Shown: positions 1 through 42,748 of the stretch, one piece after another
Layout of the letters: the number at the start of each line of letters is the position of its first letter
Position numbering within the stretch: position 1 is the stretch's first letter
Source: a virus
Taxonomy: Duplodnaviria; Heunggongvirae; Uroviricota; Caudoviricetes
Direction: 5' to 3' (one strand)
Length of the DNA stretch: 42,748 bases
Virus record (IMG/VR): IMGVR_UViG_2695420651_000024
Program-made: the position numbers and the translations under genes
The notes under the pieces: model-generated
What the model was told of the DNA's origin: nothing
Database searches by the model: none
The model's input: only the letters and a program-made list of their open reading frames with translations

Positions 1-332
1 CCGCCAACAGGCTGGCTGAAATGCAACGGTGCGGCTTTTTCTGCTGAAGAATACCCGGAACTGGCAAAGGCTTACCCGACCAATAAATTGCCTGATTTAC
101 GCGGTGAATTTATTCGTGGCTGGGATGACGGTCGCGGGATTGATACTGGTCGCGCTTTGCTTAATTGGCAGCCACACACAATTTTGGACCATGCACACTA
201 TATGGAATTATGGACAGGGGACGGACTCGCCGCAGGAAGTGCACGGGAAGGAGTAAACCCAGGAATACTGGCTACATACGGTGACGGGGGAATAGTTAAA
301 ACGGACGAACCCGGTCTTAATGTGCCTTCCTC
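1..332. repeat. Inverted repeat, left copy (reverse complement of 3185..3516); runs to the window edge so the true length is unknown
   Basis: Bases 1..36 are the exact reverse complement of 3481..3516. The 75-aa shadow ORFs 29..256(+) and 3261..3488(-) are identical. Identity ends after ggtcttaatgtgccttcc at 332/3185. Confidence 0.85.
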
Positions 333-384
333 ACTACGAGCTCTCGTAGTGTTAAACGTTATGGTGAAATTAGTGAAAATGTAG
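1..384 (+). CDS. Tail fibre protein, C-terminal tail-collar domain (5' end outside window)
   Basis: Frame open from base 1: [48 protein letters not shown]...HTILDHAHY, identical to the C-terminal part of the 3160..3933 fibre. Followed by a tfa gene. Confidence 0.6.
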   Translation, partial: PPTGWLKCNGAAFSAEEYPELAKAYPTNKLPDLRGEFIRGWDDGRGIDTGRALLNWQPHTILDHAHYMELWTGDGLAAGSAREGVNPGILATYGDGGIVKTDEPGLNVPSSLRALVVLNVMVKLVKM

Positions 385-436
385 GTACAGAAACTCGTCC
401 TCGTAACATCGCTTTTAATTATATCGTAAGGGCCGC

Positions 437-1042
437 ATGATGAATAAAGCTGTATTAAATAGCGAACTCATCACCACAAAGGCGGGAGACATTACCGTTT
501 ACAATTATGATGGTGAGACACGGGAATATATTTCCACATCAACTGAATATCTTGCTGTGGGTGTCGGTATCCCGGCATGTTCCTGTTTAGATGCTCCTGG
601 CTCATATAAAGCTGGTTATGCAATTTGCCGTTCTGCAGATTTTAACTCATGGGAATATGTGCCAGACCATCGCGGTGAAACGGTCTATAGCACTGAAACA
701 GGAGAATCAAAAGAAATCACAGCTCCGGGTGATTACCCTGAAAATACAACCACTATCGCTCCATTAACGCCATACGATAAATGGGATGGTGAGAAATGGG
801 TGACCGATACTGAGGCACAGCATAGCGCAGCAGTCGAAGCGGCAGAAGCACAGCGTCAGTCACTGATTGATGCTGCAATGGCTTCCATTAGTCTGATTCA
901 ACTGAAATTACAGGCCGGGCGGAAGCTGACGCAGGCAGAAACAACCCGGCTTAACGCTGTGCTGGATTACATTGACGCGGTGACTGCAACAGATACCAGC
1001 ACCGCGCCGGATGTCATCTGGCCTGAACTGCCGGAGGCGTAG
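437..1042 (+). CDS. tfa: Tail fibre assembly protein (Tfa)
   Basis: 201 aa; typical Tfa C-terminus ...TAPDVIWPELPEA; directly downstream of the fibre gene. Confidence 0.75.
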   Translation: MMNKAVLNSELITTKAGDITVYNYDGETREYISTSTEYLAVGVGIPACSCLDAPGSYKAGYAICRSADFNSWEYVPDHRGETVYSTETGESKEITAPGDYPENTTTIAPLTPYDKWDGEKWVTDTEAQHSAAVEAAEAQRQSLIDAAMASISLIQLKLQAGRKLTQAETTRLNAVLDYIDAVTATDTSTAPDVIWPELPEA

Positions 1043-1433
1043 GCCATTCAATATCTGGAGCACTGGAGATATCAACCAGTTCCAGTGCGTCCAGATAATC
1101 CAGCCATAAATTATATTGTTCCAGCTCGTCACCTTTCAGACGACCAATAGCGGCTTTACCAGGCCATTGCCTGCTATTCATGTGCTCGTTGGCTTCATTA
1201 ATAAGTTTTCCTTTTTTCAACTCTGCCAATGCAATAAGGTTTTCTTTTGATAAAGGTGGTTGCTCTGTCAAAACCGGATATCCCTCCTGATTGCTGACTA
1301 TTTTCATGCCATTATCCTGACCATCCAGTAGTGACAGCCATTCATCCGTGGTTATCTCAACAGCATCTGAAGGTGCTTTATTTAAATCGGTAAAAAAACC
1401 ATTTTCTTTTTGTGAATAGAAGTATCTGTCCAT
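1014..1433 (-). CDS. Alternative tail fibre assembly protein (Tfa') of the invertible cassette
   Basis: 139 aa; C-terminal SSAPDIEWPTPP motif; convergent with tfa and overlapping its 3' end, as in e14 tfaP/tfaE and Mu U/U'. Confidence 0.7.
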   Translation of the reverse strand: MDRYFYSQKENGFFTDLNKAPSDAVEITTDEWLSLLDGQDNGMKIVSNQEGYPVLTEQPPLSKENLIALAELKKGKLINEANEHMNSRQWPGKAAIGRLKGDELEQYNLWLDYLDALELVDISSAPDIEWPTPPAVQAR

Positions 1434-1436
1434 TTA

Positions 1437-1784
1437 TCAATCTCCAAAAGCAATCCAGTAAGCAAAAGGATTTACTCCTTGCTCAGTCACAGATGACATC
1501 AGGGAAAATTGCGATGGTGAAACAGGTAATGCTGCAAAACTAACCATTGTTGACACACCTGACCGTGCATTATCGTACGATGCAACAACACAATAATTGG
1601 TATTGCTGAAAGATATCGGCAGGGTGATATTTACAGGTGAGCCTAATGGCCCTGATGCTGATATTCCCATTTGAATGATGGTTCCATCAGGCAATTTTCT
1701 CCAGCGATTAGAACTCGGATTTCTTTTCCAGGCTGACATATCCGGTATCTGATTTTCTCCTGTACCCACATCCCTTTTCGCCGC
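1437..1784 (-). CDS. Promoterless alternative tail-fibre C-terminal segment (Sv'-like), expressed only after inversion
   Basis: Open frame (track ORF 1437..1838) with no plausible own start; it begins at the crossover site next to the invertase, the arrangement seen in Mu G / e14 P segments. Confidence 0.5.
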   Translation of the reverse strand, partial: AAKRDVGTGENQIPDMSAWKRNPSSNRWRKLPDGTIIQMGISASGPLGSPVNITLPISFSNTNYCVVASYDNARSGVSTMVSFAALPVSPSQFSLMSSVTEQGVNPFAYWIAFGD

Positions 1785-1810
1785 TTCTCCCAAACCAACG
1801 TTTATGAAAA
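1785..1810. other. Putative Pin/Gin/Hin-type inversion crossover site
   Basis: TTCTCCCAAACCAACGTTTATGAAAA matches the hix/gix/pix pattern TTnnnnAAAACCnnGGTTTnnnnAA at most core positions; lies between the Sv' segment and the invertase gene. Confidence 0.45.
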
Positions 1811-1865
1811 TGCAGAGATAACGGGCAACTGGCATCATCTCCGGTTTTTATTCAGGGGATCCATC

Positions 1866-2419
1866 ATGCTTATTGGCTATGTACGCGTATCAACAAATGA
1901 CCAGAACACCGATCTGCAACGTAATGCACTGAACTGCGCGGGATGTGAGCGGTTTTTTGAGGATAAAATCAGTGGCACTAAGTCCGACAGACCGGGGCTT
2001 AAAAAACTGCTCAGGACACTATCGGCAGGAGACACTCTGGTTGTCTGGAAGCTGGACAGGTTGGGGCGCAGTATGCGGCATCTTGTTACGCTGATAGAAG
2101 AGTTGCGTCAGCGTGGCGTGAATTTCCGAAGCCTGACTGACAGTATTGATACCAGCACCCCAATGGCCGTTTCTTTTTTCATGTCATGGGTGCCCTGGCT
2201 GAAATGGAGCGTGAACTGATTGTTGAACGAACAAAAGCTGGACTGGAAGCTGCTCGCGCACAGGGACGAATTGGCGGTCGCCGTCCCAAACTTTCATCAG
2301 AACAATGGGCGCAGGCCGGGCGACTAATTGCATCAGGCGTTCCTCGCCAGAATGTGGAGATCATCTATGATGTTGGCGTATCGACTTTGTATAAGAAGTT
2401 TCCGGTCGGAGATAAATGA
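1866..2419 (+). pseudogene. pin: Serine DNA invertase (Pin/Gin/Hin family) disrupted by a frameshift
   Basis: N-terminal MLIGYVRVSTNDQNTDLQRNAL...VVWKLDRLGRSM (catalytic Ser region) in one frame (1866..2219); C-terminal GALAEMERELIVERTKAG...GRIGGRRPKL...YDVGVSTLYKK in the next frame (2186..2419). The switch is at about 2163..2170, within ccaatggccgtttc. Confidence 0.8.
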
Positions 2420-2499
2420 AACCGTAGCACGTCGTATGCAAGAACGTGCCACGGCTGGCTGATAAGCTTGTAAAAATATTGAACAGGGAGTGGAGCATT

Positions 2500-3147
2500 C
2501 TATGAAGCTAATTTGTTTAATTTCATTTGTAGTGACTTTACTTCTTGGTCGATAATGTCGAATCCCTTATTGACAGCATCTCTTAGCTCTGCATCAATAT
2601 TTTTTATCCCTTGAGCATAATCTACCATTACATTTATTTTTGCATCATGTAATCTCTTATACATGGTTTTATCTTTGTTATTGTCTGCCATGCCAATAAG
2701 GATTTTTTCATAATCCTCAATGAGTTTGTTGTTTCCTTTAAATGATTGTATTAATGAGCGTGAATATGTGTATATGTTAATTATTGAGTCTCTAGCAGAA
2801 TCATTTAGTTTTGCAATGACATTCGCATTTTGCTCATAGAATGTGAAATTATCATCCCCTACAGGGAATGTGAGAATCAACATTTGTCCCGGTTTTATAT
2901 TATCAATGTGTGTTTTCATCCTTTTATTATATAAATTGATTAGGGTGAAAACTTCTCCCTTAACTCCTTTTAATACTGAAAGTTGTAATTCAAGGGATTC
3001 TCTTTCTGTCTCTACTTTAGACAGCTTAGCTTGTTGGGTAACTCCTTTTAGGGTAAACCATCCGCCAATAAGAGTACCAACTAGAGCTGTGAGGGAGGAG
3101 GATAACCATCCAGGTATGCTATTTAAAAGATTACTAAATTCACTCAT
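2500..3147 (-). CDS. Hypothetical membrane-anchored coiled-coil protein on a low-GC insert
   Basis: 215 aa; one N-terminal TM helix (LLNSIPGWLSSSLTALVGTLIGGWFTL) then K/E/N-rich helical region; DNA visibly AT-rich compared with flanks; sits where a tfa gene would normally follow the fibre gene. Confidence 0.5.
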   Translation of the reverse strand: MSEFSNLLNSIPGWLSSSLTALVGTLIGGWFTLKGVTQQAKLSKVETERESLELQLSVLKGVKGEVFTLINLYNKRMKTHIDNIKPGQMLILTFPVGDDNFTFYEQNANVIAKLNDSARDSIINIYTYSRSLIQSFKGNNKLIEDYEKILIGMADNNKDKTMYKRLHDAKINVMVDYAQGIKNIDAELRDAVNKGFDIIDQEVKSLQMKLNKLAS

Positions 3148-3159
3148 TATAAGTACTCG

Positions 3160-3933
3160 CTAATATTGAACGATATATATATCAGAGGAAGGCACATTAA
3201 GACCGGGTTCGTCCGTTTTAACTATTCCCCCGTCACCGTATGTAGCCAGTATTCCTGGGTTTACTCCTTCCCGTGCACTTCCTGCGGCGAGTCCGTCCCC
3301 TGTCCATAATTCCATATAGTGTGCATGGTCCAAAATTGTGTGTGGCTGCCAATTAAGCAAAGCGCGACCAGTATCAATCCCGCGACCGTCATCCCAGCCA
3401 CGAATAAATTCACCGCGTAAATCAGGCAATTTATTGGTCGGGTAAGCCTTTGCCAGTTCCGGGTATTCTTCAGCAGAAAAAGCCGCACCGTTGCATTTCA
3501 GCCAGCCTGTTGGCGGTGTGACTGAAGGCCACGGAACAGGCACACCAACAGGTAATGCAGAACCTTCTCCCAAACCAAGGTTTTCGAGAGCCGTTTGCAC
3601 AGTGCCATCCGATTTGATATCGCCAAACGGATTCTTGCGGCTCAGGTATTCAACAGCAAACCCCGATCCCAGCAATTCAACAAAACCGGGCAGATCACCA
3701 TTATCAAGCACATCCCGTTGCGTTTTGTCACTTACAAACTGGGCCAGAGCTGCAGCAATAAAGCTGGCCTGTCGAATGGCTTTGTTCACCTGCGCACTGG
3801 ATGCTTTCCCTGCTGTAAATCCGGATAAAAGCGCAGGCAACGCTTCCCATTCCTCCTGCGACATAACATTGGCATTTCGATCAGTTGCAAACGCTTTAAA
3901 GTCATTTTTCGCCATCAGAGTAATACTCCCCAT
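3160..3933 (-). CDS. Tail fibre protein with tail-collar C-terminal domain
   Basis: 257 aa; last gene of the baseplate operon; C-terminal ~110 aa identical to the left-edge fibre fragment (inverted repeat). Confidence 0.7.
3185..3516. repeat. Inverted repeat, right copy (reverse complement of 1..332)
   Basis: See left copy; the identical sequence encodes the C-terminal domain of the 3160..3933 fibre. Confidence 0.85.
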
Positions 3934-4595
3934 GCTCCTACATCAAAACCACTGATGAATTCGTTATCCATATCAAAACCAAAAAATTTTGAGCCTTCCG
4001 ATGGGGTTTCCACCGAAGGAGTTTCAATGCCCCCCGCCCATACCCCGGCGGCTTTTACTGTGAGATACCCCTGTTTAATTGCCGCAATTAACTCACGCGA
4101 TACATCTGAAATATCAGTATCAGGAAAGACCCAGACCGATATCGTCATGTCCTGGTTATCGACTATCTGCATTCGCAGCCCGGATCCTGCTGTTGCCGCG
4201 TCAAGAATTGCCGGAAGCGAATCATTCCGTCCGTCCCAGTTATTAATCGCAATCTTCGCTTTAAGGATGACACGATAAGTTTCATCGCTGAGGTACATGT
4301 ATCCGGAATCAGGATCGTATGGTCCCTGCCATACACCCTGATCATATCCAAGCCCGTCGGTATCCCAGCTGAAATAAACACCTGAGATAGGCTGGCTGAC
4401 AACACGGCTACGTCCGATCCACAATCCCAGAATGTCAAGTTGCACACCAACCGCAGAGTCAATATCAAATGCAGTAATCAGCCCTCTGGTGGCCGCCGCA
4501 ACATCAATAAGCGGCCGGGTCATCAGATCAACATGTGCAAGAAATTTAGGTTTGGTGGCGTGGTAGTTCGTGATTAGTTCGGTGTATTTGCTCAT
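3915..4595 (-). CDS. Baseplate/tail-fibre-proximal protein (Mu gp48-like, DUF2313-type)
   Basis: 226 aa; immediately upstream of the fibre and downstream of the baseplate J-like gene; family assignment from memory. Confidence 0.5.
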
Positions 4596-5791
4596 GACTC
4601 CACCGTTATAACGATATTTTCCGGGGTACAGGACGCAGATTCGTTGTATCTGATATCAATGTTTGATGACGACAAAGCCCCCGGAGATTTCCCAATCGTC
4701 AGTTCCTGAATATCGTAATAGCGTGCATTCCCGCCACTCACCACGCCAAGATTCGCCGGTGAGTAAATGCGACTTAAAAGGACCGAATCACCAATCATCA
4801 GACTATTGATATAGTCGGAAATAGCCTGCTGGATCTGCTGCCCTATCTGTGAGGTATAACCCGTAAAAACTTTTAATTTAATCCGGGCATAAACAGGCAC
4901 ATCACTGGAACGCGAGAATTTGATTACATGGGGATTGCCGTATTTATCCGGAACCGTAACGGATGTTGTACCGTGAGTGGCTGTCCCCTGGCCTTTATTC
5001 CCTCTGATAGCCTGAGCAATATCCATCACATCACCGCCATCCACAATTACAGCAACAGAGTGTGGCGGTAACCCGTTACCGTCCTCCGAACCAGTATCGT
5101 TTTCATAGAGTTTGTGGCGGGTTACACCGGTAACATTAGAAACAGCACCATCCAGTGCTTCAAATGGGGTTATTGATGGCAACGCAACACTTTGCGACTG
5201 GCGGATACGTAACTCCGCATCAGTTTCTGCCGGAGAGCCAACAGTAGCCGCAGCAGGATTAGTTACCGAAACCCAGCCACGGGTTGGCGTATTAATTTCA
5301 GTGATAGTTCCAGCCAGCGCCGCCACTGCACCACTGACGGAACATGTTGCGGTCGCCATCACTGTACCATCCACGCCGACCACCACTGAAGCAGGCAAAC
5401 GCCATATCACACTATTACTGTCTTTCACGCTGCCATTAATGATGGTTGTTCCGGCAGTTCCTGTAAGAAGCAAATCAACCGTAGAATTCGTCGCGCCTTT
5501 ACGTGAAATACCATTTATTTTCACGTTACTGGTCAGTGCGGCCCCATAGCCGGTTGCCGGTGAAAAACAGTTGTAGACAGTTATCGCAGTATTATTGGCA
5601 TCATGAATCGCCAGCGCCATCAGAGCCACCATCTGGCCGTCTTTACTATCCGGTTCGAGGTAGGCATCACTGCCATAAATCTGCTGAAAATAGCTAATCA
5701 GGGTGCTGAGTATCGTCTGATAATCAGGCGCACTGATCCCCTCCGCGGTTACCTTTGCAGATAAACCGAGAGAATCAAGGTTCAGAGCCAT
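4592..5791 (-). CDS. Baseplate J-like protein (Mu gp47-like)
   Basis: 399 aa; position and size in a conserved gp45-46-47-48 order. Confidence 0.6.
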   Translation of the reverse strand: MALNLDSLGLSAKVTAEGISAPDYQTILSTLISYFQQIYGSDAYLEPDSKDGQMVALMALAIHDANNTAITVYNCFSPATGYGAALTSNVKINGISRKGATNSTVDLLLTGTAGTTIINGSVKDSNSVIWRLPASVVVGVDGTVMATATCSVSGAVAALAGTITEINTPTRGWVSVTNPAAATVGSPAETDAELRIRQSQSVALPSITPFEALDGAVSNVTGVTRHKLYENDTGSEDGNGLPPHSVAVIVDGGDVMDIAQAIRGNKGQGTATHGTTSVTVPDKYGNPHVIKFSRSSDVPVYARIKLKVFTGYTSQIGQQIQQAISDYINSLMIGDSVLLSRIYSPANLGVVSGGNARYYDIQELTIGKSPGALSSSNIDIRYNESASCTPENIVITVES

Positions 5792-6144
5792 TACGCCTCC
5801 GATTTAACAGTCGTTATTCCATAGAGAGTGTCGATTTCAGCGGAAAACATGACACGTCGGGTCGTGGTATCCACCGTCGTATTGAAAGAGAGGATTGATT
5901 TAACGCCCCGCGTTTCGAGGATGCGCTTACGGATCGCCAGGTTGTAGGTTTCCGGCTTCTGCTTACCGAGCACAGACTGGATCCACGGGGTCCCTTCGGT
6001 GGTGTCGAGAAACCATTGCCCATACCACAATTCAAATCGCGTTTTTACCGCCTGCGCCACGGCCTCCGGTGAGTTAATCAGCCAGGTGTCATCACCGCTG
6101 CCAAAGGTGTAATCGCCATCGGCGTCTTCACGTCTGTATCGCAT
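5791..6144 (-). CDS. Baseplate protein, GpW/gp25-like (Mu gp46-like)
   Basis: 117 aa; start overlaps the stop of the upstream gene; conserved position. Confidence 0.5.
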   Translation of the reverse strand: MRYRREDADGDYTFGSGDDTWLINSPEAVAQAVKTRFELWYGQWFLDTTEGTPWIQSVLGKQKPETYNLAIRKRILETRGVKSILSFNTTVDTTTRRVMFSAEIDTLYGITTVKSEA

Positions 6145-6896
6145 CAGTTTACCCTATCGGTATTGCTTCCACCGCGCTGAACACCGCCATGAGTGTGCGT
6201 ATCATCGATTGGCTTGCCGTTAGCCTTCACGCTCCCCAAAAACTCAACAGCACCAGTGATTTTTGAAGCCACACCAGAAACCACAGACCCCACCATGCCC
6301 CCCATCCAGGTTAACAGGCCATGAATGGTTACTTTCTCAGAAAAATCAGCCAGAGGGGCAACCACATCAAGACCACCCGGAGCGACAATTTTAATTTTCC
6401 TGGTATCAGGATTAAGCTCAAAATAGGTGCTGCCGTCATCACTACGCAACTGTGTGGCACTGGTATTAATACCGCTAATCCTCCTTGCCTGCGACTGGGG
6501 ACCGACAATACAAAACGCATCCGATAAATCATGCATTCTGTCATCGACCGTCTCCTGTATCCCGCCACTCTGCCACCAGAAATCGATGCAGCGATCGGCA
6601 AAAATCACCAGGCATTCATCGCCGGCTTTTACCGGGAAAGTTAACGTGCAGCCGCCGCCGCGCGGAAATACCACCGGCACATCCACCAGCAGCGGGTAAT
6701 TTTTGGTTACGCGGTTGCCGTCGTTGTCGGTTTCAACCGAACGAATAGCAGGCTGCACAACCGCCGTCACCGCGTCAGGATCGAATGACTGAACGATGCC
6801 AGGCAAAGCGACGCGGATCTGGTTCTTTGTGGTTTCCCGCTCGGATTTGAATGTTTCGGCAAGGTCGCCGCTACGAGTCTGGTCTGATATGGCCAT
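6144..6896 (-). CDS. Baseplate spike/assembly protein (Mu gp45-like)
   Basis: Start taken at the internal ATG at 6896, which has AGGAG 7 nt upstream (product MAISDQTRSGD...); PGIVQSFDP...VVFP...GDECLVIF...RCIDFWW resembles the gp45/gp138 N-terminal domain. Confidence 0.6.
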   Translation of the reverse strand: MAISDQTRSGDLAETFKSERETTKNQIRVALPGIVQSFDPDAVTAVVQPAIRSVETDNDGNRVTKNYPLLVDVPVVFPRGGGCTLTFPVKAGDECLVIFADRCIDFWWQSGGIQETVDDRMHDLSDAFCIVGPQSQARRISGINTSATQLRSDDGSTYFELNPDTRKIKIVAPGGLDVVAPLADFSEKVTIHGLLTWMGGMVGSVVSGVASKITGAVEFLGSVKANGKPIDDTHTHGGVQRGGSNTDRVN

Positions 6897-6910
6897 TTGA
6901 TAAACTCCTG

Positions 6911-6938
6911 AAAACAAAAAACCCGCCAAGTGGCGGGT
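6911..6938 (-). terminator. Rho-independent terminator closing the baseplate moron operon
   Basis: Minus strand reads ACCCGCC-ACTT-GGCGGGT followed by TTTTTGTTTT, immediately upstream of the RBS of the gp45-like gene. Confidence 0.6.
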
Positions 6939-6958
6939 CTACAGGAACAACTCTAAGT

Positions 6959-7129
6959 TTATTTTTTCTGTTTAAAATTGTCCAACTCAGGTTCTTTAAC
7001 GCTTTCTGTCATGTAATCCAATCCACCAAAAGGTACTTCAAGCATTATACTGCTTTCATAATCAGCCATGGATTGCTCTGCTTGCGTTGGCTTGCTTTGC
7101 TGTGAGTTGTCATTATTTGATGTTGTCAT
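6959..7129 (-). CDS. Small acidic hypothetical protein (56 aa), translationally coupled to the membrane protein gene
   Basis: Hand translation: MTTSNNDNSQQSKPTQAEQSMADYESSIMLEVPFGGLDYMTESVKEPELDNFKQKK; ATG 3 nt after the upstream TAG; below the 60-aa track cutoff. Confidence 0.35.
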   Translation of the reverse strand: MTTSNNDNSQQSKPTQAEQSMADYESSIMLEVPFGGLDYMTESVKEPELDNFKQKK

Positions 7130-7132
7130 CAA

Positions 7133-7687
7133 CTATGCCTTATTTATCAAAAGAAAAGTAACCGATAATATGAAAAAACCGAAAGATAACGCAATTCCTT
7201 CAAAAAGATAACGAGCGTAAACTGCCTTTTCTTTATGAAGACTTTCGATCAATTCAACAGCTTTACCATACTGAAACATATGGTATCTAAGCGTTTTAAT
7301 TTTATCACCGTAAAATAAAAAATCATGCTCTTCTTTTCGCTTATGAATAGGCATTTTTGGTATATCTTTCAGTCCCCAAGTACGCCATAGGAAAAAAAAG
7401 CACATAACAATACAAACAAAGCACAGATATGCACAAAGTATAGATAATGTTAAAAACCAATTACTCTTTAGCCCACTTTTGAAATCAACAGTCCCAAATA
7501 CAGCCAGTAGAGCAGAGGTTTCTACAGCTAAAATAGCAAGAAGGTAGTTAACTTTGTCCTCAAGACGACGATATGTTGATTTTGCTTCCTCATATCTATC
7601 TTTATAATATGACGAAATAAAATCAGCGCCTATAGTCTCAATTGCCTTTTGTTCTTCTGTTGTATCTATTGACGAACGCTTGCTCAT
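7133..7687 (-). CDS. Hypothetical multi-pass inner-membrane protein on a low-GC insert
   Basis: 184 aa; about 45-aa soluble N-terminus, two adjacent TM helices, ~60-aa loop, C-terminal TM; strongly AT-rich DNA. Confidence 0.55.
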   Translation of the reverse strand: MSKRSSIDTTEEQKAIETIGADFISSYYKDRYEEAKSTYRRLEDKVNYLLAILAVETSALLAVFGTVDFKSGLKSNWFLTLSILCAYLCFVCIVMCFFFLWRTWGLKDIPKMPIHKRKEEHDFLFYGDKIKTLRYHMFQYGKAVELIESLHKEKAVYARYLFEGIALSFGFFILSVTFLLINKA

Positions 7688-7694
7688 TTCTCAA

Positions 7695-8042
7695 TCAACC
7701 AACAACTTTCTTACACGGGAAAGAGCCAATAATTTTCGGAGCATCCATGCTGTTCTGCAACAACTGGACGTTCAGGAAACGCGTTTTAGTGCCAGGTCGA
7801 TGGATATACTCGAACCCATAATTGTTGCCATCTTTGGCAGGCATCAGGTCCATTTTGATCTGCATGCCTGTACCGTCTTTACCCAACATTTTTACTTTTT
7901 GGGACGTTACTGTTTCGCCATTGATTTTAAATAATGAATCAGGGATCGCATCCATACGAAAGTTGCCGCATTGCATCGTTATGGTGTTTGCACTTACACC
8001 AACAGACACTAATGCCAGCAATGAAAATATCCATCGTTTCAT
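7695..8042 (-). CDS. Hypothetical secreted (periplasmic) protein with Sec signal peptide
   Basis: Start at internal ATG 8042 with GAGAGG RBS; MKRWIFSLLALVSVGVSA / NTITMQCG...; two Cys in the mature part; GC lower than flanking structural genes. Confidence 0.55.
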   Translation of the reverse strand: MKRWIFSLLALVSVGVSANTITMQCGNFRMDAIPDSLFKINGETVTSQKVKMLGKDGTGMQIKMDLMPAKDGNNYGFEYIHRPGTKTRFLNVQLLQNSMDAPKIIGSFPCKKVVG

Positions 8043-8044
8043 TT

Positions 8045-9109
8045 CTATAATCCTCTCTGAAAAGCAGTGCTGGATGGCATATCCTGCGCACCGCGCGCTT
8101 CGCACATCATATCCATGTACCACGCCTGGCCCCTTGTATCGCCAGTGTACATAATCCCGCGCACAATATAAACGCCATCCGTTGCGATGCTGGCAGGCTG
8201 CGATGTGGTGCCGCTTAGCGTAATATTTCCGTCCGTGTTCTGGTCGGTGATCTGCCCACCAGCCATAGCGATATCGTTGTTCGACAACGCGGTGCGATAT
8301 ACGGAAGCCTGATCCAGTTGAATGAGCCCATTAACCCGGATGTTCGGATTAATAAGCGCGCGAACGTTTACGCCGTTGCCGATGGTCTGCTGCGGCATGC
8401 CAATAAGCCCGGTAGCGCTGTTGAGCACAATCGCTTCGTGAACATATTCATTATTCGCCACCATCTGGCGCTGACCGTCTACGAATTGCCATGTTGCGCC
8501 ACATTGCCCGGCTACGTTATCCATTAGATGCCGCGTCATGCCAAAGAGCACCCGCCCCCGGGGGAATACAGTAGCAGGCATTTCAGGCGTCAGGCCTTCG
8601 GTCGCACCTTTGGCTTCGAAGTCTTTCATCAGCGCACGGTTCACATCAGCGACCGTGTAACCGGCAGCCAGCGTCTGTGAGGTTATACTGGTGGCAAAAG
8701 CCAGATCAGTATCTGCTGCCTGAATCAGGACGTAGGAATCAACCGGACTGTCTTTTCCTGTAACCGAGTAGCGAATTTCACCGCTGAAAATCAGTCCGTA
8801 GTTGCGGCCATCACTCTGGCCCACGTCCGCCGCATCAACCTCCCGCACGATCCCGACGTCGCTTGCCGACACCTCCGGCGCGATACCGTCGTAACCCGCA
8901 ATCAGACGCACTTTCGAAAACTCCCGCCCGGTGATTCGGTTCACAGTATCTGCCGAGAGGTTATAAATTTTGATAGTCCCTACCCGGGACGCGCTGCTGA
9001 TGTTGAACCAGTCGATCGTAAAGGTCACTTTAAAATCACTTAGCTCAATTCCCTGACCGTTCCCGTCCACAAGCTGCAGCTCGAAATGTCTCATCCAGTT
9101 CTGTGACAT
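8045..9109 (-). CDS. Baseplate hub-like tail protein (Mu gp44-like)
   Basis: 354 aa; position between tape-measure-proximal genes and the gp45-like gene. Confidence 0.5.
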   Translation of the reverse strand: MSQNWMRHFELQLVDGNGQGIELSDFKVTFTIDWFNISSASRVGTIKIYNLSADTVNRITGREFSKVRLIAGYDGIAPEVSASDVGIVREVDAADVGQSDGRNYGLIFSGEIRYSVTGKDSPVDSYVLIQAADTDLAFATSITSQTLAAGYTVADVNRALMKDFEAKGATEGLTPEMPATVFPRGRVLFGMTRHLMDNVAGQCGATWQFVDGQRQMVANNEYVHEAIVLNSATGLIGMPQQTIGNGVNVRALINPNIRVNGLIQLDQASVYRTALSNNDIAMAGGQITDQNTDGNITLSGTTSQPASIATDGVYIVRGIMYTGDTRGQAWYMDMMCEARGAQDMPSSTAFQRGL

Positions 9110-9111
9110 GC

Positions 9112-9414
9112 TTACTCCGTTGATACCAGTAAATGGCTGCGACCGCCCAGGTCAGTTTTTGTGGGGTAATCCTGTGTGTTGTCATCACAGACCACCACCA
9201 GCTTAAAACCAAGCCCCATACAGGCGTACTGCGCCAGCAGGTCAGCACCAGTGACGAGAGGAATACCGGAGATTACCGGCTCCCCTCTGTCGTTCTGCAG
9301 GTCCATAATCCAGTACAGATCGCGCCATATGATGCTAATCCGCCAGGTAACACCACCCAGGACGATGCTGAACTGCTGGTTGTCCGCTGTCAGCGGAATT
9401 TCCTGAATTGCCAT
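9112..9414 (-). CDS. Phage tail protein (small, baseplate-associated)
   Basis: 100 aa; tightly packed within the tail operon. Confidence 0.4.
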   Translation of the reverse strand: MAIQEIPLTADNQQFSIVLGGVTWRISIIWRDLYWIMDLQNDRGEPVISGIPLVTGADLLAQYACMGLGFKLVVVCDDNTQDYPTKTDLGGRSHLLVSTE

Positions 9415-10001
9415 TAGCCGCCCCCCAGTAATGACGCCACGTTACCCGTGATGCTTTTCAGCAGTGAAGTATCTGGAGGCTTGGTGGTTTTGTTGCCGCT
9501 GTTCTGTACCGCCGAGGTGCTGGCCCCTTCCTTCATGTTGGTTTTATCCGCGACGGAAATCTGCTGTGTCCGGGAGATAAGGACCTCCCTCAGGGTGAGG
9601 ACGGCGGACAGGACGTTTTCGGTTGTCTTGTCCGTCGTCACTTCCAGCGCCCGGATCAACATGTTGCTGTACAGTCGTTTACCGGTTACCACATCGAAGG
9701 GGATACGGCTTTCCTGCAGATCCAGTAGCTCCTGATACGTCTGCTGAGGACTCAGGCCGAGCAGGCTGGTAGCCGTCAGGTTACTGGCAAAATCCAGCAA
9801 TGCGCCACCACCGGCGAAACCAACCTCCATCACCACTTCTGACGGTTTTTTATAGGCATGATCAGCGACAGCGGCCCCGACCTCTACCGGATGCTCTGTT
9901 ATTTCAAGCATATCTGTATGCTTCTCTGAAATAACAACACAGGGAACAATCATTCCTATTTTTCTGCTCTGCTGATGAAAAAGTGTAGAGAGAATATCCA
10001 C
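9414..10001 (-). CDS. Phage tail protein immediately downstream of the tape measure
   Basis: 195 aa; position only. Confidence 0.4.
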   Translation of the reverse strand: MDILSTLFHQQSRKIGMIVPCVVISEKHTDMLEITEHPVEVGAAVADHAYKKPSEVVMEVGFAGGGALLDFASNLTATSLLGLSPQQTYQELLDLQESRIPFDVVTGKRLYSNMLIRALEVTTDKTTENVLSAVLTLREVLISRTQQISVADKTNMKEGASTSAVQNSGNKTTKPPDTSLLKSITGNVASLLGGG

Positions 10002-11989
10002 TAACCCACCCTCACCTGATTACTTCGCATGACCTGAGCATTTGCAGACTGTTGCCGACGTGCAACCTCATTACCGACAGCGTGCGGATCTCCACCACCG
10101 TAAATGTGGTAGGTATTTTGCTGGTTAACCTCTGTCACTTTGCCACTAATTCCCGCCACGGCAGCCTTATTAATCAGCTCCCGAGAATAGATATTTCTTC
10201 CATTCTCATGCTGGATAATGCTGCTCATCAATGCTGACATGGTTTGCGGATCGCTCATATTCAGGGCAGCCCGGGGATCCACTCCCAGTCGTTGCGATAC
10301 AGCCCTGATATACGCAGTTGTGTTGTTATTATCAGACGCAGGTGCCCAGGTAGAGATAATTTTCTCCACACTGTTTATTCCCCGTCCGGCGTACAGCATT
10401 AACTGACGAGCAAGAGCCCGTAATCCATCAAAAGCAGTTTCAAATCTGGCAAATCGCCCGCCCGGGCGTTCAAGAGAAGCCCCTGCCTGACCAGCAAAAT
10501 TAAGGTTTCCCGGATTGTTATTCCGTTCTCCTCGTTTCGTAGCCTGTGCATGTTGTTCCGGCTCATCATCACCAAACCAGCCGCGTACCGTCCGGCCCAC
10601 ACTGCGGGGATCGAATCCCCAGTGCTCTTTAATCCAGTCGGCAGTACTGTTAGCGCTGTCTGTAACCATCGGCATCGCTGACGGATTTTCGCTGCCCTGA
10701 TTAAGTATCTGTTTGCCGATGCTGACGGCATCAGCCCAGCGGCCATCTTTGATAGCGTTGAGCAGGTCGGCGATCATGTTCAGCATTTTGCTGAATTCGC
10801 CCATCTGGTCGATGAAGTTGCTGAAATCCCACTTCAGGGACCATGATTTGGGGTCAATATTGAGCAGTTTCGCCAGCGCTTTCACCAGGTCGTTAACGGT
10901 CGTTTTAAGGTCACGAACCATCTTCAGCGCGGCATCGACCTCCGGTTTCCACTTGCCCCAGTCAATCAGGCTGTCGCCGCCTTCCTTCCAGGTCTGATAG
11001 TCCTCCCACAGGAGGGCAATACCCGCCGCCAGCGCGGTAATGAGGCCAATCGGCGACATCCAGAACGTACTGTTCAGAATGCGCAGCGCAATCGTCAGTG
11101 CGCCAAACAGCGAGATCAACTCCCGCGTTTGCTTATCCAGCGATTGCCACCAGGTGATAAGGCCTGATGTCCCCTCAATCAGTCTGAAGAACAGCCGCCC
11201 GATAATATCCCCGAGCGCCAGAATGCCTTTTATGGCTTTCGTCAGGGTCTGCTCGATACGAGGGAAGTTGTCCAGGATATGGCGGCGCAGGGTGTCCAGC
11301 GAACCCGCAAGCCCCCCCGCAAGATTAGAGCCGATTTTGTCACGGGCCATGCCTGCCATCGCGCCAAACTCACGCAGGGAGGTCATAAATTTGTTGGAGC
11401 TTCTGGCCGCCTCGTCAGCATTGAAGCCGATAGCTTTCGCCATTGCGCTGTACTGCCCGGAGAAGCCACCCACACCCCGGCGCATCGCCATAAGGGTATT
11501 TTCGTCAATGCCCAGCATCTGCGCATACTGGTTAGCCCGGTAATACGGCATGCTGCTGAGTTTCTGTCCAACGCCCGTAAAAATAGCGGCCATGTCACGC
11601 ATGTTACCGCTGGCATCACGGGTCTGTACGCCCAGGCGATTCAGAAAGCCTTCTGCACCGGGATTGTTACGAATAAACCGGGATAGGCTTTCCAGAGAAG
11701 ATCGCGCAGCGTCCACGCTGCCGCCAACCTGCGAAACCGCATAGCCAATAGACTGAATTCCCTGGACTGTCGCGCCGGTGCGCTGTGACGCCCAGTAAAG
11801 ATTATCCAGGCCGGAGGCGATCTTAGCCGTGAAGGCCACCACGGACAACGCAGCTCCTTCAACAGCCAGCCCCATTTTGATGACATTTGCAGTTGTACCG
11901 GCGAGGACAGAACCGAACTTTTTCGCTCCTGCATCATCCACACTGAAGCCAAGCGAGACGAGGAAATCTTTAATAGTTTCAGCGTTCAT
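10001..11989 (-). CDS. Tail tape measure protein
   Basis: About 660 aa, Ala/Gly-rich helical protein with a central hydrophobic segment. Start set at ATG 11989 (MNAETIKDF...) preceded by GGAGAGAGG; the track's longer N-terminus reads through that RBS. Confidence 0.7.
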   Translation of the reverse strand: MNAETIKDFLVSLGFSVDDAGAKKFGSVLAGTTANVIKMGLAVEGAALSVVAFTAKIASGLDNLYWASQRTGATVQGIQSIGYAVSQVGGSVDAARSSLESLSRFIRNNPGAEGFLNRLGVQTRDASGNMRDMAAIFTGVGQKLSSMPYYRANQYAQMLGIDENTLMAMRRGVGGFSGQYSAMAKAIGFNADEAARSSNKFMTSLREFGAMAGMARDKIGSNLAGGLAGSLDTLRRHILDNFPRIEQTLTKAIKGILALGDIIGRLFFRLIEGTSGLITWWQSLDKQTRELISLFGALTIALRILNSTFWMSPIGLITALAAGIALLWEDYQTWKEGGDSLIDWGKWKPEVDAALKMVRDLKTTVNDLVKALAKLLNIDPKSWSLKWDFSNFIDQMGEFSKMLNMIADLLNAIKDGRWADAVSIGKQILNQGSENPSAMPMVTDSANSTADWIKEHWGFDPRSVGRTVRGWFGDDEPEQHAQATKRGERNNNPGNLNFAGQAGASLERPGGRFARFETAFDGLRALARQLMLYAGRGINSVEKIISTWAPASDNNNTTAYIRAVSQRLGVDPRAALNMSDPQTMSALMSSIIQHENGRNIYSRELINKAAVAGISGKVTEVNQQNTYHIYGGGDPHAVGNEVARRQQSANAQVMRSNQVRVG

Positions 11990-12166
11990 TATCCTCTCTC
12001 CATTTCTCAATGCGTCGCTGGTTATCCGCTTTTACCGCCAGATGGTCATTCAAGAGAGCAATGTCATACAAATCGACAGAGCCATCTTTAAGTGCTGTAT
12101 AAGGAATTAACCCGGCGTCAACCGGATTGAGAAGGTAGGACAGCCCGTCCGGCAGGCTGTTAAACG

Positions 12167-12619
12167 TCAGCCTTGTTGCAGGCTCTGCGTCGTGCTGGTA
12201 AGGGGTGTAGGCAAAAAATTTCCCAGCGAATCGGCGACCACCCGCGCCACCAGCTGCAGCATGACCAGCAAGTCAATATCATCAAACATCAGTTCGCCCT
12301 GGGTAAATACCGGCACCCATCCGTCCATATGACGCCGCGATACCACCGCAAGACAGGGATGAATAATCGCATCGGTGTCATCTTCGGTCAGGGAAGACAG
12401 TTCCTCAGCGATACGCGGGAGCATGGTTTCAAACACCGGTTTTAACTGTTCGAATTTCACGGTGTCGATTTTGCCGTCAGCAGGCAAACGGGAGCGAATA
12501 CTCCCGAAATCTGACATCATTCCTGCCAGCACCGGCAGAAGTTTGCGGGTCACTTTCAGCTGGTCAAAAACGCTGAGTTTTGCCGTGCGATATTTCACGC
12601 CTTTAATTTCGAATTCCAT
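12167..12619 (-). CDS. Tail assembly chaperone (frame-0 product)
   Basis: 150 aa, directly upstream of the tape measure; see the frameshift finding. Confidence 0.55.
   Translation of the reverse strand: MEFEIKGVKYRTAKLSVFDQLKVTRKLLPVLAGMMSDFGSIRSRLPADGKIDTVKFEQLKPVFETMLPRIAEELSSLTEDDTDAIIHPCLAVVSRRHMDGWVPVFTQGELMFDDIDLLVMLQLVARVVADSLGNFLPTPLTSTTQSLQQG
12212..12221 (-). other. Candidate -1 programmed frameshift slippery site (AAATTTTTTG) in the tail chaperone
   Basis: Minus strand reads GGG-AAA-TTT-TTT-G near the 3' end of the chaperone; the -1 frame is open for about 75 codons up to a TGA overlapping the tape-measure ATG (11979..11981). Confidence 0.45.
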
Positions 12620-12622
12620 GCA

Positions 12623-13063
12623 TTAAAACTCCCCGAGAACCTGGTCAATCTTGCCGCAGTCAAACACCCACGGCATCGTATTACCGGTTTTAGCGTTGGC
12701 GTTATCCGGTTGTTTCTGGAACGCAACACTGCGTGCCGTGATGATGTCGCCGCTGACCTTGTTGCGGATCACGATAACGTTATTCCCCCATGTGGCAGAA
12801 GACTGGCTCTGTGCGTTATACGCCAGCGACAATTTTTTATTTGTCGGTGATGTCTTCAGAAGGTTAACGGTAATCGTCCCGCTTTTATCTGCATGGAGAC
12901 TGTGCATCACTTCGCCATCAGCACCGATGGTCATGGTGTTTTTAGGACCGCCCATCGCAACCACAATCCCCTCTTCAGAACTTGCCGAACCGTACCCGAG
13001 GTCAATCGAACCTGTCGGCCCGGTCAGCGTCGCAGTGACATCCATAAAAGAATAGGTAGACAT
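12623..13063 (-). CDS. Tail tube protein
   Basis: 146 aa, between sheath and chaperone. Confidence 0.55.
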   Translation of the reverse strand: MSTYSFMDVTATLTGPTGSIDLGYGSASSEEGIVVAMGGPKNTMTIGADGEVMHSLHADKSGTITVNLLKTSPTNKKLSLAYNAQSQSSATWGNNVIVIRNKVSGDIITARSVAFQKQPDNANAKTGNTMPWVFDCGKIDQVLGEF

Positions 13064-13073
13064 TCACTTCCCC

Positions 13074-14219
13074 TTAGCGAACAACGTTAATCTGTACGTC
13101 AGCGTAATGAACCGCGCCTGCAAGTTTTATTGCAGCCTGAATCACCGGAGCCTTACGGGCTTCACGTTCTGATTGAGCCTGTTCATCCAGCGGCTGAGCG
13201 TATACGTAATAACCTTTGGGCAGTGTGTCACCTGATGACAACTGACCAAGGTCGCCCCCGTTCCATACGCCCGGAGCAATCAGTCCATTCTGAACGGCCT
13301 GATCCAGTGATTTTTCAACATTTGATAACAGTCGGGTAATACCGGCTTCAGTCTGGGGAACTTTCGTGGTGCTGGTATAAAGCAGGTTATAGAGGTTGGT
13401 CTGCACATAATTCTGTAACCAGTCCAGGCCGTGGCGTTCATCAAAGAAATCGCCGTTAGCCATCACTCCCTGCTGGAGGATAGCCGTATCATTCTGGTAG
13501 TACACGAATACATTGCAGTTTTTTGCATCAAGTGCCGATGCCTGGCTGACTGTCAGTGTTTCATACCCGATACCCGGCTCCTGCTTAAACTTGAGCGTAA
13601 TCGCGGTATTACTGCCATTGAAATTAACCGTGAATGCCCGGCCAAATGCAGATAACGCAGCGTATTTATTACCCGATGAATACTGAATAAAACTGCGTGA
13701 ATATCCGGCGGTTTTCAGTTTTGATGCCAAATCATCGCTGGATGCAGTCTGCAGGCATTTCTCATCGCTTGTCGTAATCGCCAGAATACGGCTTACAGAA
13801 GAGGATTCGATCGCCGCAGCCACTTTCAGCCAGTCTGCATCCTGAATATCTTCATCGTCTGCAATCCCCAGCCCATACCATGAAGTATAATCAAGCATGG
13901 CATTCACAGCCTGCTCCAGCGTCTCAGGCGTGGCCTGTTCGCTGTCTCCCTTCGTTTTCACCCAACGACCAACAAAAACCTCCTGAGGTTTCGGTGATTG
14001 AGAGAAAAACACCTGCGCAGCCTTATATTCTGGTGATTCCACGCCAAAATCTTTTCCAATATCTTCCGCGGCAGAATAACGGCGAATGCGCTCACTTACC
14101 GGAATGATTGTGGACGGGCCGAGAATGAGTAATGCACCAAAATTTCGCCCTGATGCTGCACGCGGCGACATGATCACATCAACATTAACAACGTTTGATA
14201 CAGGCAAGCCCTGTGCCAT
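13074..14219 (-). CDS. Contractile tail sheath protein
   Basis: 381 aa; position upstream of tube-chaperone-tape measure. Confidence 0.6.
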
Positions 14220-14222
14220 AGC

Positions 14223-14789
14223 TTAATCTCCGAAAAAGATGACTGGTGCATCCACCAGCGATTTAATACCGTACTCGCGCACAACCTTCCGGCGCAGGCG
14301 CACCGTCATATCGTAGCGGCGGACCCATTGCTGATTAATAAGTTCAGGGAAGGGAGTCAGACCTGTGTAATCGCCAAGAGACAGCCCCAGCGCATTCAGT
14401 GCTGCATTGTTCTGCGGCACAGATATACCGTCACGAAACCGGGACGCATACACCATCCCCGCCGGTCCATAAAACGAAGCCATACACTCAATCGTTTCAT
14501 GCCGCCAGAGCTGAGAGCCATCATCGGTCTGTCTGGTGAATGCCGGACTGTCATCACCTGACCATCCGATAACCCCAAACGCACACCAGTTCGTTTCAAC
14601 CGGTAGCAGTGGCGGCTGCTCTTTCTGCCAGCGCGGGCGAACCATCCCGGCAGACAGACCGGAAACGTTACGTATCCACTGGCTTAACAGCCTGTCGAGC
14701 GCTTCGTCATAATCCGGATCGCCACTGGTTGGTATTAACCATCCGCGCTCTGTACTGGTGTTATTGCTCAACCGGAGTTCCCCCATCAA
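14223..14789 (-). CDS. Head-tail joining / tail completion protein
   Basis: 188 aa; position between head and sheath genes. Confidence 0.35.
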   Translation of the reverse strand: MMGELRLSNNTSTERGWLIPTSGDPDYDEALDRLLSQWIRNVSGLSAGMVRPRWQKEQPPLLPVETNWCAFGVIGWSGDDSPAFTRQTDDGSQLWRHETIECMASFYGPAGMVYASRFRDGISVPQNNAALNALGLSLGDYTGLTPFPELINQQWVRRYDMTVRLRRKVVREYGIKSLVDAPVIFFGD

Positions 14790-15150
14790 ACGGCATCAAC
14801 TCACAATGCGCCTGAACGAATCCGGCCCCATAAGCTGTATACGGGTCGACGAAGGTCACACGGTAATCACGGCCCTGATACGTCACGATATCGGCATCAC
14901 GGCCAGTCTGTCCCTGCGTCAGTCGCTCAGTCGTCACAATCAGAATTGCACCACTGATTACCTGCCCGGCCTGCATACGACGGTTTTCCAGAGAGCGATC
15001 AACAGTAACGACTCCGGCAAACTGCTTTTTAACTTCGCTGTCGCTGCCGATTCCGTCCTCATCCACCGTTTGCACACGGCGTGTTACCCACAAATTGAAG
15101 TCGCAAAAATCGGGGTCAAAAAGCACATCTGTTACATCAAGAGTCGGCAT
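14761..15150 (-). CDS. Head-tail connector/closure protein
   Basis: 129 aa; position. Confidence 0.35.
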   Translation of the reverse strand: MPTLDVTDVLFDPDFCDFNLWVTRRVQTVDEDGIGSDSEVKKQFAGVVTVDRSLENRRMQAGQVISGAILIVTTERLTQGQTGRDADIVTYQGRDYRVTFVDPYTAYGAGFVQAHCELMPFDGGTPVEQ

Positions 15151-15691
15151 CTTTATCCCTCACTACATGGGTAATAGCTCTGCGATATTGCCCGGTGTCA
15201 ATTAATGGTTTCGCCAGATCGGTTCCGGGAGATTCGCCAGCAACACGCCGGGCAAGTTCCAGTGTTGCCCCCTTGCGCCCCCGACGAGCCCGGGCTTCAA
15301 CAGTACTGTCAGCAAGCGGCGTAAAGCCGGTAATGGTCATGTAACGCCTGACGCCATTAACGGCCAGCGTTCCGGCACGGTTGAGTGCACTTTCTGCTCC
15401 CGCAGCATTACCATCAAGTGCAGCCTGCGCCGCGGCTTTAAGCTGCGGCACCGTCTGCTCTTCTGCCGATTTAACGCCGGGGACCAGGTGAGGTCGTGGC
15501 GGGATGTTCTGCTCTGGTGAGCCGTATTCGTTGAGGTAACCGATGCCCGCATTACCAAACGGAACATCATCCCGTTCGCTGTCTTCCGAAGGGATGCCGA
15601 CCAGCACATCTTTTTTGGTTAACGACCTGAGCGCATCCAGAATGGCCTTAGCGTTATCCACCCTCGTTGTTACACCGCTTTTGAAACTCAT
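15137..15691 (-). CDS. Head-tail connector protein
   Basis: 184 aa; position. Confidence 0.35.
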
Positions 15692-16095
15692 AGCTGGCGA
15701 CCGCCTGCACCGAACATCGTGATCAACTGATAAAATTCAGCGCCATATCGGGTGTTATTCCAGAAACCTGCATCAGGATTCAGCGTCGCGCTGGTGTCAT
15801 AGCTGACGCTTACCTTATCCACGGACTTTGAGGACTGAACACCATTGGTTGAACCGCCCGGACCACCAGCCAGCATCGCTCTGCTGTCAGCCGCCCAGAG
15901 CGTCATGTAGTGAGCAACGAACAACCCGGCAAAGTACGGAAACAACTTTTTGCCGGTGACATTTTCGCTCAGCAGTTCATCGGCCAGATTCAGACGGAAC
16001 CCGATTTGGGCGTCGGGATATTTTGCCGGGTCAGCAAACTGCGGGAAGTCGCGGCGAAAATCACTTACCGCTGGCAGACTTTGATTCTTTGACAT
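15688..16095 (-). CDS. Phage structural protein (DUF4054-like)
   Basis: Start set at internal ATG 16095 ([13 protein letters not shown]...); position after capsid genes. Confidence 0.4.
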
Positions 16096-16429
16096 CTTTA
16101 GCCCCATTACCGCCAGTCCGGGCGGCAGTAATCTGCGCCTGCAGGCTGTCGTTCTGCTCCTGCAGTTTGAGCAATGCATCTTTAAGATCGGCAATCAGCT
16201 TATCTTTGTCGGCAATCTGCGCTTGCAGGCCGTCGATAATGGGTTGCAGATCATCGGTGTCGCTAATCACGCTTTCGGAAAGCTCAGAGTGCGCCTGGGT
16301 GAACCAGTGCGACGCGACCTCTTCCGGTACGTTATGCCGTCCCCGGCCAAACTCCTGTTTTGACTGATCGCCGAGCGTCAGCGTAAACGGGGTGTGAACA
16401 TGGATGGTAACCAGCTTTTCTTTCGCCAT
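16061..16429 (-). CDS. Hypothetical head protein with coiled-coil C-terminus
   Basis: Start at ATG 16429 ([11 protein letters not shown]...) with AGGAA RBS; the longer track ORF runs into the capsid gene. Confidence 0.35.
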
Positions 16430-16469
16430 TTCAGTTTCCTTCAGGCCCCTTTCGGGGCCATTCTGGTTA

Positions 16470-17411
16470 TCAGATACCGTCCACATAGGACAGAGTTTCT
16501 TTATACACTGGCTCGACTGCACCCAGCTTGCCGTAGTAAGTGACGATCTGATACAGGCCGCGATACTGCACCGGCACGCTCTGAAGCGGAACCAGCGGGT
16601 AGCGGACGTATTTTTTATCGTTGGTGTACGCAACCATGCGATCCTTATTCCCCACACCACGGCCTTTCAGCCATTTAACCGCGCGGATATTCAGCGGAAC
16701 ACCGTTCTGGTGATAGCTGATGGTGTTGGTCTGAAGGTACGTCAACAGGGACTGGTTACCCGCAGATGAAACGATGATGCTGGACAACAGAGCAAACTGT
16801 TCAGGCGGGATCAGCAAATCACGCGGGACCACAGAGTAACCAGAAGCGGCCCACGCATCAGACAGCACCTGGTTAATGCTTGCGCGGATTTCGTCCGGTG
16901 TTGAGGTTGCCCACGTTTTGGCAGCGTTGTTGACAGGCACGCCGTCCAGGGTAACAAGGCCTTTCAGGTTTAATGCGGAATCGCCAACATATACCTGTTC
17001 ATCGTTATCCATCTGCCATTTCAGTTGCATCCCGTCATACTTCTGCGTATCAATCGGGCGGCCGACCTGCTGAGCAGCCTGCAATTCTATGACCGTCCAG
17101 CCAAGTTCCATCCCCCACAGGTTCAGCGGGTTACCGGATTTGCCGGTATCCACGTTCACGCCAGCAATAGCGGTTGAGTCTTTGCCTACCCAGTTTTTGC
17201 CATTCGGATTTGCACCAGTACCCGCAGCGGCGAAGCTGGTATTCGTCCAGCTGGAAATGTCATCTGCGATAGAGACATCTTCACGCAACTGAATATCGCG
17301 GGTCCAGGTGTACCCCACCAGTGGCAGGTTCAGCGTCTGGTCGAGTCGCTCCAGCTCCCCGATGAGAAAGGCACCAGAGCTGTCAACGGTTGCCTGATCA
17401 AAAGTAATCAT
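16470..17411 (-). CDS. Major capsid protein (putative)
   Basis: 313 aa; conserved position downstream of protease/scaffold and decoration-like genes. Confidence 0.5.
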   Translation of the reverse strand: MITFDQATVDSSGAFLIGELERLDQTLNLPLVGYTWTRDIQLREDVSIADDISSWTNTSFAAAGTGANPNGKNWVGKDSTAIAGVNVDTGKSGNPLNLWGMELGWTVIELQAAQQVGRPIDTQKYDGMQLKWQMDNDEQVYVGDSALNLKGLVTLDGVPVNNAAKTWATSTPDEIRASINQVLSDAWAASGYSVVPRDLLIPPEQFALLSSIIVSSAGNQSLLTYLQTNTISYHQNGVPLNIRAVKWLKGRGVGNKDRMVAYTNDKKYVRYPLVPLQSVPVQYRGLYQIVTYYGKLGAVEPVYKETLSYVDGI

Positions 17412-17422
17412 TCGTCTGTTCC

Positions 17423-17929
17423 TTAAATCTTCCAGGAAATTTCTGCATTGCCGTTAGCATCACCGGCACCTGTGAATTCAGCGTTGGTCAGCACCACATT
17501 TTTGCCACTGACTGACGTGGACATGAATCCACCCAGCGGCACTTTGATGGATTCATCAGTGGAGACGACAACGTATACCGGGTCGCCTTTTTTGATAGTG
17601 CTGGCATCAAAATCAGAACCGAGATTAACGGTCACGTAGCCACGCTTCATGGCGTCGCCCGGGAAGTTCTTGCCTGTTCCCACCTGGCGAACCATGTCCG
17701 GCTGCGACGTGGTCGGATAAGGGCGCACGTAGATCCCCTTCACCTTGTCTGCGGTATCACCATCTGCCAGCGGCACGAAAAAACCGTCATCATCGTATTT
17801 ACCAGCCAGCCCATAGGCAGCGAAGGCGTTATCGGATTTAAGGACCACCGGTTCGACGGTTAAGTCCTGCGGGCGAGAGACAGCCCCGGCAATACCAACA
17901 GGCATCCGGTACAGAAATACATTATTCAT
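17423..17929 (-). CDS. Capsid-associated (decoration/cement-like) protein
   Basis: 168 aa; position. Confidence 0.35.
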   Translation of the reverse strand: MNNVFLYRMPVGIAGAVSRPQDLTVEPVVLKSDNAFAAYGLAGKYDDDGFFVPLADGDTADKVKGIYVRPYPTTSQPDMVRQVGTGKNFPGDAMKRGYVTVNLGSDFDASTIKKGDPVYVVVSTDESIKVPLGGFMSTSVSGKNVVLTNAEFTGAGDANGNAEISWKI

Positions 17930-17932
17930 TTT

Positions 17933-26407: not shown

Positions 26408-28563
26408 CAAACCTTGCATTTTTTCCCCCCAATTCGCCTTTGGGCACGCTTATACCCGCAATTTTGCAAAACATTACTAATTCGCATTTCTTCGCGTTTT
26501 CCGATGCGGTCAGGATTTAGCCCAATCGCATCACGCAAAACATCACTTGCGCGTAAAAATTCGCAATTTCGCGGAAGTTCATTAGTCATCAGGTCGGGCG
26601 TGTCGAGCCATTTCTCTACCGTTTCAAGCCAAGCATCCTTGATGGTGTACTGTTCATGGACACTCGCTGCCAGTTGTTCAGCCTCACGGAACTGGATACC
26701 CCCCAGACGCTGAAACACCTCACGAGCCTCAGCCCAAAGTAAAAGGAGATCTCTTTTTATCGCTTTCACGTCGACTTTCGACACTTCCACGGGGAGCCAG
26801 CGACGGTTACCAGTCTTGTCCGCAAGGAATTCGTCCTCATTAGTGGTACCAACGAACACCAGGCGACGAGGAAACTGGGTGGCGAACTCCCGGTATTTCG
26901 GGATCCAGTTTTCGTGAGTACGCGTCACAAACGCTTTGATTGACTCCAGCTCTTTGGTATTAAGCCCGCGCAGTTCACCAATCTCTGCCACCAGCCGACC
27001 ACGCATTTTTCGAGCGAGATCATCGTCTTTTTCGGCAAAAGAGATTTCAGTAAAAAACGCAGGATCAGGGCTCAGTGCCTCCACTCCGGAAGACTTACCG
27101 CAGCCCTGCGGACCAACGAGGATCGGCACCATATCCGCTTTGATGCCTGGCTCCAGTACTCGCCCCGCCAACGCGGTCCACATGTACATAGACACCGCAC
27201 GGGTATAAGGCGTGTCGGCGGTACCGAAGTGCGTATGGTAGAAACATTCGATGCGCGGCACGCCATCCCACTCCAGTCCGTTCAGCCAGGTGATCGCTGA
27301 ATCGAATGGTTGTTCATCGGCTGCAAGTAACACCACATCGCGAATAAGTTCACGGCCAACAGGTTTAAATCCCCGCTTTTCCATCGTGATGCGCAGGCGC
27401 GCATAATCCGCATCGGTGAATGCCCGCCATTGTCCGGATCCTGCCGGGGCAAACATGATTTCGTCGCGGAACTGGTCAAAGCGAATATCGATGTCCACAA
27501 AATCAGAGCGTACTACTGCTTTGGCTGCATTGCTGATGGTTGCCTCGATACGCCCCCATTTATCACGCTCGAAAGCAGGCAGCGGTAAAGGTTCCGCCAC
27601 TTCGATGCTGGTCAGATCTTCGAAATCGTCGTTGCGGATCCCGATGGCATTCAGGAAATCTCCGTCATCACGATGCGCGCAACTGGCATGCAGGCATTTA
27701 AAATGCCCCTGCTCAAAGCCTGCGGTTCCCGCAGGAAAATAAACTGTGCTTGTTGGATCGCCTCCGCTACTGTGGCCGTCTTCAAACGGACAGCGGATAT
27801 ATCGTTCACCGTTTGCGCCATCCAGCAGCGTCCAGCCATTGGCATCAAGATATTCAGCTGTATCATCCGTCGCGCCGGGCGTGAATGCTGAACGGTCGCG
27901 CATCTTCGTGTTGCCCGCTTCGGTGGTTACCGACACAGGGAGTTGTTCAGCCAGGCGCTGCCACAGCGTTTCAAGCTGCTCACCTGTAATAGCCGGAGGT
28001 TCATCCGGCAAACCACCGTCCCATTCAATACGCGCGCCGCTGCTGTGCGTACCACAGGCAACGAACTGCTGCCCGTTCGCCAGCAACTCGATAATGCCCA
28101 TATCCCCCGCCAGGCGATGGATACGCTTACGGAAATCACCATCAACGGCCAGCAGATACAGACACTTATTACTGTTTGCTCGCCAGCGTCGCGGCGGCGA
28201 CTCACCCAGAAGTTGCACAAGTGTTTTGCGAATATCTGCCTGAATGTCTTCATCTTCGCTATCGCAGTCCAGCGCCAGCCAGCCATGGCCTGTACGCACG
28301 CAGATGCCATAATCCGGTTCATTCGACCAGCGGGCAAAATCATGCTCAGTAACAACATGCCCGGTCCATTGAGCAATACCTGTGACCTGGCGGTCCCGGT
28401 TATAGCGACTCGGCGTCTTACCCAACGCTTTCAATTTACTATCAGGGGATATGGTCGCACTGGGGTTACATACAACTGGGAGAAGATGAGCAGTCCGCCC
28501 CAATACCAGGTCGAAATGAAACCACTCATCAGGCGTAGCTCCCCATGGTTTGCTATCGGACAT
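26377..28563 (-). CDS. Replication primase-helicase (primase-polymerase N-domain plus D5/P4-alpha-like NTPase)
   Basis: 728 aa; Walker A VGPQGCGKSS; N-terminal prim-pol-like region; first large gene after the Cro-like gene. Confidence 0.75.
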   Translation of the reverse strand: MSDSKPWGATPDEWFHFDLVLGRTAHLLPVVCNPSATISPDSKLKALGKTPSRYNRDRQVTGIAQWTGHVVTEHDFARWSNEPDYGICVRTGHGWLALDCDSEDEDIQADIRKTLVQLLGESPPRRWRANSNKCLYLLAVDGDFRKRIHRLAGDMGIIELLANGQQFVACGTHSSGARIEWDGGLPDEPPAITGEQLETLWQRLAEQLPVSVTTEAGNTKMRDRSAFTPGATDDTAEYLDANGWTLLDGANGERYIRCPFEDGHSSGGDPTSTVYFPAGTAGFEQGHFKCLHASCAHRDDGDFLNAIGIRNDDFEDLTSIEVAEPLPLPAFERDKWGRIEATISNAAKAVVRSDFVDIDIRFDQFRDEIMFAPAGSGQWRAFTDADYARLRITMEKRGFKPVGRELIRDVVLLAADEQPFDSAITWLNGLEWDGVPRIECFYHTHFGTADTPYTRAVSMYMWTALAGRVLEPGIKADMVPILVGPQGCGKSSGVEALSPDPAFFTEISFAEKDDDLARKMRGRLVAEIGELRGLNTKELESIKAFVTRTHENWIPKYREFATQFPRRLVFVGTTNEDEFLADKTGNRRWLPVEVSKVDVKAIKRDLLLLWAEAREVFQRLGGIQFREAEQLAASVHEQYTIKDAWLETVEKWLDTPDLMTNELPRNCEFLRASDVLRDAIGLNPDRIGKREEMRISNVLQNCGYKRAQRRIGGKKCKVWEPLEPRGTT

Positions 28564-28566
28564 GGG

Positions 28567-28767
28567 TTACACCTTTTGTCTAGCTGTCACTTCCTGAAAA
28601 AGTTTTTCTATCGCACGTACTGTAGAAAAGCGAGGGTCAGAATGAACCCCGGTAAGAAGCCGACTAATAGAAGACTGCTTCACGCCTGCAATTTCGGCAA
28701 TTTGGTTTTGGGTATACCCTGAATCAATCAAGCTTTTGACCATCTCTTGTGGTGTTAGTCCGGACAT
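28567..28767 (-). CDS. cro: Cro-like HTH regulator
   Basis: 66 aa; XRE-type HTH (YTQNQIAEIAGVKQSSISRLL); divergent from the CI-like repressor and heading the minus-strand operon. Confidence 0.6.
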   Translation of the reverse strand: MSGLTPQEMVKSLIDSGYTQNQIAEIAGVKQSSISRLLTGVHSDPRFSTVRAIEKLFQEVTARQKV

Positions 28768-28908
28768 ATTTAAGTCTCCACTTTCGTCTATAGCGCAAAT
28801 TTATACGAAAACGGATTACTCAGCAATACAGCAATTCTATGTCATCCTAGATTAAAATATCCGATAACGCATAATCACCGTCCCTGTATACAACATGGAT
28901 GAATCCAA
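28768..28908. promoter_or_regulatory. Divergent repressor/cro promoter-operator region
   Basis: 141-bp gap between divergent cro-like and cI-like genes; contains GATAACGCATAATC (28863..28876), a motif repeated at 29683..29719. Confidence 0.45.
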
Positions 28909-29583
28909 ATGATTGATACTACCGATATCCTTTCTCAAAACATCAAGTACCTGATGGACAAAGCCAAGATAAGCTCGATAACTGAGCTGGCACGTCGGTT
29001 ACAGCTGAACCAACCAACGCTACACAGGCTGGTATCAGGAGAGGTGAAAGATCCGAAATACGCAACGTTAAAGCAGATCGCCGACTACTTCCACGTGTCA
29101 CCAATAGACTTGGCAGAAAGGAGCCTTCAAGAAATGGAGAAAGAGGACGCGACAGGTATAAAAACGTATATTTCTCTTAGGTTTAATAAAGTACCTGTTT
29201 TGGGAAACACTCAGCTAGGCGTTGGAGGACTTTGGAGCGACACCCAATATTCAGTAGGTAGCAGTGATGGTTTCATATACTGGCCGACAAAGGATGAAGA
29301 TGCATACGCCCTGAAATGTGTTGGTGATTCAATGATGCCTAGAATCAAAGAGGGGGAGTTCGTAATCGTCGAACCCAACCACGACTACACTCCTGGTGAT
29401 GAAGTACTTGTGGTTACCCGGGAAGGTGAGGTCATGGTTAAAACCTTCTTGTTCGAACGCGATGGCCTGTTCCATCTAATGTCTGTAAATGAAGATCATC
29501 CACCAGTCAGAGTACCACGCGAAAACATTGAAAAAATCCATTACGTGGCGGGGATCGCCAAATCCGCGCTACGTATGTACTAA
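28909..29583 (+). CDS. cI: CI-like prophage repressor (HTH plus S24/LexA-type autopeptidase domain)
   Basis: 224 aa; N-terminal HTH (ITELARRLQLNQPTLHRLVSG); C-terminal LKCVGDSMMPRIKEGEFVIVEP (Ser) and a downstream Lys, as in LexA/CI. Confidence 0.8.
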   Translation: MIDTTDILSQNIKYLMDKAKISSITELARRLQLNQPTLHRLVSGEVKDPKYATLKQIADYFHVSPIDLAERSLQEMEKEDATGIKTYISLRFNKVPVLGNTQLGVGGLWSDTQYSVGSSDGFIYWPTKDEDAYALKCVGDSMMPRIKEGEFVIVEPNHDYTPGDEVLVVTREGEVMVKTFLFERDGLFHLMSVNEDHPPVRVPRENIEKIHYVAGIAKSALRMY

Positions 29584-29613
29584 CCTTTACAGTCTGATAA
29601 CTTACTTCTGATC

Positions 29614-29646
29614 AAACCGCTCTCCACAAGGGCGGTTTTCTTATTT
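29614..29646 (+). terminator. Putative intrinsic terminator after the repressor gene
   Basis: AAACCGC...GCGGTTT stem followed by TCTTATTT; the loop is long, so only moderate support. Confidence 0.4.
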
Positions 29647-29667
29647 GCAAAATAATTCATTTTCGTA

Positions 29668-29696
29668 TTGACACAAAATCCCATAACGCATATAAA
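29668..29696 (+). promoter_or_regulatory. Near-consensus sigma70 promoter (TTGACA, 17 nt, TATAAA), overlapped by operator-like repeats
   Basis: -35 TTGACA at 29668..29673, 17-nt spacer, -10 TATAAA at 29691..29696. ATAACGCATATAAA overlaps the -10; the near-palindrome CGCATAATTAATGCG lies at 29705..29719. Confidence 0.5.
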
Positions 29697-30001
29697 TACG
29701 ATATCGCATAATTAATGCGTTTTTTAATACTGGCTCTTTAACAAACTGAACCGCGTGACAGGTAAGCCGCAGTACTCCTGGCAAAACGAAATAGCACCCG
29801 ATGGGATCGAGGTAAGCGCCGAGTCCGTATGCGTACGGTAAGCGTAGAGGACAACACCGCGACAAACTGATAAGTCACGCAAGTTGAAACGCCCCGACGA
29901 TGGGGCGCTTAGTTCCTTTTGGGGTGGGGTGAAGATCAGTCCATTGAGTCAATCCGAAGTTCAGCATCTACCACTACACCACCACCAAAGAGAACTGCTA
30001 A

Positions 30002-30526
30002 TCATCTGGCAGGTTGTAACGGTGCAGGAGTTTTGCCACTGACTTCTATATTTCGGGGAAATTTATATTCAGCGGAGCATTTATGACACTTGAGAATTTT
30101 ATAAGCGGCATTAGAAGTATGGTATTGAAGTATAGACTTCATACCCGACTCATAGCATGTAGTACAAAGATAATGAGGCTTGAACTCAGGATCGTCAGTA
30201 GGCTTCAGTACATAGACCACCGTATTGGTAATCGGGTGGTACATTTCATAGTTCATTTTCTCACTATCCCAATCCTGTTTCTTTTCCAGAAGGGATTCGA
30301 GTTCAACAATGCGCTGTTTAGCTTCGTTCAAAAGCTCCGTTAGTGCGAATTGTCCAGTACGCGCATCAATTAGTTTATCAAGTAGATCGATAGTTTTACT
30401 TTTAACATTGTAATCCACCTGCAACGCATTAACTTCTTTTGCTAAATCAACAGCACCTTTCAAAGCACCACCAGCACTAGTGGCCGCCTCAGTTATACGC
30501 CGTACAAGTCCTTTTTCTTCAGACAT
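30002..30526 (-). CDS. Hypothetical protein with N-terminal coiled coil and C-terminal C4 zinc ribbon
   Basis: 174 aa; CTTC...(x20)...CHKC; GC lower than neighbours; sits in the immunity region beside cI, antisense to the strong plus-strand promoter. Confidence 0.5.
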   Translation of the reverse strand: MSEEKGLVRRITEAATSAGGALKGAVDLAKEVNALQVDYNVKSKTIDLLDKLIDARTGQFALTELLNEAKQRIVELESLLEKKQDWDSEKMNYEMYHPITNTVVYVLKPTDDPEFKPHYLCTTCYESGMKSILQYHTSNAAYKILKCHKCSAEYKFPRNIEVSGKTPAPLQPAR

Positions 30527-30665
30527 CTTAATTCTCTCTAAAACTATAGGGGTAAAGAGATATTAGCCGAATTCTCGCTGTAGGGGTACAGAGAGAGCCA
30601 TCTCGTCTGACGTGGTTAAAAGCAGGCATTCGCTGACATCCAAGTAATTGCTGTGTGTAGCCTTT

Positions 30666-30691
30666 GCCCGCCTCAAGTGACGGGCTTTTTT
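30666..30691 (+). terminator. Putative intrinsic terminator upstream of the early operon
   Basis: GCCCG-(10-nt loop)-CGGGC followed by TTTTTT. Confidence 0.4.
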
Positions 30692-30750
30692 ATGTCTGAA
30701 AGCGCACTCGCAACAGCGTGCTCCCCGATATGAAAAAAGGAATACAACCG

Positions 30751-30900
30751 ATGAAACCTGAATACCTCCATCGACTGACGGGGCGCGATGTTCTCCGTTA
30801 TCGCCGTAAAAACTTCGATTTGATGACCGGTCTGGCCGTTGCCACTGCGCTCGGTCTGATCATCACTTTCATTCTCCTTGTAGCGAGGACCACAGTATGA
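30751..30900 (+). CDS. Small membrane protein (49 aa), first gene of the early operon
   Basis: ATG at 30751 preceded by AAGGA; C-terminal TM (LAVATALGLIITFILLV); stop overlaps the next start (ATGA). Confidence 0.35.
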   Translation: MKPEYLHRLTGRDVLRYRRKNFDLMTGLAVATALGLIITFILLVARTTV

Positions 30901-31799
30901 GTTTAGAAACCAGTCTCGAACTTAATAATCAACTTCTGGCACAACATAATGCGCTGCTTGAACGTCTTATCCGCACAATGGCATCAGGCATTGTTATGCA
31001 TCCTGACACGATTTCACGAGTGCAGGAATGTCGGGATACAGCAACTGAAACTGAAAATATGTCAGCGGCAATGACACTGGATGATCTGGAGTTCAGCGAC
31101 GTTATCGCACTGGCTGGTTTCTACCCGGTAGCCACCCCTATCACAGAAGACATGCTGCAACGTGCTGTTGCCTACCGTGATGCTGAAGGCGATAAACGAG
31201 TAGTTCAGATTGATGCTCTCGACAGCGCATTGCAGGGCGTCAAACGAGCCAGGGCGCTGCTTAAACCTGCTCTCCTGGACCTGTCCCGTAACATCCTTAA
31301 GTTCTGGGACGACCTGCCAACCATCGGCGAGCGACGTGTTTTTGCCGAGCAGCTACTTGATGCACCTGCGGATGGGCGTGATGAAGTTAAGCCGAAAAAG
31401 GCCAGTAACAAAGATGGAGAACGCACGGGGCCGTTTTACGTCAAAAATGTATCCGGCACAGCAGCCAGTGAACTCCACACCTTACGCAAGTTGAACGAGA
31501 TGCTGAAAAAAGGCCATATCGAGATCAACCGTGTTGAGTACCTTCAGCTGCAAGAAGAATTTGCACGCAGAGACGCAGCAAATTCCAGCCAGAATCATGA
31601 CGCCAAAGATGACCATACAATTGATTTCGCGGCACTACGCAAACAAGCTGAAGGGTTGATCCTCCAGTTAGCAAAAGGGGGTTACCGGGCAGAAGCTATT
31701 GCAATTCTGGAAAAACAGGGAGCCAGGAAACTTGGTGAAGTAACGGATGAAAATCTCGCTGAAGTAATCACCCTGGCTGAAAAAGCACTGGAGGGTTAA
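30897..31799 (+). CDS. Hypothetical early protein (300 aa)
   Basis: ORF with coupled start; no recognisable motif. Confidence 0.45.
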
Positions 31800-31801
31800 T
31801 C

Positions 31802-33103
31802 ATGCCAGACGTTCATGCACAACTTTCTCCATCATCAGCGCATCGATGGATGCGCTGCCCAGGAAGTCTGGCGCTGGAGGCCACACAACCGGATAAAGAA
31901 ACAACTTTTGCAATCGAGGGCACTGCAGCGCACGCGCTTGCTGAAAAAGTTCTACGAAACAGGCAAAGCTACCCGGAACACTACGCCGGATGCAATGTTT
32001 CTATGTTTCTCAGCTCATACCCCCTTCGCGAAAATCCTAATGATACATCTGGCCCACAGGTGGATGATGAAATGGTCGAAGCCGTTGGCCGGTATGTTGA
32101 TACGGTCTGGACTCTTGCACAGAATAATGAACTATTGGTTGAACAACGTGTTGATTTCTCACATATAACGGGTGTGGAAGAATCTTTCGGAACTGCCGAC
32201 GGCATAATCATTGCTGGTAGCGAATTACAAATCCACGACCTGAAATATGGCAAAGGCGTCCGCATTGATGCAGAACAAAATGAGCAACTACAACTGTATG
32301 CTCTGGGTGCGCTCGAACAATTCAGCATGCTGTATGACTTTGAGACTGTAAGATTATTTATTCACCAGCCAAGGCTCAACCACGTTTCAGAATGGTCGTT
32401 AACCGTACAGGAACTTCAGTCTTTCGGTGAACGGGCACTGGAGGCCGCAACCAGTGCGATCCTTGTTCTCAATATTGCTGAATGCGAAGGCATTGAGACA
32501 CTACCGCTGGAAAACTTCATACCTGGAGAAAAACAGTGCCGCTTCTGTAAAGCAAAAGCTATTTGCACTGCCCAGAAAATGCAGCATTTACAAACAGCGG
32601 CCAGCGATTTTGAAGATCTGACAAAGCCTGTCAGCGAAATAATCTCCAATGCCAGCGCACGTGTACCTCTGTTAACCATTGAGCAGCTTGCGGAGATCTA
32701 TAGCCAGGCCGACTTTATTGAATCCTGGCTAAAGGCAGTACGAGACCGGGTTCACAATGAACTCAATGCCGGACATCCGGTACCGGGGTTTAAACTGGTA
32801 ACAGGAAAACAAGGTAACCGGGCCTGGAGTGATGAAGAGGCAGCTCGCGCACTTCTGAAGGACCAGTTCAGGTACAAAACTGAAGAAGTATTCGACTTTA
32901 AACTTATTAGCCCCACAAAAGCCGAAAAACTTATCAAAAAGGCCAGTCCGCGCCGTTGGTCAAAAGTCGAGGCACTGATAACACGAGCTGATGGTAAACC
33001 CACCATCGTTCCCGAGTCAGACCCACGCCCCGCACTCAATATCAACCCTGTAAATGATTTCGACGACGTATCCGACGATACGCTAACCGCAGACCTCATC
33101 TGA
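31802..33103 (+). CDS. PD-(D/E)XK-type nuclease, DUF2800-like
   Basis: 433 aa; N-terminal [15 protein letters not shown]... typical of the DUF2800 family that accompanies phage PolA modules; RBS GAGGG. Confidence 0.6.
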
Positions 33104-33118
33104 TTTAAGGAAATACCC

Positions 33119-33667
33119 ATGAAACTGAAGCTGAACAATGTTCGTCTGGCCTTCCCGTCTCTGTTTGAAGCTAAAACTGTAAACGGCGAAGGCGATCCAC
33201 GTTTCTCCGCAGTATTTTTAATGTCACCCAAACACCCACAACTGGAAGAAATCCGTAAAGCTATGAAGCAGGTAGCGAAGGAAAAATGGGGAGAGAAGTG
33301 GGAGCCCATTTATAACCAACTGGAGAAAAAACTCAATCTGTGCCTGCATGATGGTGATGAAAAAGCAGAGTATGAAGGCTTCCCCGGCAATTTCTTCCTG
33401 AATGCTGCTAACAAAGCGCGCCCAGCTGTTCTTGATCGCGATCGTTCGCCACTTATTCAGGCTGATGGACGTCCCTATGCAGGGTGCTATGTAAACGCCG
33501 TTATCGATATCTGGGCACAGGACAATAATTTCGGTAAACGCATTAATGCCTCACTAGGCGGAGTCCAGTTCCTGCGAGACGGCGATGCATTCGCTGGCGG
33601 CGGAGTGGCAAGCGCTGACGATTTCGACGATATCAGCGAAGGTGCTGATGCTGAAGCACTGATTTAA
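33119..33667 (+). CDS. DUF2815-like protein (putative ssDNA-binding)
   Basis: 182 aa; MKLKLNNVRLAFPSLFEAK... N-terminus; acidic C-terminal tail (DDFDDISEGADAEALI) as in SSBs. Confidence 0.55.
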   Translation: MKLKLNNVRLAFPSLFEAKTVNGEGDPRFSAVFLMSPKHPQLEEIRKAMKQVAKEKWGEKWEPIYNQLEKKLNLCLHDGDEKAEYEGFPGNFFLNAANKARPAVLDRDRSPLIQADGRPYAGCYVNAVIDIWAQDNNFGKRINASLGGVQFLRDGDAFAGGGVASADDFDDISEGADAEALI

Positions 33668-33719
33668 CCCTACTTCATAGACGCCCGGTTAAATACCGGG
33701 CTGCTGATTAGGCGTATAA

Positions 33720-34349
33720 TCACTCAGGAATCTTAATCTTCCTCAATTCTTTATTTAGTTCACAGATCTTCTTCTTAGACGGGAAAGTATCATACATCCA
33801 AAAACCAACAGTCTCTAAAACTATTGTCATAACCATATACACAAGATAATTTAAAAGGCCTTCATTTTGCCCTATGGAAATAATGCAGATAATAGAAAAA
33901 AGGATAAACAGCACAAAACACAGAAAGGAAAACAGACGACTAATAATAAATAAAAAACCTGAAAAATTAACATTGATGAAAAACACTCCGTTATCTTTCT
34001 CTATATAATTCTGAAGCTTAATCACCTGATTTATATACTGTCTTTTTTCTAATCTATTGCAAATGTAAATAACATCACTTCGGTTATAAGAAGATTGCAA
34101 TTTCAGCGCATCACGAATAATTTTATCATTTATTCTTTTTTCTATGGCACTCTTATCCTCCTTATCCAGATAACGTTCATACTTAACTAAATATAAAATT
34201 AACTTCTTGACATATTTAGGCTCTTTATACTTATAATTAAAAATGATCTTTCTTATCCAGACTCCCATAACAATCAAACATGAAAAAATATATCCAGCTA
34301 TTTTCTCCAGATGCTCTGTATGGTCAATCAAGTATTGGATCATATGCAT
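33720..34349 (-). CDS. Hypothetical polytopic membrane protein on a low-GC insert, opposite strand to the early operon
   Basis: 209 aa; TM near the N-terminus, K/E/Y-rich cytoplasmic region, then a long hydrophobic stretch (FSGFLFIISRLFSFLCFVLFILFSIICIISIG) and a further TM; very AT-rich DNA. Confidence 0.5.
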   Translation of the reverse strand: MHMIQYLIDHTEHLEKIAGYIFSCLIVMGVWIRKIIFNYKYKEPKYVKKLILYLVKYERYLDKEDKSAIEKRINDKIIRDALKLQSSYNRSDVIYICNRLEKRQYINQVIKLQNYIEKDNGVFFINVNFSGFLFIISRLFSFLCFVLFILFSIICIISIGQNEGLLNYLVYMVMTIVLETVGFWMYDTFPSKKKICELNKELRKIKIPE

Positions 34350-34395
34350 AATTAATCTTTTAATCAGTTAATAGAATAAAAACCAAGGTAAACAC

Positions 34396-36459
34396 ATGTC
34401 CAATATACTATGGGGCGACCTGGAAACCTATTGCGAAATCCCTATTACGAACGGTACCCATGCGTATGCCGAAGGCGTTGAAGTGATGCTGTTCGCATGG
34501 GCTATCAACGACGGGCCAGTAAACGTATGGGATATCACTGCCGGTGGTGGTATTCCACACGGCTTATACGAAGCAATCGCAGCCCCTGAAACCCTGCTTT
34601 ATTTTCATAACTCTCACTTCGACCGCACCGTCCTGCGTTATGCAATGCCGCGACTGGCACCGCCAGTCGAACGTTGGCGCGACACGATGGTGCAGGCGCT
34701 GGCGCACGGTCTCCCGGGGGCTCTGGGGGAACTCTGCGAAGTACTAGGCGTCCCGCAAGACAAAGCGAAGGACAAAGAAGGTAAAGCGCTGATCCAGCTG
34801 TTCTGTAAGCCACGCCCGAAAAACAGCAAACTGCGCCGGGCCACCAGCAAAACCCACCCGGAAGAATGGCGGCGCTTTGTTGCTTACGCCGGACTGGATA
34901 TCGAGGCAATGCGCGAAGTCTATAAACGTCTGCCGAAGTGGAATTATCAGGGGACAGAACTGGCGCTCTGGCATCGTGATCAGCAGATCAATGACCGGGG
35001 CGTCTGCATGGACGTGGAACTCGCACGCGCTGCGATCGACGCGGTAGACCAGGAACAAAAGCGCCTGGCAAAGCGTACACAGGAAATGACTGATGGCGAA
35101 GTGCAGGCAGCCACACAACGAGACGCGTTGATTAAGCACATTGTTGAATCCTACGGTGTGGAGCTACCAGACATGCAACGCAGTACTCTGGAACGTCGTA
35201 TTGCCGACCCCGATTTACCATCTGCCGTGAAAGAACTGCTGGCTATCCGCCTGCAGGCCAGTACTACCAGCACCAGTAAATACAAGGCACTGATGAAAGG
35301 CGTAAGCCACGACGGGCGCTTACGCGGTACGCTACAGTTCTGCGGGGCGTCACGTACCGGTCGTTGGGCCGGACGGCTATTCCAGCCCCAGAACCTTCCC
35401 CGCCCTTCACTAAAACAGGAACAAATAGACGAAGGCATCGAAGCACTGAAAGCCGGATGTGCAGACCTGCTGTTTGACAATATCATGGAACTAACCAGTT
35501 CAGCGTTACGTGGCTGCATTATCGCGCCAACAGGCAAAAAGCTGGTGGTAAGTGACTTGTCGAACATTGAAGGCCGTATGCTGGCATGGCTGGCGGGAGA
35601 AGAATGGAAACTGAATGCATTCAGAGAGTACGACGCCGGAACGGGTCCGGACTTATATAAACTGGCGTATGCAAAAGCTTTCGATATTGCACCAGATGAT
35701 GTTGATAAACACATGCGTCAGATCGGTAAAGTCATGGAACTCGGTCTGGGTTATGGAGGAGGTGTATCGGCTTTCATCACTTTTGCTCTGGTTTACGGTC
35801 TCGATCTCGACGGGCTGGCGAACGCCGCACTGCCAAACATTCCCCGCGATGTTATCCGCGAGGCGAAAAGCTGGTACGACGAATCGGTTAAACGTAAATC
35901 GACCTACGGGCTTTCTGAACGGGTATTTATCGCCTGCGACTCACTTAAACGTCTCTGGCGCCGGGCGCATCCCGCGACCTGTGATTTCTGGTACGAACTG
36001 GAGTGCACCGTCCGCACAGCAATCGCCACACCGCAAAAAACATTGTATTGCGGTTATCTTAAAATCCGCCGCGATGGCGCGTGGCTGCGCATACAGCTAC
36101 CATCCGGACGCGCTGTATGCTACCCGTCTCCGGTTATCGAACAAGGGAATATCACCTACATGGGTGTTAACTCTTATTCGCGTAAATGGCAACGACTCAA
36201 AACCTACGGCGGAAAGCTGGTGGAGAACGTCACCCAGGCGGCCGCCCGCGACGTTCTGGCCGGAAACATGCCGCTTATCGAAGATGCCGGTTACAGCATT
36301 GTGCTGACGGTACACGACGAGGTGATCACCGAATCACCTGACACAGAAGATTTCAACGATAAAGCGCTTTCCGCGCTTCTCTCCACTAACCCCGAATGGG
36401 CGCCAGATATCCCACTGAACGCTGGCGGTTTTGAGGCGTACCACTACCGTAAGGATTAA
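34396..36459 (+). CDS. Family-A DNA polymerase (phage PolA-like)
   Basis: 687 aa; pol motifs ([23 protein letters not shown]) and an N-terminal exonuclease-like region; RBS AAGG. Confidence 0.75.
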
Positions 36460-36464
36460 CTCCT

Positions 36465-36680
36465 ATGTCATTTAAATACCGGGACAATCCACTTTATTAC
36501 AGGGCTGCAAGGGAGGCTTTGCGACTTGAACAATCCGGCGAATATGACCGGGCAGCGAAGGTCTGGGCAAAAGCCAACCGCGAATCACATCACGAACTGA
36601 ATCAGGAATGGAGTGAACGCAGATCTGATTTTTGCCTGATGCAGAATATGCGTGAAAAGCGTAAGGCGGTCGAAGAATGA
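36465..36680 (+). CDS. Small hypothetical protein (71 aa)
   Basis: ORF only. Confidence 0.35.
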   Translation: MSFKYRDNPLYYRAAREALRLEQSGEYDRAAKVWAKANRESHHELNQEWSERRSDFCLMQNMREKRKAVEE

Positions 36681-36976
36681 TCGTTTACGTTGCCGGGCCG
36701 ATGAGCGGTTACGAGCAATTTAACCGCCCGGCCTTTCATTCCGCAGCAAAGAGGCTAACGGACAAGGGATATGTTGTGCTTAACCCCGCAACTTTACCCG
36801 ATGGTTTGACACAGGCTCAGTACATGGACATCTGCCTCGCAATGCTTCGCTGTGCCGATACGATTTATATGCTCAAAGAGTGGGAGTACTCTGCCGGCGC
36901 ACGTGCAGAAAACGCGTTGGCAGAGAAACTGGTATTGAATGTGCTTTTTGAAGAGTGGGATTCAGATGGCCTATGA
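36677..36976 (+). CDS. DUF4406-like protein (nucleoside deoxyribosyltransferase-like fold)
   Basis: 99 aa; MIVYVAGPMSGYEQFNRPAFH... N-terminus typical of this family, from memory. Confidence 0.5.
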   Translation: MIVYVAGPMSGYEQFNRPAFHSAAKRLTDKGYVVLNPATLPDGLTQAQYMDICLAMLRCADTIYMLKEWEYSAGARAENALAEKLVLNVLFEEWDSDGL

Positions 36977-37259
36977 ACGTGAAAGCCTTATCGAAAAGCA
37001 CCTCGTCGCTGAAGTGAAAAAAGCTGGCGGAGTGGCCTTTAAGTTTATATCTCCCGGTCGCCGCTCGGTACCAGATCGCATTGTTCTGCTACCCGGTGGT
37101 CGTATCGTTTTCGTTGAATGTAAAGCACCCGGCAAGCCACCACGCGCCGGCCAACTGCGTGAACACGGACGACTGCGCGCGCTGGGCTTTACCGTAGTGG
37201 TGCTGGATAGCAAAAATCTGGAGGGGATATTGTGCGGGGAGCCTATTACAACGAAATAG
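36966..37259 (+). CDS. VRR-NUC domain nuclease
   Basis: Start at internal ATG (MAYERESLIEKHLVAEVKKAGG...); ...RIVFVECKAPGKPPRAGQ matches the VRR-NUC D...E.K core. Confidence 0.65.
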   Translation: MAYERESLIEKHLVAEVKKAGGVAFKFISPGRRSVPDRIVLLPGGRIVFVECKAPGKPPRAGQLREHGRLRALGFTVVVLDSKNLEGILCGEPITTK

Positions 37260-38245
37260 ACCCTAACGCAGCACAATGGCTGCGTAACCTTATTGCTGCG
37301 GGTCATATCGCCCCGGGTGAAGTTGATGAAAGGAGTATCGAAGATGTCGCACCAGACGACTTGCGCGGATTCACACAGTGCCATTTCTTCGCCGGGATCG
37401 GCGTCTGGTCTTATGCTCTGCGTCTGGCCGGATGGCCGGATAACAAACCGGTCTGGACAGGAAGTTGCCCGTGCCAGCCTTTCAGCTCGGCTGGTAAAGG
37501 CGCTGGATTTGATGACGAGCGGCACCTATGGCCAGCGCTATTCCACCTCATCAGCGAGCGACGCCCTGAGCTGGTATTTGGCGAACAGGTTGCGGGAGTC
37601 AATGCCTGGTTCGATCTTGTACAAACTGACGTGGAAGCAGTGGACTACGCCTTTGGGCTTGTCCCGTTTCCGGCTGCGGGCGTCGGTGCCCCGCATATCC
37701 GAGATAGAGCGTATTGGGTGGCCGATGCCAGCGGCGAGCGACCACAGCGGTGGCGAAAGCGCCTCAATAGCATTGAGGAAGATGTCTGGAGATCGTCGAC
37801 CGTCCGGCAACACGCTACACAGCTCCCTGCGGGATTTTGCTCACCTGGCGGGGTGGTACACCCCAACCTGCAACACAAACCCACAGCCGGAGACAAAACG
37901 CGGTCTAGAAACCTTAGCGGGGCTATCCAGATTAGCGGGATGGCCGACAGTGACGACGGTCGACAACAACAAAGTTCGTGGCGAGGGCGCAGCGGCCAAT
38001 CATACCAAACGGGGAACGACCCTCGGCGGCCCAATACGATTAACAGCTGCTGGGATGATGCTGACTGGCTCCTCTGCCGGGATGGTCGCTGGCGGCCAGT
38101 TGAATCCGGCACATTCCCGTTGGCTCATGGGATTACCTCCAGAGTGGGACGACTGCGCGCCTACGGCAACGCGATAGTCGCACCAGCTGCCGCAACATTC
38201 ATCCGCTCGTTTATGGAATGCACAGGATACGACCTCATCTGTTGA
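37232..38245 (+). CDS. DNA (cytosine-5)-methyltransferase
   Basis: GTG start with GGAGG RBS; motif I FAGIGV, motif [15 protein letters not shown]-like [12 protein letters not shown], and C-terminal YGNAIV. A second frame (37293..38177) is also fully open; see findings. Confidence 0.7.
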
Positions 38246-38247
38246 TA

Positions 38248-39177
38248 TTATGGGTTAGGTAATGCACGATTATTAAAATTATCAATAATTTGCAACGCCG
38301 CCGTTTGTCCGCCAGCCAATAGCCCTGCTTTACTCAGAAGGTATTTAGGGAATTTGGTTGGTAAATAAACCGCACGAAGCCAGTGCCTGAATACAGCTAA
38401 AGCATTATCAGGGTATGCATAGACCATTTGGGGATTACTTGCGGATTGGTTGAATTCTTCAGGGTAATAGTGCTGGCAGCGTTGTCTTGGGCCAATCGTC
38501 GCATCGTAGTTGGAAGAAGACCAGTAGCGAGCCCAGTGCTGGCCCACACTGATATCCGGTACAGTGTACTGGTTTACTGCTAATCCAGCATGGATGAGGT
38601 CTACCATTAAACCAGCAATTTCATTGAATACAATGAAGTGTCCAGCAGGAACCGAGTTTGCCCCATGCATGATTGACACACGAGAGTGGTAATGACGCCA
38701 AGGGTCATCAGGTATGTAGCCAAGCGCTGTATAGATGTAACCACGCATACCCGCACGGGATAGCTCGCGGAAAAACTGTAGCGCAGTAGGAGTTGCAGCA
38801 CTTTGAGATACAAATGCGTAGAACTCCAGAATAGCCATACAGACTACTTCTGGGTACGCATAATGGACTGACCCATCTTTGTTGATTGGGATATAAAGAG
38901 TCGGCTCATTATATTGCTCACGCTGTAAATATGAGCTGATAAACTCCATACGCCCTCGAGCGAAAACTCCGTGGCGGAAGCTCTCTTCCCACTCTCGAGA
39001 AATATCCGCGATATTACTGCGATGCACCCCGCAAATCCTAGCCAGCCCATTTTGCGTAAGGTAGGAGATCCCGTTCTGAAGAACCCCCATTTCTATTTCG
39101 TTAAAAACCCCCTCAGTACTAACACCTAAGTCCAGTACTTGTTGGGGTGCGGGTTGCTGACCACCAAATTCACTCAT
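38248..39177 (-). CDS. Hypothetical protein with N-terminal HTH-like segment, opposite strand to the early operon
   Basis: 309 aa; NGISYLTQNGLARICGVHRSNIADISREW looks like a DNA-binding helix-turn-helix; convergent with the MTase gene and divergent from the SNF2 gene. Confidence 0.45.
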   Translation of the reverse strand: MSEFGGQQPAPQQVLDLGVSTEGVFNEIEMGVLQNGISYLTQNGLARICGVHRSNIADISREWEESFRHGVFARGRMEFISSYLQREQYNEPTLYIPINKDGSVHYAYPEVVCMAILEFYAFVSQSAATPTALQFFRELSRAGMRGYIYTALGYIPDDPWRHYHSRVSIMHGANSVPAGHFIVFNEIAGLMVDLIHAGLAVNQYTVPDISVGQHWARYWSSSNYDATIGPRQRCQHYYPEEFNQSASNPQMVYAYPDNALAVFRHWLRAVYLPTKFPKYLLSKAGLLAGGQTAALQIIDNFNNRALPNP

Positions 39178-39287
39178 TTTATTGTTTATCCTTACATTTA
39201 ACCCTGTGGGTTACCTTCGCTGTGAATAGTAAAAATTGCCAGGCCAACTGGTGCGACCTCTAACTAGCAAAAATTTGCGAGATTATA

Positions 39288-40682
39288 ATGCCTCAAAACT
39301 TTATCCCTCGCCCCTACCAAGATCTCATTATCAACCACGAAATCGACATCATGCGCTGCAACATCTGGGCAGGTATGGGAATGGGTAAAACCGTAGCGAC
39401 ACTCACCACGCTGGAAGATCTTTTCATGGCTGGAGCAGAAACACGCCCCGCGCTGGTCCTCGCGCCGCTACGCGTTGCAGCAAGCACCTGGCCTGATGAA
39501 GCTGTTAAATGGGGGCATCTGCGTAATATTGAGGTGCAGCCGATTGTTGGTAACGCCAAAGCGCGCTCTGCAGCGCTGGCGAACAGCAACGCAAGCGTGT
39601 TCACCATCAACTACGATAACCTTGTCTGGCTGGTTGAGGAATTGGGAGAACGATGGCCGTTCGGTACTGTCATTCCAGATGAAAGCACCCAGCTAAAATC
39701 CTTCCGGCTGCGAGGTGGTGGTAAGCGCGCGGCGGCGCTGGGCAAAGTGGCGCATAAGTATGTCCGGCGCTGGATAAATCTCACCGGTACGCCAGCACCG
39801 AACGGCCTGGTAGATTTGTGGGGACAAGCGTGGTTTGTGGACCAGGGGCAACGTCTCGGACGCACTTACGGCGCGTTTACCTCACGCTGGTTCAACTCGA
39901 TACAGTTTCCGGGGCAGAGCTGGACCAAACTGGAGCCGTTTGCTCACTCACAGGGTGAAATACAGCGAGCGTTAGCCGATGTGACCCTATCGCTGGATGC
40001 GGCCGACTGGTTCGATATCAAAGACCCCATCCATAACGTAATCCGCGTGGATATGCCGCCGAAGGCCCGTCAGCAGTATCGTGAAATGGAAAAGGAAATG
40101 TTCCTCGAGCTGAATGGCGAAGGCATCGAAGCACCAAACGCCGCGGCAAAGACACTGAAGTGTCTGCAAATCGCCAGTGGCGCAGTATACACAGACGACA
40201 CCGGAAGTTGGTCAGAACTGCATGACACCAAACTGCAGGCGCTGGACAGCATACTGACCGAAGCAGCTGGCGCACCTGTGCTGGTTGCTTATCACTGGAA
40301 ACACGATCTTGAACGCTTGCTTAAAGCATTCCCTCGCGGTCGTCACCTCGACCAAGATCCACAGACACTGCGCGACTGGAATTCCGGAAAGATTCCTGTT
40401 CTCTTTGCACACCCAGCCAGCGCGGGCCACGGTCTGAACATGCAGGACGGCGGAAACATACTGGTATTTTTCTCACACTGGTGGGACCTGGAGCAGTATC
40501 AGCAAATTATTGAACGTATCGGCCCCACCAGGCAGATACAGGCCGGACACAATCGTCCGGTATTTATTCACCACATTATTGCGGCCGACACTATGGACGA
40601 AATGGTGATGGAGCGGCGCAACTCAAAACGAACAGTGCAGGACATCCTGCTCGATGCCATGAAAAAGAGAGGTATAGCATGA
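39288..40682 (+). CDS. SNF2-family DNA helicase/translocase
   Basis: 464 aa; Walker A GMGMGKT, DExx box (VIPDEST), and helicase C-terminal motifs. Confidence 0.75.
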   Translation: MPQNFIPRPYQDLIINHEIDIMRCNIWAGMGMGKTVATLTTLEDLFMAGAETRPALVLAPLRVAASTWPDEAVKWGHLRNIEVQPIVGNAKARSAALANSNASVFTINYDNLVWLVEELGERWPFGTVIPDESTQLKSFRLRGGGKRAAALGKVAHKYVRRWINLTGTPAPNGLVDLWGQAWFVDQGQRLGRTYGAFTSRWFNSIQFPGQSWTKLEPFAHSQGEIQRALADVTLSLDAADWFDIKDPIHNVIRVDMPPKARQQYREMEKEMFLELNGEGIEAPNAAAKTLKCLQIASGAVYTDDTGSWSELHDTKLQALDSILTEAAGAPVLVAYHWKHDLERLLKAFPRGRHLDQDPQTLRDWNSGKIPVLFAHPASAGHGLNMQDGGNILVFFSHWWDLEQYQQIIERIGPTRQIQAGHNRPVFIHHIIAADTMDEMVMERRNSKRTVQDILLDAMKKRGIA

Positions 40683-40879
40683 GCGAGAAACCCGACGATT
40701 TACTCACCCCAGATGAAGTATGCCAAAAGTTAGGTATTACACAGAAAACGCTATGTGAGTGGAATATTAAGCATCGTCATCGGGCTATCCTGGCACCAAT
40801 TCGTTTCAGTGCAAAAGTAGTTCGTTATGAGCGCCGAAATGTCGACGCTTTTATTCAAAAGTGTCGCAGCCAGTATTAA
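40679..40879 (+). CDS. xis: Excisionase/AlpA-like HTH protein
   Basis: 66 aa; LTPDEVCQKLGITQKTLCEW; start overlaps the SNF2 stop; adjacent and convergent to the integrase. Confidence 0.55.
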   Translation: MSEKPDDLLTPDEVCQKLGITQKTLCEWNIKHRHRAILAPIRFSAKVVRYERRNVDAFIQKCRSQY

Positions 40880-42279
40880 CCTCGCCGCCGTAGCAATGCA
40901 ACCTGCGCAAGTATGCTCCGCTCGTGAGCCTCGAAAGCTTCGCGCTTTAACGCAATCTCTTCCTGTAAAATCTCATCAGAAAAGTCGTAATGTTCTGCCA
41001 TCGGGTCATCTGACTTGCTGGAGTGGTGAAGGCAAAGGAGGCTGATTTCCCTTCGGTCTGATCGGGAATAGCCTCTTTCCTTCATCAAGGCAATAACATT
41101 GCTCTTAAGGAATTTACGGCACATCGTATTAAATGCACCGTCTTTCCCTTTAACAGTCCCATCATGTTTTATTCCTTTTACAGCCCCGTCCGGGCTGTAT
41201 GTTTTCACCAGCTTATCCAGTGATCGTTTTGAAAATGGCTGCATTGGATCACGTGGCTGCAAAAATACATAATCCCTGTTGCACTCAGGAACTGAATCAC
41301 GCCAGGCTTTCTGCTCGTCGATAATCCGCCGAATCTCAGGCGTTATCGGCAGGCGGAAAGCCTTTTGTGTTTTCATAGCCCCTCGCATGCCGATAACCCC
41401 TTCCGGATAAACAATTTCACCAGCCTCCTCGTGAACGTAGTCCCAGCGCAGGTTATGGACATTAATCGGACGAACGCCAGTGATGATCATGAAGCGAACA
41501 GCATTCTTCTGGTGTACAGAGGTGCAGGCAGCAACATTGAGCCAGAGTCGGGCGATTGATTCAATATCGGTAAAAAGCCGTGTGGGGGTAGGTTTCTGTA
41601 CGCGGGAGGAAACATAATCATCTGGCAGACTGGCGGCAACATTGCGGCCGTTGCAAAGAGTAGGTGCGCAGAACTTCCAGAACCGACGGAGCTCGGCAAA
41701 CAACTCCAGGGCGTTATTGTTCGAGCGAGTGGCGATCCACTCGTCCAGCACTTCCACCAGCCGATTGTATGTTACGTCGCTGAACACCTCACGCTCGCCG
41801 AACGTTGCTTTAATCCGGTCGATACGCACCCCGTAGGTTGTGAAACTGTCCGGGCTCAGCTTCTGCCGGGCGACTTTGGCTTTGAGGTCATCCCGGTACA
41901 TTTCCAGCGCTGCATGTACTGACTCTGCCCGCAAGCCACAGTCAGCCATACCTAGCGCTTTTTCGCGCGCCAGCTGGATAGCGAGCTCCGGCCACTCGCC
42001 GAGCTTTTTACCCTTGAGGCCCATCTTTTTTGGAAACTCGGCGTAAAATGTAACCTTACCGGCTTTGCTGAAATCGATACGGAGATAGTTCTCTTTTTCG
42101 TATTTGGAACGGCGAGCCACGCCGGAAGCAGCGAGGATGATTTTGGCGGCAGCAACACAGATTTTCATGTGTGCGCTGGTATAGGGGGGTTTACAGGCGT
42201 CCCATTTTTCAGATGCGGCTAAAACATCGTCATTATTGGGGCTATCCGGATTATGTGTTACAGTGCGCGGCATTCTCAA
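40876..42279 (-). CDS. int: Tyrosine-type phage integrase
   Basis: 467-aa track ORF (real start may be an internal Met near 42168); C-terminal catalytic-region-like sequence; terminal position next to a host gene. Confidence 0.75.
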   Translation of the reverse strand: MRMPRTVTHNPDSPNNDDVLAASEKWDACKPPYTSAHMKICVAAAKIILAASGVARRSKYEKENYLRIDFSKAGKVTFYAEFPKKMGLKGKKLGEWPELAIQLAREKALGMADCGLRAESVHAALEMYRDDLKAKVARQKLSPDSFTTYGVRIDRIKATFGEREVFSDVTYNRLVEVLDEWIATRSNNNALELFAELRRFWKFCAPTLCNGRNVAASLPDDYVSSRVQKPTPTRLFTDIESIARLWLNVAACTSVHQKNAVRFMIITGVRPINVHNLRWDYVHEEAGEIVYPEGVIGMRGAMKTQKAFRLPITPEIRRIIDEQKAWRDSVPECNRDYVFLQPRDPMQPFSKRSLDKLVKTYSPDGAVKGIKHDGTVKGKDGAFNTMCRKFLKSNVIALMKERGYSRSDRREISLLCLHHSSKSDDPMAEHYDFSDEILQEEIALKREAFEAHERSILAQVALLRRRG

Positions 42280-42478
42280 TCCTTATCTGCGTAGGCGCAG
42301 AAAACAAGCTCACACATACAAGTCTTTTCTACGGGACAAAATGCAATGTGTTGCGGTTTTGTGTTGCTGGACTGAGTTTATCAAGGTTAAATACACTGGA
42401 TCAACATACAGTAAGTTAATGACAGTAAAGCATACAAACTCGATACAACTTACTGATTTTAAAATGATTTAACGGTAA

Positions 42479-42748
<270 letters not shown>

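What the first reader, a model, noticed from the sequence alone, without database searches (positions are those of the whole stretch)
1..3516. Two convergent tail-fibre genes share an identical >=332-bp C-terminal segment as a perfect inverted repeat around the invertase cassette
Bases 1..332 are the exact reverse complement of 3185..3516, and the repeat runs off the window edge. It encodes the tail-collar receptor-binding tip of both the left-edge fibre (plus strand) and the prophage's own fibre (3160..3933, minus strand). The ~2.85 kb between the copies holds tfa, tfa', the spare fibre tip, pin and a low-GC membrane gene. Such long perfect repeats are substrates for RecA-dependent inversion, which would swap which fibre gene is followed by the tfa chaperone and which by the membrane gene. 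That would be a second, invertase-independent switch on top of the Pin system, or a record of recent tip exchange between two phages.
Basis: seen in the sequence. Interest (0 to 1): 0.55.

Follow-up and report, generated by a model that had tools for sequence, protein, structure and literature searches.

The report
Private inverted duplication in prophage fibre
The perfect 332-bp inverted repeat is real in the sequence, but it is a one-off rearrangement (or assembly product) of an already-known, decaying E. coli prophage that leaves both tail-fibre copies truncated, not a second host-range switch.

Summary
Bases 1-332 are the exact reverse complement of 3185-3516. The window is the prophage that sits between yfhH and yfhL in E. 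coli O103:H2 str. 12009 and relatives (99.9% identical).

In those genomes the order is baseplate, fibre (constant part, crossover site, variable part), tfa, tfa', spare tip, pin, a 215-aa gene, phage end. The variable part is single copy. The window equals rc(reference 3144249-3147439) followed by reference 3147109 onward. So the 2.85-kb tail of the prophage is flipped and 332 bp of the fibre gene is duplicated in inverted orientation.

The new junction (3184/3185) and a 7-nt deletion at 338/339 are in none of 5,426 complete E. coli genomes, nor in the other collections scanned. Both lesions lie in one 27-nt quasi-palindrome.

Both fibre copies lose the conserved C-terminus. Pin is a pseudogene, the portal gene has a stop codon, and the two crossover sites are now direct repeats.

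Best reading: a recent, strain-private inversion/duplication of template-switch or staggered-break type. An assembly artefact is not excluded. RecA could flip the segment, but neither orientation gives an intact fibre. Low interest.

The parts
1..332 (+). Left arm of the inverted repeat: a copy of codons 134-244 of the fibre gene (variable part, Sv), in frame from base 1. It has no start codon, no N-terminal baseplate-anchor part and no crossover site within the window.
332..351 (+). Quasi-palindrome CACTACGAG..CTCGTAGTG. The repeat's inner boundary (332|333) is at the first base of its stem. The 7-nt deletion (AGCTATT, between 338 and 339) removes its loop.
   Evidence: alignment; the reference hairpin folds at -8.4 kcal/mol, z = -3.5, with the stem starting at the base that equals window 332.
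333..439 (+). 3' end of the fibre gene, contiguous with the left arm as in the reference but frameshifted by the 7-nt deletion. Translation stops at 382-384 instead of the natural TGA at 437-439, so ...GEISENVGTETRPRNIAFNYIVRAA is lost.
440..1042 (+). tfa (200 aa), the tail-fibre assembly chaperone that belongs to this Sv tip.
   Evidence: Caudo_TAP, E = 2e-33; annotated tfaE.
1014..1433 (-). tfa' (139 aa), the chaperone of the alternative tip.
   Evidence: Caudo_TAP, E = 1e-25.
1437..1838 (-). Sv', the promoterless alternative fibre tip (133-aa ORF).
   Evidence: Gp53-like_C; in strain 2011C-4251 it is fused to the constant part.
1784..1803 (.). Crossover site beside pin (CTTCTCCCAAACCAACGTTT; encodes NVGLGE at the start of Sv').
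   Evidence: D2.
1866..2419 (+). pin, a serine DNA invertase pseudogene. One frameshift lies between resolvase profile positions 112 and 117 (about 2166-2190).
   Evidence: (annotated 'frameshifted' in relatives).
2500..3147 (-). 215-aa, 31% GC cargo gene with an N-terminal hydrophobic helix and unknown function. It now lies 12 nt downstream of the truncated fibre gene on the same strand.
   Evidence: no Pfam, PADLOC or PHROG hit.
3148..3184 (-). The last 37 nt of reference-collinear sequence upstream of the 215-aa gene, ending in an (AT)5 run. The breakpoint is 3184|3185, a blunt join with no microhomology.
3185..3516 (-). Right arm of the inverted repeat: the resident copy of fibre codons 134-244, contiguous with the crossover site, the constant part and the baseplate genes.
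3160..3915 (-). Truncated fibre gene of the prophage: 244 native residues plus DIYIVQY*. It lacks the last 37 residues. The start is taken as in the reference annotation; the ORF listing extends the ORF to 3933.
3564..3583 (.). Crossover site at the constant/variable boundary of the fibre gene (CTTCTCCCAAACCAAGGTTT; encodes NLGLGE). It is now a direct repeat of the site at 1784-1803.
   Evidence: D2.

Best explanation
The window shows a known E. coli myovirus-type prophage, integrated into the 5' end of yfhL, that carries an ordinary Pin-type invertible tail-fibre cassette. In this one strain the cassette has suffered a private structural mutation.

A 332-bp tract of the fibre's variable part was copied in inverted orientation to a site 37 nt upstream of the 215-aa cargo gene, 2.85 kb away. 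Equivalently, the terminal 3.19 kb was inverted with a one-sided inverted duplication.

The most likely origin is a replication template switch or a staggered break and rejoin, nucleated at a hairpin-forming quasi-palindrome in the fibre gene. The duplicated tract stops at the first base of that hairpin stem, and the other copy lost the hairpin loop (7 nt).

Consequences:
- Both fibre copies lack the conserved C-terminal segment and are presumably non-functional.
- The two crossover sites are now direct repeats, so Pin-type inversion is locked.
- The 215-aa gene is separated from its native upstream region.

The perfect 332-bp arms can be flipped by RecA (or may simply be unresolved by the assembler), but flipping only exchanges two defective 3' ends.

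Shown: the repeat, the single-copy ancestral order, the uniqueness of the junction and the deletion, the hairpin coincidence, and the truncations. Inferred: the mutational mechanism, the loss of function, that the repeat ends near base 1, and that RecA can flip it.
For: - The repeat is perfect.
- The window decomposes into rc(NC_013353.1 3144249-3147439) plus 3147109-3186672. The first block has 0 mismatches and a single 7-nt gap. The second has 27 mismatches and 1 gap in 39.6 kb.
- The canonical single-copy order is seen in O103:H2 12009, in 2011C-4251 and in the other genomes that carry the same cassette. None of the ten contexts returned shows a fibre gene followed directly by the 215-aa gene.
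- No place in 5,426 complete E. coli genomes spans 3184/3185 or covers 80% or more of 1-4000 collinearly.
- All 171 genomes that cover 270-410 lack the 7-nt deletion; the best identity, 95.3%, is the 7-nt gap.
- Neither lesion is found in the GTDB species representatives, IMG/VR or JGI metagenomes.
- The repeat boundary and the deletion fall in one quasi-palindrome that folds significantly better than shuffles.
- The fibre C-terminus aligns with the C-terminus of the T4 gp37 tip...NIAFNYIVR(L/A)A, and is missing from both copies.
- The window ends exactly on the yfhL stop codon, so it was cut at feature boundaries. Base 1 is in frame with the fibre fragment but is not a start codon. It therefore marks a partial or pseudogene start or a contig start, either of which puts the outer end of the repeat near base 1.
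- Inversions flanked by inverted duplications of a few hundred bp are a described class (PMC1885836). Quasi-palindromes are template-switch hotspots in E. coli (PMC7202029).
Against: - The junction 3184/3185 is blunt, with no microhomology. That is unusual for template switching or alternative end joining in E. coli, though compatible with the staggered-break route.
- The other new junction lies left of base 1 and cannot be seen.
- No reads are available, so a chimeric assembly cannot be ruled out.
- The source record was not found in any collection, so there is no independent copy of the arrangement.
Confidence: 0.6

Rival explanations
1. Assembly or library artefact. The true genome has the reference arrangement, or a mixed population. 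The contig, which may start at base 1, was extended through a chimeric junction or around a loop in the assembly graph, which would create the apparent inverted duplication.
For: - The repeat runs exactly to the first base of the window, and the window is cut at feature or contig boundaries.
- The arms are 100% identical, and bases 1-3184 have zero substitutions against the reference.
- The junction is blunt and is unique among all collections searched.
- The odd proteins it creates are not on record anywhere.
Against: - An assembler needs reads that span 3184/3185, and low-coverage chimeras are normally pruned.
- The junction and an independent 7-nt deletion both sit in one hairpin-forming quasi-palindrome. 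Assembly software has no reason to break there, while DNA metabolism does. (Polymerase-made library chimeras could also favour hairpins.)
- A contig that starts exactly at the outer edge of a true inverted repeat is also what a correct graph traversal of a real repeat would give.
Confidence: 0.27
2. The long repeat is a RecA-dependent, invertase-independent switch layered on the Pin system. It toggles which fibre copy is followed by tfa, or toggles the crossover sites between inverted (switch-competent) and direct (locked).
For: - A perfect 332-bp inverted repeat 2.85 kb apart is a good substrate for homologous inversion.
- Flipping would restore the inverted orientation of the crossover sites at 1784 and 3564 and the reference order fibre-tfa.
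- Pin homologues can act in trans on another prophage's segment (PMC12529663). Both orientations of the site-bounded segment occur among near-identical prophages that share the frameshifted pin.
Against: - The arrangement is not conserved: it is absent from 5,426 complete genomes.
- Both 3' ends are defective, so either orientation yields a truncated fibre.
- The prophage's pin and portal genes are broken, so there is no virion whose host range could be switched.
Confidence: 0.05
3. The left arm belongs to a complete second fibre gene. This would be either a large palindromic duplication of the prophage's tail module or a second, related prophage abutting this one. The shared tip would then record exchange between two phages.
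For: The repeat runs off the window edge and base 1 is in frame. E. coli genomes often hold several prophages with related tfa/pin modules (median 2 places per genome).
Against: - Bases 1-3184 are collinear and substitution-free with the same prophage's own fibre-tfa-...-215-aa gene block.
- Close relatives have one copy of this tip (places_in_record 1).
- The chromosome must still reach yfhH on the left.
- A palindrome with multi-kb arms would be unstable in E. coli (my own knowledge of SbcCD-dependent palindrome instability).
Confidence: 0.06

Closest known systems
Pin/Gin/Cin (Din-family) invertible tail-fibre cassettes: the e14 P segment, the Mu G segment and the same cassette in the yfhL prophage of E. 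coli O103:H2 12009
   Same: - The same genes in the same internal order: constant part, crossover site, Sv, tfa, tfa', Sv', crossover site, serine invertase.
- The crossover sites lie inside the fibre reading frame (N-L/V-G-L-G-E).
- The block 1-3184 is identical to 12009 apart from 7 nt.
- Both orientations of the site-bounded segment are seen among relatives.
- Trans-acting Pin is documented for e14 (PMC12529663; PMC4272514).
   Different: Here the whole cassette plus pin and the cargo gene is flipped relative to the constant part, at breakpoints that are not crossover sites. The two sites are therefore direct repeats, Sv is duplicated, and both Sv copies are truncated.
Phage P1 C segment (about 0.6-kb inverted repeats inside the cix sites; from my own knowledge, not checked in a paper here)
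   Same: A long inverted repeat made of fibre-coding sequence flanks an invertible fibre cassette served by a Din-family invertase.
   Different: - In P1 the repeats abut the crossover sites, encode the shared proximal part of both alternative tips, and are a conserved part of a working switch.
- Here the repeat starts 48 nt away from the crossover site and encodes one tip twice.
- One copy has no crossover site in view.
- The arrangement is private to one sequence and inactivating.
Inversions flanked by inverted duplications (staggered-break model, Ranz et al. 2007, PMC1885836) and template-switch rearrangements at quasi-palindromes in E. coli (PMC7202029)
   Same: - The ancestral state is single copy.
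- The derived state has the inverted segment bordered by an inverted duplicate of the breakpoint-adjacent sequence, of typical size (median 321 bp in Drosophila yakuba).
- One natural junction is kept and one is new.
- A breakpoint lies at a hairpin-forming quasi-palindrome.
   Different: The class is described mainly in Drosophila, and E. coli lacks canonical non-homologous end joining. The second new junction is not visible here, so the model is only half verified.

Membership tests
Din-family (Pin/Gin/Cin/Hin) invertible tail-fibre switch | An adjacent serine invertase gene (resolvase catalytic domain plus HTH_7) | tested here: inconclusive
   Both domains are present, but they are split over two frames (1866-2219 and 2186-2419). 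The gene is annotated 'frameshifted' in relatives. It is a pseudogene, so any inversion must rely on a Pin supplied in trans.
Din-family (Pin/Gin/Cin/Hin) invertible tail-fibre switch | Two crossover sites of about 26 bp with an AAACCNNGGTTT core, in INVERTED orientation, bounding the segment | tested here: not met
   The two sites, at 1784-1803 and 3564-3583, are direct repeats in the window (D2). They are inverted in the reference genomes. A third site could lie left of base 1, which is not testable here.
Din-family (Pin/Gin/Cin/Hin) invertible tail-fibre switch | A constant N-terminal fibre part fused alternately to two different C-terminal tips, each with its own tfa chaperone | tested here: met
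   Collar-type Sv with tfa, and Gp53-like Sv' with tfa'. Both fusions are observed in relatives (281-aa and 232-aa fibres).
Din-family (Pin/Gin/Cin/Hin) invertible tail-fibre switch | A Fis-dependent recombinational enhancer in the 5' part of the invertase gene | not tested
   No scan was made, and the tools offer no Fis or enhancer model.
P1 C-segment-type long inverted repeats | The repeats abut the crossover sites and encode the proximal part shared by two different tips | tested here: not met
   The right arm starts 48 nt distal to the site at 3564-3583. Both arms encode the same tip (codons 134-244). The other tip, Sv', shares no long repeat with them.
Inversion with flanking inverted duplication (staggered break or template switch) | The duplicated tract is single copy in the ancestral arrangement | tested here: met
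   There is one place per record in the closest genomes, and the canonical order is seen.
Inversion with flanking inverted duplication (staggered break or template switch) | One arm keeps its natural continuation and the other arm is joined to the far end of the inverted segment by a new junction | tested here: met
   332|333 is reference-like. 3184|3185 is new and absent from 5,426 genomes.
Inversion with flanking inverted duplication (staggered break or template switch) | A second new junction joins the outer end of the duplicated arm to the sequence that formerly adjoined the inverted segment (the 500-bp phage end next to yfhH) | not testable with these tools
   It lies left of base 1, and the source record could not be found.
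Assembly artefact | No read support for the junction, and single-copy depth over the repeat | not testable with these tools
   No reads or assembly graph are available.

The most novel reading that the evidence does not exclude
The repeat extends at least 70 bp beyond base 1 and carries a third crossover site, or RecA flipping is frequent. Either would give a two-tier switch: flipping the 2.85-kb block converts the Pin sites between inverted (switchable) and direct (locked or deletion-prone), and moves the 215-aa membrane gene under late tail-operon transcription. That would be a 'switch of a switch' in a domesticated prophage remnant.
Probability: 0.05. Interest if true: 0.45.

Novelty: already known. 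Interest (0 to 1): 0.13.

Why it matters
It matters little for phage biology. The underlying system is the textbook Pin-type fibre switch in a prophage already present in published O103/O45 genomes, and the repeat is a private, inactivating lesion.

It has minor value in two ways:
- It is a clean bacterial example of an inversion or duplication whose breakpoint and an accompanying micro-deletion coincide with one quasi-palindrome.
- It is a caution for annotation and for assembly quality control. Perfect inverted repeats around invertible cassettes at a contig edge need read-level confirmation, and the orientation of the enclosed block may be arbitrary.

Tried and rejected
- Looked for the source or any second instance. 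I searched for the junction 3184/3185 and for the 7-nt-deletion sequence in the GTDB species representatives, IMG/VR and JGI metagenomes. Nothing was found.
- Looked up the exact 257-aa truncated fibre and the 127-aa left fragment. Neither is on record.
- Looked up the neighbouring DUF2612 protein with 10-kb flanks. It returned ten contexts. Those carrying this cassette had the canonical order, the others had different fibre modules, and none had the window's arrangement.
- Searched the phage collection. It gave only partial cassette matches (at most 39% coverage).
- Pin-mediated origin: rejected. The only crossover-site cores in 1-4000 are at 1792 and 3572, and neither is at a breakpoint.
- A second-phage donor of the tip: rejected. 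The closest genomes have a single copy, and there are zero substitutions against the prophage's own cassette.
- Breakpoint at the prophage end: rejected. The att core (...AATTGTGATATGTGTGAA, a remnant of the yfhL 5' end) lies about 500 bp further out.
- Promoter and terminator scans around the junction gave counts no higher than shuffles and said nothing about expression of the 215-aa gene.
- Pfam, PADLOC and PHROGs gave no hit for the 215-aa protein.
- Folding the 3184 breakpoint region showed no significant structure.


Full report
OBSERVATION

One search finds a single long inverted repeat in 1-6000. Its arms are 1-332 and 3185-3516, 332 nt, 100% complementary, with 2852 nt between them. 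The next longest inverted pair is 22 nt at 77%, so chance is not an issue.

- tfa, 440-1042 +, Caudo_TAP.
- tfa', 1014-1433 -, Caudo_TAP.
- A spare tip, 1437-1838 -, Gp53-like_C.
- pin, 1866-2419 +, Resolvase plus HTH_7, in two frames.
- A 215-aa ORF, 2500-3147 -, of about 31% GC.

To the right come the fibre gene (3160-3915 -, Collar domain), a DUF2612 wedge protein, baseplate J and the rest of a myovirus tail and head module.

WHERE THE WINDOW COMES FROM

Bases 24000-42748 match 34 complete E. coli genomes at 99.8-99.9% over their full length. In O103:H2 str. 12009 (NC_013353.1) the match is the prophage between yfhH and yfhL.

The window ends exactly on the stop codon of yfhL, so it was cut at annotated feature boundaries. 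Base 1 is in frame with the fibre fragment but is not a start codon, and it is not the end of a minus-strand gene. It is therefore either the start of a partial or pseudogene feature or the start of a contig. In either case the outer end of the repeat probably lies at or close to base 1. This is inference.

THE ANCESTRAL ARRANGEMENT

In 12009 the order is: baseplate genes, DUF2612, fibre (281 aa), tfaE, tfa' (opposite strand), Gp53-like tip (opposite strand), pinE (frameshifted), the 215-aa gene (opposite strand), about 500 bp of phage end, a remnant of the yfhL 5' end, then yfhH.

In strain 2011C-4251 the segment between the two crossover sites is in the other orientation, so the constant part is fused to the Gp53-like tip (232 aa). 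This is the classical Pin/Gin-type switch. The sites are CTTCTCCCAAACCAA(C/G)GTTT, at window 1784-1803 and 3564-3583 (D2). They lie inside the reading frames, encoding N-V/L-G-L-G-E.

Both orientations occur in prophages that share the same frameshifted pin. Inversion must therefore have been catalysed in trans or before the frameshift arose. Trans action by another prophage's Pin is documented for e14 (PMC12529663), and e14 phase variation is routinely seen in cultures (PMC4272514).

In the genomes that carry this cassette, the Collar-type tip is present once per prophage.

WHAT IS DIFFERENT IN THE WINDOW

A BLAST decomposition gives two blocks:
- Window 1-3184 equals the reverse complement of NC_013353.1 3144249-3147439, with 0 mismatches and one 7-nt gap.
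- Window 3185-42748 equals 3147109-3186672, with 27 mismatches and one 1-nt gap.

The two blocks overlap by about 332 nt in the reference, and that overlap is the repeat. So the terminal 3.19 kb of the prophage is inverted relative to the baseplate module, and the 332 nt next to one breakpoint are present twice, in inverted orientation.

The junction 332|333 is the natural continuation of the fibre gene. The junction 3184|3185 is new. It joins a point 37 nt upstream of the 215-aa gene's ATG, at the end of an (AT)5 run, to codon 244 of the fibre gene. The join is blunt, with no shared bases.

Six nucleotides beyond the repeat, the left copy lacks 7 nt (AGCTATT) that every other genome has.

UNIQUENESS

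- No place in 5,426 complete E. coli genomes covers 80% or more of 1-4000 collinearly.
- None spans 3184/3185.
- All 171 genomes that cover 270-410 have the 7 nt; the best identity, 95.3%, is the 7-nt gap.
- Exact-pattern scans of the GTDB species representatives, IMG/VR and JGI metagenomes found neither lesion.
- The odd proteins the lesions create are not on record.
- Ten genomic contexts of the adjacent DUF2612 protein were returned. Those with this cassette had the canonical order, and none had the window's arrangement.

THE HAIRPIN COINCIDENCE

In the reference, the sequence CACTACGAGCT-ATT-AGCTCTCGTAGTG forms a DNA hairpin of -8.4 kcal/mol (z = -3.5; 0 of 200 shuffles fold as well).

The first base of its stem is window base 332, the last base of the repeat. 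The 7-nt deletion in the other copy removes the loop and inner stem, between two AGCT direct repeats. Two independent lesions therefore map to one 27-nt quasi-palindrome.

Quasi-palindromes are known template-switch hotspots in E. coli (PMC7202029). Inversions bordered by inverted duplications of a few hundred bp are a described class, explained by staggered breaks (PMC1885836; median duplication 321 bp).

My preferred reconstruction is inference. A polymerase that had switched strands copied the fibre tract until it met the hairpin stem, then returned to its original template at the AT run. The result is a 332-bp inverted insertion 2.85 kb away. The enclosed block may since have been flipped by homologous recombination, or its orientation may simply be unresolved in the assembly. 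A staggered break with fill-in and blunt rejoining gives the same product and fits the blunt junction better.

CONSEQUENCES

The reference fibre is 281 aa. Its last residues...GEISENVGTETRPRNIAFNYIVRAA, align with the extreme C-terminus of the crystallised T4 gp37 receptor-binding tip...NIAFNYIVRLA (2XGF), and with a short tail fibre (9CUY). In gp37 the chain runs out along the needle and returns, so the C-terminal strand is part of the proximal collar or needle assembly. This point is from my own recollection of Bartual et al. 2010 and was not checked here.

- The right copy ends after residue 244 with seven foreign residues (DIYIVQY*).
- The left copy frameshifts after residue 247 and stops at 382-384.
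- Either orientation of the block therefore gives a truncated fibre.

The prophage is decaying in other ways too. Pin is a pseudogene. The portal gene (19793-21259 -) has a premature stop at codon 186, caused by the substitution at 20703.

Because the block is inverted, the two crossover sites are direct repeats. A Pin supplied in trans could at best delete 1804-3583, which would recreate a constant part-Sv'-tfa' gene. Din-family invertases strongly disfavour deletion (my own knowledge).

The 215-aa gene has lost all but 37 nt of its upstream region, including an unannotated upstream ORF of about 90-100 aa by my reading (an 88-aa gene is called there in one relative). It now sits 12 nt behind the truncated fibre gene on the same strand.

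The observation and the geometry are correct. A 332-bp perfect inverted repeat is a plausible RecA substrate.

The idea of a second, functional switch, or of tip exchange between two phages, is not supported:
- The duplicate derives from the prophage's own fibre.
- The arrangement is private to this one sequence.
- Both products are defective.

The artefact caveat stands. The repeat reaches the first base of a boundary-cut window, the arms are identical, the junction is blunt, and no second instance exists.

Against a pure software artefact, both lesions sit in a hairpin. Also, a contig that begins exactly at the outer edge of a genuine inverted repeat is the expected output of a correct graph traversal. 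I put a real private rearrangement at about 0.6, an artefact at about 0.27, and the remaining readings at about 0.05-0.06 each.

COMPARISON WITH KNOWN SYSTEMS

The cassette is a member of the Din-family invertible fibre switches in gene content and is identical to published genomes. In this isomer it fails two operating requirements: an intact invertase and inverted crossover sites.

It resembles the P1 C segment only superficially, in having long fibre-coding inverted repeats. In P1 the repeats abut the crossover sites and are part of a conserved, working design.

As a mutation it fits the class of inversions with a flanking inverted duplication, but only one of the two new junctions can be seen.

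VERDICT

This is a real feature of the sequence and ordinary in meaning: a private structural lesion, or an assembly product, in a known defective prophage. Interest is low.

Noticed in passing
window 19793-21259 (-), stop at 20702-20704: The portal gene (DUF1073, 488 aa in relatives) has a premature stop at codon 186. It is caused by a single substitution at 20703 (T here, C in O103:H2 12009). The prophage in this strain should be unable to build heads.
   Followed up: yes
window 1866-2419 (+); L001 9873-10426; L002 5318-5871: pin is frameshifted here and in the closest complete genomes, yet the site-bounded segment is found in both orientations among these near-identical prophages. This implies inversion by a Pin homologue from another prophage in trans, as shown for PinQ acting on e14, or inversion before the frameshift arose.
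   Followed up: partly
window 42488-42748; L003 about 1700-1752: The prophage integrates into the 5' end of yfhL and supplies a replacement N-terminus ([16 protein letters not shown]...). The displaced original start ([16 protein letters not shown]) remains as a remnant next to yfhH at the other prophage end. The shared core ...ATTGTGATATGTGTGAA is the likely att core.
   Followed up: partly
window 2500-3147 (-); L003 about 1950-2222; L006 14292-14558: The 215-aa, 31% GC cargo gene has an N-terminal hydrophobic helix and no Pfam, PADLOC or PHROG hit. In relatives it is preceded by a small ORF that RefSeq leaves unannotated (an 88-aa gene call in L006; about 100 aa by my reading of the 12009 sequence). 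The pair may be a two-gene moron or defence-like cassette at the prophage end. The rearrangement separates the two genes.
   Followed up: partly
window 1784-1803 and 3564-3583: The two Pin crossover sites are direct repeats in this arrangement. Site-specific recombination could only delete pin, the 215-aa gene and the truncated tip. The product would be an intact constant part-Sv'-tfa' fibre gene.
   Followed up: no
window 19614 versus L003 21538: The minor head protein gene, annotated as frameshifted in O103:H2 12009, lacks that extra T here and reads as an intact 257-aa ORF (19168-19941). Different members of this prophage lineage carry different inactivating mutations.
   Followed up: partly
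window 37507-42682: 17 of the 27 substitutions against O103:H2 12009 fall in the last 5.3 kb (methyltransferase, helicase, integrase, yfhL), including three adjacent ones at 42680-42682. This may be a recombination patch at the integrase end.
   Followed up: no

What the first reader, a model, noticed from the sequence alone, without database searches (positions are those of the whole stretch)
437..1838. e14/Mu-G-type invertible tail-fibre cassette with an identifiable 26-bp crossover site
The order fibre tip(+), tfa(+), tfa'(-), promoterless fibre tip(-), invertase(+) is the classic Sv-U / U'-Sv' arrangement. TTCTCCCAAACCAACGTTTATGAAAA (1785..1810) fits the hix/gix/pix pattern and sits at the 5' end of the promoterless tip. 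The partner site should lie at the constant/variable junction of the fibre gene, which is outside the window.
Basis: partly seen in the sequence, partly recalled or inferred. Interest (0 to 1): 0.4.

Follow-up and report, generated by a model that had tools for sequence, protein, structure and literature searches.

The report
Decayed, rearranged e14-type tail-fibre inversion switch

Summary
The cassette is real and is an ordinary e14/Pin-type tail-fibre switch in a yfhL-integrated E. coli prophage. The 26-mer at 1785-1810 is identical to the pinE-proximal site of e14.

Three things were missed:
- The fibre's constant part is inside the window, to the right on the minus strand (3591-3933). It carries a second site (3565-3590) identical to e14's other site, but in direct orientation to the first.
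- The invertase is a pseudogene, with a 1-nt deletion at 2165/2166 shared with 14 complete genomes.
- The window is not collinear with any relative. Compared with O103:H2 strain 12009, window 1-3184 is an inverted copy joined at 3184|3185 to the rest, giving a perfect 332-bp inverted repeat that runs to the window edge.

The breakpoint sits at the base of a hairpin in tip A. The other tip A copy has a private 7-nt deletion in that hairpin. Neither anomaly occurs in 5,426 complete E. coli genomes. As a result the expressed fibre is truncated, and only tip B with its chaperone is intact.

Near-identical prophages with the same dead invertase occur in both orientations (9 vs 6 genomes), so another invertase must act in trans. 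The kind is already known; the rearrangement may be real or a misassembly. Low interest.

The parts
1..440 (+). Tip A (Collar-domain receptor-binding tip). It is cut at its 5' end by the window edge. A private 7-nt deletion at 338/339 shifts the frame, so the reading frame stops at 384 instead of 440.
   Evidence: Collar domain in the identical copy; no complete E. coli genome has the 7-nt deletion
1..332 (.). Left arm of a perfect 332-bp inverted repeat. Its partner is 3185-3516. The arm reaches the window edge, so its true length is unknown.
   Evidence: I1, 100%; the only long repeat in the whole window
332..351 (+). Hairpin-forming quasi-palindrome in tip A (ACTACGAG-CT-CTCGTAGT). Relatives have a 9-nt loop here. 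The rearrangement breakpoint (332|333 equivalent) lies at the base of its stem, and the 7-nt deletion lies in its loop.
   Evidence: z about -4 in both versions
437..1042 (+). tfaA, the tail-fibre assembly chaperone for tip A. It is 94% identical in protein sequence to e14 TfaE.
1014..1433 (-). tfaB, the tail-fibre assembly chaperone for tip B. It is 55% identical in protein sequence to e14 TfaP.
1437..1838 (-). Tip B (Gp53-like_C). This is the silent alternative tip and the only intact tip in the window.
   Evidence: It is fused to the constant part as a 232-aa fibre in relatives in the other orientation.
1785..1810 (+). Crossover site s2: TTCTCCCAAACC-AA-CGTTTATGAAAA. The tip-side half is 1785-1796, the central AA is 1797-1798, and the invertase-side half is 1799-1810.
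   Evidence: identical to e14 L013 5606-5631. The centre corresponds to the crossover point annotated in P1 cix.
1866..2419 (+). pin invertase pseudogene. Catalytic Ser10 is present, but a 1-nt deletion in the G run at 2165-2166 splits the gene into ORFs of 117 aa and 77 aa.
   Evidence: annotated 'frameshifted' in RefSeq relatives
1884..1955 (+). Stretch that aligns to the annotated Cin recombinational enhancer (nt 19-90 of the gene). It is 89% identical to pinE and 76% to cin. Function is inferred from position only.
2500..3147 (-). hyp215, a 215-aa cargo gene with low GC (33%) and no known family. It travels with pin in all relatives.
3184..3185 (.). Novel junction. The hyp215 upstream region (37 nt before its ATG) is joined to the middle of tip A. 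This is not a crossover site and shows no microhomology.
   Evidence: absent from 5,426 complete E. coli genomes and from viral, genome and metagenome contig collections
3160..3933 (-). Expressed fibre gene: constant N-terminal part (3591-3933), site s3, and truncated tip A. It encodes 257 aa. The last 37 aa of the canonical 281-aa fibre are replaced by DIYIVQY, and no tfa gene follows.
   Evidence: this exact protein is not on record
3565..3590 (+). Crossover site s3: TTCTCCCAAACC-AA-GGTTTTCGAGAG, at the constant/variable junction. It is directly repeated with s2, 1780 bp away.
   Evidence: D2; identical to e14 L013 3779-3804; the 80 nt around it are 100% identical to e14 stfP
3915..5791 (-). 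DUF2612 wedge protein (3915-4595) and baseplate J (4592-5791). These are the late-operon genes that read into the fibre gene.

Best explanation
This is the tail-fibre host-range switch of a roughly 42.6-kb myovirus-like prophage integrated in yfhL. It is homologous to the P segment of E. coli K-12 prophage e14.

How the intact version works: a Pin-family serine invertase recombines two 26-bp sites in inverted orientation. One site lies at the constant/variable junction of the fibre gene and the other lies next to the invertase gene. Recombination flips about 1.87 kb, so the constant N-terminus is fused either to tip A with chaperone TfaA or to tip B with chaperone TfaB.

This copy is degenerate in three ways:
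- The invertase carries a 1-nt frameshift. Any inversion therefore needs a Pin-like invertase from another prophage acting in trans.
- A private event has inverted a 3.2-kb block (hyp215, pin, site, tip B, tfaB, tfaA, 3' part of tip A). The block is bounded by an inverted duplication of at least 332 bp of tip A. One breakpoint lies at the base of a hairpin in tip A, and a 7-nt deletion lies in that same hairpin in the other copy.
- As a result the expressed fibre is truncated and has no chaperone gene downstream. Both tip A copies are defective, and the two sites visible in the window are direct repeats, which Pin-family invertases recombine poorly.

Shown here: gene content, site identity, frameshift, breakpoints, and orientation polymorphism among relatives. 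Inferred: the recombination chemistry, the enhancer, action in trans, and a replication template-switch at the hairpin as the origin of the rearrangement.
For: Gene content:
- Pfam families match a fibre switch.

Sites:
- Both sites are identical to the two e14 sites. In e14, 2011C-4251 and 12009 the sites are inverted; in the window they are direct.

Homology to e14:
- TfaA is 94% identical to TfaE. The pin gene is 85-86% identical in DNA, and the two fragments are 88-90% identical in protein, to PinE.

Canonical layout in relatives:
- The order is baseplate J, DUF2612, constant part-site-tip, tfa, tfa', tip', site, pin, hyp215.

Evidence that inversion happens:
- Among complete genomes with 100% identical junctions, 9 have pin-site-tip A and 6 have pin-site-tip B.
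- L004 and L005 are the two states of another allele set. They show the C/T polymorphism at position 1 of the site exchanged between the two sites, as expected for crossover in the site centre.

Frameshift and action in trans:
- The frameshift is shared by carriers in both orientations.
- Each of the 14 complete genomes with this allele has 2-7 pin-like loci.
- Inversion of the e14 segment in trans by PinQ has been shown experimentally (PMC12529663).

Rearrangement:
- The window equals the reverse complement of L010 5964-9154 followed by L010 8823 onwards. The only difference within these blocks is the 7-nt deletion.
- The hairpin folds significantly better than shuffled sequence.
- The rest of the window differs from 12009 by only 27 SNPs and 1 single-base indel in 39.5 kb, so the sequence is of high quality.
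Against: - The junction 3184|3185 and the 7-nt deletion occur in none of 5,426 complete E. coli genomes, nor in the viral, genome or metagenome contig collections. They rest on this one sequence and could be a misassembly.
- The left arm of the inverted repeat stops at the window edge, which is where assemblers produce fold-back artefacts.
- No read data are available.
- Enhancer function and action in trans are inferred, not tested for this prophage.
Confidence: 0.85

Rival explanations
1. The rearrangement is an assembly artefact. The source genome has the canonical 12009-like order, and the contig end folds back on itself. The switch itself is still real but unremarkable.
For: - The inverted-repeat arm ends exactly at window position 1.
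- The window's right end is exactly the end of the yfhL coding sequence. The left end is in frame with tip A, as expected for a provirus cut at a contig edge.
- The junction is unique to this sequence.
Against: - A junction k-mer and a 7-nt deletion must both be present in reads to be assembled.
- The two private anomalies lie within 17 nt of each other at one hairpin, which points to a single molecular event.
- The rest of the contig is near-perfect.
- Heterogeneity in segment orientation cannot create this junction, because neither breakpoint is at a crossover site.
Confidence: 0.3
2. This is a real three-site system. A 1,780-bp tandem duplication of hyp215-pin-site-5' tip A (L001 4553-6332) created a second invertase-side site. 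Two Pin-type inversions then shuffled the pieces into the order seen.

This model predicts that left of the window lie 48 nt of tip A, an inverted site s1, and a second pin/hyp215 copy. Tip A with the deletion, truncated tip A and tip B could then each be brought to the constant part by inversion. The invertase gene would sit inside the large invertible segment, as hin does in Salmonella.
For: - The s2-s3 interval is exactly 1,780 bp and is a circular permutation of a stretch that is contiguous in 2011C-4251.
- The model needs only one illegitimate junction plus site-specific inversions that demonstrably occur in this lineage.
- A natural three-repeat tail-fibre shufflon is known in an EPEC P2-like prophage (PMC4272514).
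Against: - The predicted s1 and second pin copy are outside the window and unseen.
- A short-read contig could not run through a two-copy 1.4-kb hyp215-pin block.
- The model does not by itself explain the 7-nt deletion.
Confidence: 0.2
3. This is a real inversion with an inverted duplication and no third site. A template switch or staggered break at the tip A hairpin inverted the 3.2-kb block and duplicated about 332 bp. The switch is then frozen. Only the two direct sites remain, and their recombination would delete pin-hyp215-truncated tip A and restore a constant part-tip B-tfaB fibre.
For: - The breakpoint lies at the base of the hairpin stem, with a loop deletion in the other copy.
- The window starts exactly where the repeat ends and in the tip A reading frame.
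- Replication-based models produce inverted repeats at short palindromes (PMC4689423).
Against: - The second junction, left of position 1, is not observed.
- There is no microhomology at 3184|3185.
- Such events are rare in bacteria and have not been seen in any relative.
Confidence: 0.3
4. One reading: an intact, self-sufficient classic cassette whose fibre constant region and partner site lie to the left of the window.
For: - The local gene order at 1-2419 looks like Sv-U/U'-Sv'-gin.
Against: - The constant part, with the baseplate operon reading into it, is at 3591-5791 on the minus strand.
- pin is frameshifted.
- Tip A is frameshifted.
- In every relative the tip A-side site abuts pin.
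Confidence: 0.03

Closest known systems
P segment / PinE system of cryptic prophage e14, E. coli K-12 (stfP-tfaP-tfaE-stfE-pinE)
   Same: - Both 26-bp crossover sites are identical.
- The 80 nt around the constant-side site are 100% identical.
- TfaA is 94% identical to TfaE. Tip A's N-terminal part is 86-87% identical to StfE, and pin DNA is 85-86% identical.
- The logic is the same: alternative tip plus chaperone pairs.
   Different: - Tip B and TfaB are divergent (about 30% and 55%).
- The cargo gene next to pin is hyp215 instead of mcrA.
- The host phage is a different, apparently complete yfhL-integrated prophage.
- Here pin is a pseudogene, the sites in the window are direct, and pin lies between them.
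Mu G segment / Gin and P1 C segment / Cin
   Same: - The same Sc-site-Sv-U-U'-Sv'-site-invertase plan is seen in canonical relatives.
- The invertase DNA is 65-71% identical.
- The site centre coincides with the annotated P1 crossover point.
   Different: - The sites differ from s3 at 6 of 26 (cix) and 8 of 26 (gix) positions.
- The tips are unrelated in sequence.
Multi-site inversion systems: p15B Min, and the three-repeat tail-fibre shufflon of an EPEC E2348/69 P2-like prophage (PMC4272514)
   Same: If a third site exists left of the window, three sites would offer three alternative C-termini for one fibre, as in the EPEC locus.
   Different: - Here the extra site would come from a recent duplication.
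- Two of the three tips are defective and the invertase is dead.
- The third site is not observed.
Hin / H segment of Salmonella, with Fin acting in trans
   Same: - Under the three-site reading the invertase gene lies inside the invertible segment, as hin does.
- Pin-family enzymes complement each other in trans (established knowledge; PinQ on e14).
   Different: Hin controls a flagellin promoter, not a fibre C-terminus.

Membership tests
Hin/Gin/Cin/Pin DNA-invertase switch | Small serine recombinase with an N-terminal Resolvase catalytic domain (Ser10) and a C-terminal HTH_7 domain, encoded as one intact reading frame | tested here: not met
   Both domains are recognisable, but they are split over two ORFs by a 1-nt deletion at 2165/2166. 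RefSeq annotates the identical allele as frameshifted. There is no other invertase in the window.
Hin/Gin/Cin/Pin DNA-invertase switch | 26-bp crossover sites made of two 12-bp imperfect inverted half-sites around a 2-bp core | tested here: met
   Sites 1785-1810 and 3565-3590 are identical to the two e14 sites and align with gix and cix. The centre coincides with the annotated P1 crossover point. The 26-mer has 0 hits expected by chance.
Hin/Gin/Cin/Pin DNA-invertase switch | Two sites in inverted orientation flanking the invertible segment | tested here: inconclusive
   The two sites in the window are direct repeats 1,780 bp apart. An inverted partner is predicted 48-73 nt beyond the left edge if the repeat continues, but it is not visible. 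Canonical relatives do have inverted sites.
Hin/Gin/Cin/Pin DNA-invertase switch | Fis-dependent recombinational enhancer in cis, within the 5' part of the invertase gene | tested here: inconclusive
   Window 1884-1955 aligns to the annotated cin enhancer. It is 76% identical to cin and 89% to pinE, higher than the rest of the gene. Fis binding is not testable with these tools.
Hin/Gin/Cin/Pin DNA-invertase switch | The segment actually inverts (both orientations are found) | tested here: met
   This is met for the prophage family: 9 versus 6 complete genomes with 100% identical junctions in opposite states, and a half-site polymorphism exchanged between L004 and L005. It was not testable for the source strain itself.
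e14 P-segment-type tail-fibre cassette | Constant fibre N-terminus plus two alternative tips, each with its own Caudo_TAP chaperone, in head-to-head order | tested here: met
   However, both tip A copies are truncated or frameshifted in this window.

The most novel reading that the evidence does not exclude
The rearrangement is real. A single replication accident at a hairpin inside the tip A coding sequence duplicated or inverted part of a Pin cassette. This left the invertase pseudogene and its cargo gene between two directly repeated pix sites and, if a third site lies just left of the window, converted a two-state switch into a three-site shufflon driven only by invertases from other prophages. 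That would be a caught-in-the-act example of how multi-site inversion systems such as Min or the EPEC three-repeat locus arise from simple ones.
Probability: 0.25. Interest if true: 0.3.

Novelty: already known. Interest (0 to 1): 0.15.

Why it matters
There is little new biology. The cassette is a close homologue of the e14 P segment described in 1985, and RefSeq annotates it (pinE, tfaE) in hundreds of genomes. Three modest points are useful:
- It documents that a prophage whose own invertase is dead still flips in nature, which implies cross-talk between Pin-family invertases of co-resident prophages. This is consistent with the recent PinQ/e14 work.
- The private hairpin-associated rearrangement, if real, shows one route by which such switches decay or gain sites.
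- For annotation, the fibre gene of this prophage copy should be called truncated, so the prophage is probably adsorption-defective.

Tried and rejected
- I looked for the source contig or any other carrier of the 3184|3185 junction. An exact 39-mer search in viral, genome and metagenome contigs found nothing. A megablast of a 600-bp junction probe against 5,426 complete E. coli genomes gave no spanning hit. An exact-protein look-up of the 257-aa chimeric fibre found it not on record. The sequence left of the window therefore could not be recovered.
- I tested whether the 7-nt deletion is a common polymorphism unrelated to the junction. It is not: no complete genome has it.
- I tested whether the junction could be produced by Pin recombination alone. 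This is rejected, because neither breakpoint is at a site.
- I tested whether mixed segment orientation alone could explain the contig. This is rejected for the same reason.
- The promoter/terminator scan of 1-4200 was uninformative, with counts at shuffle level.
- hyp215 gave no hit in Pfam, PADLOC, PHROGs or PDB sequences. I ran no further search on it, because it is peripheral to the finding.
- I found no second invertase or further crossover-like site elsewhere in the window.

Full report
**Observation**

- Tip A runs from the window edge to 440 (+).
- tfaA is 437-1042 (+), tfaB is 1014-1433 (-), and tip B is 1437-1838 (-).
- A resolvase-type gene is at 1866-2419 (+).
- Pfam assigns Collar to tip A, Caudo_TAP to both Tfa proteins, Gp53-like_C to tip B, and Resolvase plus HTH_7 to the invertase.
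- PHROGs calls both fibre pieces tail fibre.
- The 26-mer TTCTCCCAAACCAACGTTTATGAAAA is at 1785-1810. It is unique at up to 3 mismatches, with none expected by chance.

- A second site, TTCTCCCAAACCAAGGTTTTCGAGAG, lies at 3565-3590 on the same strand. The two sites are therefore direct repeats 1,780 bp apart.
- This second site sits at the constant/variable junction of a fibre gene on the minus strand (3160-3933). That gene is preceded by DUF2612 wedge and baseplate J genes (3915-5791), so the phage late operon reads right to left into it.
- The constant part of the fibre is therefore to the right of the invertase, not left of the window.
- Positions 1-332 are a 100% inverted copy of 3185-3516. 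This is the only long repeat in the 42.7-kb window.
- The invertase frame is broken into ORFs of 117 aa and 77 aa.

**Context**

The window is an E. coli prophage integrated in yfhL.
- Its right end is exactly the end of the yfhL coding sequence in relatives.
- Over window 3185-42748 it differs from O103:H2 strain 12009 by only 27 substitutions and one single-base indel. The sequence is therefore of high quality.
- In relatives the order is always: baseplate J, DUF2612, constant part-site-tip, tfa, tfa', tip', site, pin, hyp215, prophage end.

**Comparison with known systems**

- Both sites are identical to the two sites of e14 in K-12 MG1655. In e14, as in strains 2011C-4251 and 12009, the sites are inverted relative to each other.
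- Site s3 differs at 6 of 26 positions from P1 cix and at 8 of 26 from Mu gix.
- The centre of the 26-mer coincides with the crossover point annotated in the P1 record.
- TfaA is 94% identical to TfaE, and tip A's N-terminal part is 86-87% identical to StfE.
- TfaB is 55% identical to TfaP.
- pin DNA is 85-86% identical to pinE, 65% to gin and 68% to cin.
- The stretch aligned to the annotated cin enhancer (window 1884-1955) is better conserved than the rest of the gene.
- The e14 P segment and its repeat CCTTCTCCCAAACCAA are described in PMC12529663 and PMC4272514.

The family assignment 'e14/Pin-type' is correct, and the system is already known.

**The invertase is dead, yet the segment flips**

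- The window's pin lacks one G of the GGG run at 2165-2166. This truncates the protein after residue about 100, before helix E and the HTH.
- The same deletion is present in L001, L002, L003, L008, L010 and L011 and is annotated 'frameshifted' by RefSeq.
- Among complete genomes whose junctions are 100% identical, nine have pin-site-tip A and six have pin-site-tip B. O103:H2 strains 129 and 12009 are in opposite states.
- Inversion has therefore occurred since the frameshift.
- Each of the 14 complete genomes with this allele has 2-7 pin-like loci.
- Inversion of the e14 segment in trans by PinQ of prophage Qin is experimentally established.
- A second allele set with an intact pin (L004, L005) shows the two states with a C/T polymorphism at site position 1 exchanged between the two sites. 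This is the footprint of crossover in the site centre.

**The rearrangement**

- Against strain 12009 the left 7 kb of the window resolves into just two blocks.
  - Window 1-3184 is the reverse complement of L010 5964-9154, and its only difference is a 7-nt deletion.
  - Window 3185-7000 is L010 8823-12638 at 100% identity.
- The 332 bp shared by the two blocks is the inverted repeat.
- The junction 3184|3185 joins a point 37 nt upstream of the hyp215 start codon to the middle of tip A. Neither breakpoint is at a crossover site.
- The tip A breakpoint lies at the base of the stem of a hairpin, ACTACGAG-CTATTAGCT-CTCGTAGT. Its z-score is about -4.
- The 7-nt deletion in the other tip A copy removes part of that hairpin's loop, 6 nt from the breakpoint position.
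- No complete E. coli genome has the junction or the deletion.
- The junction 39-mer is absent from the viral, genome and metagenome contig collections.
- The chimeric fibre protein is not on record.

**Consequences of the rearrangement**

- The expressed fibre is 257 aa. It lacks the last 37 residues of the canonical 281-aa protein, including the conserved ...TRPRNIAFNYIVRAA end. It is followed by hyp215 rather than a chaperone gene.
- The full-length tip A copy is frameshifted.
- Only tip B with tfaB is intact.
- Within the window no inversion is possible, because the two sites are direct repeats.
- Recombination between the two direct sites would delete pin-hyp215-truncated tip A and regenerate a constant part-tip B-tfaB fibre. 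From established knowledge of the family, however, Pin-type invertases strongly disfavour direct repeats.

**How the structure may have arisen (inference)**

Two private lesions at one hairpin argue for a single event, most simply replication stalling and template switching. Three scenarios fit the visible sequence and differ only in what lies left of position 1.
- Scenario (i): a 1,780-bp tandem duplication of hyp215-pin-site-5' tip A, followed by two Pin-type inversions.
  - The s2-s3 interval is exactly a circular permutation of a stretch that is contiguous in 2011C-4251.
  - This predicts a third, inverted site 48-73 nt left of the window and a second pin/hyp215 copy.
  - The result would be a three-site shufflon like the EPEC P2-like locus.
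- Scenario (ii): an inversion with a roughly 332-bp inverted duplication and no third site, which would freeze the switch.
- Scenario (iii): a fold-back misassembly at a contig end.

Scenario (iii) is weakened by the need for both anomalies to be present in reads and by the otherwise near-perfect sequence. It cannot be excluded without reads.

**Verdict**

- The architectural inference (constant region and partner site to the left, a working classic cassette) is not correct.
- The system is an already known kind, and here it is a decaying copy.
- The only unusual element is a private rearrangement of uncertain reality.
- Interest is low.

Noticed in passing
window 2500-3147 (-): hyp215 is a 215-aa protein with a hydrophobic N-terminus and 33% GC, against 50% for the window. 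It has no hit in Pfam, PADLOC, PHROGs or PDB sequences. It always sits beside pin at the prophage end, where e14 carries the restriction gene mcrA. The exact protein is listed in 5,846 blocks of the collection. It is a candidate moron, exclusion or defence gene of unknown function.
   Followed up: partly
window 19168-19941 (-): The window has an intact 257-aa ORF where strain 12009 has a 'phage minor head protein' annotated as frameshifted. The single-base indel at window 19614 is the only indel between the two prophages outside the cassette. The head module may therefore be intact here although the fibre is not.
   Followed up: partly
L004/L005 sites (L004 7338-7363 and 9178-9203; L005 the same coordinates): In a related prophage allele with an intact pin, a C/T difference at position 1 of the 26-bp site is found on the fibre-side site in one orientation state and on the pin-side site in the other. 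This is a natural marker that places the crossover between position 1 and the far half-site.
   Followed up: yes
window 42488-42748 and L001 ~4000-4066: The prophage is integrated in the ferredoxin gene yfhL. An intact yfhL lies at the integrase end, and a 5' yfhL remnant ([16 protein letters not shown]...) lies at the cassette end in relatives. The window ends exactly at the yfhL stop, and window position 1 is in frame with tip A. This suggests the window is a provirus call that reaches a contig edge.
   Followed up: partly
window 42680-42682: Three consecutive substitutions (CAA here, GCG in 12009) lie inside yfhL near the attachment region. They may mark the att core boundary or a recombination tract.
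   Followed up: no
L001 4265-4531 (absent from the window): Relatives carry an 88-aa ORF with no Pfam family between the yfhL remnant and hyp215. The window's rearrangement breakpoint lies 22 nt after its stop, so this gene and the prophage end are missing from the window.
   Followed up: no

What the first reader, a model, noticed from the sequence alone, without database searches (positions are those of the whole stretch)
1866..2419. The Pin-family invertase is split by a single-base frameshift, so the fibre switch is probably locked
The N-terminal catalytic half ends in PMAVSFFMSWVPWLKWSVN*, while the next frame continues with the expected GALAEMERELIVERTKAG...GRIGGRRPKL. Intact Pin/Gin/Hin proteins are one continuous ~190-aa chain, which is consistent with a 1-nt loss around 2163..2170 (atggccg where atgggccg is expected). 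Without invertase the cassette cannot flip unless another invertase acts in trans.
Basis: partly seen in the sequence, partly recalled or inferred. Interest (0 to 1): 0.45.

Follow-up and report, generated by a model that had tools for sequence, protein, structure and literature searches.

The report
Inherited frameshifted Pin invertase pseudogene
The DNA-flipping enzyme gene of this E. coli prophage really is broken by one missing G, but this is a common, already annotated pseudogene, and related strains show the tail-fibre segment has still flipped since the break.

Summary
ORF 1866..2219 (100 native residues plus 17 out of frame) and ORF 2186..2419 are the two halves of a Pin-family serine invertase. 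They are split by loss of one G (GG at 2165-2166 where intact alleles have GGG). Adding one G restores a 184-aa protein that matches Mu Gin end to end.

It is not a base-calling error. The same allele is 100% identical in 14 complete E. coli records, where RefSeq flags it "frameshifted", and both fragments occur on at least 1000 public contigs each. The deletion arose once and spread by phage mobility and recombination. Derived copies have decayed further (start codon lost, P160H).

"Locked" is only partly right. The crossover sites are identical to those of e14. Carriers of the identical dead allele hold the segment in both orientations, with crossovers inside the 26-bp sites. Pin-family enzymes are known to act in trans.

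In this window the 3.2-kb end carrying the invertase gene (pin) is inverted relative to the fibre's constant part. A 332-bp inverted duplication and a junction found nowhere else accompany it, and both A-type fibre copies are broken. That may be real or a misassembly.

Ordinary and already known.

The parts
1866..2219 (+). Invertase pseudogene, 5' part: 100 native residues of the serine-recombinase catalytic domain (Ser9 present), then 17 out-of-frame residues and a stop
   Evidence: (PF00239, E=1.4e-36)
2165..2166 (+). Site of the 1-nt deletion: GG where all intact alleles have GGG (codon Gly101, ATG GGC reduced to ATG GC)
2186..2419 (+). Invertase pseudogene, 3' part in the -1 frame: rest of helix E plus the HTH_7 DNA-binding domain. 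Native codons resume at 2165 in this frame. No Shine-Dalgarno sequence is visible upstream of the ATG at 2186.
   Evidence: (PF02796, E=2.4e-12)
2174..2180 (+). T_TTT_TTC heptamer in the post-deletion zero frame. A -1 slip here would restore the frame and give G101A/R102V/F103S. It is a by-product of the ancestral Phe-Phe-Phe codons and probably not functional.
1785..1810 (+). pin-proximal 26-bp crossover site TTCTCCCAAACCAACGTTTATGAAAA, identical to the K-12 e14 site next to pinE
3565..3590 (+). Crossover site at the boundary of the constant and variable fibre parts, TTCTCCCAAACCAAGGTTTTCGAGAG. In this window it has the same orientation as the 1785 site (direct repeat). It is inverted in all reference prophages.
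1437..1838 (-). B-type variable fibre cassette (gp53-like C domain) with a short pin-proximal leader that reads across the crossover site
   Evidence: (PF21882)
1014..1433 (-). Tail fibre assembly gene for the B cassette
   Evidence: PF02413
437..1042 (+). Tail fibre assembly gene for the A cassette
   Evidence: PF02413
1..423 (+). A-type variable fibre cassette (collar type), cut by the window edge. It is frameshifted by a 7-nt deletion at about 338-343 inside the quasi-palindrome at 332-351.
3185..3516 (-). Second, inverted copy of the first 332 nt of the window (100% complementary). Its inner end is the unique junction at 3184/3185.
3160..3933 (-). Constant fibre part fused to a truncated A cassette. 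The 257-aa chimeric ORF ends ...[12 protein letters not shown], against 281 aa in strain 12009.
2500..3147 (-). orf215, a conserved prophage-end gene downstream of pin. It has no match in four family libraries.

Best explanation
This is a genuine, inherited pseudogene of a Pin-family serine DNA invertase, in a myovirus-type prophage integrated between yfhH and yfhL. One G was lost from a GGG run in codon 101. Translation ends after 100 native and 17 foreign residues, so the product lacks helix E (the dimer and tetramer interface) and the HTH domain that binds the crossover sites. It cannot recombine DNA; this last step is inferred from the family's known structure. The deletion happened once in an ancestor. 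It has since travelled with the prophage to several integration sites and has moved by homologous recombination into other pin alleles. The invertible fibre cassette keeps intact crossover sites identical to those of e14. It therefore remains a substrate for Pin-type invertases encoded by other prophages in the same cell. That is the most likely reason both orientations are found among carriers of the dead allele. The switch is thus orphaned, meaning slow and dependent on foreign invertases. It is not permanently locked. In this particular window the cassette is also structurally damaged.
For: A single 1-nt indel separates this gene from intact alleles, and repair gives a 184-aa Gin-like protein. 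The allele is identical in 14 complete records, flagged frameshifted by RefSeq, and widespread. Single origin plus recombination: CS6L's allele is e14-like over bases 1-204 and carries the frameshift haplotype over 205-554. Carriers sit at three chromosomal sites: yfhH, pphA/rsmF and gst/rnf. Continued decay after the frameshift: COL60J has ATG changed to ATA at the start codon plus P160H, and the haplotype carries private S144, S145, N163 and E165 where intact alleles mostly agree. The crossover sites are identical to e14. Both orientations occur among carriers, with exchange points inside the sites. Every carrier chromosome has 2-7 places homologous to the pin ORF. Trans inversion of the e14 P segment by PinQ, PinR and PinE has been shown experimentally (PMC12529663).
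Against: I could not show that any second invertase gene in a carrier genome is intact; I have only counts of homologous places. In K-12 a pinE deletion leaves the P segment locked at native expression, so trans inversion may be rare or conditional. Orientation differences could in principle come from recombinational replacement of the cassette and not from inversion. The strain that the window comes from is unknown, and its other invertases cannot be examined.
Confidence: 0.85

Rival explanations
1. Leaky rescue. The T_TTT_TTC heptamer at 2174..2180 (or the T6 run, through transcriptional slippage) lets a small fraction of ribosomes or transcripts return to the invertase frame. This would make a full-length enzyme with G101A/R102V/F103S that flips the cassette in cis at a low rate.
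For: The heptamer fits X_XXY_YYZ in the correct frame. It lies 9 nt after the deletion and before the ORF1 stop, and the predicted product is full length. U_UU.U_UU.C is listed among heptamers giving more than 0.10% -1 frameshifting in E. coli without stimulators, and some IS elements use it (PMC4066793). Both orientations exist among carriers.
Against: The heptamer follows automatically from the ancestral TTC TTT TTT codons and has not evolved for this role. There is no downstream RNA structure (z=0.15). The expected yield is a fraction of a percent, on an enzyme altered at the hinge to helix E. Derived frameshifted alleles lose the start codon and a conserved Pro, which looks like neutral decay and not a maintained gene.
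Confidence: 0.06
2. Sequencing or assembly error in a homopolymer: the gene is intact in the real strain.
For: The lesion is a 1-nt change in a short G run next to a T6 run. The window also carries other private lesions of its own (7-nt deletion, odd junction, portal stop) that could point to imperfect sequence.
Against: The same deletion is present at 100% identity in 14 complete records, including Sanger-era genomes. It is also in more than a thousand contigs from independent projects.
Confidence: 0.01
3. The switch is truly locked. The two orientations among carriers reflect horizontal replacement of cassettes, or independent origins of the deletion, and not inversion after the frameshift.
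For: Pin alleles and cassettes are clearly mosaic (H10407's A cassette is only 86% identical). In K-12 a pinE deletion strain is locked at native expression.
Against: Within the near-identical O103:H2 prophages (12009 against 2011C-4251) the segment is the same sequence simply reversed, and both exchange points lie within the 26-bp sites. The frameshift haplotype carries shared private substitutions, which argues for one origin.
Confidence: 0.08

Closest known systems
PinE and the P segment of cryptic prophage e14 (E. coli K-12)
   Same: The pin genes are 85.7% identical at the DNA level. The two 26-bp crossover sites are identical. The layout is the same: constant fibre part, two alternative variable cassettes, two assembly genes, and the invertase next to one site.
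   Different: K-12 pinE is intact (184 aa) while this allele lacks one G. The prophage backbone, integration site and cassettes differ: the gp53-like cassette is only 39% identical to the K-12 StfE2 counterpart. orf215 takes the place of mcrA.
Gin and the G segment of phage Mu
   Same: The repaired protein aligns with Gin over residues 1-181 at E about 1e-92, including Ser9 and helix E. The site core AAACC-NN-GGTTT and the Sc/Sv/U architecture are shared.
   Different: Gin is functional and slightly longer at the C-terminus. The gix flanks differ. This phage is not a transposable phage: it has a tyrosine integrase and a fixed attachment site.
Trans-acting prophage invertases PinQ and PinR (Kirigo et al. 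2025, PMC12529663)
   Same: They show that a P-type segment with these crossover cores can be inverted by invertases encoded in other prophages. That is the mechanism proposed here for flips after the frameshift.
   Different: That work concerns e14 in K-12 with an intact pinE. No experiment exists for this prophage or for this dead allele.

Membership tests
Gin/Hin/Cin/Pin small serine DNA invertases | N-terminal resolvase-type catalytic domain with the Ser nucleophile (Ser9 in Gin) | tested here: met
   PF00239 at E=1.4e-36 on ORF1. MLIGYVRVSTNDQ aligns with Gin residues 1-13, and 3UJ3 carries Ala at position 9 where the window has Ser.
Gin/Hin/Cin/Pin small serine DNA invertases | One continuous chain of about 180-190 aa joining the catalytic domain, helix E and the C-terminal HTH | tested here: not met
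   The gene is split into 117-aa and 77-aa ORFs by a 1-nt deletion. It is a member by descent (a pseudogene) and not a functional member.
Gin/Hin/Cin/Pin small serine DNA invertases | C-terminal HTH_7 DNA-binding domain | tested here: met
   PF02796 at E=2.4e-12, but only in the -1 frame.
Gin/Hin/Cin/Pin small serine DNA invertases | Gene adjacent to a segment bounded by two inverted 26-bp crossover sites | tested here: inconclusive
   The sites are inverted in all reference prophages (L002, L003, L005, L006) and in e14. In the window the two sites present (1785, 3565) are direct repeats because of the 3.2-kb inversion. A third site may lie just beyond the window's left edge.
Gin/Hin/Cin/Pin small serine DNA invertases | Fis-dependent recombinational enhancer in cis, inside the 5' part of the invertase gene | not tested
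   This feature is known from the family, but I ran no Fis-site analysis. The 5' 300 nt are 100% conserved among the 14 carriers.
Gin/Hin/Cin/Pin small serine DNA invertases | Catalyses inversion of its segment | not testable with these tools
   Only comparative evidence is available: both orientations occur among carriers.
Mu G / P1 C / e14 P type invertible tail-fibre switch | Constant 5' fibre part, two oppositely oriented variable 3' cassettes, each with its own assembly gene | tested here: met
   Collar-type and gp53-like cassettes and two Caudo_TAP genes are present. The layout is the same in L002, L003 and e14.
Programmed -1 ribosomal frameshift genes | Slippery X_XXY_YYZ heptamer in the zero frame | tested here: met
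   T_TTT_TTC at 2174..2180.
Programmed -1 ribosomal frameshift genes | Stimulatory element (downstream structure or upstream SD-like sequence) | tested here: not met
   The fold of 2181..2260 is no better than shuffled sequence (z=0.15). No SD-like sequence is seen upstream.
Programmed -1 ribosomal frameshift genes | Both frames kept under purifying selection among relatives | tested here: not met
   Start codon loss and P160H in COL60J; changes among frameshifted alleles are 3 non-synonymous to 1 synonymous.

The most novel reading that the evidence does not exclude
Loss of the resident invertase may not be mere decay. It could hand control of this cassette to invertases of other prophages, such as phage-inducible PinQ-type enzymes. 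The pin-proximal gp53-like ORF (1437..1838) is the architectural counterpart of the anti-T2 protein StfE2. Under this reading it would be switched as part of an inter-prophage defence network, and the dead allele would persist and spread because that arrangement is useful.
Probability: 0.08. Interest if true: 0.5.

Novelty: already known. Interest (0 to 1): 0.12.

Why it matters
It matters little in itself. This is a common pseudogene allele that public annotation already flags. The useful lesson is methodological: a broken cis invertase does not mean a frozen switch, because Pin-family sites are interchangeable and E. coli genomes usually carry several such enzymes. Anyone predicting the host range or phase state of this prophage should look at the orientation and integrity of the cassette itself. 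In this window the cassette is damaged independently of the invertase.

Tried and rejected
1. Sequencing error: rejected because the allele is identical in many independent genomes.

2. Recurrent hotspot mutation at GGG: rejected in favour of one origin plus recombination, because the 94%-identical CS6L allele is a mosaic whose 3' two-thirds is the same haplotype.

3. Invertase-mediated origin of the 3184/3185 junction: rejected. Neither breakpoint resembles a crossover site, there is no microhomology, and a reciprocal exchange would not duplicate 332 bp.

4. Locating the window's source or a second instance of the junction: the 38-mer across it is absent from viral, species-representative genome and metagenome contigs. 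No complete E. coli genome spans it. The chimeric 257-aa fibre is absent from about 15 billion proteins.

5. Identifying an intact second invertase in a carrier genome: not possible, because the similarity tool shows only the best place per record. I obtained only counts of 2-7 places.

6. Function of orf215: no hit in Pfam, NCBIfam, PADLOC or PHROGs.

7. Equating ORF 1437..1838 with K-12 StfE2: the leader architecture is the same, but identity is only 39% over 100 aa, so no function is transferred.

Full report

Yes. Pfam puts the serine-recombinase catalytic domain on the first ORF (PF00239, E=1.4e-36). It puts the last part of that domain plus the HTH_7 DNA-binding domain on the second.

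I aligned the gene with an intact close allele (96.2% identical), K-12 e14 pinE (85.7%) and Mu gin. The only indel is one missing G: CCAATGGGC reads CCAATGGC in the window, with GG at 2165-2166, in codon Gly101. Adding a G gives a 184-aa protein collinear with intact 184-aa relatives. That protein matches Mu Gin structures 3UJ3 and 4M6F over residues 1-181 at E about 1e-92. As encoded, the product has 100 native residues, including Ser9, followed by 17 foreign ones. It lacks helix E and the DNA-binding domain. That this makes it inactive is an inference from what is known about this family.

**2. Is it an error?**

No. The 554-nt gene is 100% identical in 14 complete-genome records. These include ETEC H10407, O103:H2 12009, O45:H2 FWSEC0003 and several other O103:H2 isolates. 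RefSeq annotates it as "recombinase family protein, frameshifted". The exact 117-aa and 77-aa fragments each occur on at least 1000 public contigs, and the 117-aa fragment is indexed in 1456 blocks of the assembly collection.

**3. History of the lesion**

The same deletion is also in COL60J (99.3% identical) and CS6L (94.2%), in the same prophage type at the pphA/rsmF site. CS6L's allele is a mosaic. Bases 1-204 are e14-like, and 205-554, which include the deletion, are the window's haplotype. So the deletion arose once and has been moved by recombination.

Carriers are also found at a gst/rnf site, and one genome has two copies.

Decay continued after the frameshift. COL60J has lost the start codon (ATG to ATA) and has P160H. 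The haplotype carries private S144, S145, N163 and E165 at positions where the intact alleles mostly agree.

**4. Is the switch locked?**

Not over evolutionary time. In reference prophages and in K-12 e14 the two 26-bp crossover sites are identical sequences in inverted orientation: CTCTCGAAAACCTTGGTTTGGGAGAA and TTCTCCCAAACCAACGTTTATGAAAA.

Among complete records with the identical dead allele, 5 have the gp53-like cassette next to pin and 9 have the collar-type cassette there. The split also occurs within the O103:H2 group, with 12009 against 2011C-4251, SJ7, the UTAK strains and others. In a wider sample of 10 places, 7 were one way and 3 the other, and the two copies in one genome differed. 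Between 12009 and 2011C-4251 the segment is the same sequence reversed, and both exchange points lie inside the 26-bp sites.

Every carrier chromosome has 2-7 places homologous to the pin ORF, but I could not check whether those genes are intact.

Kirigo et al. 2025 showed that PinQ, PinR and PinE all invert the e14 P segment. They also found that a pinE deletion strain stays locked at native expression (PMC12529663). The best reading is an orphaned switch that flips rarely or conditionally through foreign invertases.

**5. A rival worth stating**

After the deletion the zero frame reads tct ttt ttc, so T_TTT_TTC (2174..2180) is a canonical -1 slippery heptamer. A slip there, or an extra U made in the T6 run during transcription, restores the frame and gives G101A/R102V/F103S. 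U_UU.U_UU.C gives more than 0.10% frameshifting without stimulators in E. coli, against a background of about 0.055% (PMC4066793).

Three things argue against this rescue mattering. There is no downstream structure (z=0.15). The heptamer is a by-product of the ancestral Phe-Phe-Phe codons. The derived alleles show decay. I rate it at about 6%.

**6. What the window itself looks like**

The window is the prophage between yfhH and yfhL of an O103:H2-12009-like strain, and it ends exactly at the yfhL stop codon. Over 3185..42748 it differs from 12009 by 27 SNPs and one 1-nt indel.

It is not collinear with that strain. Positions 1..3184 correspond to the right-hand 3.2 kb of the prophage: the A cassette, both assembly genes, the B cassette, pin and orf215. 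This block is in the opposite orientation to everything from 3185 onward. Positions 1..332 are a perfect inverted copy of 3185..3516.

The junction at 3184/3185 joins a point 37 bp upstream of orf215 to the middle of the A cassette. It has no microhomology, and it lies right next to a quasi-palindrome.

The consequences are:
- The fibre gene attached to the constant part is a truncated 257-aa chimera, against 281 aa in 12009.
- The other, full-length A cassette has a 7-nt deletion within 10 nt of the same palindrome and is frameshifted.
- The two crossover sites in the window are direct repeats.

The junction is in none of 5,426 complete E. coli genomes, nor in viral, species-representative genome or metagenome contigs. 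The chimeric protein is not among about 15 billion proteins.

A 332-bp inverted repeat allows the segment between its copies to flip by homologous recombination. It also lets an assembler place that segment in either orientation with the same set of junctions. So the orientation shown may not be the true or only one. The extra inverted fibre fragment abutting orf215 is the part that cannot be explained away. I cannot tell a real rearrangement from a misassembly without reads.

**7. Verdict**

The finding is correct as an observation and ordinary as biology. It is a known, annotated, widely distributed pseudogene of a well-understood enzyme family. The "locked" inference needs softening in general, and for this window it needs replacing by "the cassette is damaged anyway".

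Noticed in passing
window 1..332 and 3185..3516; junction at 3184/3185: A perfect 332-bp inverted duplication of the collar region of the fibre gene brackets the 2.85-kb block that carries pin. The junction is blunt, lies 37 bp upstream of orf215, and was found in no public collection searched. It may be a real inverted duplication or an assembly artefact, and the window edge hides how far the left copy extends.
   Followed up: partly
window 332..351: The quasi-palindrome CACTACGAG-CT-CTCGTAGTG has lost 7 nt (AGCTATT or ATTAGCT) relative to 12009 and 2011C-4251, which frameshifts the full-length A-type fibre cassette. The deletion lies within 10 nt of the breakpoint of the other copy, which suggests one hairpin-associated event.
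   Followed up: partly
window 19793..21259 (- strand), SNP at 20703: The portal-like DUF1073 gene has a TGG to TAG change (W186 to stop) relative to 12009, so this prophage copy probably cannot make particles. Conversely, the minor head gene (19168..19941) is an uninterrupted 257-aa ORF here, but it is annotated as frameshifted in 12009, which has an extra T.
   Followed up: partly
window 1437..1838 (- strand): The pin-proximal ORF has a 17-aa leader that reads across the crossover site into a gp53-like C domain. This is the same architecture as K-12 StfE2, which was reported to block phage T2 adsorption, but identity is only 39% over 100 aa.
   Followed up: partly
window 2500..3147 (- strand): orf215 is a conserved 215-aa protein in the slot after the invertase, where e14 has mcrA and Mu has com/mom. 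It has no hit in Pfam, NCBIfam, PADLOC or PHROGs. In this window it lies directly downstream of the truncated fibre ORF and in the same orientation.
   Followed up: partly
L015 and L016 (GCA_900448385.1); L018 and L021: One genome carries two copies of the prophage with the frameshifted pin, at different chromosomal sites and with the cassette in opposite orientations. Several carriers have IS66 insertions in the baseplate or assembly genes.
   Followed up: no

What the first reader, a model, noticed from the sequence alone, without database searches (positions are those of the whole stretch)
2500..3147. Low-GC gene for a membrane-anchored coiled-coil protein sits where the tail-fibre chaperone should be
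The 215-aa product has one N-terminal TM helix and a long K/E/N-rich helical region, with no resemblance to Tfa proteins. Its DNA is far more AT-rich than the adjacent fibre gene, which marks it as acquired cargo. The slot after the fibre gene is a known hotspot for lysogenic-conversion, superinfection-exclusion and defence genes. Function is unknown and may be novel.
Basis: partly seen in the sequence, partly recalled or inferred. Interest (0 to 1): 0.6.

Follow-up and report, generated by a model that had tools for sequence, protein, structure and literature searches.

The report
Solitary prophage cargo gene, membrane protein
The low-GC gene is real and is a self-contained one-gene cargo cassette that hops between prophages, satellites and conjugative elements. 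It has not replaced the tail-fibre chaperone: both chaperones are present, and its position next to the fibre gene comes from a rearrangement seen only in this window.

Summary
ORF 2500..3147 (-), 215 aa, is real. Its GC is 33% against 50% for the window. Its product is predicted to be a single-pass membrane protein, N-terminus out and C-terminus in, with a compact cytoplasmic helical bundle rather than a generic coiled coil. It belongs to a large uncharacterised family: 216 close homologues in Enterobacterales and 661 clusters overall, with no hit in Pfam, NCBIfam, PADLOC, PHROGs or PDB.

The positional claim fails. Two Tfa chaperone genes are present (437..1042, 1014..1433) inside a Pin-type invertible fibre segment. 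In the related E. coli genomes inspected, the gene is the last prophage gene, beyond the invertase and about 540 bp from attR. In this window it touches the fibre gene only through a private blunt junction (3184|3185) with a 332-bp perfect inverted duplication that reaches the window start.

Elsewhere the gene travels alone. Shared DNA is the CDS plus at most about 200 bp upstream and 43 bp downstream. It sits in lambdoid prophages, P2-like prophages, integrase/capsid satellites, an ICE and a chromosomal islet.

Best reading: an autonomous moron, probably anti-phage (abortive infection or exclusion at the inner membrane). The function is untested. Interest is moderate to low.

The parts
2500..3147 (-). 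ORF215, the gene in question. It is 215 aa with 33.2% GC. Predicted layout: a short periplasmic N-tail (about 1-13), a Gly-rich TM helix (about 14-36), and a cytoplasmic helical bundle (about 45-214).
3148..3184 (-). The 37 nt of native 5' leader kept in the window, including a weak Shine-Dalgarno. The native TATAAT-like box lies just beyond the junction and is missing here.
3184..3185 (.). Window-private blunt junction with 0 nt of microhomology. It joins the ORF215 leader to the reverse complement of the fibre variable part.
1..332 (+). Left arm of a 332-nt, 100% inverted duplication that runs into the window start. It is a second, N-terminally cut copy of the fibre variable part.
3185..3516 (-). 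Right arm of the inverted duplication. It is part of the minus-strand fibre gene.
332..351 (+). Short palindrome at the inner edge of the left arm. It carries a private 7-nt deletion (AGCTATT) that frameshifts the plus-strand fibre copy.
3160..3933 (-). Tail-fibre gene with a tail-collar domain (RefSeq start corresponds to 3915). It is truncated by the junction and ends ...LNVPSS+DIYIVQY*.
437..1042 (+). tfaE-type tail-fibre assembly chaperone (Caudo_TAP, 2.5e-33).
1014..1433 (-). Second, alternative tail-fibre assembly chaperone (Caudo_TAP, 1.3e-25).
1437..1838 (-). Alternative fibre C-terminal segment (Gp53-like_C).
1785..1810 (+). 26-bp Hin/Pin-type crossover site, TTCTCCCAAACCAACGTTTATGAAAA.
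3565..3590 (+). Second crossover site in the constant part of the fibre gene (TTCTCCCAAACCAAGGTTTTCGAGAG). In this window it is in direct, not inverted, orientation to the first site.
1866..2419 (+). pinE-type serine invertase, frameshifted (554 nt against 555; split into 117-aa and 77-aa ORFs). It is convergent with ORF215.

Best explanation
ORF215 is an autonomous single-gene cargo cassette (a 'moron').

Shown:
- In its normal setting it is the terminal gene of an E. coli prophage integrated between yfhH and yfhL. It lies beyond the Pin-type invertase and about 540 bp from attR.
- It is AT-rich relative to the prophage.
- It moves between unrelated mobile elements with only about 170-200 bp of its own upstream leader and about 40 bp downstream.

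Inferred from sequence statistics and a confident model:
- The product is a bitopic inner-membrane protein with its N-terminus out and C-terminus in.
- It has a conserved Gly-zipper-like TM helix (G24, G28, G29).
- It has a compact cytoplasmic helical bundle with a conserved polar set (E65, Y73, Y126, N139, N140, Y177).

Inferred from context only:
- It is expressed from its own promoter in the lysogen or host and protects the cell against other phages.
- The favoured mechanism is abortive infection. The cytoplasmic bundle would recognise an infection cue and release or drive association of the TM helices, which would compromise the membrane.
- The alternative is exclusion of genome entry at the cytoplasmic face of the inner membrane.

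Its adjacency to the fibre gene in this window is incidental. It results from a private fold-back rearrangement or a chimeric contig end.
For: Position:
- Window 1-3184 is colinear at 99.8% with O103:H2 12009. The order there is fibre, tfaE, tfa', Sv', pinE, ORF215, about 640 bp, yfhH.
- The same order appears in all 10 E. coli places inspected, with both orientations of the invertible segment.
- The att core TTCACACATATCACAATT lies about 540 bp beyond the gene in 12009 and occurs once in the window, at 42518-42535.

Cargo nature:
- GC is 33% against 50%.
- Pairwise blastn between 12 contexts confines homology to the CDS plus at most about 200 bp upstream and 43 bp downstream.
- K. pneumoniae and Pantoea copies are 96.5% identical over exactly -166..+36.
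- The upstream leader is conserved across six genera and carries a TATAAT/TATAGT-like box and a Shine-Dalgarno.

Contexts:
- ICE cargo next to CcdAB.
- A chromosomal islet next to HigBA.
- Directly after and co-directional with cI in a lambdoid prophage, a rexAB-like slot.
- Next to the integrase in capsid-encoding satellites, with PD-T7-4 about 2 kb away in one.
- Directly after gpJ.
- The last gene before the icd' junction.
- 12 of 21 IMG/VR proviral copies lie within 3 kb of a provirus end.
- Integrase is the commonest neighbour family.

Protein:
- K/R counts are 0.21 on the N-flank against 3.28 on the C-flank, and 97% of 127 family members have more on the C-side.
- Longer relatives have a signal peptide plus an ectodomain before the same TM helix.
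- The TM helix is as conserved as the bundle.

Prior:
- The same prophage carries BstA (2.5e-110).
- 6 of 8 randomly chosen unknown loci in P4 hotspots were defensive (PMC13586616).
- In e14-type elements the gene after pin is mcrA.
Against: - There is no sequence or fold link to any known defence, exclusion or abortive-infection protein. PADLOC gave 0 hits for the protein and only scattered singletons for 56 relatives. Pfam, NCBIfam, PHROGs, PDB and BFVD were negative.
- There are no expression or phenotype data, and no paper mentions the accession.
- No canonical terminator or strong promoter was found by the simple scans.
- Some distant family members sit in ordinary chromosomal neighbourhoods, so the ancestral function may be housekeeping.
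- In P2 hotspots only 15-32% of unknown proteins are predicted defensive.
- The TM region of the model has low confidence (pLDDT about 50), and this protein's TM helix is weakly hydrophobic.
Confidence: 0.45

Rival explanations
1. It is a lysogenic-conversion or host-physiology factor unrelated to phage defence. A membrane-tethered cytoplasmic bundle would modulate a host envelope or stress function, or a membrane protein. This would parallel HK97 gp15, which derives from the host YebO family.
For: - The superfamily is very broad: 661 clusters at 50% identity.
- It includes copies in ordinary chromosomal settings, for example between a NUDIX gene and homoserine dehydrogenase.
- No defence hallmark domain is present.
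- Neighbours in several prophages are SOS or mutagenesis cargo (umuDC, DinI, SRAP).
Against: - The enterobacterial clade is found almost only on mobile elements, in slots typical of exclusion and defence genes: after cI, next to an integrase, at prophage ends.
- It shows sporadic distribution and recent inter-genus transfer.
Confidence: 0.27
2. It is a phage lytic-cycle accessory, such as a lysis-timing or holin regulator, or a helper of injection or assembly at the membrane. It would be used by the phage itself rather than by the lysogen.
For: - It is membrane-anchored.
- In this window it sits 12 nt after a late tail gene and is co-directional with it.
- In Morganella it follows gpJ co-directionally.
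- One distant relative sits next to a lysis cassette.
Against: - It is absent from all 50,697 deposited phage genomes by tblastn.
- It is present in an ICE, a chromosomal islet and satellites that have no tail or lysis genes nearby.
- In E. coli it is convergent with the invertase and separated from the late operon.
- A closely related invertible fibre module sits in a P2-like prophage without it.
Confidence: 0.08
3. It is a selfish membrane toxin or addiction-type gene with no benefit to host or phage, or a decaying remnant.
For: - It has a small Gly/Ser-rich TM helix of the kind seen in membrane-active toxins.
- It neighbours toxin-antitoxin pairs (CcdAB, HigBA) in two contexts.
- N-terminally shortened 139-aa forms are annotated in at least 130 contigs.
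- In this lineage the prophage is degenerate, with a frameshifted invertase.
Against: - No conserved antitoxin-like partner exists.
- There is strong purifying conservation over the whole 215 aa across genera.
- The exact protein is kept on at least 1000 contigs.
Confidence: 0.1
4. It is a substitute tail-fibre chaperone or a structural or assembly protein. This is the reading implied by 'sits where the chaperone should be'.
For: Only the adjacency in this window: 12 nt downstream of the truncated fibre ORF.
Against: - Two bona fide Tfa genes are present.
- The adjacency is a private junction.
- Homologues occur without any fibre gene nearby.
- The membrane topology and helical-bundle fold are unlike those of Tfa proteins.
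Confidence: 0.02

Closest known systems
HK97 gp15 (moron-encoded inner-membrane superinfection-exclusion protein; PMC3594210)
   Same: - It is a small moron-encoded protein in the tail-gene region.
- It inserts in the inner membrane.
- It is expressed from the prophage.
- It has relatives outside prophages, as gp15 does with the YebO family.
   Different: - There is no sequence relationship: Pfam gave no hit.
- ORF215 has a large conserved cytoplasmic bundle.
- Exclusion activity has not been tested for ORF215.
P22 SieA and lambda/P22 SieB-type exclusion or abortive-infection membrane proteins (PMC10883804)
   Same: - They are prophage-encoded inner-membrane proteins of about 160-220 aa.
- They have a conserved cytoplasm-facing motif.
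- They are single genes.
   Different: - SieA has three TM helices, while ORF215 has one.
- No homology was detected.
- ORF215 is spread over many kinds of mobile element rather than one phage lineage.
mcrA after pin in e14, and mom after gin in Mu (the Mu case is from my own knowledge)
   Same: Positional analogue. A cargo gene occupies the slot between the fibre-segment invertase and the prophage end. The pin-mcrA adjacency was seen in ON470584.
   Different: - McrA is a nuclease and Mom is a DNA modifier. ORF215 is a membrane protein.
- ORF215 is convergent with the invertase.
Four-helix-bundle ligand-binding domains of chemoreceptors and sensor kinases (Tar/Tsr, PcaY, TorS) and DUF3829
   Different: - Sequence identity is only 5-12%, and there is no profile hit.
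- Those domains are periplasmic and lie between two TM helices. This one is predicted to be cytoplasmic, with a single TM helix and no output domain.
- Foldseek found nothing significant.
BstA (prophage abortive-infection protein) in the same prophage, 38248..39177
   Same: It is a single-gene cargo at the other end of the same prophage, next to the integrase (PADLOC 2.5e-110).
   Different: It is an unrelated protein with HTH and DNA-binding features. It only shows that this prophage carries defence cargo.

Membership tests
Tail-fibre assembly proteins (Caudo_TAP, PF02413) | Match to the Caudo_TAP profile | tested here: not met
   ORF215 gave no hit at E<=1. The genes at 437..1042 and 1014..1433 hit at 2.5e-33 and 1.3e-25.
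Tail-fibre assembly proteins (Caudo_TAP, PF02413) | Conserved position immediately downstream of a cognate fibre gene in relatives | tested here: not met
   In E. coli the gene lies beyond the invertase. Elsewhere it is in an ICE, an islet, satellites and an immunity region.
Moron (independent cargo unit in a phage genome; PMC3594210) | Nucleotide composition deviating from the surrounding phage genes | tested here: met
   GC is 33.2% against a gene mean of 49.4% (z = -2.7). It falls in the lowest 0.8% of 648-nt windows.
Moron (independent cargo unit in a phage genome; PMC3594210) | Present or absent independently of the flanking genes, and moves on its own | tested here: met
   Homology between 12 contexts is limited to the CDS, -200 and +43 nt. 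The same invertible fibre module occurs in a P2-like prophage without the gene.
Moron (independent cargo unit in a phage genome; PMC3594210) | Own promoter and terminator | tested here: inconclusive
   A conserved leader carries a TATAAT/TATAGT-like box and a Shine-Dalgarno in six genera. Simple scans were not above the shuffled expectation, and no canonical terminator was found next to the E. coli gene.
Moron (independent cargo unit in a phage genome; PMC3594210) | Expressed from the repressed prophage | not testable with these tools
   This needs RNA-seq or 5'-RACE on a lysogen. The only indirect hint is a co-directional position right after cI in Providencia prophages.
Known anti-phage defence families (PADLOC-DB 2.0.0) | Match to any defence-protein HMM | tested here: not met
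   ORF215 gave 0 hits. The 56 diverse relatives gave only scattered single weak hits.
Described superinfection-exclusion and abortive-infection membrane proteins with Pfam models (SieB, T4 Imm and YebO/gp15-like are in Pfam to my knowledge) | Profile match | tested here: not met
   A whole Pfam-A scan gave nothing at E<=1 for ORF215 except one chance hit (Pgp3_N, 0.16). Nothing consistent appeared for the 56 relatives.
4HB_MCP-type sensor domains | Four-helix-bundle fold | tested here: inconclusive
4HB_MCP-type sensor domains | Periplasmic location between two TM helices, upstream of a signalling module | tested here: not met
   The protein has a single TM helix. The positive-inside rule and signal-peptide-bearing relatives place the bundle in the cytoplasm. 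There is no output domain.
Hin/Gin/Cin/Pin invertible tail-fibre segment (the genomic context) | Serine invertase next to two alternative fibre-tip and Tfa sets, with both orientations seen among genomes | tested here: met
   Intact relatives encode Resolvase+HTH_7. Both orientations are seen. In this window the invertase is frameshifted.
Hin/Gin/Cin/Pin invertible tail-fibre segment (the genomic context) | Two 26-bp crossover sites in inverted orientation | tested here: not met
   In this window the sites at 1785-1810 and 3565-3590 are direct repeats, because of the private flip of 1-3184. They are inverted in reference genomes.

The most novel reading that the evidence does not exclude
ORF215 founds an undescribed, widespread family of single-gene anti-phage systems: 661 clusters at 50% identity, with no model in Pfam or PADLOC. 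In this reading a cytoplasmic helical-bundle sensor is fused to a glycine-zipper TM helix. On infection the helix self-associates to depolarise the membrane, or it blocks genome entry from the cytoplasmic face. The unit would spread as a cassette of about 0.9 kb among prophages, satellites, ICEs and phage-plasmids.
Probability: 0.3. Interest if true: 0.6.

Novelty: new member of a known kind. Interest (0 to 1): 0.35.

Why it matters
If the anti-phage reading holds, this is a compact one-gene, 215-aa defence module. It has an unexplored sensor fold, is common in pathogenic E. coli (the exact protein is on at least 1000 contigs) and occurs across Enterobacterales. It would also be a clean example of a cassette that hops between the cargo slots of very different mobile elements.

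If the reading fails, the gene is one more conserved hypothetical moron.

The case also carries a practical warning. The apparent replacement of the fibre chaperone was produced by a private inverted-duplication junction at the window edge. Positional arguments near invertible segments should therefore be checked against complete genomes.

Tried and rejected
Negative searches on the protein and its family:
- Sequence-family searches of ORF215 in Pfam, PADLOC, PHROGs and NCBIfam found nothing.
- Pfam, PADLOC and PHROGs searches of 56 diverse relatives gave only scattered noise.
- PDB searches by sequence and by profile found nothing.
- tblastn against 50,697 phage genomes gave no match.
- A literature search for the RefSeq accession found no paper. 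The new P4/P2 hotspot systems (Bandua, Aernus, Toga, Reve, Crouga, Hailong) do not match this architecture.

Partner genes:
- A search for a conserved partner gene found none across contexts.
- The 88-aa ORF upstream in E. coli has no family and no counterpart elsewhere.

The junction:
- I considered that 3184|3185 is a Pin-mediated product. I rejected this because neither breakpoint resembles the 26-bp crossover site.
- I considered a de Bruijn repeat artefact. This is unlikely because the junction has no shared bases.
- Real or artefactual could not be decided.
- Scans for the junction in IMG/VR and in GTDB representatives found nothing.

Other:
- The search for related loci with the divergent alignment A2 failed for lack of a conserved stretch.

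Full report
**The observation**

An ATG-to-stop ORF of 215 aa lies at 2500..3147 on the minus strand. Its GC is 33.2%. The window as a whole is 50.1% and the adjacent fibre gene is 49.4%. Only 0.8% of 648-nt windows in the sequence are as AT-rich.

The protein has no Caudo_TAP signal, whereas two nearby genes do.

The window starts with a 332-nt stretch that is a perfect inverted copy of 3185-3516. Between the two arms lies a complete Pin/Gin-type invertible fibre module:
- a fibre-tip segment followed by tfaE (437..1042, Caudo_TAP 2.5e-33);
- a second Tfa (1014..1433, 1.3e-25) and a second fibre tip (1437..1838, Gp53-like_C) on the other strand;
- a 26-bp crossover site at 1785-1810, with its partner at 3565-3590 in the constant part of the fibre gene;
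- a pinE-type invertase (1866..2419) that is frameshifted.

The chaperones are therefore present.

Window 1-3184 is colinear at 99.8% with E. coli O103:H2 12009. The order there is baseplate J, wedge, fibre, tfaE, tfa', Sv', pinE, ORF215 (WP_001288820.1), about 640 bp, then host yfhH. All ten E. coli places returned for the exact protein have this order, with the invertible segment in either orientation.

The other end of the window carries the integrase and host yfhL. An 18-bp repeat, TTCACACATATCACAATT, marks the att core. It occurs once in the window (42518-42535) and about 540 bp beyond ORF215 in 12009. ORF215 is thus normally the last gene of the prophage, beyond the invertase.

**The junction that places ORF215 12 nt downstream of the fibre ORF**

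- The junction at 3184|3185 is blunt, with no shared bases.
- It truncates the fibre, which ends ...LNVPSS+DIYIVQY*.
- It is absent from 5,426 complete E. coli genomes, from IMG/VR and from GTDB representative genomes.
- At the inner edge of the other arm, the window has a private 7-nt deletion inside a short palindrome. That deletion is also absent from every complete genome.

These are two private anomalies within 10 bp of one arm's edge (332/333), plus a private junction at the other arm's edge. The duplication runs into the window start. Together this points to one complex event: either a real fold-back with inverted duplication, or a chimeric contig end. I could not decide which.

Either way, the adjacency is not a feature of the element. 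If the junction is real, the gene is cut from its native upstream region, because a TATAAT box lies just beyond the junction in 12009.

**The protein**

No described family matches it in Pfam, PADLOC, PHROGs, NCBIfam or PDB sequences.

It does have 216 close homologues of 215-223 aa and 55-75% identity in Dickeya, Salmonella, Enterobacter, Yersinia, Providencia, Morganella, Serratia, Klebsiella, Proteus, Pantoea and others. All are annotated as hypothetical. They share long invariant motifs: LELQLSVLKG.KGE, GDDNFTFYEQNA, RDSIINIYTY.RSLIQSFKGNN and DYAQGIK.ID.E.

A profile search of 1.84 billion representatives finds 661 clusters at E<=1e-3, and 250 at E<=1e-10. Nearly all are 185-230 aa with the same layout. 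None of 56 diverse members falls consistently in any Pfam, PADLOC or PHROGs family, and the profile finds nothing in the PDB.

AlphaFold2 on the family alignment gives pLDDT 82.6 and pTM 0.69. An N-terminal helix (13-82) passes from the membrane segment into a bundle with helices 116-154 and 160-214, plus a conserved loop and short-helix element at 83-111.

**Topology**

- In 127 family representatives, the 15 residues before the TM helix hold 0.21 K/R on average and the 15 after it hold 3.28. In 97% of them the C-side has more.
- Longer relatives carry a signal-peptide-like N-terminus and a 40-70-aa hydrophilic segment before the same Gly-rich TM helix.

Both features place the N-terminus outside and the bundle in the cytoplasm.

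The TM helix is as conserved as the bundle. G24 is kept in 95% and G29 in 86% of the divergent set. This suggests helix-helix packing rather than a passive anchor.

E65 (100%), Y73, Y104, N107, Y126, N139, N140, Y177 and K182 form a conserved polar set.

Two caveats apply. In ORF215 itself the TM helix is only marginally hydrophobic, and the model is uncertain there (pLDDT about 50).

**Genomic behaviour**

Contexts for the close family:
- ICE cargo beside CcdAB and an IS110 element in Dickeya.
- A small chromosomal islet beside HigBA in Enterobacter.
- Directly after, and co-directional with, the cI repressor and an HSDR_N protein in Providencia lambdoid prophages.
- Next to the integrase of capsid-encoding satellites in Klebsiella. 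In one, the known defence gene PD-T7-4 lies about 2 kb away.
- The last gene before the icd' junction of a Citrobacter prophage, after fibre, Tfa, umuDC and SRAP cargo.
- Immediately after lambdoid gpJ in Morganella.

Contexts for more distant relatives:
- About 110-kb IncFIB non-mobilizable plasmids that carry phage-type genes (31% identity).
- A prophage, between the lysis and replication genes and on the opposite strand (28% identity).
- An ordinary chromosomal neighbourhood.

Broader surveys agree:
- In IMG/VR, 12 of 21 proviral copies lie within 3 kb of a provirus end.
- Among 116 neighbour ORFs in 13 further loci, the commonest family is the phage integrase.
- No neighbour is conserved across contexts.
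- Pairwise blastn between 12 contexts confines shared DNA to the CDS plus at most about 200 bp upstream and 43 bp downstream. A Klebsiella and a Pantoea copy are 96.5% identical over exactly -166..+36.
- The upstream leader is conserved in six genera and holds a TATAAT/TATAGT-like box about 45 nt before the start, plus a Shine-Dalgarno. The simple promoter and terminator scans are not above background.
- The gene is absent from all 50,697 deposited phage genomes.
- It is found in only 7 of about 185,000 species-representative genomes by the pattern scan.
- A near-identical invertible fibre module sits in a P2-like prophage without it.

All of this defines a solitary, mobile, one-gene cassette, which is a moron in the sense of PMC3594210.

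**How it probably works**

Shown:
- It is cargo.
- It moves on its own.
- It lies in the terminal slot of the prophage.

Well supported:
- Single-pass topology with the N-terminus out and the C-terminus in.
- A constrained TM helix.
- A conserved cytoplasmic bundle.

Inferred from context:
- The gene is expressed in the lysogen or host and protects against other phages.

The slots it occupies are those where exclusion and defence genes are known. These are after cI, after J or the fibres, beside integrases of satellites, and after the invertase (mcrA follows pin in an e14-type sequence). The same prophage carries BstA. The literature describes the P2 fibre locus as a mixed hotspot with invertases and defence-like cargo. 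It also reports that 6 of 8 unknown P4 hotspot loci were defensive.

I favour an abortive-infection-type membrane effector over pure exclusion, for two reasons. Almost nothing of the protein faces the periplasm, and the family is far broader than a lineage-specific exclusion factor would be. This preference is weak.

Nothing links the protein by homology to any known defence system, and some distant members look chromosomal. A non-defence host-physiology role therefore remains a serious rival.

**Verdict**

Its cargo interpretation is right. Its positional hook, the replacement of the chaperone, is wrong.

The object is an undescribed family member of a familiar kind, a prophage moron encoding a membrane protein. 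It is a reasonable but unproven candidate for a new single-gene anti-phage system.

Noticed in passing
window 38248..39177 (-): This is a BstA homologue (PADLOC BstA, E 2.5e-110), a known prophage abortive-infection protein. It sits near the integrase end and is annotated only as hypothetical in RefSeq 12009.
   Followed up: partly
window 6959..7687 (-): This is a second low-GC island (34-37% GC), inserted between the baseplate spike and hub genes. It holds a 57-aa ORF and a 184-aa multi-TM ORF. The 184-aa ORF has weak PycTM/2TM-effector similarity (PADLOC E 2.6e-4 and 7e-3) and its own PHROG (phrog_18554). It is another candidate moron.
   Followed up: partly
window 33720..34349 (-): This is the lowest-GC gene in the window (29.5%), 209 aa. 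It lies on the opposite strand inside the replication module (DUF2800, DUF2815, DNA polymerase). It gave no Pfam or PADLOC hit.
   Followed up: partly
window 1866..2419 (+): The pinE-type invertase is frameshifted, with 554 nt against 555 and the split in a T-run near 2170-2185. RefSeq 12009 shows the same frameshift. The fibre segment could therefore only be flipped in trans.
   Followed up: partly
window 332..351 and 1..332 / 3185..3516: There is a private 7-nt deletion in a palindrome at the edge of a perfect 332-nt inverted duplication, and a blunt private junction at 3184|3185. Both fibre copies are defective, and the two crossover sites are in direct orientation. The cause is unexplained: a real fold-back or a chimeric contig end.
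   Followed up: partly
L025 (GCA_964043225.1), locus 5001-10648: In one E. coli genome the order yfhH, ORF215, invertase is followed directly by the distant aroE-dprA chromosomal region instead of the fibre module. This implies a large rearrangement with a breakpoint at the invertible segment. The locus seems prone to rearrangement.
   Followed up: no
L001 9213..9479 (natural context, not in the window): An 88-aa ORF (43% GC) lies between attR and ORF215 and is co-directional with it and with host yfhH. It is called in some annotations only. It has no family and no counterpart next to homologues elsewhere.
   Followed up: partly
L014 versus L043: The Klebsiella pneumoniae satellite copy and the Pantoea anthophila copy of the cassette are 96.5% identical over exactly -166..+36 around the CDS. 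This indicates recent inter-genus transfer of the one-gene unit.
   Followed up: partly
proteins P0114-P0120: N-terminally shortened forms of 139-142 aa, which lack the TM helix, are annotated on at least 130 contigs, including O55:H7 CB9615 (G2583_3093). They may be wrong start calls or decayed alleles.
   Followed up: no
L037 (E. coli O55:H7 DEC5E): The same invertible fibre/Tfa/invertase module (92% identical to window 1-2322) sits in a P2-like prophage between the fibre genes and the sheath gene. The module itself is shared between unrelated phage backbones.
   Followed up: partly
window 28909..29583 (+) and 40876..42535: There is a cI-type repressor (HTH plus Peptidase_S24). A tyrosine integrase (40876..42279) lies next to the att core (42518-42535). 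The window ends exactly at the end of host yfhL, which suggests the window is a predicted provirus cut at gene boundaries.
   Followed up: partly

Follow-up and report, generated by a model that had tools for sequence, protein, structure and literature searches.

A terminator-closed hub–spike cargo slot of a SEN34-like prophage carries a candidate two-gene membrane exclusion cassette

The window analyzed here, 42,748 nucleotides of DNA deposited as IMG/VR record IMGVR_UViG_2695420651_000024, is a complete SEN34-like (Brunovirus) prophage of Escherichia coli. Inside its baseplate block, two flanking genes, three open reading frames (ORFs), and an intrinsic terminator all lie on the minus strand and are given below in the order in which that strand is read.

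8045..9109, minus strand: baseplate hub gene, the upstream boundary of the slot; phrog_196 "baseplate hub" (E 7.8e-89) and PF22759 E217_GP41 (6.8e-5)
7695..8042, minus strand: exported-protein gene (sec), 115 aa; phrog_3443 (E 2e-51); RefSeq name "STY1065/STY2022 family phage-derived protein"
7133..7687, minus strand: membrane-protein gene (mem), 184 aa, first cargo gene; three hydrophobic segments; putative remote PycTM/SLATT relative without a cyclase
6959..7129, minus strand: small acidic protein gene, 56 aa, second cargo gene; phrog_18231 (E 5e-43); pI 4.3, no hydrophobic segment
6909..6940, minus strand: intrinsic terminator (stem 6940–6919), a backbone element that closes the slot; its T-tract abuts the ribosome-binding site of the spike gene
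6144..6896, minus strand: central spike gene, the downstream boundary of the slot; PF18352 N-terminal domain (E 6.7e-44) and PF18946 Apex motif

All three ORFs and the terminator were confirmed at the positions that an original prediction from the nucleotide sequence had given, with products of the kinds it had named (a protein with a Sec-type signal, an AT-rich membrane protein, and an acidic protein), and its hub-like and spike neighbors were borne out by the phrog_196 match on one side and the PF18352 and Apex-motif matches on the other. The hub protein is 82–95% conserved at the amino acid level among E. coli and Salmonella relatives, and the genes behind it are closely packed: hub and sec are 2 nt apart, sec and mem 7 nt, and mem and the small gene 3 nt. 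The region is a cargo slot in the tail operon of a SEN34-like temperate myovirus and is made up of three layers: the exported-protein gene (7695–8042), a lineage gene in tight coupling with its hub neighbor; a swappable low-GC cassette (6959–7687, 34% GC) formed by mem and the small gene; and a conserved intrinsic terminator directly 5′ of the spike gene. All three slot proteins fall into PHROGs of unknown function, none of them matched a structural family in Pfam, PHROG, or NCBIfam, and the proposal that they are non-structural stood up to a remote homology check in which structural homology was sought and none was found. An Rfam scan of the window returned no RNA family, and literature searches on Brunovirus and SEN34 yielded no description of the slot genes or of the hub–spike slot.

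The exported protein has a single N-terminal hydrophobic segment with a VSA cleavage-type motif, i.e., a predicted signal peptide, where the N-terminus reads MKRWIFSLLALVSVGVSA up to the putative cleavage point and NT after it. It has a pI of 9.7 and an invariant cysteine pair (C25 and C110) and is predicted to be a disulfide-bonded periplasmic protein. Its family comprises at least 386 clusters at 90% identity in Enterobacterales, and 19 phage records have the gene directly 3′ of its hub neighbor; it is kept in the isolated phages SEN34, YP3, Mulock, and GZ7 of this lineage. Since it directly follows the hub gene in every examined E. coli, Salmonella, Klebsiella, and Yersinia locus, regardless of which gene comes next, it is a lineage gene and not variable cargo. 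In one Salmonella relative (locus L018), the hub gene (4577–5650) and the exported-protein gene (5647–5994) overlap. Column identity is lower in the variable N-terminal half (0.66) than in the near-invariant C-terminal half (0.86). An AlphaFold2 model (pLDDT 82.5) has a seven-strand beta fold, for which a Foldseek search against the PDB returned weak avidin-like barrels only (TM about 0.45, E > 0.3), and nothing on this gene was found in the literature on STY1065/STY2022.

The two genes behind it behave differently from this lineage gene. The membrane gene has a GC content of 33.7% (25% at third codon positions) against 53–54% in the flanking hub and spike genes. Both cargo genes occur in 29 of 5426 complete E. 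coli genomes, and the slot flanks in at least 307; this low-GC membrane/small cargo supports the original placement of an accessory-gene site inside the tail operon. Natural lysogens include ETEC H10407, O103:H2 strain 12009, and IAI1, the last with the second allele. Presence in 29 of the at least 307 flank-bearing genomes and the foreign GC content are moron-like traits of the membrane and small genes; patchy presence is not seen for the exported gene. Between the same hub and spike genes, other relatives carry a YafO toxin with a 190-aa protein, DUF4282 or DUF4236 proteins, a reverse-strand ORF, or proteins anchored by a transmembrane segment, and cargo GC was 0.34–0.44 against 0.52–0.57 for the flanks in all seven loci measured. 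The order sec-mem-small is seen again in relatives from E. coli, Salmonella, and metagenomes, and in comparison with relative locus L031, where the flanking proteins are 95–98% identical, all three slot proteins have diverged together (67% identity for sec, 47% for mem, and 39% for the small protein). In another relative (L029), sec alleles reassort independently of the membrane/small pair. A single three-gene moron, as first proposed, does not fit these observations, because the exported protein stays behind the hub whatever follows and the alleles reassort. The cassette is also retained in a degraded Salmonella prophage remnant (L015/L017) that has no head and tail genes.

The cassette itself is a conserved module of two genes, one for a three-helix inner-membrane protein and one for its very small, acidic cytoplasmic partner. 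In all close homologues the two genes lie side by side, including a Serratia homologue at 36% identity in which a lipoprotein accompanies the pair in place of the exported protein. The small gene always lies 3′ of the membrane gene, has the conserved motif YE..I...VPFG.L...TES, and is probably translationally coupled to it, as the 3-nt gap suggests. Residues E56, K45, K154, and C89 are invariant in the module. Co-occurrence of homologues, which had been put forward as a check on the three-gene unit, thus held for the membrane and small genes, which are always together, and failed for the exported gene, which lacks the pair in most relatives. In Vibrio, an integron-like array holds a homologue (24% identity) and, 2 nt behind it, a 39-aa acidic ORF with the VATES motif in common, siphophage and inovirus homologues are followed by a small hydrophilic ORF with the core V-[PDE]-x-[PG]-x-[LI]-x-[VIL]-x-x-[ED]-S, and several metagenomic contigs have a homologue followed by a small hydrophilic ORF without that core. 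A tiny hydrophilic ORF comes next in nearly every case in the wider membrane-protein family, members of which sit on mobile elements: in the tail regions of prophages, on an inovirus, in a cassette array, and on an island beside HipA. Given the short motif of the small partner, its most distant counterparts are at best suggestively homologous to one another. Fusion of the membrane and small ORFs by stop-codon read-through was ruled out, as only the window has the two in a common frame, while relatives have them in other frames.

The terminator consists of a 9-bp stem with six G-C pairs, followed by TTTTTTGTTTT, which adjoins the ribosome-binding site of the spike gene. It was the sole match of a terminator scan within 5500–9500 and ranked top within 1–20000, and with a folding energy of −21.3 kcal/mol (z = −3.5; none of 200 shuffles folded as well) it is as strong as had been proposed for a terminator directly before the next baseplate gene. 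The 11 other loci compared all have a hairpin at the same position ahead of the spike gene, whatever their cargo, and the stem sequence differs in Klebsiella and Serratia. Because it is kept whatever the cargo, it is a feature of the phage backbone and does not belong to the cassette, contrary to the earlier assignment of the terminator to the three-gene unit. Two further features bear on transcription through the slot:

25667..26089, minus strand: Q-family antiterminator gene, from the RefSeq annotation of an identical prophage
24953..24974, minus strand: tR′-like intrinsic terminator, a 9-bp stem followed by TTTTTGTATT, flanked by the Q gene region and the holin gene and preceding the late genes

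Since a Q antiterminator is encoded, late transcripts would be expected to read through the slot terminator. During lytic growth, Q-modified RNA polymerase would pass the terminator and go on to transcribe the spike gene and the baseplate genes beyond it, while in the lysogen any transcription started within the slot would end there. The idea that the unit is expressed in the lysogen and insulated from late transcription is mechanistically possible on this basis, but no convincing sigma-70 promoter was seen upstream of 8042 or 7687: the best consensus match on the coding strand within 7690–8300, upstream of sec and mem, reached 8 of 12 positions, which leaves a promoter possible, and the sole site of 9 of 12 or better in the region (6984–6956) lies within the small ORF just before the terminator. 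As the slot genes are packed into the late operon and a dedicated promoter was not found, the cassette may be expressed only late in the lytic cycle, which would suit a phage-serving role better than defense of the lysogen.

Hydropathy places three hydrophobic segments in the membrane protein (residues 46–69, 75–106, and 160–184), and an AlphaFold2 model with a pLDDT of 90.9 is all-helical (helices 9–66, 77–104, 118–126, and 129–183). Foldseek searches of the model against the PDB and BFVD returned generic long-helix matches only, neither this model nor that of the exported protein had a PDB fold match below E 0.09, and profile searches against PDB sequences gave nothing meaningful, so that no solved relative was found by sequence or by Foldseek. 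By tblastn, the protein is absent from all 50,697 sequenced phage isolates and from the PLSDB plasmids, a distant homologue used as query against phages found no match, and a profile search of GTDB representative genomes with the close-family membrane-protein profile returned no relative. Weak Pfam "8xMP" matches could be tied to no literature.

Its kinship, which is remote, is with effectors of anti-phage systems. Within PADLOC, the protein matched PycTM (E 2.6e-4) and a CBASS 2TM effector (7e-3) and no other model, and the PycTM match is collinear (residues 31–140 on profile positions 8–109 of 165). PycTM models match 5 of 12 and 3 of 12 close relatives and 11, 7, and 6 of 47 wider relatives. 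The close family matches PycTM models and one CBASS 2TM model only; these recur in the wider family, in which other models were matched by single members. NCBIfam model NF033634 (SLATT_1) matches 6 of 47 family members with a best E of 1.2e-6, the window protein itself being unmatched. PF18967 is a precomputed annotation on four Salmonella homologues; hmmscan with this model gave no match to the window protein at E ≤ 1 or to the homologues at E ≤ 10, and nothing on the slot genes was found in the literature on DUF5706/PF18967. Distant clusters of the family are homologous over their full length according to hhalign (98.8–99.5% probability). With E-values of 1e-4 to 1e-6, these matches point to the membrane protein being a distant relative, without a cyclase, of the PycTM effectors of Pycsar and of SLATT effectors.

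PycTM and PucTM are pJV1-SpdB3-family proteins with three transmembrane helices that form a hexameric channel lined by the second helix (bioRxiv 10.64898/2026.08.12.744502). The slot protein is predicted to share their general shape, with three helices in the membrane and a cytosolic part that is also helical, in a chain within about 165–200 aa (about 165–185 aa in PycTM/PucTM), and its family resembles them in its conflict-related mobile settings. In contrast to Pycsar, no cNMP cyclase is present in the prophage annotation or beside the loci of 12 relatives, and the family has a small hydrophilic partner for which we saw no Pycsar counterpart in the literature searched. SLATT domain proteins are predicted 2TM pore effectors of nucleotide-signaling conflict systems, and Burroughs and colleagues reportedly predicted in 2015 that SLATT domains are membrane-perturbing suicide effectors; unlike in SLATT systems, no SMODS/CD-NTase, SLOG, TIR, or reverse-transcriptase gene was seen in the window or the relatives' loci. 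A membrane protein followed by a small ORF is also found in the Streptomyces conjugative plasmid pSVH1, where SpdB3 and the product of the adjacent small gene, Spd79, act in the spreading of plasmid DNA in mycelia, both being needed for function, and SpdB3 is highly toxic in E. coli (PMC4447253). This likeness links SpdB3 to the slot protein through the class name of PycTM in the bioRxiv study, and it concerns plasmid spreading, not phage biology.

Prophage accessory-gene sites have been published before, e.g., the lambdoid morons and the defense hotspots of P2 and P4. Like them, the slot has compositionally foreign genes between conserved late genes, a content that changes among phages nearly identical in other respects, and a terminator at the end; it differs in that the terminator belongs to the backbone and no promoter of the insert was seen for the membrane/small cassette. 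Among superinfection-exclusion proteins, Sp is periplasmic, and Imm and HK97 gp15 are inner-membrane proteins. T4 Imm and Sp, P22 SieA and SieB, and HK97 gp15 resemble the slot proteins in being small and located in the envelope, an analogy by predicted localization only, as no similarity to Imm, Sp, SieA/B, Cor, or gp15 was found in Pfam, PHROG, NCBIfam, or PADLOC, and fold matching was uninformative. Of the anti-phage kinship first suggested, the remote similarity of the membrane protein to anti-phage membrane effectors therefore stood, while the specific comparison with Imm, Sp, and Sie did not.

By analogy with these effectors, the membrane/small pair most likely excludes other phages, as a membrane-pore exclusion or abortive-infection module. 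The membrane protein would oligomerize into a pore as the PycTM/PucTM channels do, and without a cyclase the pore might be gated or restrained by the small partner. Infection by a second phage would then cause the pore to depolarize or permeabilize the membrane, leading to abortive infection or exclusion that protects the lysogen population. The exported protein may have a separate envelope-acting function, possibly the periplasmic exclusion of related phages. Taken together, a slot with insulated transcription, pore-type exclusion by the pair, and a separate exported function is the best overall explanation that we can offer, held tentatively and at somewhat less than an even chance. A bolder version, which we regard as possible though on balance unlikely, is that the pair represents an unrecognized cyclase-independent two-gene exclusion system built on a PycTM/SLATT-like pore and spread over myovirus and siphovirus prophages, filamentous phages, and integron cassettes, here housed in an undescribed terminator-capped hub–spike slot beside a periplasmic protein that is found throughout the lineage and has a variable half for recognition.

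Instead of defending the lysogen, the slot proteins might be made late together with the baseplate proteins and serve the phage's own lytic cycle in the envelope of the producing cell, by a late block of superinfection, by tuning of lysis or membrane potential, or as a Spd-like DNA-translocation channel. The packing of the genes 2–7 nt apart behind the hub gene, the hub/sec overlap in Salmonella locus L018, the lack of a recognizable promoter, the conservation of the exported protein in the four isolated phages, and the role of SpdB3-family proteins in plasmid DNA spreading (PMC4447253) all agree with such a role. A lytic function sits poorly with a cassette that is dispensable, missing from most relatives and all sequenced phage isolates, foreign in base composition, exchanged for toxin-antitoxin-type and other accessory cargo, and still present in the Salmonella remnant devoid of head and tail genes, and we consider it unlikely, if deserving of serious attention. 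That a YafO-family toxin pair is a sister cassette at the same site raises a further alternative, namely a toxin-antitoxin-like addiction module without an anti-phage role, in which the small acidic protein neutralizes a membrane toxin and the prophage or its cargo is stabilized. The distant homologue adjoining HipA, the tight coupling of the two genes, and the toxicity of SpdB3 in E. coli are in line with this, whereas the pair has no homology to known toxin-antitoxin families in Pfam, PADLOC, or NCBIfam, and the putative antitoxin is encoded downstream and has no DNA-binding domain. Such a module seems to us quite improbable as a separate account. Many toxin-antitoxin modules act in phage defense, so it overlaps with the favored explanation of pore-type exclusion.

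We give little credence to all three genes forming one Imm/Sp-like or Sie-like exclusion system with its own promoter and terminator: the predicted periplasmic, membrane, and cytoplasmic products, the shared gene order in E. coli, Salmonella, and metagenomic relatives, and the joint divergence against L031 would suit it, but most relatives have the exported gene without the pair, Serratia has the pair with a lipoprotein, alleles reassort in L029, the terminator is backbone, and neither a promoter nor similarity to Imm, Sp, or Sie was found. Least credible, and in our view highly improbable, is that one or more of the three are unrecognized virion or tail-assembly proteins, as their location within the baseplate block and the conservation and synteny of the exported protein in the E. 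coli, Salmonella, Klebsiella, and Yersinia relatives examined might suggest. No structural family matched, the cassette is missing from most relatives, and a predicted signal peptide with an invariant cysteine pair and a protein with three membrane helices are hard to reconcile with tail assembly in the cytoplasm.

Variable cargo in the late operons of prophages is a general phenomenon that is already well known. With its fixed flanks and terminator, the hub–spike slot can be mined for accessory and defense genes across hundreds of prophages from E. coli, Salmonella, and Klebsiella, and the prophages that bear it include those of pathogens (ETEC H10407, O103:H2 and O55:H7 strains, and a sopE-linked Salmonella remnant). 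PycTM-type effectors have so far been understood only as outputs of cyclic-nucleotide signaling. If the exclusion reading is true, a stand-alone pore under the control of a 30–70-aa partner would mean triggering without a second messenger and would be a compact addition to the catalogue of phage defense.

Between the hub and spike genes of the baseplate operon, three tightly packed minus-strand ORFs and a hairpin are present as the original prediction had placed them:

8045-9109, minus strand: hub gene, 354 aa (baseplate hub, phrog_196, E 8e-89)
7695-8042, minus strand: sec, exported protein of 115 aa
7133-7687, minus strand: mem, membrane protein of 184 aa
6959-7129, minus strand: small, protein of 56 aa
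6940-6919, minus strand: terminator hairpin with a 9-bp stem
6144-6896, minus strand: spike gene, 250 aa (central spike, PF18352 N-terminal domain and Apex motif)

Only 2 nt separate hub and sec, 7 nt sec and mem, and 3 nt mem and small. The product of sec carries a classical signal peptide (MKRWIFSLLALVSVGVSA/N) and two invariant cysteines, mem encodes three hydrophobic helices at a GC content of just 33.7% (GC3 25%), and the small protein is hydrophilic and acidic (pI 4.3). The hairpin, the top candidate terminator within the first 20 kb of the window, folds far better than shuffled sequence (z = -3.5) and is directly followed by TTTTTTGTTTT, which leads into the ribosome-binding site of the spike gene.

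At least 307 of the 5426 complete E. coli genomes contain the flanks of this region (hub 3′ end and spike 5′ end), and just 21 the full query. The order hub, a sec homologue of 109–117 aa, a variable part, hairpin and spike was constant in the sampled relatives, which defines a slot whose cargo includes a YafO-family toxin with a 190-aa protein (locus L003), a reverse-strand 121-aa ORF (L002), a DUF4282 two-helix membrane protein (L012), a DUF4236 protein (L013), a 138-aa membrane-anchored protein in phage SEN34 (L004), and a 148-aa protein with an N-terminal membrane helix in Klebsiella phage Mulock (L014). Klebsiella phage ST340-VIM1phi10.1 carries a 188-aa protein with a HEAGH zinc-metalloprotease-type motif and a reverse-strand 61-aa ORF (L023, 4051-4617). 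In the loci measured, the cargo is AT-rich throughout (GC 0.34–0.44 vs 0.52–0.57 in the flanks). All 11 other loci compared likewise have a hairpin before the spike gene, at an unchanged position even in Klebsiella and Serratia, where the stem sequences differ; it is thus not the private terminator of a three-gene moron, as had been proposed. Nor are the three genes one unit, since the region is composite: sec is kept with differing cargo and its alleles reassort relative to the mem/small pair, as in locus L029, where a mem 98% identical to that of the window lies beside a SEN34-type sec. Sec and the terminator therefore belong to the phage backbone, and the insert consists of mem and small only. 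Against locus L031, the flanking proteins are 95–98% identical, Sec 67%, Mem 47% and Small 39%, which is the pattern expected of a slot under allelic replacement.

The backbone gene sec was found in 19 phage records, among them distant Klebsiella phages (about 32% identity) in which it again lies 3′ of the hub gene. Serratia relatives alone replace it with a 224–241-aa lipoprotein (L008 5147-5821 and L021 5216-5941; lipobox LSSC/LTSC), and since this occupies the position of sec, an envelope-targeted product after the hub seems to be a conserved theme. The AlphaFold2 model of Sec is a seven-strand beta fold (pLDDT 82.5) with no informative match in the PDB. Its C-terminal half is nearly invariant across genera and its mature N-terminal half variable (column identity 0.86 vs 0.66), and its divergence is independent of that of the hub and spike proteins. 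The hub and sec genes overlap in Salmonella. Sec is probably located in the periplasm and expressed together with the hub gene; that it excludes related phages is a guess, for which an action on the transglycosylase domain (PF01464) of the tape-measure protein would be one speculative route.

The two-gene module of mem and small is itself uncommon. Close mem homologues form 12 clusters at 90% identity plus one Salmonella allele, whose exact protein is indexed in 1249 assembly blocks; all occupy the same hub-spike slot and are followed by a 52–63-aa acidic ORF with the motif YE..I...VPFG.L...TES. In Salmonella enterica (L015/L017; genes 5647-7522), the sec/mem/small trio and baseplate genes persist in a degraded prophage remnant that adjoins sopE, in which an integrase and RecT are followed by a 1.6-kb gap and head and tail-tube genes are missing. 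A second E. coli allele (176 and 59 aa), at 1535-2065 (mem) and 1359-1538 (small) of the ECONIH2 locus L011, was found undamaged in another eight complete genomes, ECONIH2 and IAI1 among them; RefSeq leaves it fully unannotated, so that the slot appears as a 775-nt gap.

An exhaustive profile search extended the mem family to 77 cluster representatives, and for the two main distant clusters hhalign confirmed homology over the full length (probability 98.8% and 99.5%). Distant homologues lie in:

a prophage of Serratia fonticola, in the same slot
the tail region of a siphophage
an inovirus, at the end of its genome
a Vibrio diabolicus contig (L040, 1-5728), where ORFs of about 30 codons stand at regular intervals between single genes, a layout resembling a chromosomal integron cassette array
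an island in Acinetobacter, next to HipA

Nearly all distant loci have a very hydrophilic ORF of 21–71 aa that starts within a few nucleotides of the mem-homologue stop codon or, as in the inovirus, already inside the 3′ part of the membrane gene. The Vibrio ORF and the enterobacterial partners have VATES in common, several small ORFs share the core V-[PDE]-x-[PG]-x-[LI]-x-[VIL]-x-x-[ED]-S, "KP" stands near the N-terminus in 11 of 16, and a Lys/Arg-rich tail ends nearly all. The size of these ORFs alone is unsurprising; what counts is the traits that they have in common.

Pfam and NCBIfam gave nothing significant for the window Mem. Its two matches among the PADLOC defence models were PycTM, a Pycsar membrane effector (2.6e-4, collinear), and the CBASS 2TM effector (7e-3). 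Three PycTM models match 11, 7 and 6 of 47 mem relatives, and 5 and 3 of the 12 close members; beyond these, the CBASS 2TM effector was the sole recurrent PADLOC family (2 of 47). NCBIfam SLATT_1, a model of predicted pore effectors, matches six of the 47, and a precomputed PF18967 tag on four Salmonella homologues was not reproduced on re-checking. In the AlphaFold2 model (pLDDT 90.9), TM1 continues a long cytosolic helix at the N-terminus; TM2 comes next, and a cytosolic helical segment then leads into TM3. No solved structure matched Mem by fold or sequence. PycTM and PucTM have been described as 3TM proteins of the "pJV1-SpdB3 family", and EcPucTM forms hexamers with a TM2-lined channel of about 15 Å (2026 preprint, bioRxiv 10.64898/2026.08.12.744502). 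For the Streptomyces plasmid pSVH1, toxicity of spdB3 in E. coli has been reported, and the small gene spd79 comes next after it (PMC4447253). No nucleotide cyclase was found near the distant homologues in the Serratia, siphophage, inovirus, Vibrio and Acinetobacter loci. We regard Mem as a remote relative, lacking a cyclase, of the PycTM/PucTM effector class and not as a member of a Pycsar system.

E. coli EL361 carries a stretch identical to the window, which shows that the latter is one complete prophage integrated beside yfhL. Integrase, early genes, a Q-family antiterminator, lysis, head, tail and baseplate genes and an invertible tail-fibre segment follow in this order, and among named relatives, Salmonella phage SEN34 (genus Brunovirus) stands closest. 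The head morphogenesis gene (19168-19903) is frameshifted according to the annotation of the identical RefSeq prophage, and the prophage may therefore be defective. Tail-fibre and tail-fibre-assembly genes on both strands at 1091-3915 accompany a pinE-type recombinase that carries a frameshift; this has the look of an invertible segment for host range, which the frameshift may have locked. In the early region (38250-39179, minus strand, and 37233-38247, plus strand), a gene for a "BstA C-terminal domain-containing protein" and a frameshifted DNA cytosine methyltransferase adjoin each other on opposite strands, likely another accessory or defence locus. Further hypothetical genes against the local direction of transcription or at the prophage end (30003-30527 and 33721-34350, minus strand; 363-1010, plus strand) may be additional accessory cargo.

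Two features bear on expression of the slot:

25667-26089, minus strand: Q-family antiterminator region, from the annotation of the identical prophage
24953-24974, minus strand: strong intrinsic terminator between the Q region and the holin gene

The latter is placed like lambda tR′, in a layout resembling lambda PR′-tR′; by implication, late transcripts are terminator-resistant. Expression purely late, in the service of the phage itself, is a serious alternative, and it is favoured by the outcome of a sigma-70 consensus scan upstream of sec and mem, which found no promoter for the slot genes, where the original prediction had suggested one. A toxin-antitoxin interpretation of mem and small overlaps with the explanation that we prefer.

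Neither variable cargo in the late operons of prophages nor effectors of the PycTM/SLATT kind are new in themselves; we found no description in the literature of this hub-spike slot with its backbone terminator, of the lineage-wide exported protein, or of a stand-alone 3TM protein with a tiny partner. What the analysis shows is how the slot is built, that mem and small form a module, the topology of Mem and its remote kinship; transcription and function are inferred. In our preferred explanation, Q-modified polymerase would read through the slot terminator during lytic growth, and transcription started within the slot would stop before the spike gene in the lysogen. Mem would oligomerise into a membrane pore controlled by Small, and this pore may act in phage exclusion or abortive infection.

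What the first reader, a model, noticed from the sequence alone, without database searches (positions are those of the whole stretch)
11979..12619. Candidate -1 programmed frameshift extending the tail assembly chaperone up to the tape-measure start
Near the 3' end of the chaperone gene the minus strand reads GGG-AAA-TTT-TTT-G (12212..12221). The -1 frame from there is open for about 75 codons and stops at a TGA overlapping the tape-measure ATG. This is the conserved G/GT-type arrangement of tailed phages, and it explains the otherwise gene-free 156-nt gap between the two genes.
Basis: partly seen in the sequence, partly recalled or inferred. Interest (0 to 1): 0.4.

Follow-up and report, generated by a model that had tools for sequence, protein, structure and literature searches.

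The report
Tail chaperone frameshift site, P2-type
This phage's tail assembly chaperone gene carries a conserved slippery sequence that lets a fraction of ribosomes slip back one base and add a 77-residue tail, which is the ordinary two-protein arrangement of long-tailed phages, although databases annotate that tail as a separate small gene of unknown function.

Summary
On the minus strand, the chaperone gene (12619..12167, Pfam Phage_TAC_15) contains GGGAAATTTTTTG at 12224..12212, read in the zero frame as CTG GGA AAT TTT TTG. The -1 frame stays open from there to a TGA at 11981..11979, which lies 5 nt after the tape-measure ATG at 11989.

The -1 extension is coding:
- It matches Pfam DUF6889 (E 1.3e-20).
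- Its codon-position variation matches that of the chaperone gene.
- It has no conserved start codon of its own.

I compared 123 distinct related sequences, reduced to 51 representatives below 92% nucleotide identity and drawn from many Enterobacterales genera. T_TTT_TTN is present in all of them, even where the Asn codon has changed to Ser, Gly or Asp. AAT, TTT and TTG are the only three of 76 conserved-residue columns that use a single codon throughout.

The same heptamer is the frameshift site reported for phage P2 E/E+E'. The homologous frameshift is already annotated in Klebsiella phage Mulock. I found no conserved downstream RNA structure.

Verdict: this is a genuine but ordinary G/GT-type -1 frameshift giving a 213-aa fusion. 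It is a new member of a known kind. The practical value is for annotation: DUF6889, often labelled 'NTP pyrophosphohydrolase', is the frameshift-encoded C-terminal domain of the chaperone.

The parts
12167..12619 (-). Tail assembly chaperone gene, zero-frame product (150 aa, 16.8 kDa), the gpG / TAC-N equivalent
   Evidence: ORF. Pfam PF21822 Phage_TAC_15, E 4.9e-31. PHROG 1688 'tail assembly chaperone', E 9.6e-62. Best BFVD fold match is a Myoviridae tail assembly chaperone, E 1.2e-9.
12212..12224 (-). Slippery cluster GGGAAATTTTTTG: three overlapping zero-frame heptamers G_GGA_AAT, A_AAT_TTT and T_TTT_TTG
   Evidence: Among 123 distinct related sequences, G_GGA_AAT is in 111, A_AAT_TTT in 116 and T_TTT_TTN in all 123.
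12212..12218 (-). Core heptamer T_TTT_TTG, the most likely shift site
   Evidence: It is the only heptamer present in every relative. It is kept where Asn is replaced by Ser, Gly or Asp, whose codons still end in T. AAT, TTT and TTG are the only 3 of 76 conserved-residue columns with a single codon in all 51 representatives. The same sequence is reported as the P2 E/E+E' site (PMC3091744).
11979..12212 (-). -1 frame extension read after the shift (77 codons plus TGA), the T / TAC-C equivalent; the fusion product is 213 aa, 24.1 kDa
   Evidence: No stop in the -1 frame. Per-position entropy is 0.74/0.58/1.40 bits for codon positions 1/2/3, against 0.83/0.56/1.47 in the chaperone gene. No conserved start codon; the first ATG/GTG/TTG in this phage is 30 codons from the end.
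11988..12104 (-). DUF6889 domain inside the -1 extension
   Evidence: Pfam PF21829, E 1.3e-20, 73.3 bits against a cut-off of 23.9, residues 41-79 of the 81-aa -1 translation. PHROG 4364, unknown function, E 1.7e-23.
11993..12001 (-). GGAGAGAGG, Shine-Dalgarno-like sequence for the tape-measure gene; it also encodes the conserved W-R-E of the extension
   Evidence: Sequence. AAATGGAGAGAGG followed by ATG is conserved in most relatives.
10001..11989 (-). Tape-measure protein gene (662 aa from ATG 11989); its first 11 nt overlap the end of the -1 extension
   Evidence: ORF. Weak PhageMin_Tail match, E 2.5e-4, below the Pfam cut-off. The same start is annotated in vB_EcoM-606R2, SEN34 and YP3.
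12623..13063 (-). Tail tube gene immediately upstream of the chaperone
   Evidence: Pfam PF11681 KPP10_Orf10, E 8.8e-61.

Best explanation
This is a programmed -1 ribosomal frameshift in the tail assembly chaperone gene of a SEN34-like temperate myovirus of E. coli.

Most ribosomes read the zero frame to the TGA at 12169..12167 and make the 150-aa chaperone. A minority slip back one base on T_TTT_TTG (12218..12212). In that slip, tRNA-Phe in the P site and tRNA-Leu in the A site re-pair with TTT and TTT. Those ribosomes continue in the -1 frame for 77 codons to the TGA at 11981..11979. The result is a 213-aa fusion: the chaperone domain followed by a C-terminal DUF6889 domain.

By analogy with lambda gpG/gpGT and P2 E/E+E', both forms would coat the tape-measure protein through the shared N-terminal part. 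The extra domain of the rare long form would recruit the tube protein so that the tail polymerises to the measured length. Neither form would end up in the virion.

Shown here: the open frame, the coding nature of the extension, the absence of a start codon of its own, and strong synonymous-site constraint on the heptamer. Inferred: that the shift happens on the ribosome, its efficiency, which heptamer is used, and the role in assembly.
For: - Gene order is sheath, tube, chaperone, tape measure, with Pfam matches for each.
- The -1 frame is open from the slip site to just past the tape-measure ATG.
- The extension matches Pfam DUF6889 at E 1.3e-20 and PHROG 4364.
- Among 51 representatives below 92% nucleotide identity, from Escherichia, Salmonella, Klebsiella, Pantoea, Photorhabdus, Serratia, Erwinia, Arsenophonus and others, the extension varies mostly at third codon positions of the -1 frame, exactly as the chaperone gene does in its own frame.
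- T_TTT_TTN is present in all 123 distinct sequences. It survives amino-acid replacement of the preceding Asn by AGT, GGT or GAT.
- AAT, TTT and TTG are the only single-codon columns among 76 conserved-residue columns. Leu is TTG in 46 of 46 sequences and never TTA or CTN.
- No column of the extension has a conserved start codon. In this phage the first canonical start is 30 codons from the end, inside the conserved domain.
- The geometry is conserved: 14 zero-frame codons to the stop in 39 of 51, 77 codons in the -1 frame in 34 of 51, and the -1 stop within a few bases of the tape-measure ATG.
- Klebsiella phage Mulock has 'tape measure chaperone frameshift product' annotated with the same start and the same -1 stop.
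- P2 is reported to shift at TTTTTTG without a downstream hairpin (PMC3091744).
- The G-T frameshift is described as widely conserved among long-tailed phages (PMC5009743).
- An analogous poly-T chaperone frameshift has been proposed for KPP10-like Pseudomonas phages (PMC12846349). The tube gene here matches the Pfam family named after KPP10.
Against: - No protein-level evidence exists for this phage or for any close relative that I could find.
- No conserved stimulatory RNA structure lies downstream. Single-sequence z-scores are -1.4 and -1.6; the consensus fold energy is -0.1 kcal/mol with no covarying pair.
- The heptamer alone occurs at chance frequency in the window.
- Part of the invariance around the site could come from dual coding in the two frames.
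- RefSeq annotates the extension as a separate 54-aa gene.
Confidence: 0.85

Rival explanations
1. The same fusion protein is made, but by transcriptional slippage. RNA polymerase adds one extra U on the T6 run, and standard translation of that minority mRNA gives the 213-aa protein with ...GNFFAY... at the junction.
For: The universally conserved element is a homopolymer run of six or seven T. A DNA-level T7 variant gives exactly the 213-aa fusion. The title of a paper cited in PMC12846349 (Vladimirov et al. [quoted passage not shown]
Against: The review PMC5009743 describes bacterial transcriptional slippage on runs of 9 A or T; this run is 6. The base after the run is constrained: G in 117 of 123 sequences, and Leu is always TTG, never TTA. 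That fits selection on the A-site codon rather than on run length alone. The run is always in the X_XXY_YYZ register of the zero frame. P2 uses the same heptamer and is described as a translational frameshift.
Confidence: 0.09
2. The -1 ORF is an independent small gene (a 'DUF6889 family protein' of about 54 aa), translated from its own non-canonical start, as RefSeq annotates it. No frameshift takes place.
For: PGAP calls a 54-aa CDS here in E. coli genomes. Databases hold 28 clusters of standalone 46-78-aa calls.
Against: The called starts differ from record to record. No alignment column has a conserved ATG, GTG or TTG; the best column reaches 49% and is CTC in this phage. The RefSeq start corresponds to a CTG that only 8 of 51 representatives have at that column. 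Residues upstream of every candidate start are conserved in the -1 frame, for example the invariant P140 and P157. No promoter-like site lies in the gap. This reading leaves the absolute synonymous conservation of AAT TTT TTG unexplained.
Confidence: 0.03
3. The shift is ribosomal but takes place on the upstream heptamers G_GGA_AAT or A_AAT_TTT rather than on T_TTT_TTG. G_GGA_AAT resembles, from my own knowledge, lambda's G_GGA_AAG. This is a variant of the main explanation, not an exclusive alternative.
For: Both heptamers are in the correct register in this phage. They are present in 111 and 116 of 123 relatives. GGA is favoured among Gly codons, 45 of 51.
Against: Seven to twelve relatives lack them yet keep the -1 ORF and T_TTT_TTN. 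GGA is preferred but not invariant.
Confidence: 0.2

Closest known systems
Phage P2 E / E+E' tail chaperone frameshift (Christie et al. 2002 and Xu et al. 2004, as cited in PMC3091744)
   Same: Both are contractile-tailed phages with the gene between tube and tape measure. Both have a -1 shift on the identical heptamer TTTTTTG near the 3' end. Neither has a downstream hairpin. In both, the extension ends at the start of the tape-measure gene.
   Different: There is no detectable sequence relationship. This chaperone matches only Pfam Phage_TAC_15, and the extension matches only DUF6889. The products are larger (150 and 213 aa, against 91 and 142 aa). The rest of the tail module belongs to different families from those of P2.
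Phage lambda gpG / gpGT (Levin et al. 1993; Xu et al. 2004, 2013, 2014, as summarised in PMC5009743)
   Same: The logic is the same: an abundant short form, a rare long form made by a -1 shift, a position just before the tape-measure gene, and a slippery heptamer without a strong stimulator. G_GGA_AAT in this phage is one base different from lambda's G_GGA_AAG (the lambda sequence is from my own knowledge).
   Different: Lambda is a siphovirus and has no sequence similarity to this locus. The heptamer conserved across this family is T_TTT_TTG, not the GGGAAA part.
Klebsiella phage Mulock CPT_Mulock_014/015 (MN098327)
   Same: It is a true homologue: 59% amino-acid identity in the chaperone and an identical GGGAAATTTTTTG. 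It is annotated as 'tape measure chaperone frameshift product', with the same start and the same -1 stop as I derive.
   Different: That is an annotation only, and I found no paper describing it. It has a different host and 67% nucleotide identity over the locus.
Proposed chaperone frameshift of Pakpunavirus / Vandenendeviridae (Pseudomonas phage Adele, PMC12846349)
   Same: The authors propose a poly-T slippery motif near the end of the short-form gene. The downstream ORF is routinely annotated as a hypothetical protein. They use the same comparative argument. The tube gene here matches the Pfam family named after KPP10; that KPP10 belongs to Pakpunavirus is from my own knowledge.
   Different: The conserved motif there is GTTTTT. 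They are lytic Pseudomonas phages, and I did not test homology of the chaperone itself.

Membership tests
G/GT-type tail assembly chaperone -1 frameshift (Xu, Hendrix & Duda 2004) | Two overlapping reading frames located between the major tail (tube) gene and the tape-measure gene | tested here: met
   Tube 13063..12623, chaperone 12619..12167, -1 ORF to 11979, tape measure from 11989.
G/GT-type tail assembly chaperone -1 frameshift (Xu, Hendrix & Duda 2004) | The second frame is -1 relative to the first and has no start of its own | tested here: met
   The frame relation is shown. No conserved start codon in 51 representatives, and none in this phage before 30 codons from the end.
G/GT-type tail assembly chaperone -1 frameshift (Xu, Hendrix & Duda 2004) | A slippery heptamer X_XXY_YYZ in the zero-frame register inside the overlap | tested here: met
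   Three overlapping heptamers at 12224..12212. T_TTT_TTN is present in 123 of 123 relatives.
G/GT-type tail assembly chaperone -1 frameshift (Xu, Hendrix & Duda 2004) | The arrangement is conserved among relatives despite sequence divergence | tested here: met
   Loci with 46-86% amino-acid identity from many Enterobacterales genera keep the site, the frame and the end point. There is a synonymous-site constraint on the heptamer.
G/GT-type tail assembly chaperone -1 frameshift (Xu, Hendrix & Duda 2004) | A fusion protein is actually made at a low fixed ratio and is required for tail assembly | not testable with these tools
   This needs proteomics, reporter assays and phage genetics. I found no such data for this family.
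Phage P2 gpE / gpE+E' protein family | Sequence homology of the chaperone to P2 gpE | tested here: not met
   A Pfam scan at E <= 0.01 returns only PF21822 for the chaperone and only PF21829 for the extension. I did not run a direct pairwise comparison with P2 gpE.
Phage P2 gpE / gpE+E' protein family | Shift site TTTTTTG without a downstream hairpin | tested here: met
   Heptamer at 12218..12212. No conserved structure downstream. The P2 description is from PMC3091744.
Pfam PF21822 Phage_TAC_15 | Score above the family's gathering threshold | tested here: met
   108.3 bits against a cut-off of 22, covering profile positions 1-122 of 127.
Pfam PF21829 DUF6889 | Score above the family's gathering threshold | tested here: met
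   73.3 bits against a cut-off of 23.9, covering profile positions 2-40 of 40, on the -1 frame translation.
Programmed transcriptional slippage | A long homopolymer run (bacterial slippage is described on runs of 9 A or T) | tested here: not met
   The run is T6 here and T6 or T7 in the relatives. The criterion is from PMC5009743.
Structure-stimulated bacterial frameshift sites (dnaX and IS-element type) | A conserved downstream hairpin or pseudoknot | tested here: not met
   z-scores of -1.40 and -1.58. RNAalifold consensus of -0.1 kcal/mol with 0 covarying pairs in 25 sequences. No Rfam match.

The most novel reading that the evidence does not exclude
The long form would be made mainly by RNA polymerase slippage on the short T6 run, or by a mixture of transcriptional and ribosomal slippage over the triple-overlapping GGGAAATTTTTTG cluster. 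That would give two junction variants (...GNFL-AY... and ...GNFF-AY...). It would make this very widespread Enterobacterales prophage family a tractable case of a mechanism other than classical frameshifting for chaperone long forms, as the title of the Vladimirov et al. 2022 paper on T4-like phages suggests. Separately, the extension behaves as an exchangeable cassette between otherwise 97-100% identical tail modules. If the extension binds the tube protein, two alleles that differ strongly outside a shared conserved core serve the same tube, which would make the recognition surface directly mappable.
Probability: 0.1. Interest if true: 0.4.

Novelty: new member of a known kind. Interest (0 to 1): 0.2.

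Why it matters
The biology is textbook, so the value lies in annotation. Pfam DUF6889 and PHROG 4364 are listed as having unknown function. Hundreds of E. coli and Salmonella records label the small ORF 'DUF6889 family protein' or, spuriously, 'NTP pyrophosphohydrolase'. These are the frameshift-encoded C-terminal domain of the tail assembly chaperone of SEN34-like myoviruses. This prophage family is present in 368 of 5,426 complete E. coli genomes, and those records lack the 213-aa product. The comparative data also point to T_TTT_TTG as the conserved shift site and yield a junction peptide that tells the candidate mechanisms apart.

Tried and rejected
- **Downstream stimulatory structure.** Single-sequence folds of 62 and 112 nt are not better than shuffles. 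A 25-sequence consensus fold is empty.
- **Known RNA families.** Rfam returns only a chance miRNA match at E 0.98.
- **Promoter or terminator in the gap.** No promoter-like site. One terminator-like site, which equals the chance expectation.
- **Internal duplication.** MAFFT aligned the extension with chaperone residues 59-101. BLASTP gives E 0.18, and the profile-profile comparison gives probability 0.1%. I rejected this idea.
- **Structure.** The AlphaFold2 model of the fused variant P0001 has mean pLDDT 61. The chaperone domain is moderately confident and the extension is below 50, because the alignment had no rows covering it. Foldseek against the PDB found nothing at E <= 0.001. A sequence search of the PDB found nothing. 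BFVD gave Myoviridae tail assembly chaperones, which only confirms the family.
- **In-frame fusions in databases.** The P0001 cluster has 16 members. The junctions are T7, an apparent T4, or paired indels, which looks like homopolymer sequencing error. The cluster is also tiny next to the 1,014-member cluster of the 150-aa form. I do not count it as independent evidence.
- **Upstream Shine-Dalgarno-like stimulator.** GGGTGG lies 13 nt before G_GGA_AAT, but it is not kept at a fixed position in diverged relatives. I make no claim for it.
- **Empirical length distribution of -1 frame read-through after stop codons.** The result is confounded by overlapping downstream genes and is uninformative.
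Full report
**What is in the sequence**

All genes in this stretch are on the minus strand:

| Gene | Coordinates | Pfam match |
|---|---|---|
| Sheath | 14219..13074 | DUF3383 |
| Tube | 13063..12623 | KPP10_Orf10, E 8.8e-61 |
| 150-aa ORF | 12619..12167 | Phage_TAC_15 (tail assembly chaperone), E 4.9e-31 |
| Tape measure | ATG 11989 to 10001 | weak PhageMin_Tail match, below cut-off |
| Downstream proteins | | Dit_like, Pam3_gp18, E217_GP41-like (the last weak, below cut-off) |

The motif GGGAAATTTTTTG lies at 12224..12212. The zero frame reads it as CTG GGA AAT TTT TTG (Leu-Gly-Asn-Phe-Leu). It therefore holds three overlapping heptamers in the X_XXY_YYZ register: G_GGA_AAT, A_AAT_TTT and T_TTT_TTG.

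The -1 frame has no stop from 12224 to the TGA at 11981..11979. That TGA is 5 nt beyond the tape-measure ATG (11989..11987), so it does not sit on the ATG. With the ATG start, which has GGAGAGAGG just upstream and is the start annotated in relatives, the apparently empty gap is 177 nt.

**Is it more than chance?**

The heptamer by itself is not. TTTTTTG occurs 10 times in the window against 11.4 expected. The evidence lies elsewhere.

**The -1 frame is coding**

- Its translation matches Pfam DUF6889 at E 1.3e-20 (73.3 bits, cut-off 23.9).
- It also matches PHROG 4364, a family of unknown function.
- I collected 152 related loci: annotated phages, one Logan contig, IMG/VR and one genome per species. 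After setting aside cut or decayed loci they gave 123 distinct sequences, and 51 representatives below 92% nucleotide identity.
- These span Escherichia, Salmonella, Klebsiella, Enterobacter, Pantoea, Erwinia, Photorhabdus, Serratia, Arsenophonus and others.
- In the part of the extension beyond the zero-frame stop, mean column entropy is 0.74, 0.58 and 1.40 bits at codon positions 1, 2 and 3 of the -1 frame. The chaperone gene gives 0.83, 0.56 and 1.47 in its own frame. This is the signature of purifying selection on a protein read in the -1 frame.

**The extension cannot start on its own**

- No alignment column of the extension carries a conserved ATG, GTG or TTG. The best column reaches 49% and is CTC in this phage.
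- In this phage the first canonical start is only 30 codons from the end, inside the conserved domain.
- Database entries for DUF6889 are standalone calls of 46-78 aa with differing, caller-dependent starts. Many are named 'NTP pyrophosphohydrolase'.
- RefSeq places a 54-aa 'DUF6889 family protein' on a CTG. Only 8 of 51 representatives have CTG at that column.

**The slip site is under selection as nucleotide sequence**

- T_TTT_TTN is present in all 123 distinct sequences: TTG in 117, TTT in 5 and TTC in 1.
- G_GGA_AAT is present in 111 and A_AAT_TTT in 116.
- Where the Asn is replaced, the new codons are AGT, GGT or GAT, so the T that begins the heptamer is kept.
- Among 76 columns with a conserved residue and a degenerate codon, only three use a single codon in all representatives. 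They are the consecutive AAT, TTT and TTG. Leu is TTG in 46 of 46 sequences. The median codon entropy elsewhere is 1.52 bits.
- The geometry is also conserved. There are 14 zero-frame codons from the site to the stop in 39 of 51, and 77 codons in the -1 frame in 34 of 51. The -1 stop falls within a few bases of the tape-measure ATG.

**Mechanism**

The best-supported reading is a -1 ribosomal frameshift on T_TTT_TTG. It gives a 213-aa, 24.1-kDa fusion alongside the 150-aa, 16.8-kDa chaperone.

- The same heptamer is reported as the P2 E/E+E' site, also without a downstream hairpin (PMC3091744).
- I found no stimulatory structure here. Fold z-scores are -1.4 and -1.6. The consensus fold of 25 diverse sequences is empty. 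Rfam gives nothing.
- The functional model is inferred from lambda (PMC5009743) and was not tested here. In that model both forms bind the tape measure, and the extra domain of the rare form recruits the tube subunit.
- The review states that efficiency in P2-like phages is two to three times that of lambda. By analogy only, this site might behave similarly.

**Rivals**

- *Transcriptional slippage on the T6 run.* This would give the same frame change. However, the run is short compared with the 9-base runs described for bacteria. The base after the run is also constrained. I give it about 0.09. The junction residue separates the two mechanisms: Leu at position 136 can only come from a ribosomal shift on T_TTT_TTG, whereas Phe would come from the upstream heptamers or from an extra U.
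- *An independent small gene.* This is contradicted by the start-codon analysis and leaves the synonymous constraint unexplained. I give it about 0.03.

**Comparison with what is known**

- The arrangement is the conserved G/GT-type chaperone frameshift of long-tailed phages.
- The homologous gene of Klebsiella phage Mulock is already annotated 'tape measure chaperone frameshift product', with the same start and -1 stop that I derive.
- Four E. coli phages are 99.8% identical to the window over this locus (vB_EcoM-606R2, -689R2, -611R5, -683R1). The record of 606R2, which I inspected, lacks the annotation, and the features listed for the other three are all 'hypothetical protein'. The SEN34 and YP3 records and the RefSeq E. 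coli genomes I looked at lack it as well.
- The SEN34 paper describes a temperate myovirus with lambda-like regulatory genes and does not mention a frameshift (PMC5261728).
- A similar poly-T chaperone frameshift was recently argued for KPP10-like Pseudomonas phages on the same comparative grounds (PMC12846349).
- The phage is not Mu- or P2-like at the protein level: Pfam finds only Phage_TAC_15 and DUF6889.

**Verdict**

This is a new member of a well-known kind, of low surprise to a specialist. The useful outcomes are:
- the reassignment of DUF6889 and PHROG 4364 as the frameshift-encoded domain of the chaperone;
- the identification of T_TTT_TTG as the conserved site;
- a concrete peptide test.

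The prophage family is common, with matches in 368 of 5,426 complete E. coli genomes.

Noticed in passing
window 11990..12212 (minus strand); loci L073, L075, L077 offsets +400..+600 from the chaperone start: In three IMG/VR E. coli prophage loci, the sheath, the tube, the chaperone up to the slip site and the start of the tape-measure gene are about 90-100% identical to the window (L077 diverges further inside the tape-measure gene). The roughly 200 nt of the -1 extension is a different allele there, only 48% identical in a 150-nt window, and is of the type seen in L101 and L152. The extension therefore appears to be exchanged as a cassette bounded by the conserved slip site and the tape-measure start.
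   Followed up: partly
window 12143..11979 (minus strand); L153 1758..1922: RefSeq annotates the extension as a separate 54-aa 'DUF6889 family protein', apparently starting on a CTG. Older GenBank records name the same ORF 'NTP pyrophosphohydrolase', which has no support in the sequence.
   Followed up: yes
L005 2477..2489 (Logan SRR23924998); proteins P0001, P0149-P0161: A small cluster of database proteins of 212-213 aa are in-frame chaperone-DUF6889 fusions. They include CDL28562.1 from E. coli ISC7. They arise from a T7 run, an apparent T4 run, or paired indels near the run. The pattern looks like homopolymer sequencing error rather than natural fused alleles.
   Followed up: partly
window 11993..12001 (minus strand): The conserved Trp-Arg-Glu near the end of the extension is encoded by TGGAGAGAGG. 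The same bases are the Shine-Dalgarno-like sequence of the tape-measure gene. Its invariance may therefore reflect two constraints at once.
   Followed up: no
L119, L134, L093: Three prophage copies break the pattern. In Enterobacter sp. R1 the extension is truncated. In Izhakiella australiensis the -1 ORF runs on for 273 codons into unrelated sequence. In Apirhabdus apintestini the chaperone has an early stop. These are probably decayed or rearranged prophages.
   Followed up: no
window 10001..12010 (minus strand): The mechanical ORF list starts the tape-measure gene at TTG 12010 (669 aa). The ATG at 11989 (662 aa) has the ribosome-binding sequence and is the start used in related records.
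   Followed up: yes

What the first reader, a model, noticed from the sequence alone, without database searches (positions are those of the whole stretch)
28768..29719. Shared ATAACGCATAAT-type motifs at both promoters of the immunity region: candidate repressor operators
GATAACGCATAATC (28863..28876, in the cI/cro intergenic region), ATAACGCATATAAA (29683..29696, overlapping the -10 of the strong plus-strand promoter) and the near-palindrome ATATCGCATAATTAATGCG (29701..29719) share a CGCATA(A/T)T core. Their placement at the two divergent early promoters is what operators for the CI-like and Cro-like proteins would look like.
Basis: partly seen in the sequence, partly recalled or inferred. 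Interest (0 to 1): 0.4.

Follow-up and report, generated by a model that had tools for sequence, protein, structure and literature searches.

The report
Prophage repressor operators, re-delimited
The repeated motifs are real. They are fragments of about seven 14-bp palindromic sites (ATnCn-N4-nGnAT) that sit on the promoters either side of a prophage repressor gene, which is an ordinary lambda-style genetic switch in a phage group whose operators have not been described.

Summary
All three motifs are at the stated coordinates. Their shared 10-mer ATAWCGCATA occurs 3 times in the window against 0.16 expected, so this is not chance.

The motif was drawn out of register. The real unit is a 14-bp dyad, ATnCn-N4-nGnAT. 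The "near-palindrome" at 29701-19 is the junction of two neighbouring sites.

The window has five well-formed sites and two weak ones:
- In the cro/cI intergenic region: 28803-16, inside the spacer of the cro promoter; 28826-39, degenerate; 28859-72, over the -10 of the cI promoter.
- At the strong plus-strand promoter after cI: 29655-68, 29678-91, 29696-709 and the weak 29715-28.

The same sites occur at the same offsets from the promoters in about 13 diverged relatives, including Yersinia YeP4, Hamiltonella APSE, Xenorhabdus and Gilliamella. Six positions are held constant while the others change. Among close relatives, none of the 30 constant positions varies (P = 0.005).

The operator interpretation is therefore supported in substance but wrong in detail. 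Binding has not been shown. This is a new member of a known kind and of low to moderate interest.

The parts
28567..28767 (-). cro-like gene: a 66-aa HTH protein and the first gene of the leftward early operon, followed by the VapE-type primase/helicase gene at 26377-28563 and the Q gene at 25666-26088
   Evidence: ORF list. Pfam HTH_3, E=1e-9. The nearest natural solved relative by sequence is 434 Cro, a weak match at E=0.015.
28798..28826 (-). Inferred cro promoter: -35 TTGCTG (28826-28821), 17-nt spacer, -10 TAAATT (28803-28798)
   Evidence: Read from the sequence. It has the same geometry as the promoter after cI, and a TTG at the matching position is kept in the relatives. No transcription start-site data exist, so this is an inference.
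28803..28816 (.). Operator OR1, ATACGAAAACGGAT, filling the spacer of the cro promoter
   Evidence: Exact match to ATnCG-N4-CGnAT. A site at about the same distance from the cI ATG (-95 to -109) is seen in nearly all relatives. It is invariant among close relatives.
28826..28839 (.). Degenerate middle site OR2, ATACAGCAATTCTA, with only the left half intact; its first base pair is the first T of the cro -35 on the minus strand
   Evidence: Only 3 of 6 constant positions match. Xenorhabdus, Gilliamella and L043 relatives have a full site here at -81 to -94. In the window's own lineage this stretch accumulates substitutions.
28859..28872 (.).
   Evidence: Exact pattern match. A site lies at about -50 from the cI ATG in nearly all relatives, followed by an ATAAT-like -10. 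It is invariant among close relatives.
28909..29583 (+). cI-like repressor gene, 224 aa: N-terminal HTH domain plus C-terminal S24 (LexA-type) peptidase domain
   Evidence: Pfam HTH_26 (4e-12) and Peptidase_S24 (5e-18). 61% identical to the YeP4 repressor, 51% to APSE P1 and 34% to H-19B cI.
29614..29638 (+). Intrinsic terminator of cI
   Evidence: Terminator scan. Hairpin of -13.4 kcal/mol, z=-4.2.
29655..29668 (.). Operator OL0, ATTCATTTTCGTAT; its last T is the first T of the -35 hexamer
   Evidence: 1 mismatch to the strict pattern; 6 of 6 constant positions. Present at offset -13 in all 20 promoters that could be anchored.
29668..29696 (+). Strong early promoter (PL-like): TTGACA (29668-73), 17-nt spacer, TATAAA (29691-96)
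   Evidence: Sequence. TTGAC-17/18-TATAAAT is conserved in the relatives. The promoter scan missed it because the scan requires T at the last -10 position.
29678..29691 (.).
   Evidence: (offset +10/+11 in the relatives).
29696..29709 (.).
   Evidence: Exact pattern match. Offset +28/+29 in the relatives.
29715..29728 (.). Weak operator OL3, ATGCGTTTTTTAAT; the left half is good and the right half is poor
   Evidence: 5 of 6 constant positions. A site lies at offset +46 to +50 in 15 of the 20 anchored promoters.
29705..29725 (+). Weak hairpin plus T-run, formed by the right half of OL2 facing the left half of OL3. It is most likely a by-product of the operator arrangement.
   Evidence: One search lists it. 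It folds at only -4.5 kcal/mol. It is absent at this position in YeP4, Xenorhabdus and L036/37.
29733..29744 (+). boxA-type element GCTCTTTAACAA, 5 nt after the last operator. It marks the transcript from this promoter as a likely target of antitermination.
   Evidence: The only exact copy in the window. An exact copy occurs once in each of 32 of 50 fetched loci, about 150 nt after the cI stop codon in the cI-anchored loci. Its identity to the ribosomal-operon boxA consensus is from my own knowledge.

Best explanation
The motifs are parts of a set of operators for the prophage's CI-type repressor, and very probably for its Cro-type partner too. Each operator is a 14-bp inverted repeat: ATnCn, a 4-bp A/T-rich spacer, then nGnAT. 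That shape fits a dimer of helix-turn-helix domains. The operators are built into the promoters on both sides of cI. At the leftward cro promoter and at the rightward promoter after cI, one operator fills the 17-nt spacer between -35 and -10. A second shares its last T with the -35; this one is degenerate at the cro promoter. The rightward promoter has two more operators, over the start site and just downstream. A further operator covers the -10 of the cI promoter. In a lysogen, CI dimers on these sites would block RNA polymerase at both early promoters, probably helping one another bind at the 18-23-bp spacings. The site over the cI promoter would allow autoregulation by CI or shut-off by Cro. 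Loss of CI, expected through cleavage by its S24 domain, would release both operons. The rightward transcript then meets a boxA element. Shown here: the sites, their statistics, their positions relative to consensus promoter hexamers, their conservation and their selective constraint. Inferred: the start sites, which protein prefers which site, cooperativity and the induction route.
For: (1) Statistics. The exact pattern ATnCG-N4-CGnAT occurs 5 times in the window against 0.81 in shuffles (1 of 300 shuffles reaches 5), and 3 of the 5 lie in the two regulatory stretches. The looser pattern gives 2 hits in the 150-nt intergenic region against 0.09 in local shuffles.
(2) Conserved position with changed sequence. 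In all 20 promoters after cI that could be anchored, a site with at least 5 of 6 constant positions lies at offset -13 from the -35 start, 18 have one at +10 to +12, 18 at +28 to +31, and 15 at +46 to +50. In the intergenic region, sites lie near -106, -83 and -50 from the cI ATG. Positions 1, 2, 4, 11, 13 and 14 are nearly invariant, positions 3, 5, 10 and 12 vary, and the spacer is A/T-rich. An alignment anchored only on the -10 recovers AT.C......G.AT without using the pattern.
(3) Outgroup. APSE-2, whose CI is 51% identical, has the same layout.
(4) Constraint. Among close relatives, 38 of 247 columns vary, but 0 of the 30 constant operator positions do (4.6 expected, P=0.005). Spacer and variable positions change at the background rate.
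(5) Proteins. CI has HTH plus Peptidase_S24 domains and Cro has an HTH domain. Their recognition helices are alike: QPTLHRLVSG in CI and QSSISRLLTG in Cro.
(6) Erwinia chromosomal remnants keep CI and both intergenic sites but have a Q-like gene in place of cro. This points to CI as a binder.
(7) Half-site preference tracks the start of the CI recognition helix: QQS goes with ATGCR, NQP with ATACG/ATCCG, and HQP with ATACA/ATTCA. This is suggestive only.
Against: There are no binding data, no footprint and no mapped transcription start for this phage or any relative; I found none in the papers searched. The promoters are consensus readings, and the -10 of the strong promoter, TATAAA, lacks the usual final T. 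Two of the seven sites are weak. The helix/half-site correlation is confounded by phylogeny. The comparative evidence cannot separate CI binding from Cro binding, nor say whether the site over the cI promoter represses or activates.
Confidence: 0.85

Rival explanations
1. The near-palindrome at 29705-29719 plus its T-run acts at the RNA level as an early terminator or attenuator of the rightward transcript. The DNA similarity to the other motifs would then be incidental, or this role would exist alongside operator function.
For: The terminator scan lists it: 5-bp stem, 3 G-C pairs, TTTTTT tail. It folds better than most shuffles (z=-2.1). A similar hairpin exists in the close relatives L002 and L029.
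Against: It is worth only -4.5 kcal/mol, against -13.4 for the cI terminator. It would form within about the first 25 nt of the transcript. It is absent at this position in YeP4, Xenorhabdus, L036/L037 and APSE, where the two operators are still present. Its two arms are exactly the half-sites of two operators whose positions are conserved.
Confidence: 0.1
2. The repeats are replication-origin iterons bound by the replication protein. The depositors of APSE-2 annotated the homologous cro/cI intergenic region as a putative origin of replication.
For: The APSE-2 record marks that intergenic region as 'Putative origin of replication region'. The region is A/T-rich and next to the primase/helicase operon.
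Against: The sites are inverted repeats, not direct ones. They occur at two loci about 820 bp apart, on either side of cI. They are in register with -35 and -10 hexamers at both. They persist in Erwinia remnants that have lost the primase gene.
Confidence: 0.04
3. The dyads are bound by only one regulator, Cro alone or another phage or host factor, and not by CI.
For: Nothing here distinguishes the two HTH proteins directly. Across phages with different half-sites, the Cro recognition helix is more conserved than the CI helix.
Against: Erwinia remnants lack cro but keep CI and the sites. Half-site preference tracks the CI helix. Half-sites differ between phages of related hosts, which argues against a host factor.
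Confidence: 0.08
4. The similarity is chance or merely compositional: A/T-rich promoter DNA sharing -10-like words.
For: The 8-mer core CGCATAWT is not enriched (6 found, 3.8 expected).
Against: shuffle controls, including local ones; conserved positions; selective constraint.
Confidence: 0.02

Closest known systems
Bacteriophage lambda OR/OL operators with CI and Cro
   Same: A cI gene flanked by two early promoters, each overlapped by several dyad-symmetric sites. One site overlaps the cI maintenance promoter, as OR3 does. cI is transcribed in the same direction as the PL-type promoter. The repressor has HTH plus S24 domains. The lambda OR1 sequence and the three-site arrangement are cited from PMC5977221; the rest is textbook knowledge.
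   Different: The sites are 14 bp rather than 17 bp, with a different sequence. There are four sites at the PL-type promoter, one of them upstream of the -35. The middle intergenic site is degenerate in this phage. Spacings are 23/33 bp in the intergenic region and 23/18/19 bp after cI. No N gene follows the promoter. CI is not detectably similar to lambda CI in the PDB sequence search.
Bacteriophage 434 operators (14 bp, ACAA-N6-TTGT) with 434 repressor and Cro
   Same: A 14-bp site made of outer contacted bases and a central A/T-rich segment that varies. The window's Cro gives its best natural PDB sequence match to 434 Cro, and also matches 434 repressor. The 434 operator facts are from my own knowledge.
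   Different: The half-site sequence is unrelated (ATnCn against ACAA). The sequence similarity to the 434 proteins is marginal (E=0.015 and 0.26-0.7), so this is an analogy of geometry, not family membership.
Immunity module of Yersinia phage YeP4-6 and Hamiltonella phage APSE (Sendosyvirus): genes P1 cI, P2 and P3
   Same: True homologues. They share the gene order VapE-type gene, cro, cI, promoter, boxA. CI is 61% and 51% identical. Operators of the same pattern sit at the same offsets. The APSE/YeP4 kinship of this module is stated in PMC8579659.
   Different: The preferred half-sites differ (ATGCA/ATGCG in YeP4). YeP4 and APSE lack the inserted minus-strand gene and the RprA-like element downstream. 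I found no description of operators for either phage.

Membership tests
Lambdoid-type CI/Cro operator set | Divergently transcribed genes for an HTH repressor with a self-cleaving S24 domain and for a small HTH Cro-like protein | tested here: met
   the 224-aa protein has HTH_26 plus Peptidase_S24, and the 66-aa protein has HTH_3. They are divergent across a 141-bp intergenic region.
Lambdoid-type CI/Cro operator set | Several copies of one dyad-symmetric site, in excess of chance | tested here: met
   5 exact pattern matches against 0.81 expected, with 3 of them in the two regulatory stretches. Local shuffles of the intergenic region give P=0.007.
Lambdoid-type CI/Cro operator set | Sites overlap the -35/-10 elements of the early promoters on both sides of cI and of the cI promoter | tested here: inconclusive
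   This holds for consensus-predicted promoters that are conserved in relatives. No experimental start sites are available.
Lambdoid-type CI/Cro operator set | Sites kept at the equivalent promoters of related phages while the surrounding sequence diverges | tested here: met
   (about 13 lineages, including YeP4 and APSE); 0 of 30 constant positions vary, P=0.005.
Lambdoid-type CI/Cro operator set | Specific binding by the repressor and by Cro | not testable with these tools
   This needs EMSA, footprinting or ChIP. The only indirect support is that Erwinia remnants keep CI and the sites without cro.
434-type operator | 14-bp site with a variable central segment | tested here: met
   the spacer columns are A/T-rich and variable, and the outer columns are constant.
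434-type operator | ACAA...TTGT half-sites and clear homology of the proteins to 434 repressor and Cro | tested here: not met
   The half-sites are ATnCn. The PDB matches to 434 Cro and repressor are marginal (E=0.015 and 0.26-0.7), and the whole CI protein gives none.
Intrinsic terminator (for 29705-29725) | Stable G+C-rich hairpin followed by a U-run, conserved in relatives | tested here: not met
   The hairpin and U6 tail exist, but the fold is only -4.5 kcal/mol and the hairpin is missing outside the closest relatives.
Replication-origin iterons | Tandem direct repeats at a single locus tied to the replication protein | tested here: not met
   The sites are inverted repeats at two loci, in register with promoter hexamers. 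They are retained where the primase gene is lost.
boxA-type antitermination site (for 29733-44) | Match to the boxA consensus just downstream of an early promoter | tested here: met
   GCTCTTTAACAA is the only exact copy in the window and is conserved in 32 of 50 loci. The consensus itself is recalled from knowledge. No boxB hairpin and no N-like protein were identified.

The most novel reading that the evidence does not exclude
ATnCn-N4-nGnAT is a common operator scaffold for a whole, experimentally untouched clade of immunity modules: E. coli 606R2-like prophages, Yersinia YeP4, the aphid-protective Hamiltonella phage APSE, and Xenorhabdus, Gilliamella and Arsenophonus prophages. On this reading, immunity specificity is set only by half-site positions 3 and 5 together with the first residues of the CI recognition helix. 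Two site subclasses (OR1/OL0/OL2-like and OR3/OL1-like) would divide the work between CI and Cro. Heteroimmunity and switch wiring could then be predicted from sequence across the clade.
Probability: 0.3. Interest if true: 0.45.

Novelty: new member of a known kind. Interest (0 to 1): 0.3.

Why it matters
This result gives precise, testable operator and promoter coordinates for a prophage carried by about 150 of 5,426 complete E. coli genomes, including ETEC H10407, IAI1 and O103:H2 12009. The same site pattern applies to the immunity region of its relatives, among them phage APSE, where the homologous region is currently annotated as a putative origin. It does not reveal a new mechanism. It is a clean example of a lambda/434-style switch, useful for annotation, for predicting superinfection immunity and for designing reporter or induction experiments.

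Tried and rejected
- **Known RNA families.** Rfam at gathering thresholds found nothing in the window or in six relatives apart from one tRNA, so the region after the promoter is not a described RNA family.
CGCATAWT is not enriched. Only the longer shared word is.
- **A fourth copy.** ATAGCGCAAAT at 28790 (family D3) is not kept in L029 or L030, so it is probably chance.
- **A trans-antisense RNA reading**, in which the plus-strand transcript pairs with the cro leader. I rejected it because the inferred cro transcript starts near 28791 and runs leftward, so it does not contain 28859-76.
- **A host-factor site such as LexA.** The pattern does not fit the LexA box I recall, and the half-sites differ between phages.
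- **The promoter scan** missed the strong promoter because of its rule for the last -10 base, so it could not serve as a test.
- **Folding of the window's leader** (29703-29930) gives no excess stability (z=+0.45).
- **PDB sequence search with CI** gave nothing at E<=0.01 and only marginal hits to the HTH domain.
- **Two other exact pattern matches**, at 5921 and 23299, have G+C-rich spacers, unlike the A/T-rich spacers of the operator sites, and lie far from the immunity region. They are consistent with the 0.8 expected by chance. I did not check whether they fall in coding sequence.

Full report
**What is in the sequence.** They share the 10-mer ATAWCGCATA, which occurs three times in the 42.7-kb window and nowhere else, against 0.16 expected from dinucleotide-preserving shuffles (0 of 100 shuffles reach 3). 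The repeat finder found them independently as an 18-nt family at 28856, 29675 and 29693. The "CGCATA(A/T)T core" as written fits only two of the three copies and is not enriched as an 8-mer.

**The setting.**
- 28567-28767 (minus strand) encodes a 66-aa HTH protein. It is the first gene of an operon that continues with a VapE-type primase/helicase gene and a Q antiterminator gene.
- 28909-29583 (plus strand) encodes a 224-aa protein with an HTH domain and an S24 (LexA-type) peptidase domain.
- cI ends in a good terminator at 29614-38 (-13.4 kcal/mol).
- Next comes a near-consensus promoter: TTGACA at 29668-73, a 17-nt spacer, then TATAAA at 29691-96. The scan tool missed it only because it demands T at the last -10 position.
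- Five bases after the last operator lies GCTCTTTAACAA (29733-44). This is the only exact copy in the window, and from my own knowledge it is identical to the boxA core of ribosomal RNA operons.
- The window is a prophage, 100% identical over this region to prophages of ETEC H10407, O103:H2 12009 and others. Related copies (95-100% identical) occur in 147 of 5,426 complete E. coli genomes. It is 98% identical to the induced phage vB_EcoM-606R2.

**Relatives show the real unit.**
- I collected the homologous region from Yersinia phage YeP4 (CI 61% identical), from 14 genome loci and from 34 viral contigs. Later I added Hamiltonella phage APSE-2 (CI 51% identical).
- Read side by side, the intergenic region and the promoter after cI contain a recurring 14-bp inverted repeat: ATnCn, a 4-bp spacer, nGnAT. 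Examples are ATACGAAAACGTAT and ATACGGTTTCGTAT in isolated copies.
- In the window the sites are:
  - 28803-16, ATACGAAAACGGAT
  - 28826-39, ATACAGCAATTCTA (degenerate, only the left half intact)
  - 28859-72, ATCCGATAACGCAT
  - 29655-68, ATTCATTTTCGTAT
  - 29678-91, ATCCCATAACGCAT
  - 29696-709, ATACGATATCGCAT
  - 29715-28, ATGCGTTTTTTAAT (weak)
  
It comprises the spacer, the right half-site (CGCAT) and flanking bases. At 28868-75 and 29687-96 those flanking bases are the start of a -10 hexamer (CATAAT, TATAAA).
- The "near-palindrome" at 29701-19 is the right half of one operator facing the left half of the next.
- The sites at 28859 and 29678 match at 13 of 14 positions and at 16 of the 18 nt of the repeat family around them. 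That near-identity is why a long shared word was visible by eye.

**Is it more than chance?**
- The strict pattern ATnCG-N4-CGnAT occurs 5 times in the window against 0.81 in shuffles (1 of 300 shuffles reaches 5). Three of the five fall in the roughly 230 bp of regulatory DNA.
- In local shuffles of the 150-nt intergenic region, the looser six-position pattern is expected 0.09 times and occurs twice (P=0.007). The same test is significant in nearly every relative.

**Conservation.**
- Twenty promoters after cI could be anchored on the -35 hexamer. All 20 have a site with at least 5 of 6 constant positions at offset -13, where its last T is the first T of the -35. Eighteen have one at +10 to +12, filling the spacer. 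Eighteen have one at +28 to +31, running from the last base of the -10 across the start site. Fifteen have one at +46 to +50.
- In the intergenic region, sites lie near -106 and -50 from the cI ATG. Many lineages also have one near -83.
- Across distinct sequences, positions 1, 2, 4, 11, 13 and 14 are nearly invariant. Positions 3, 5, 10 and 12 change, and the spacer stays A/T-rich.
- An alignment anchored only on the -10, made without using the pattern, recovers AT.C......G.AT as conserved columns.
- APSE-2, the most distant named relative, shows the same arrangement followed by the same boxA.
- Within the window's own lineage, 38 of 247 regulatory columns vary. None of the 30 constant operator positions does (4.6 expected, P=0.005), while spacer and variable positions change at the background rate.
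The sites are conserved at the equivalent promoters of related phages.

**How it most likely works.**
- On the minus strand, the cro promoter reads TTGCTG, a 17-nt spacer, then TAAATT. The operator 28803-16 fills the spacer and supplies the first T of the -10. The degenerate site 28826-39 supplies the first T of the -35.
- This is the same construction as at the promoter after cI. A repressor dimer on these sites should exclude RNA polymerase from both early promoters.
- The site at 28859-72 overlaps CATAAT (28870-75). An ATAAT-like hexamer follows the equivalent site in most relatives. This site therefore looks like the counterpart of lambda OR3 over the maintenance promoter.
- The recognition helices of CI (QPTLHRLVSG) and Cro (QSSISRLLTG) are alike, so both proteins probably read the same sites, as in lambda and 434.
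- Erwinia chromosomes carry a remnant that keeps CI and both intergenic sites but has a Q-like gene where cro should be. This argues that CI itself binds the sites.
- Half-site preference tracks the first residues of the CI helix, but relatedness confounds this and I treat it only as a hint.
- The start sites, the order of site occupancy, cooperativity and RecA-dependent induction are all inferred.

**Rivals.**
- *Early attenuator.* The hairpin 29705-19 with its T-run could act as an early attenuator. It is worth only -4.5 kcal/mol and disappears in relatives that keep both operators. I read it as a by-product of two facing half-sites.
- *Origin iterons.* The APSE depositors marked the homologous intergenic region as a putative origin. 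Inverted repeats at two loci, in register with promoter hexamers and retained where the primase gene is lost, do not look like iterons.
- *Chance.* This is excluded by the shuffle and conservation tests.

**Comparison with known systems.**
- The layout is that of the lambda switch: cI between two early promoters, multiple dyads, and one dyad over the cI promoter.
- The site geometry (14 bp, outer contacts, variable A/T centre) is that of phage 434, whose Cro is the nearest natural PDB match to this Cro, though only weakly (E=0.015). The half-site sequence is unrelated to either phage, so these are working analogies.
- True homologues are the immunity modules of YeP4 and APSE (PMC8579659). I found no description of operators for them in the papers searched.
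- Differences from lambda are four sites at the PL-type promoter, including one upstream of the -35; a decayed middle site in the intergenic region; and a boxA with no N gene between the promoter and the first terminator.

**Verdict.** This is an ordinary and well-behaved repressor-operator system in an uncharacterised phage lineage. It is a new member of a known kind, and I score interest at 0.3.

Noticed in passing
window 30582-30695 (+), best part 30646-30691: An RprA-like small RNA gene on the prophage. It gives a full-length but sub-threshold Rfam match to RprA (45.5 bits against a gathering score of 70, E=7e-4). Over 46 nt its 3' part, including the terminator, is 82.6% identical to chromosomal rprA in essentially all E. 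coli genomes. 149 genomes carry the phage version. The term 'RprA-like' did not occur in any paper in the library. It could mimic or compete with host RprA.
   Followed up: partly
window 29733-29744 (+): An exact rRNA-operon-type boxA (GCTCTTTAACAA) lies just after the operators. An exact copy occurs once in each of 32 of 50 fetched loci, about 150 nt after the cI stop codon in the cI-anchored loci. No N-like gene lies between the promoter and the next terminator-like hairpin (about 29891-29925), so antitermination may rely on host factors or on a factor encoded elsewhere.
   Followed up: partly
L012-L016, L043, L050, L051 (APSE-2): about 150 nt after boxA, e.g. L013 3305-3470: In the Xenorhabdus, APSE and related phages, the leader after boxA is a strongly conserved structured RNA. 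RNAalifold gives 35 pairs, 10 of them with compensatory changes. No Rfam family matches. It is a candidate cis-acting leader or antitermination RNA. The window's own leader (29745-29925) is a different sequence and shows no excess folding stability.
   Followed up: partly
window 30002-30630: A minus-strand 174-aa coiled-coil ORF with a Cys-rich C-terminus and no Pfam family, together with its upstream 30544-30630, looks like an inserted accessory-gene cassette. The upstream stretch is about 82% identical to DNA beside sieB in lambda, P22 and VT1-Sakai. The cassette sits between the PL leader and the plus-strand early operon, and YeP4 lacks it.
   Followed up: partly
L003-L009, L031-L034 (Erwinia, Kalamiella): These are chromosomal loci next to a 4Fe-4S ferredoxin-like gene and an acpS-like gene. 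They keep a CI homologue (about 64% identical), both intergenic operators and a divergent Q-like gene, but have no cro, no primase gene and no PL region. This is a conserved prophage remnant, possibly a domesticated CI-Q pair.
   Followed up: partly
L051 1040-1140 (APSE-2, LR794152.1): The cro/cI intergenic region of APSE-2 is annotated in GenBank as 'Putative origin of replication region'. It contains operator-pattern dyads (ATACCAATTCGCAT, ATGCGTAAAAGTAT), so the annotation probably needs revising.
   Followed up: yes
window 29668-29696: The -10 of the conserved strong promoter is TATAAA(T) in nearly all relatives and lacks the usual T at the last position. That is why the consensus promoter scan did not report it.
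   Followed up: no
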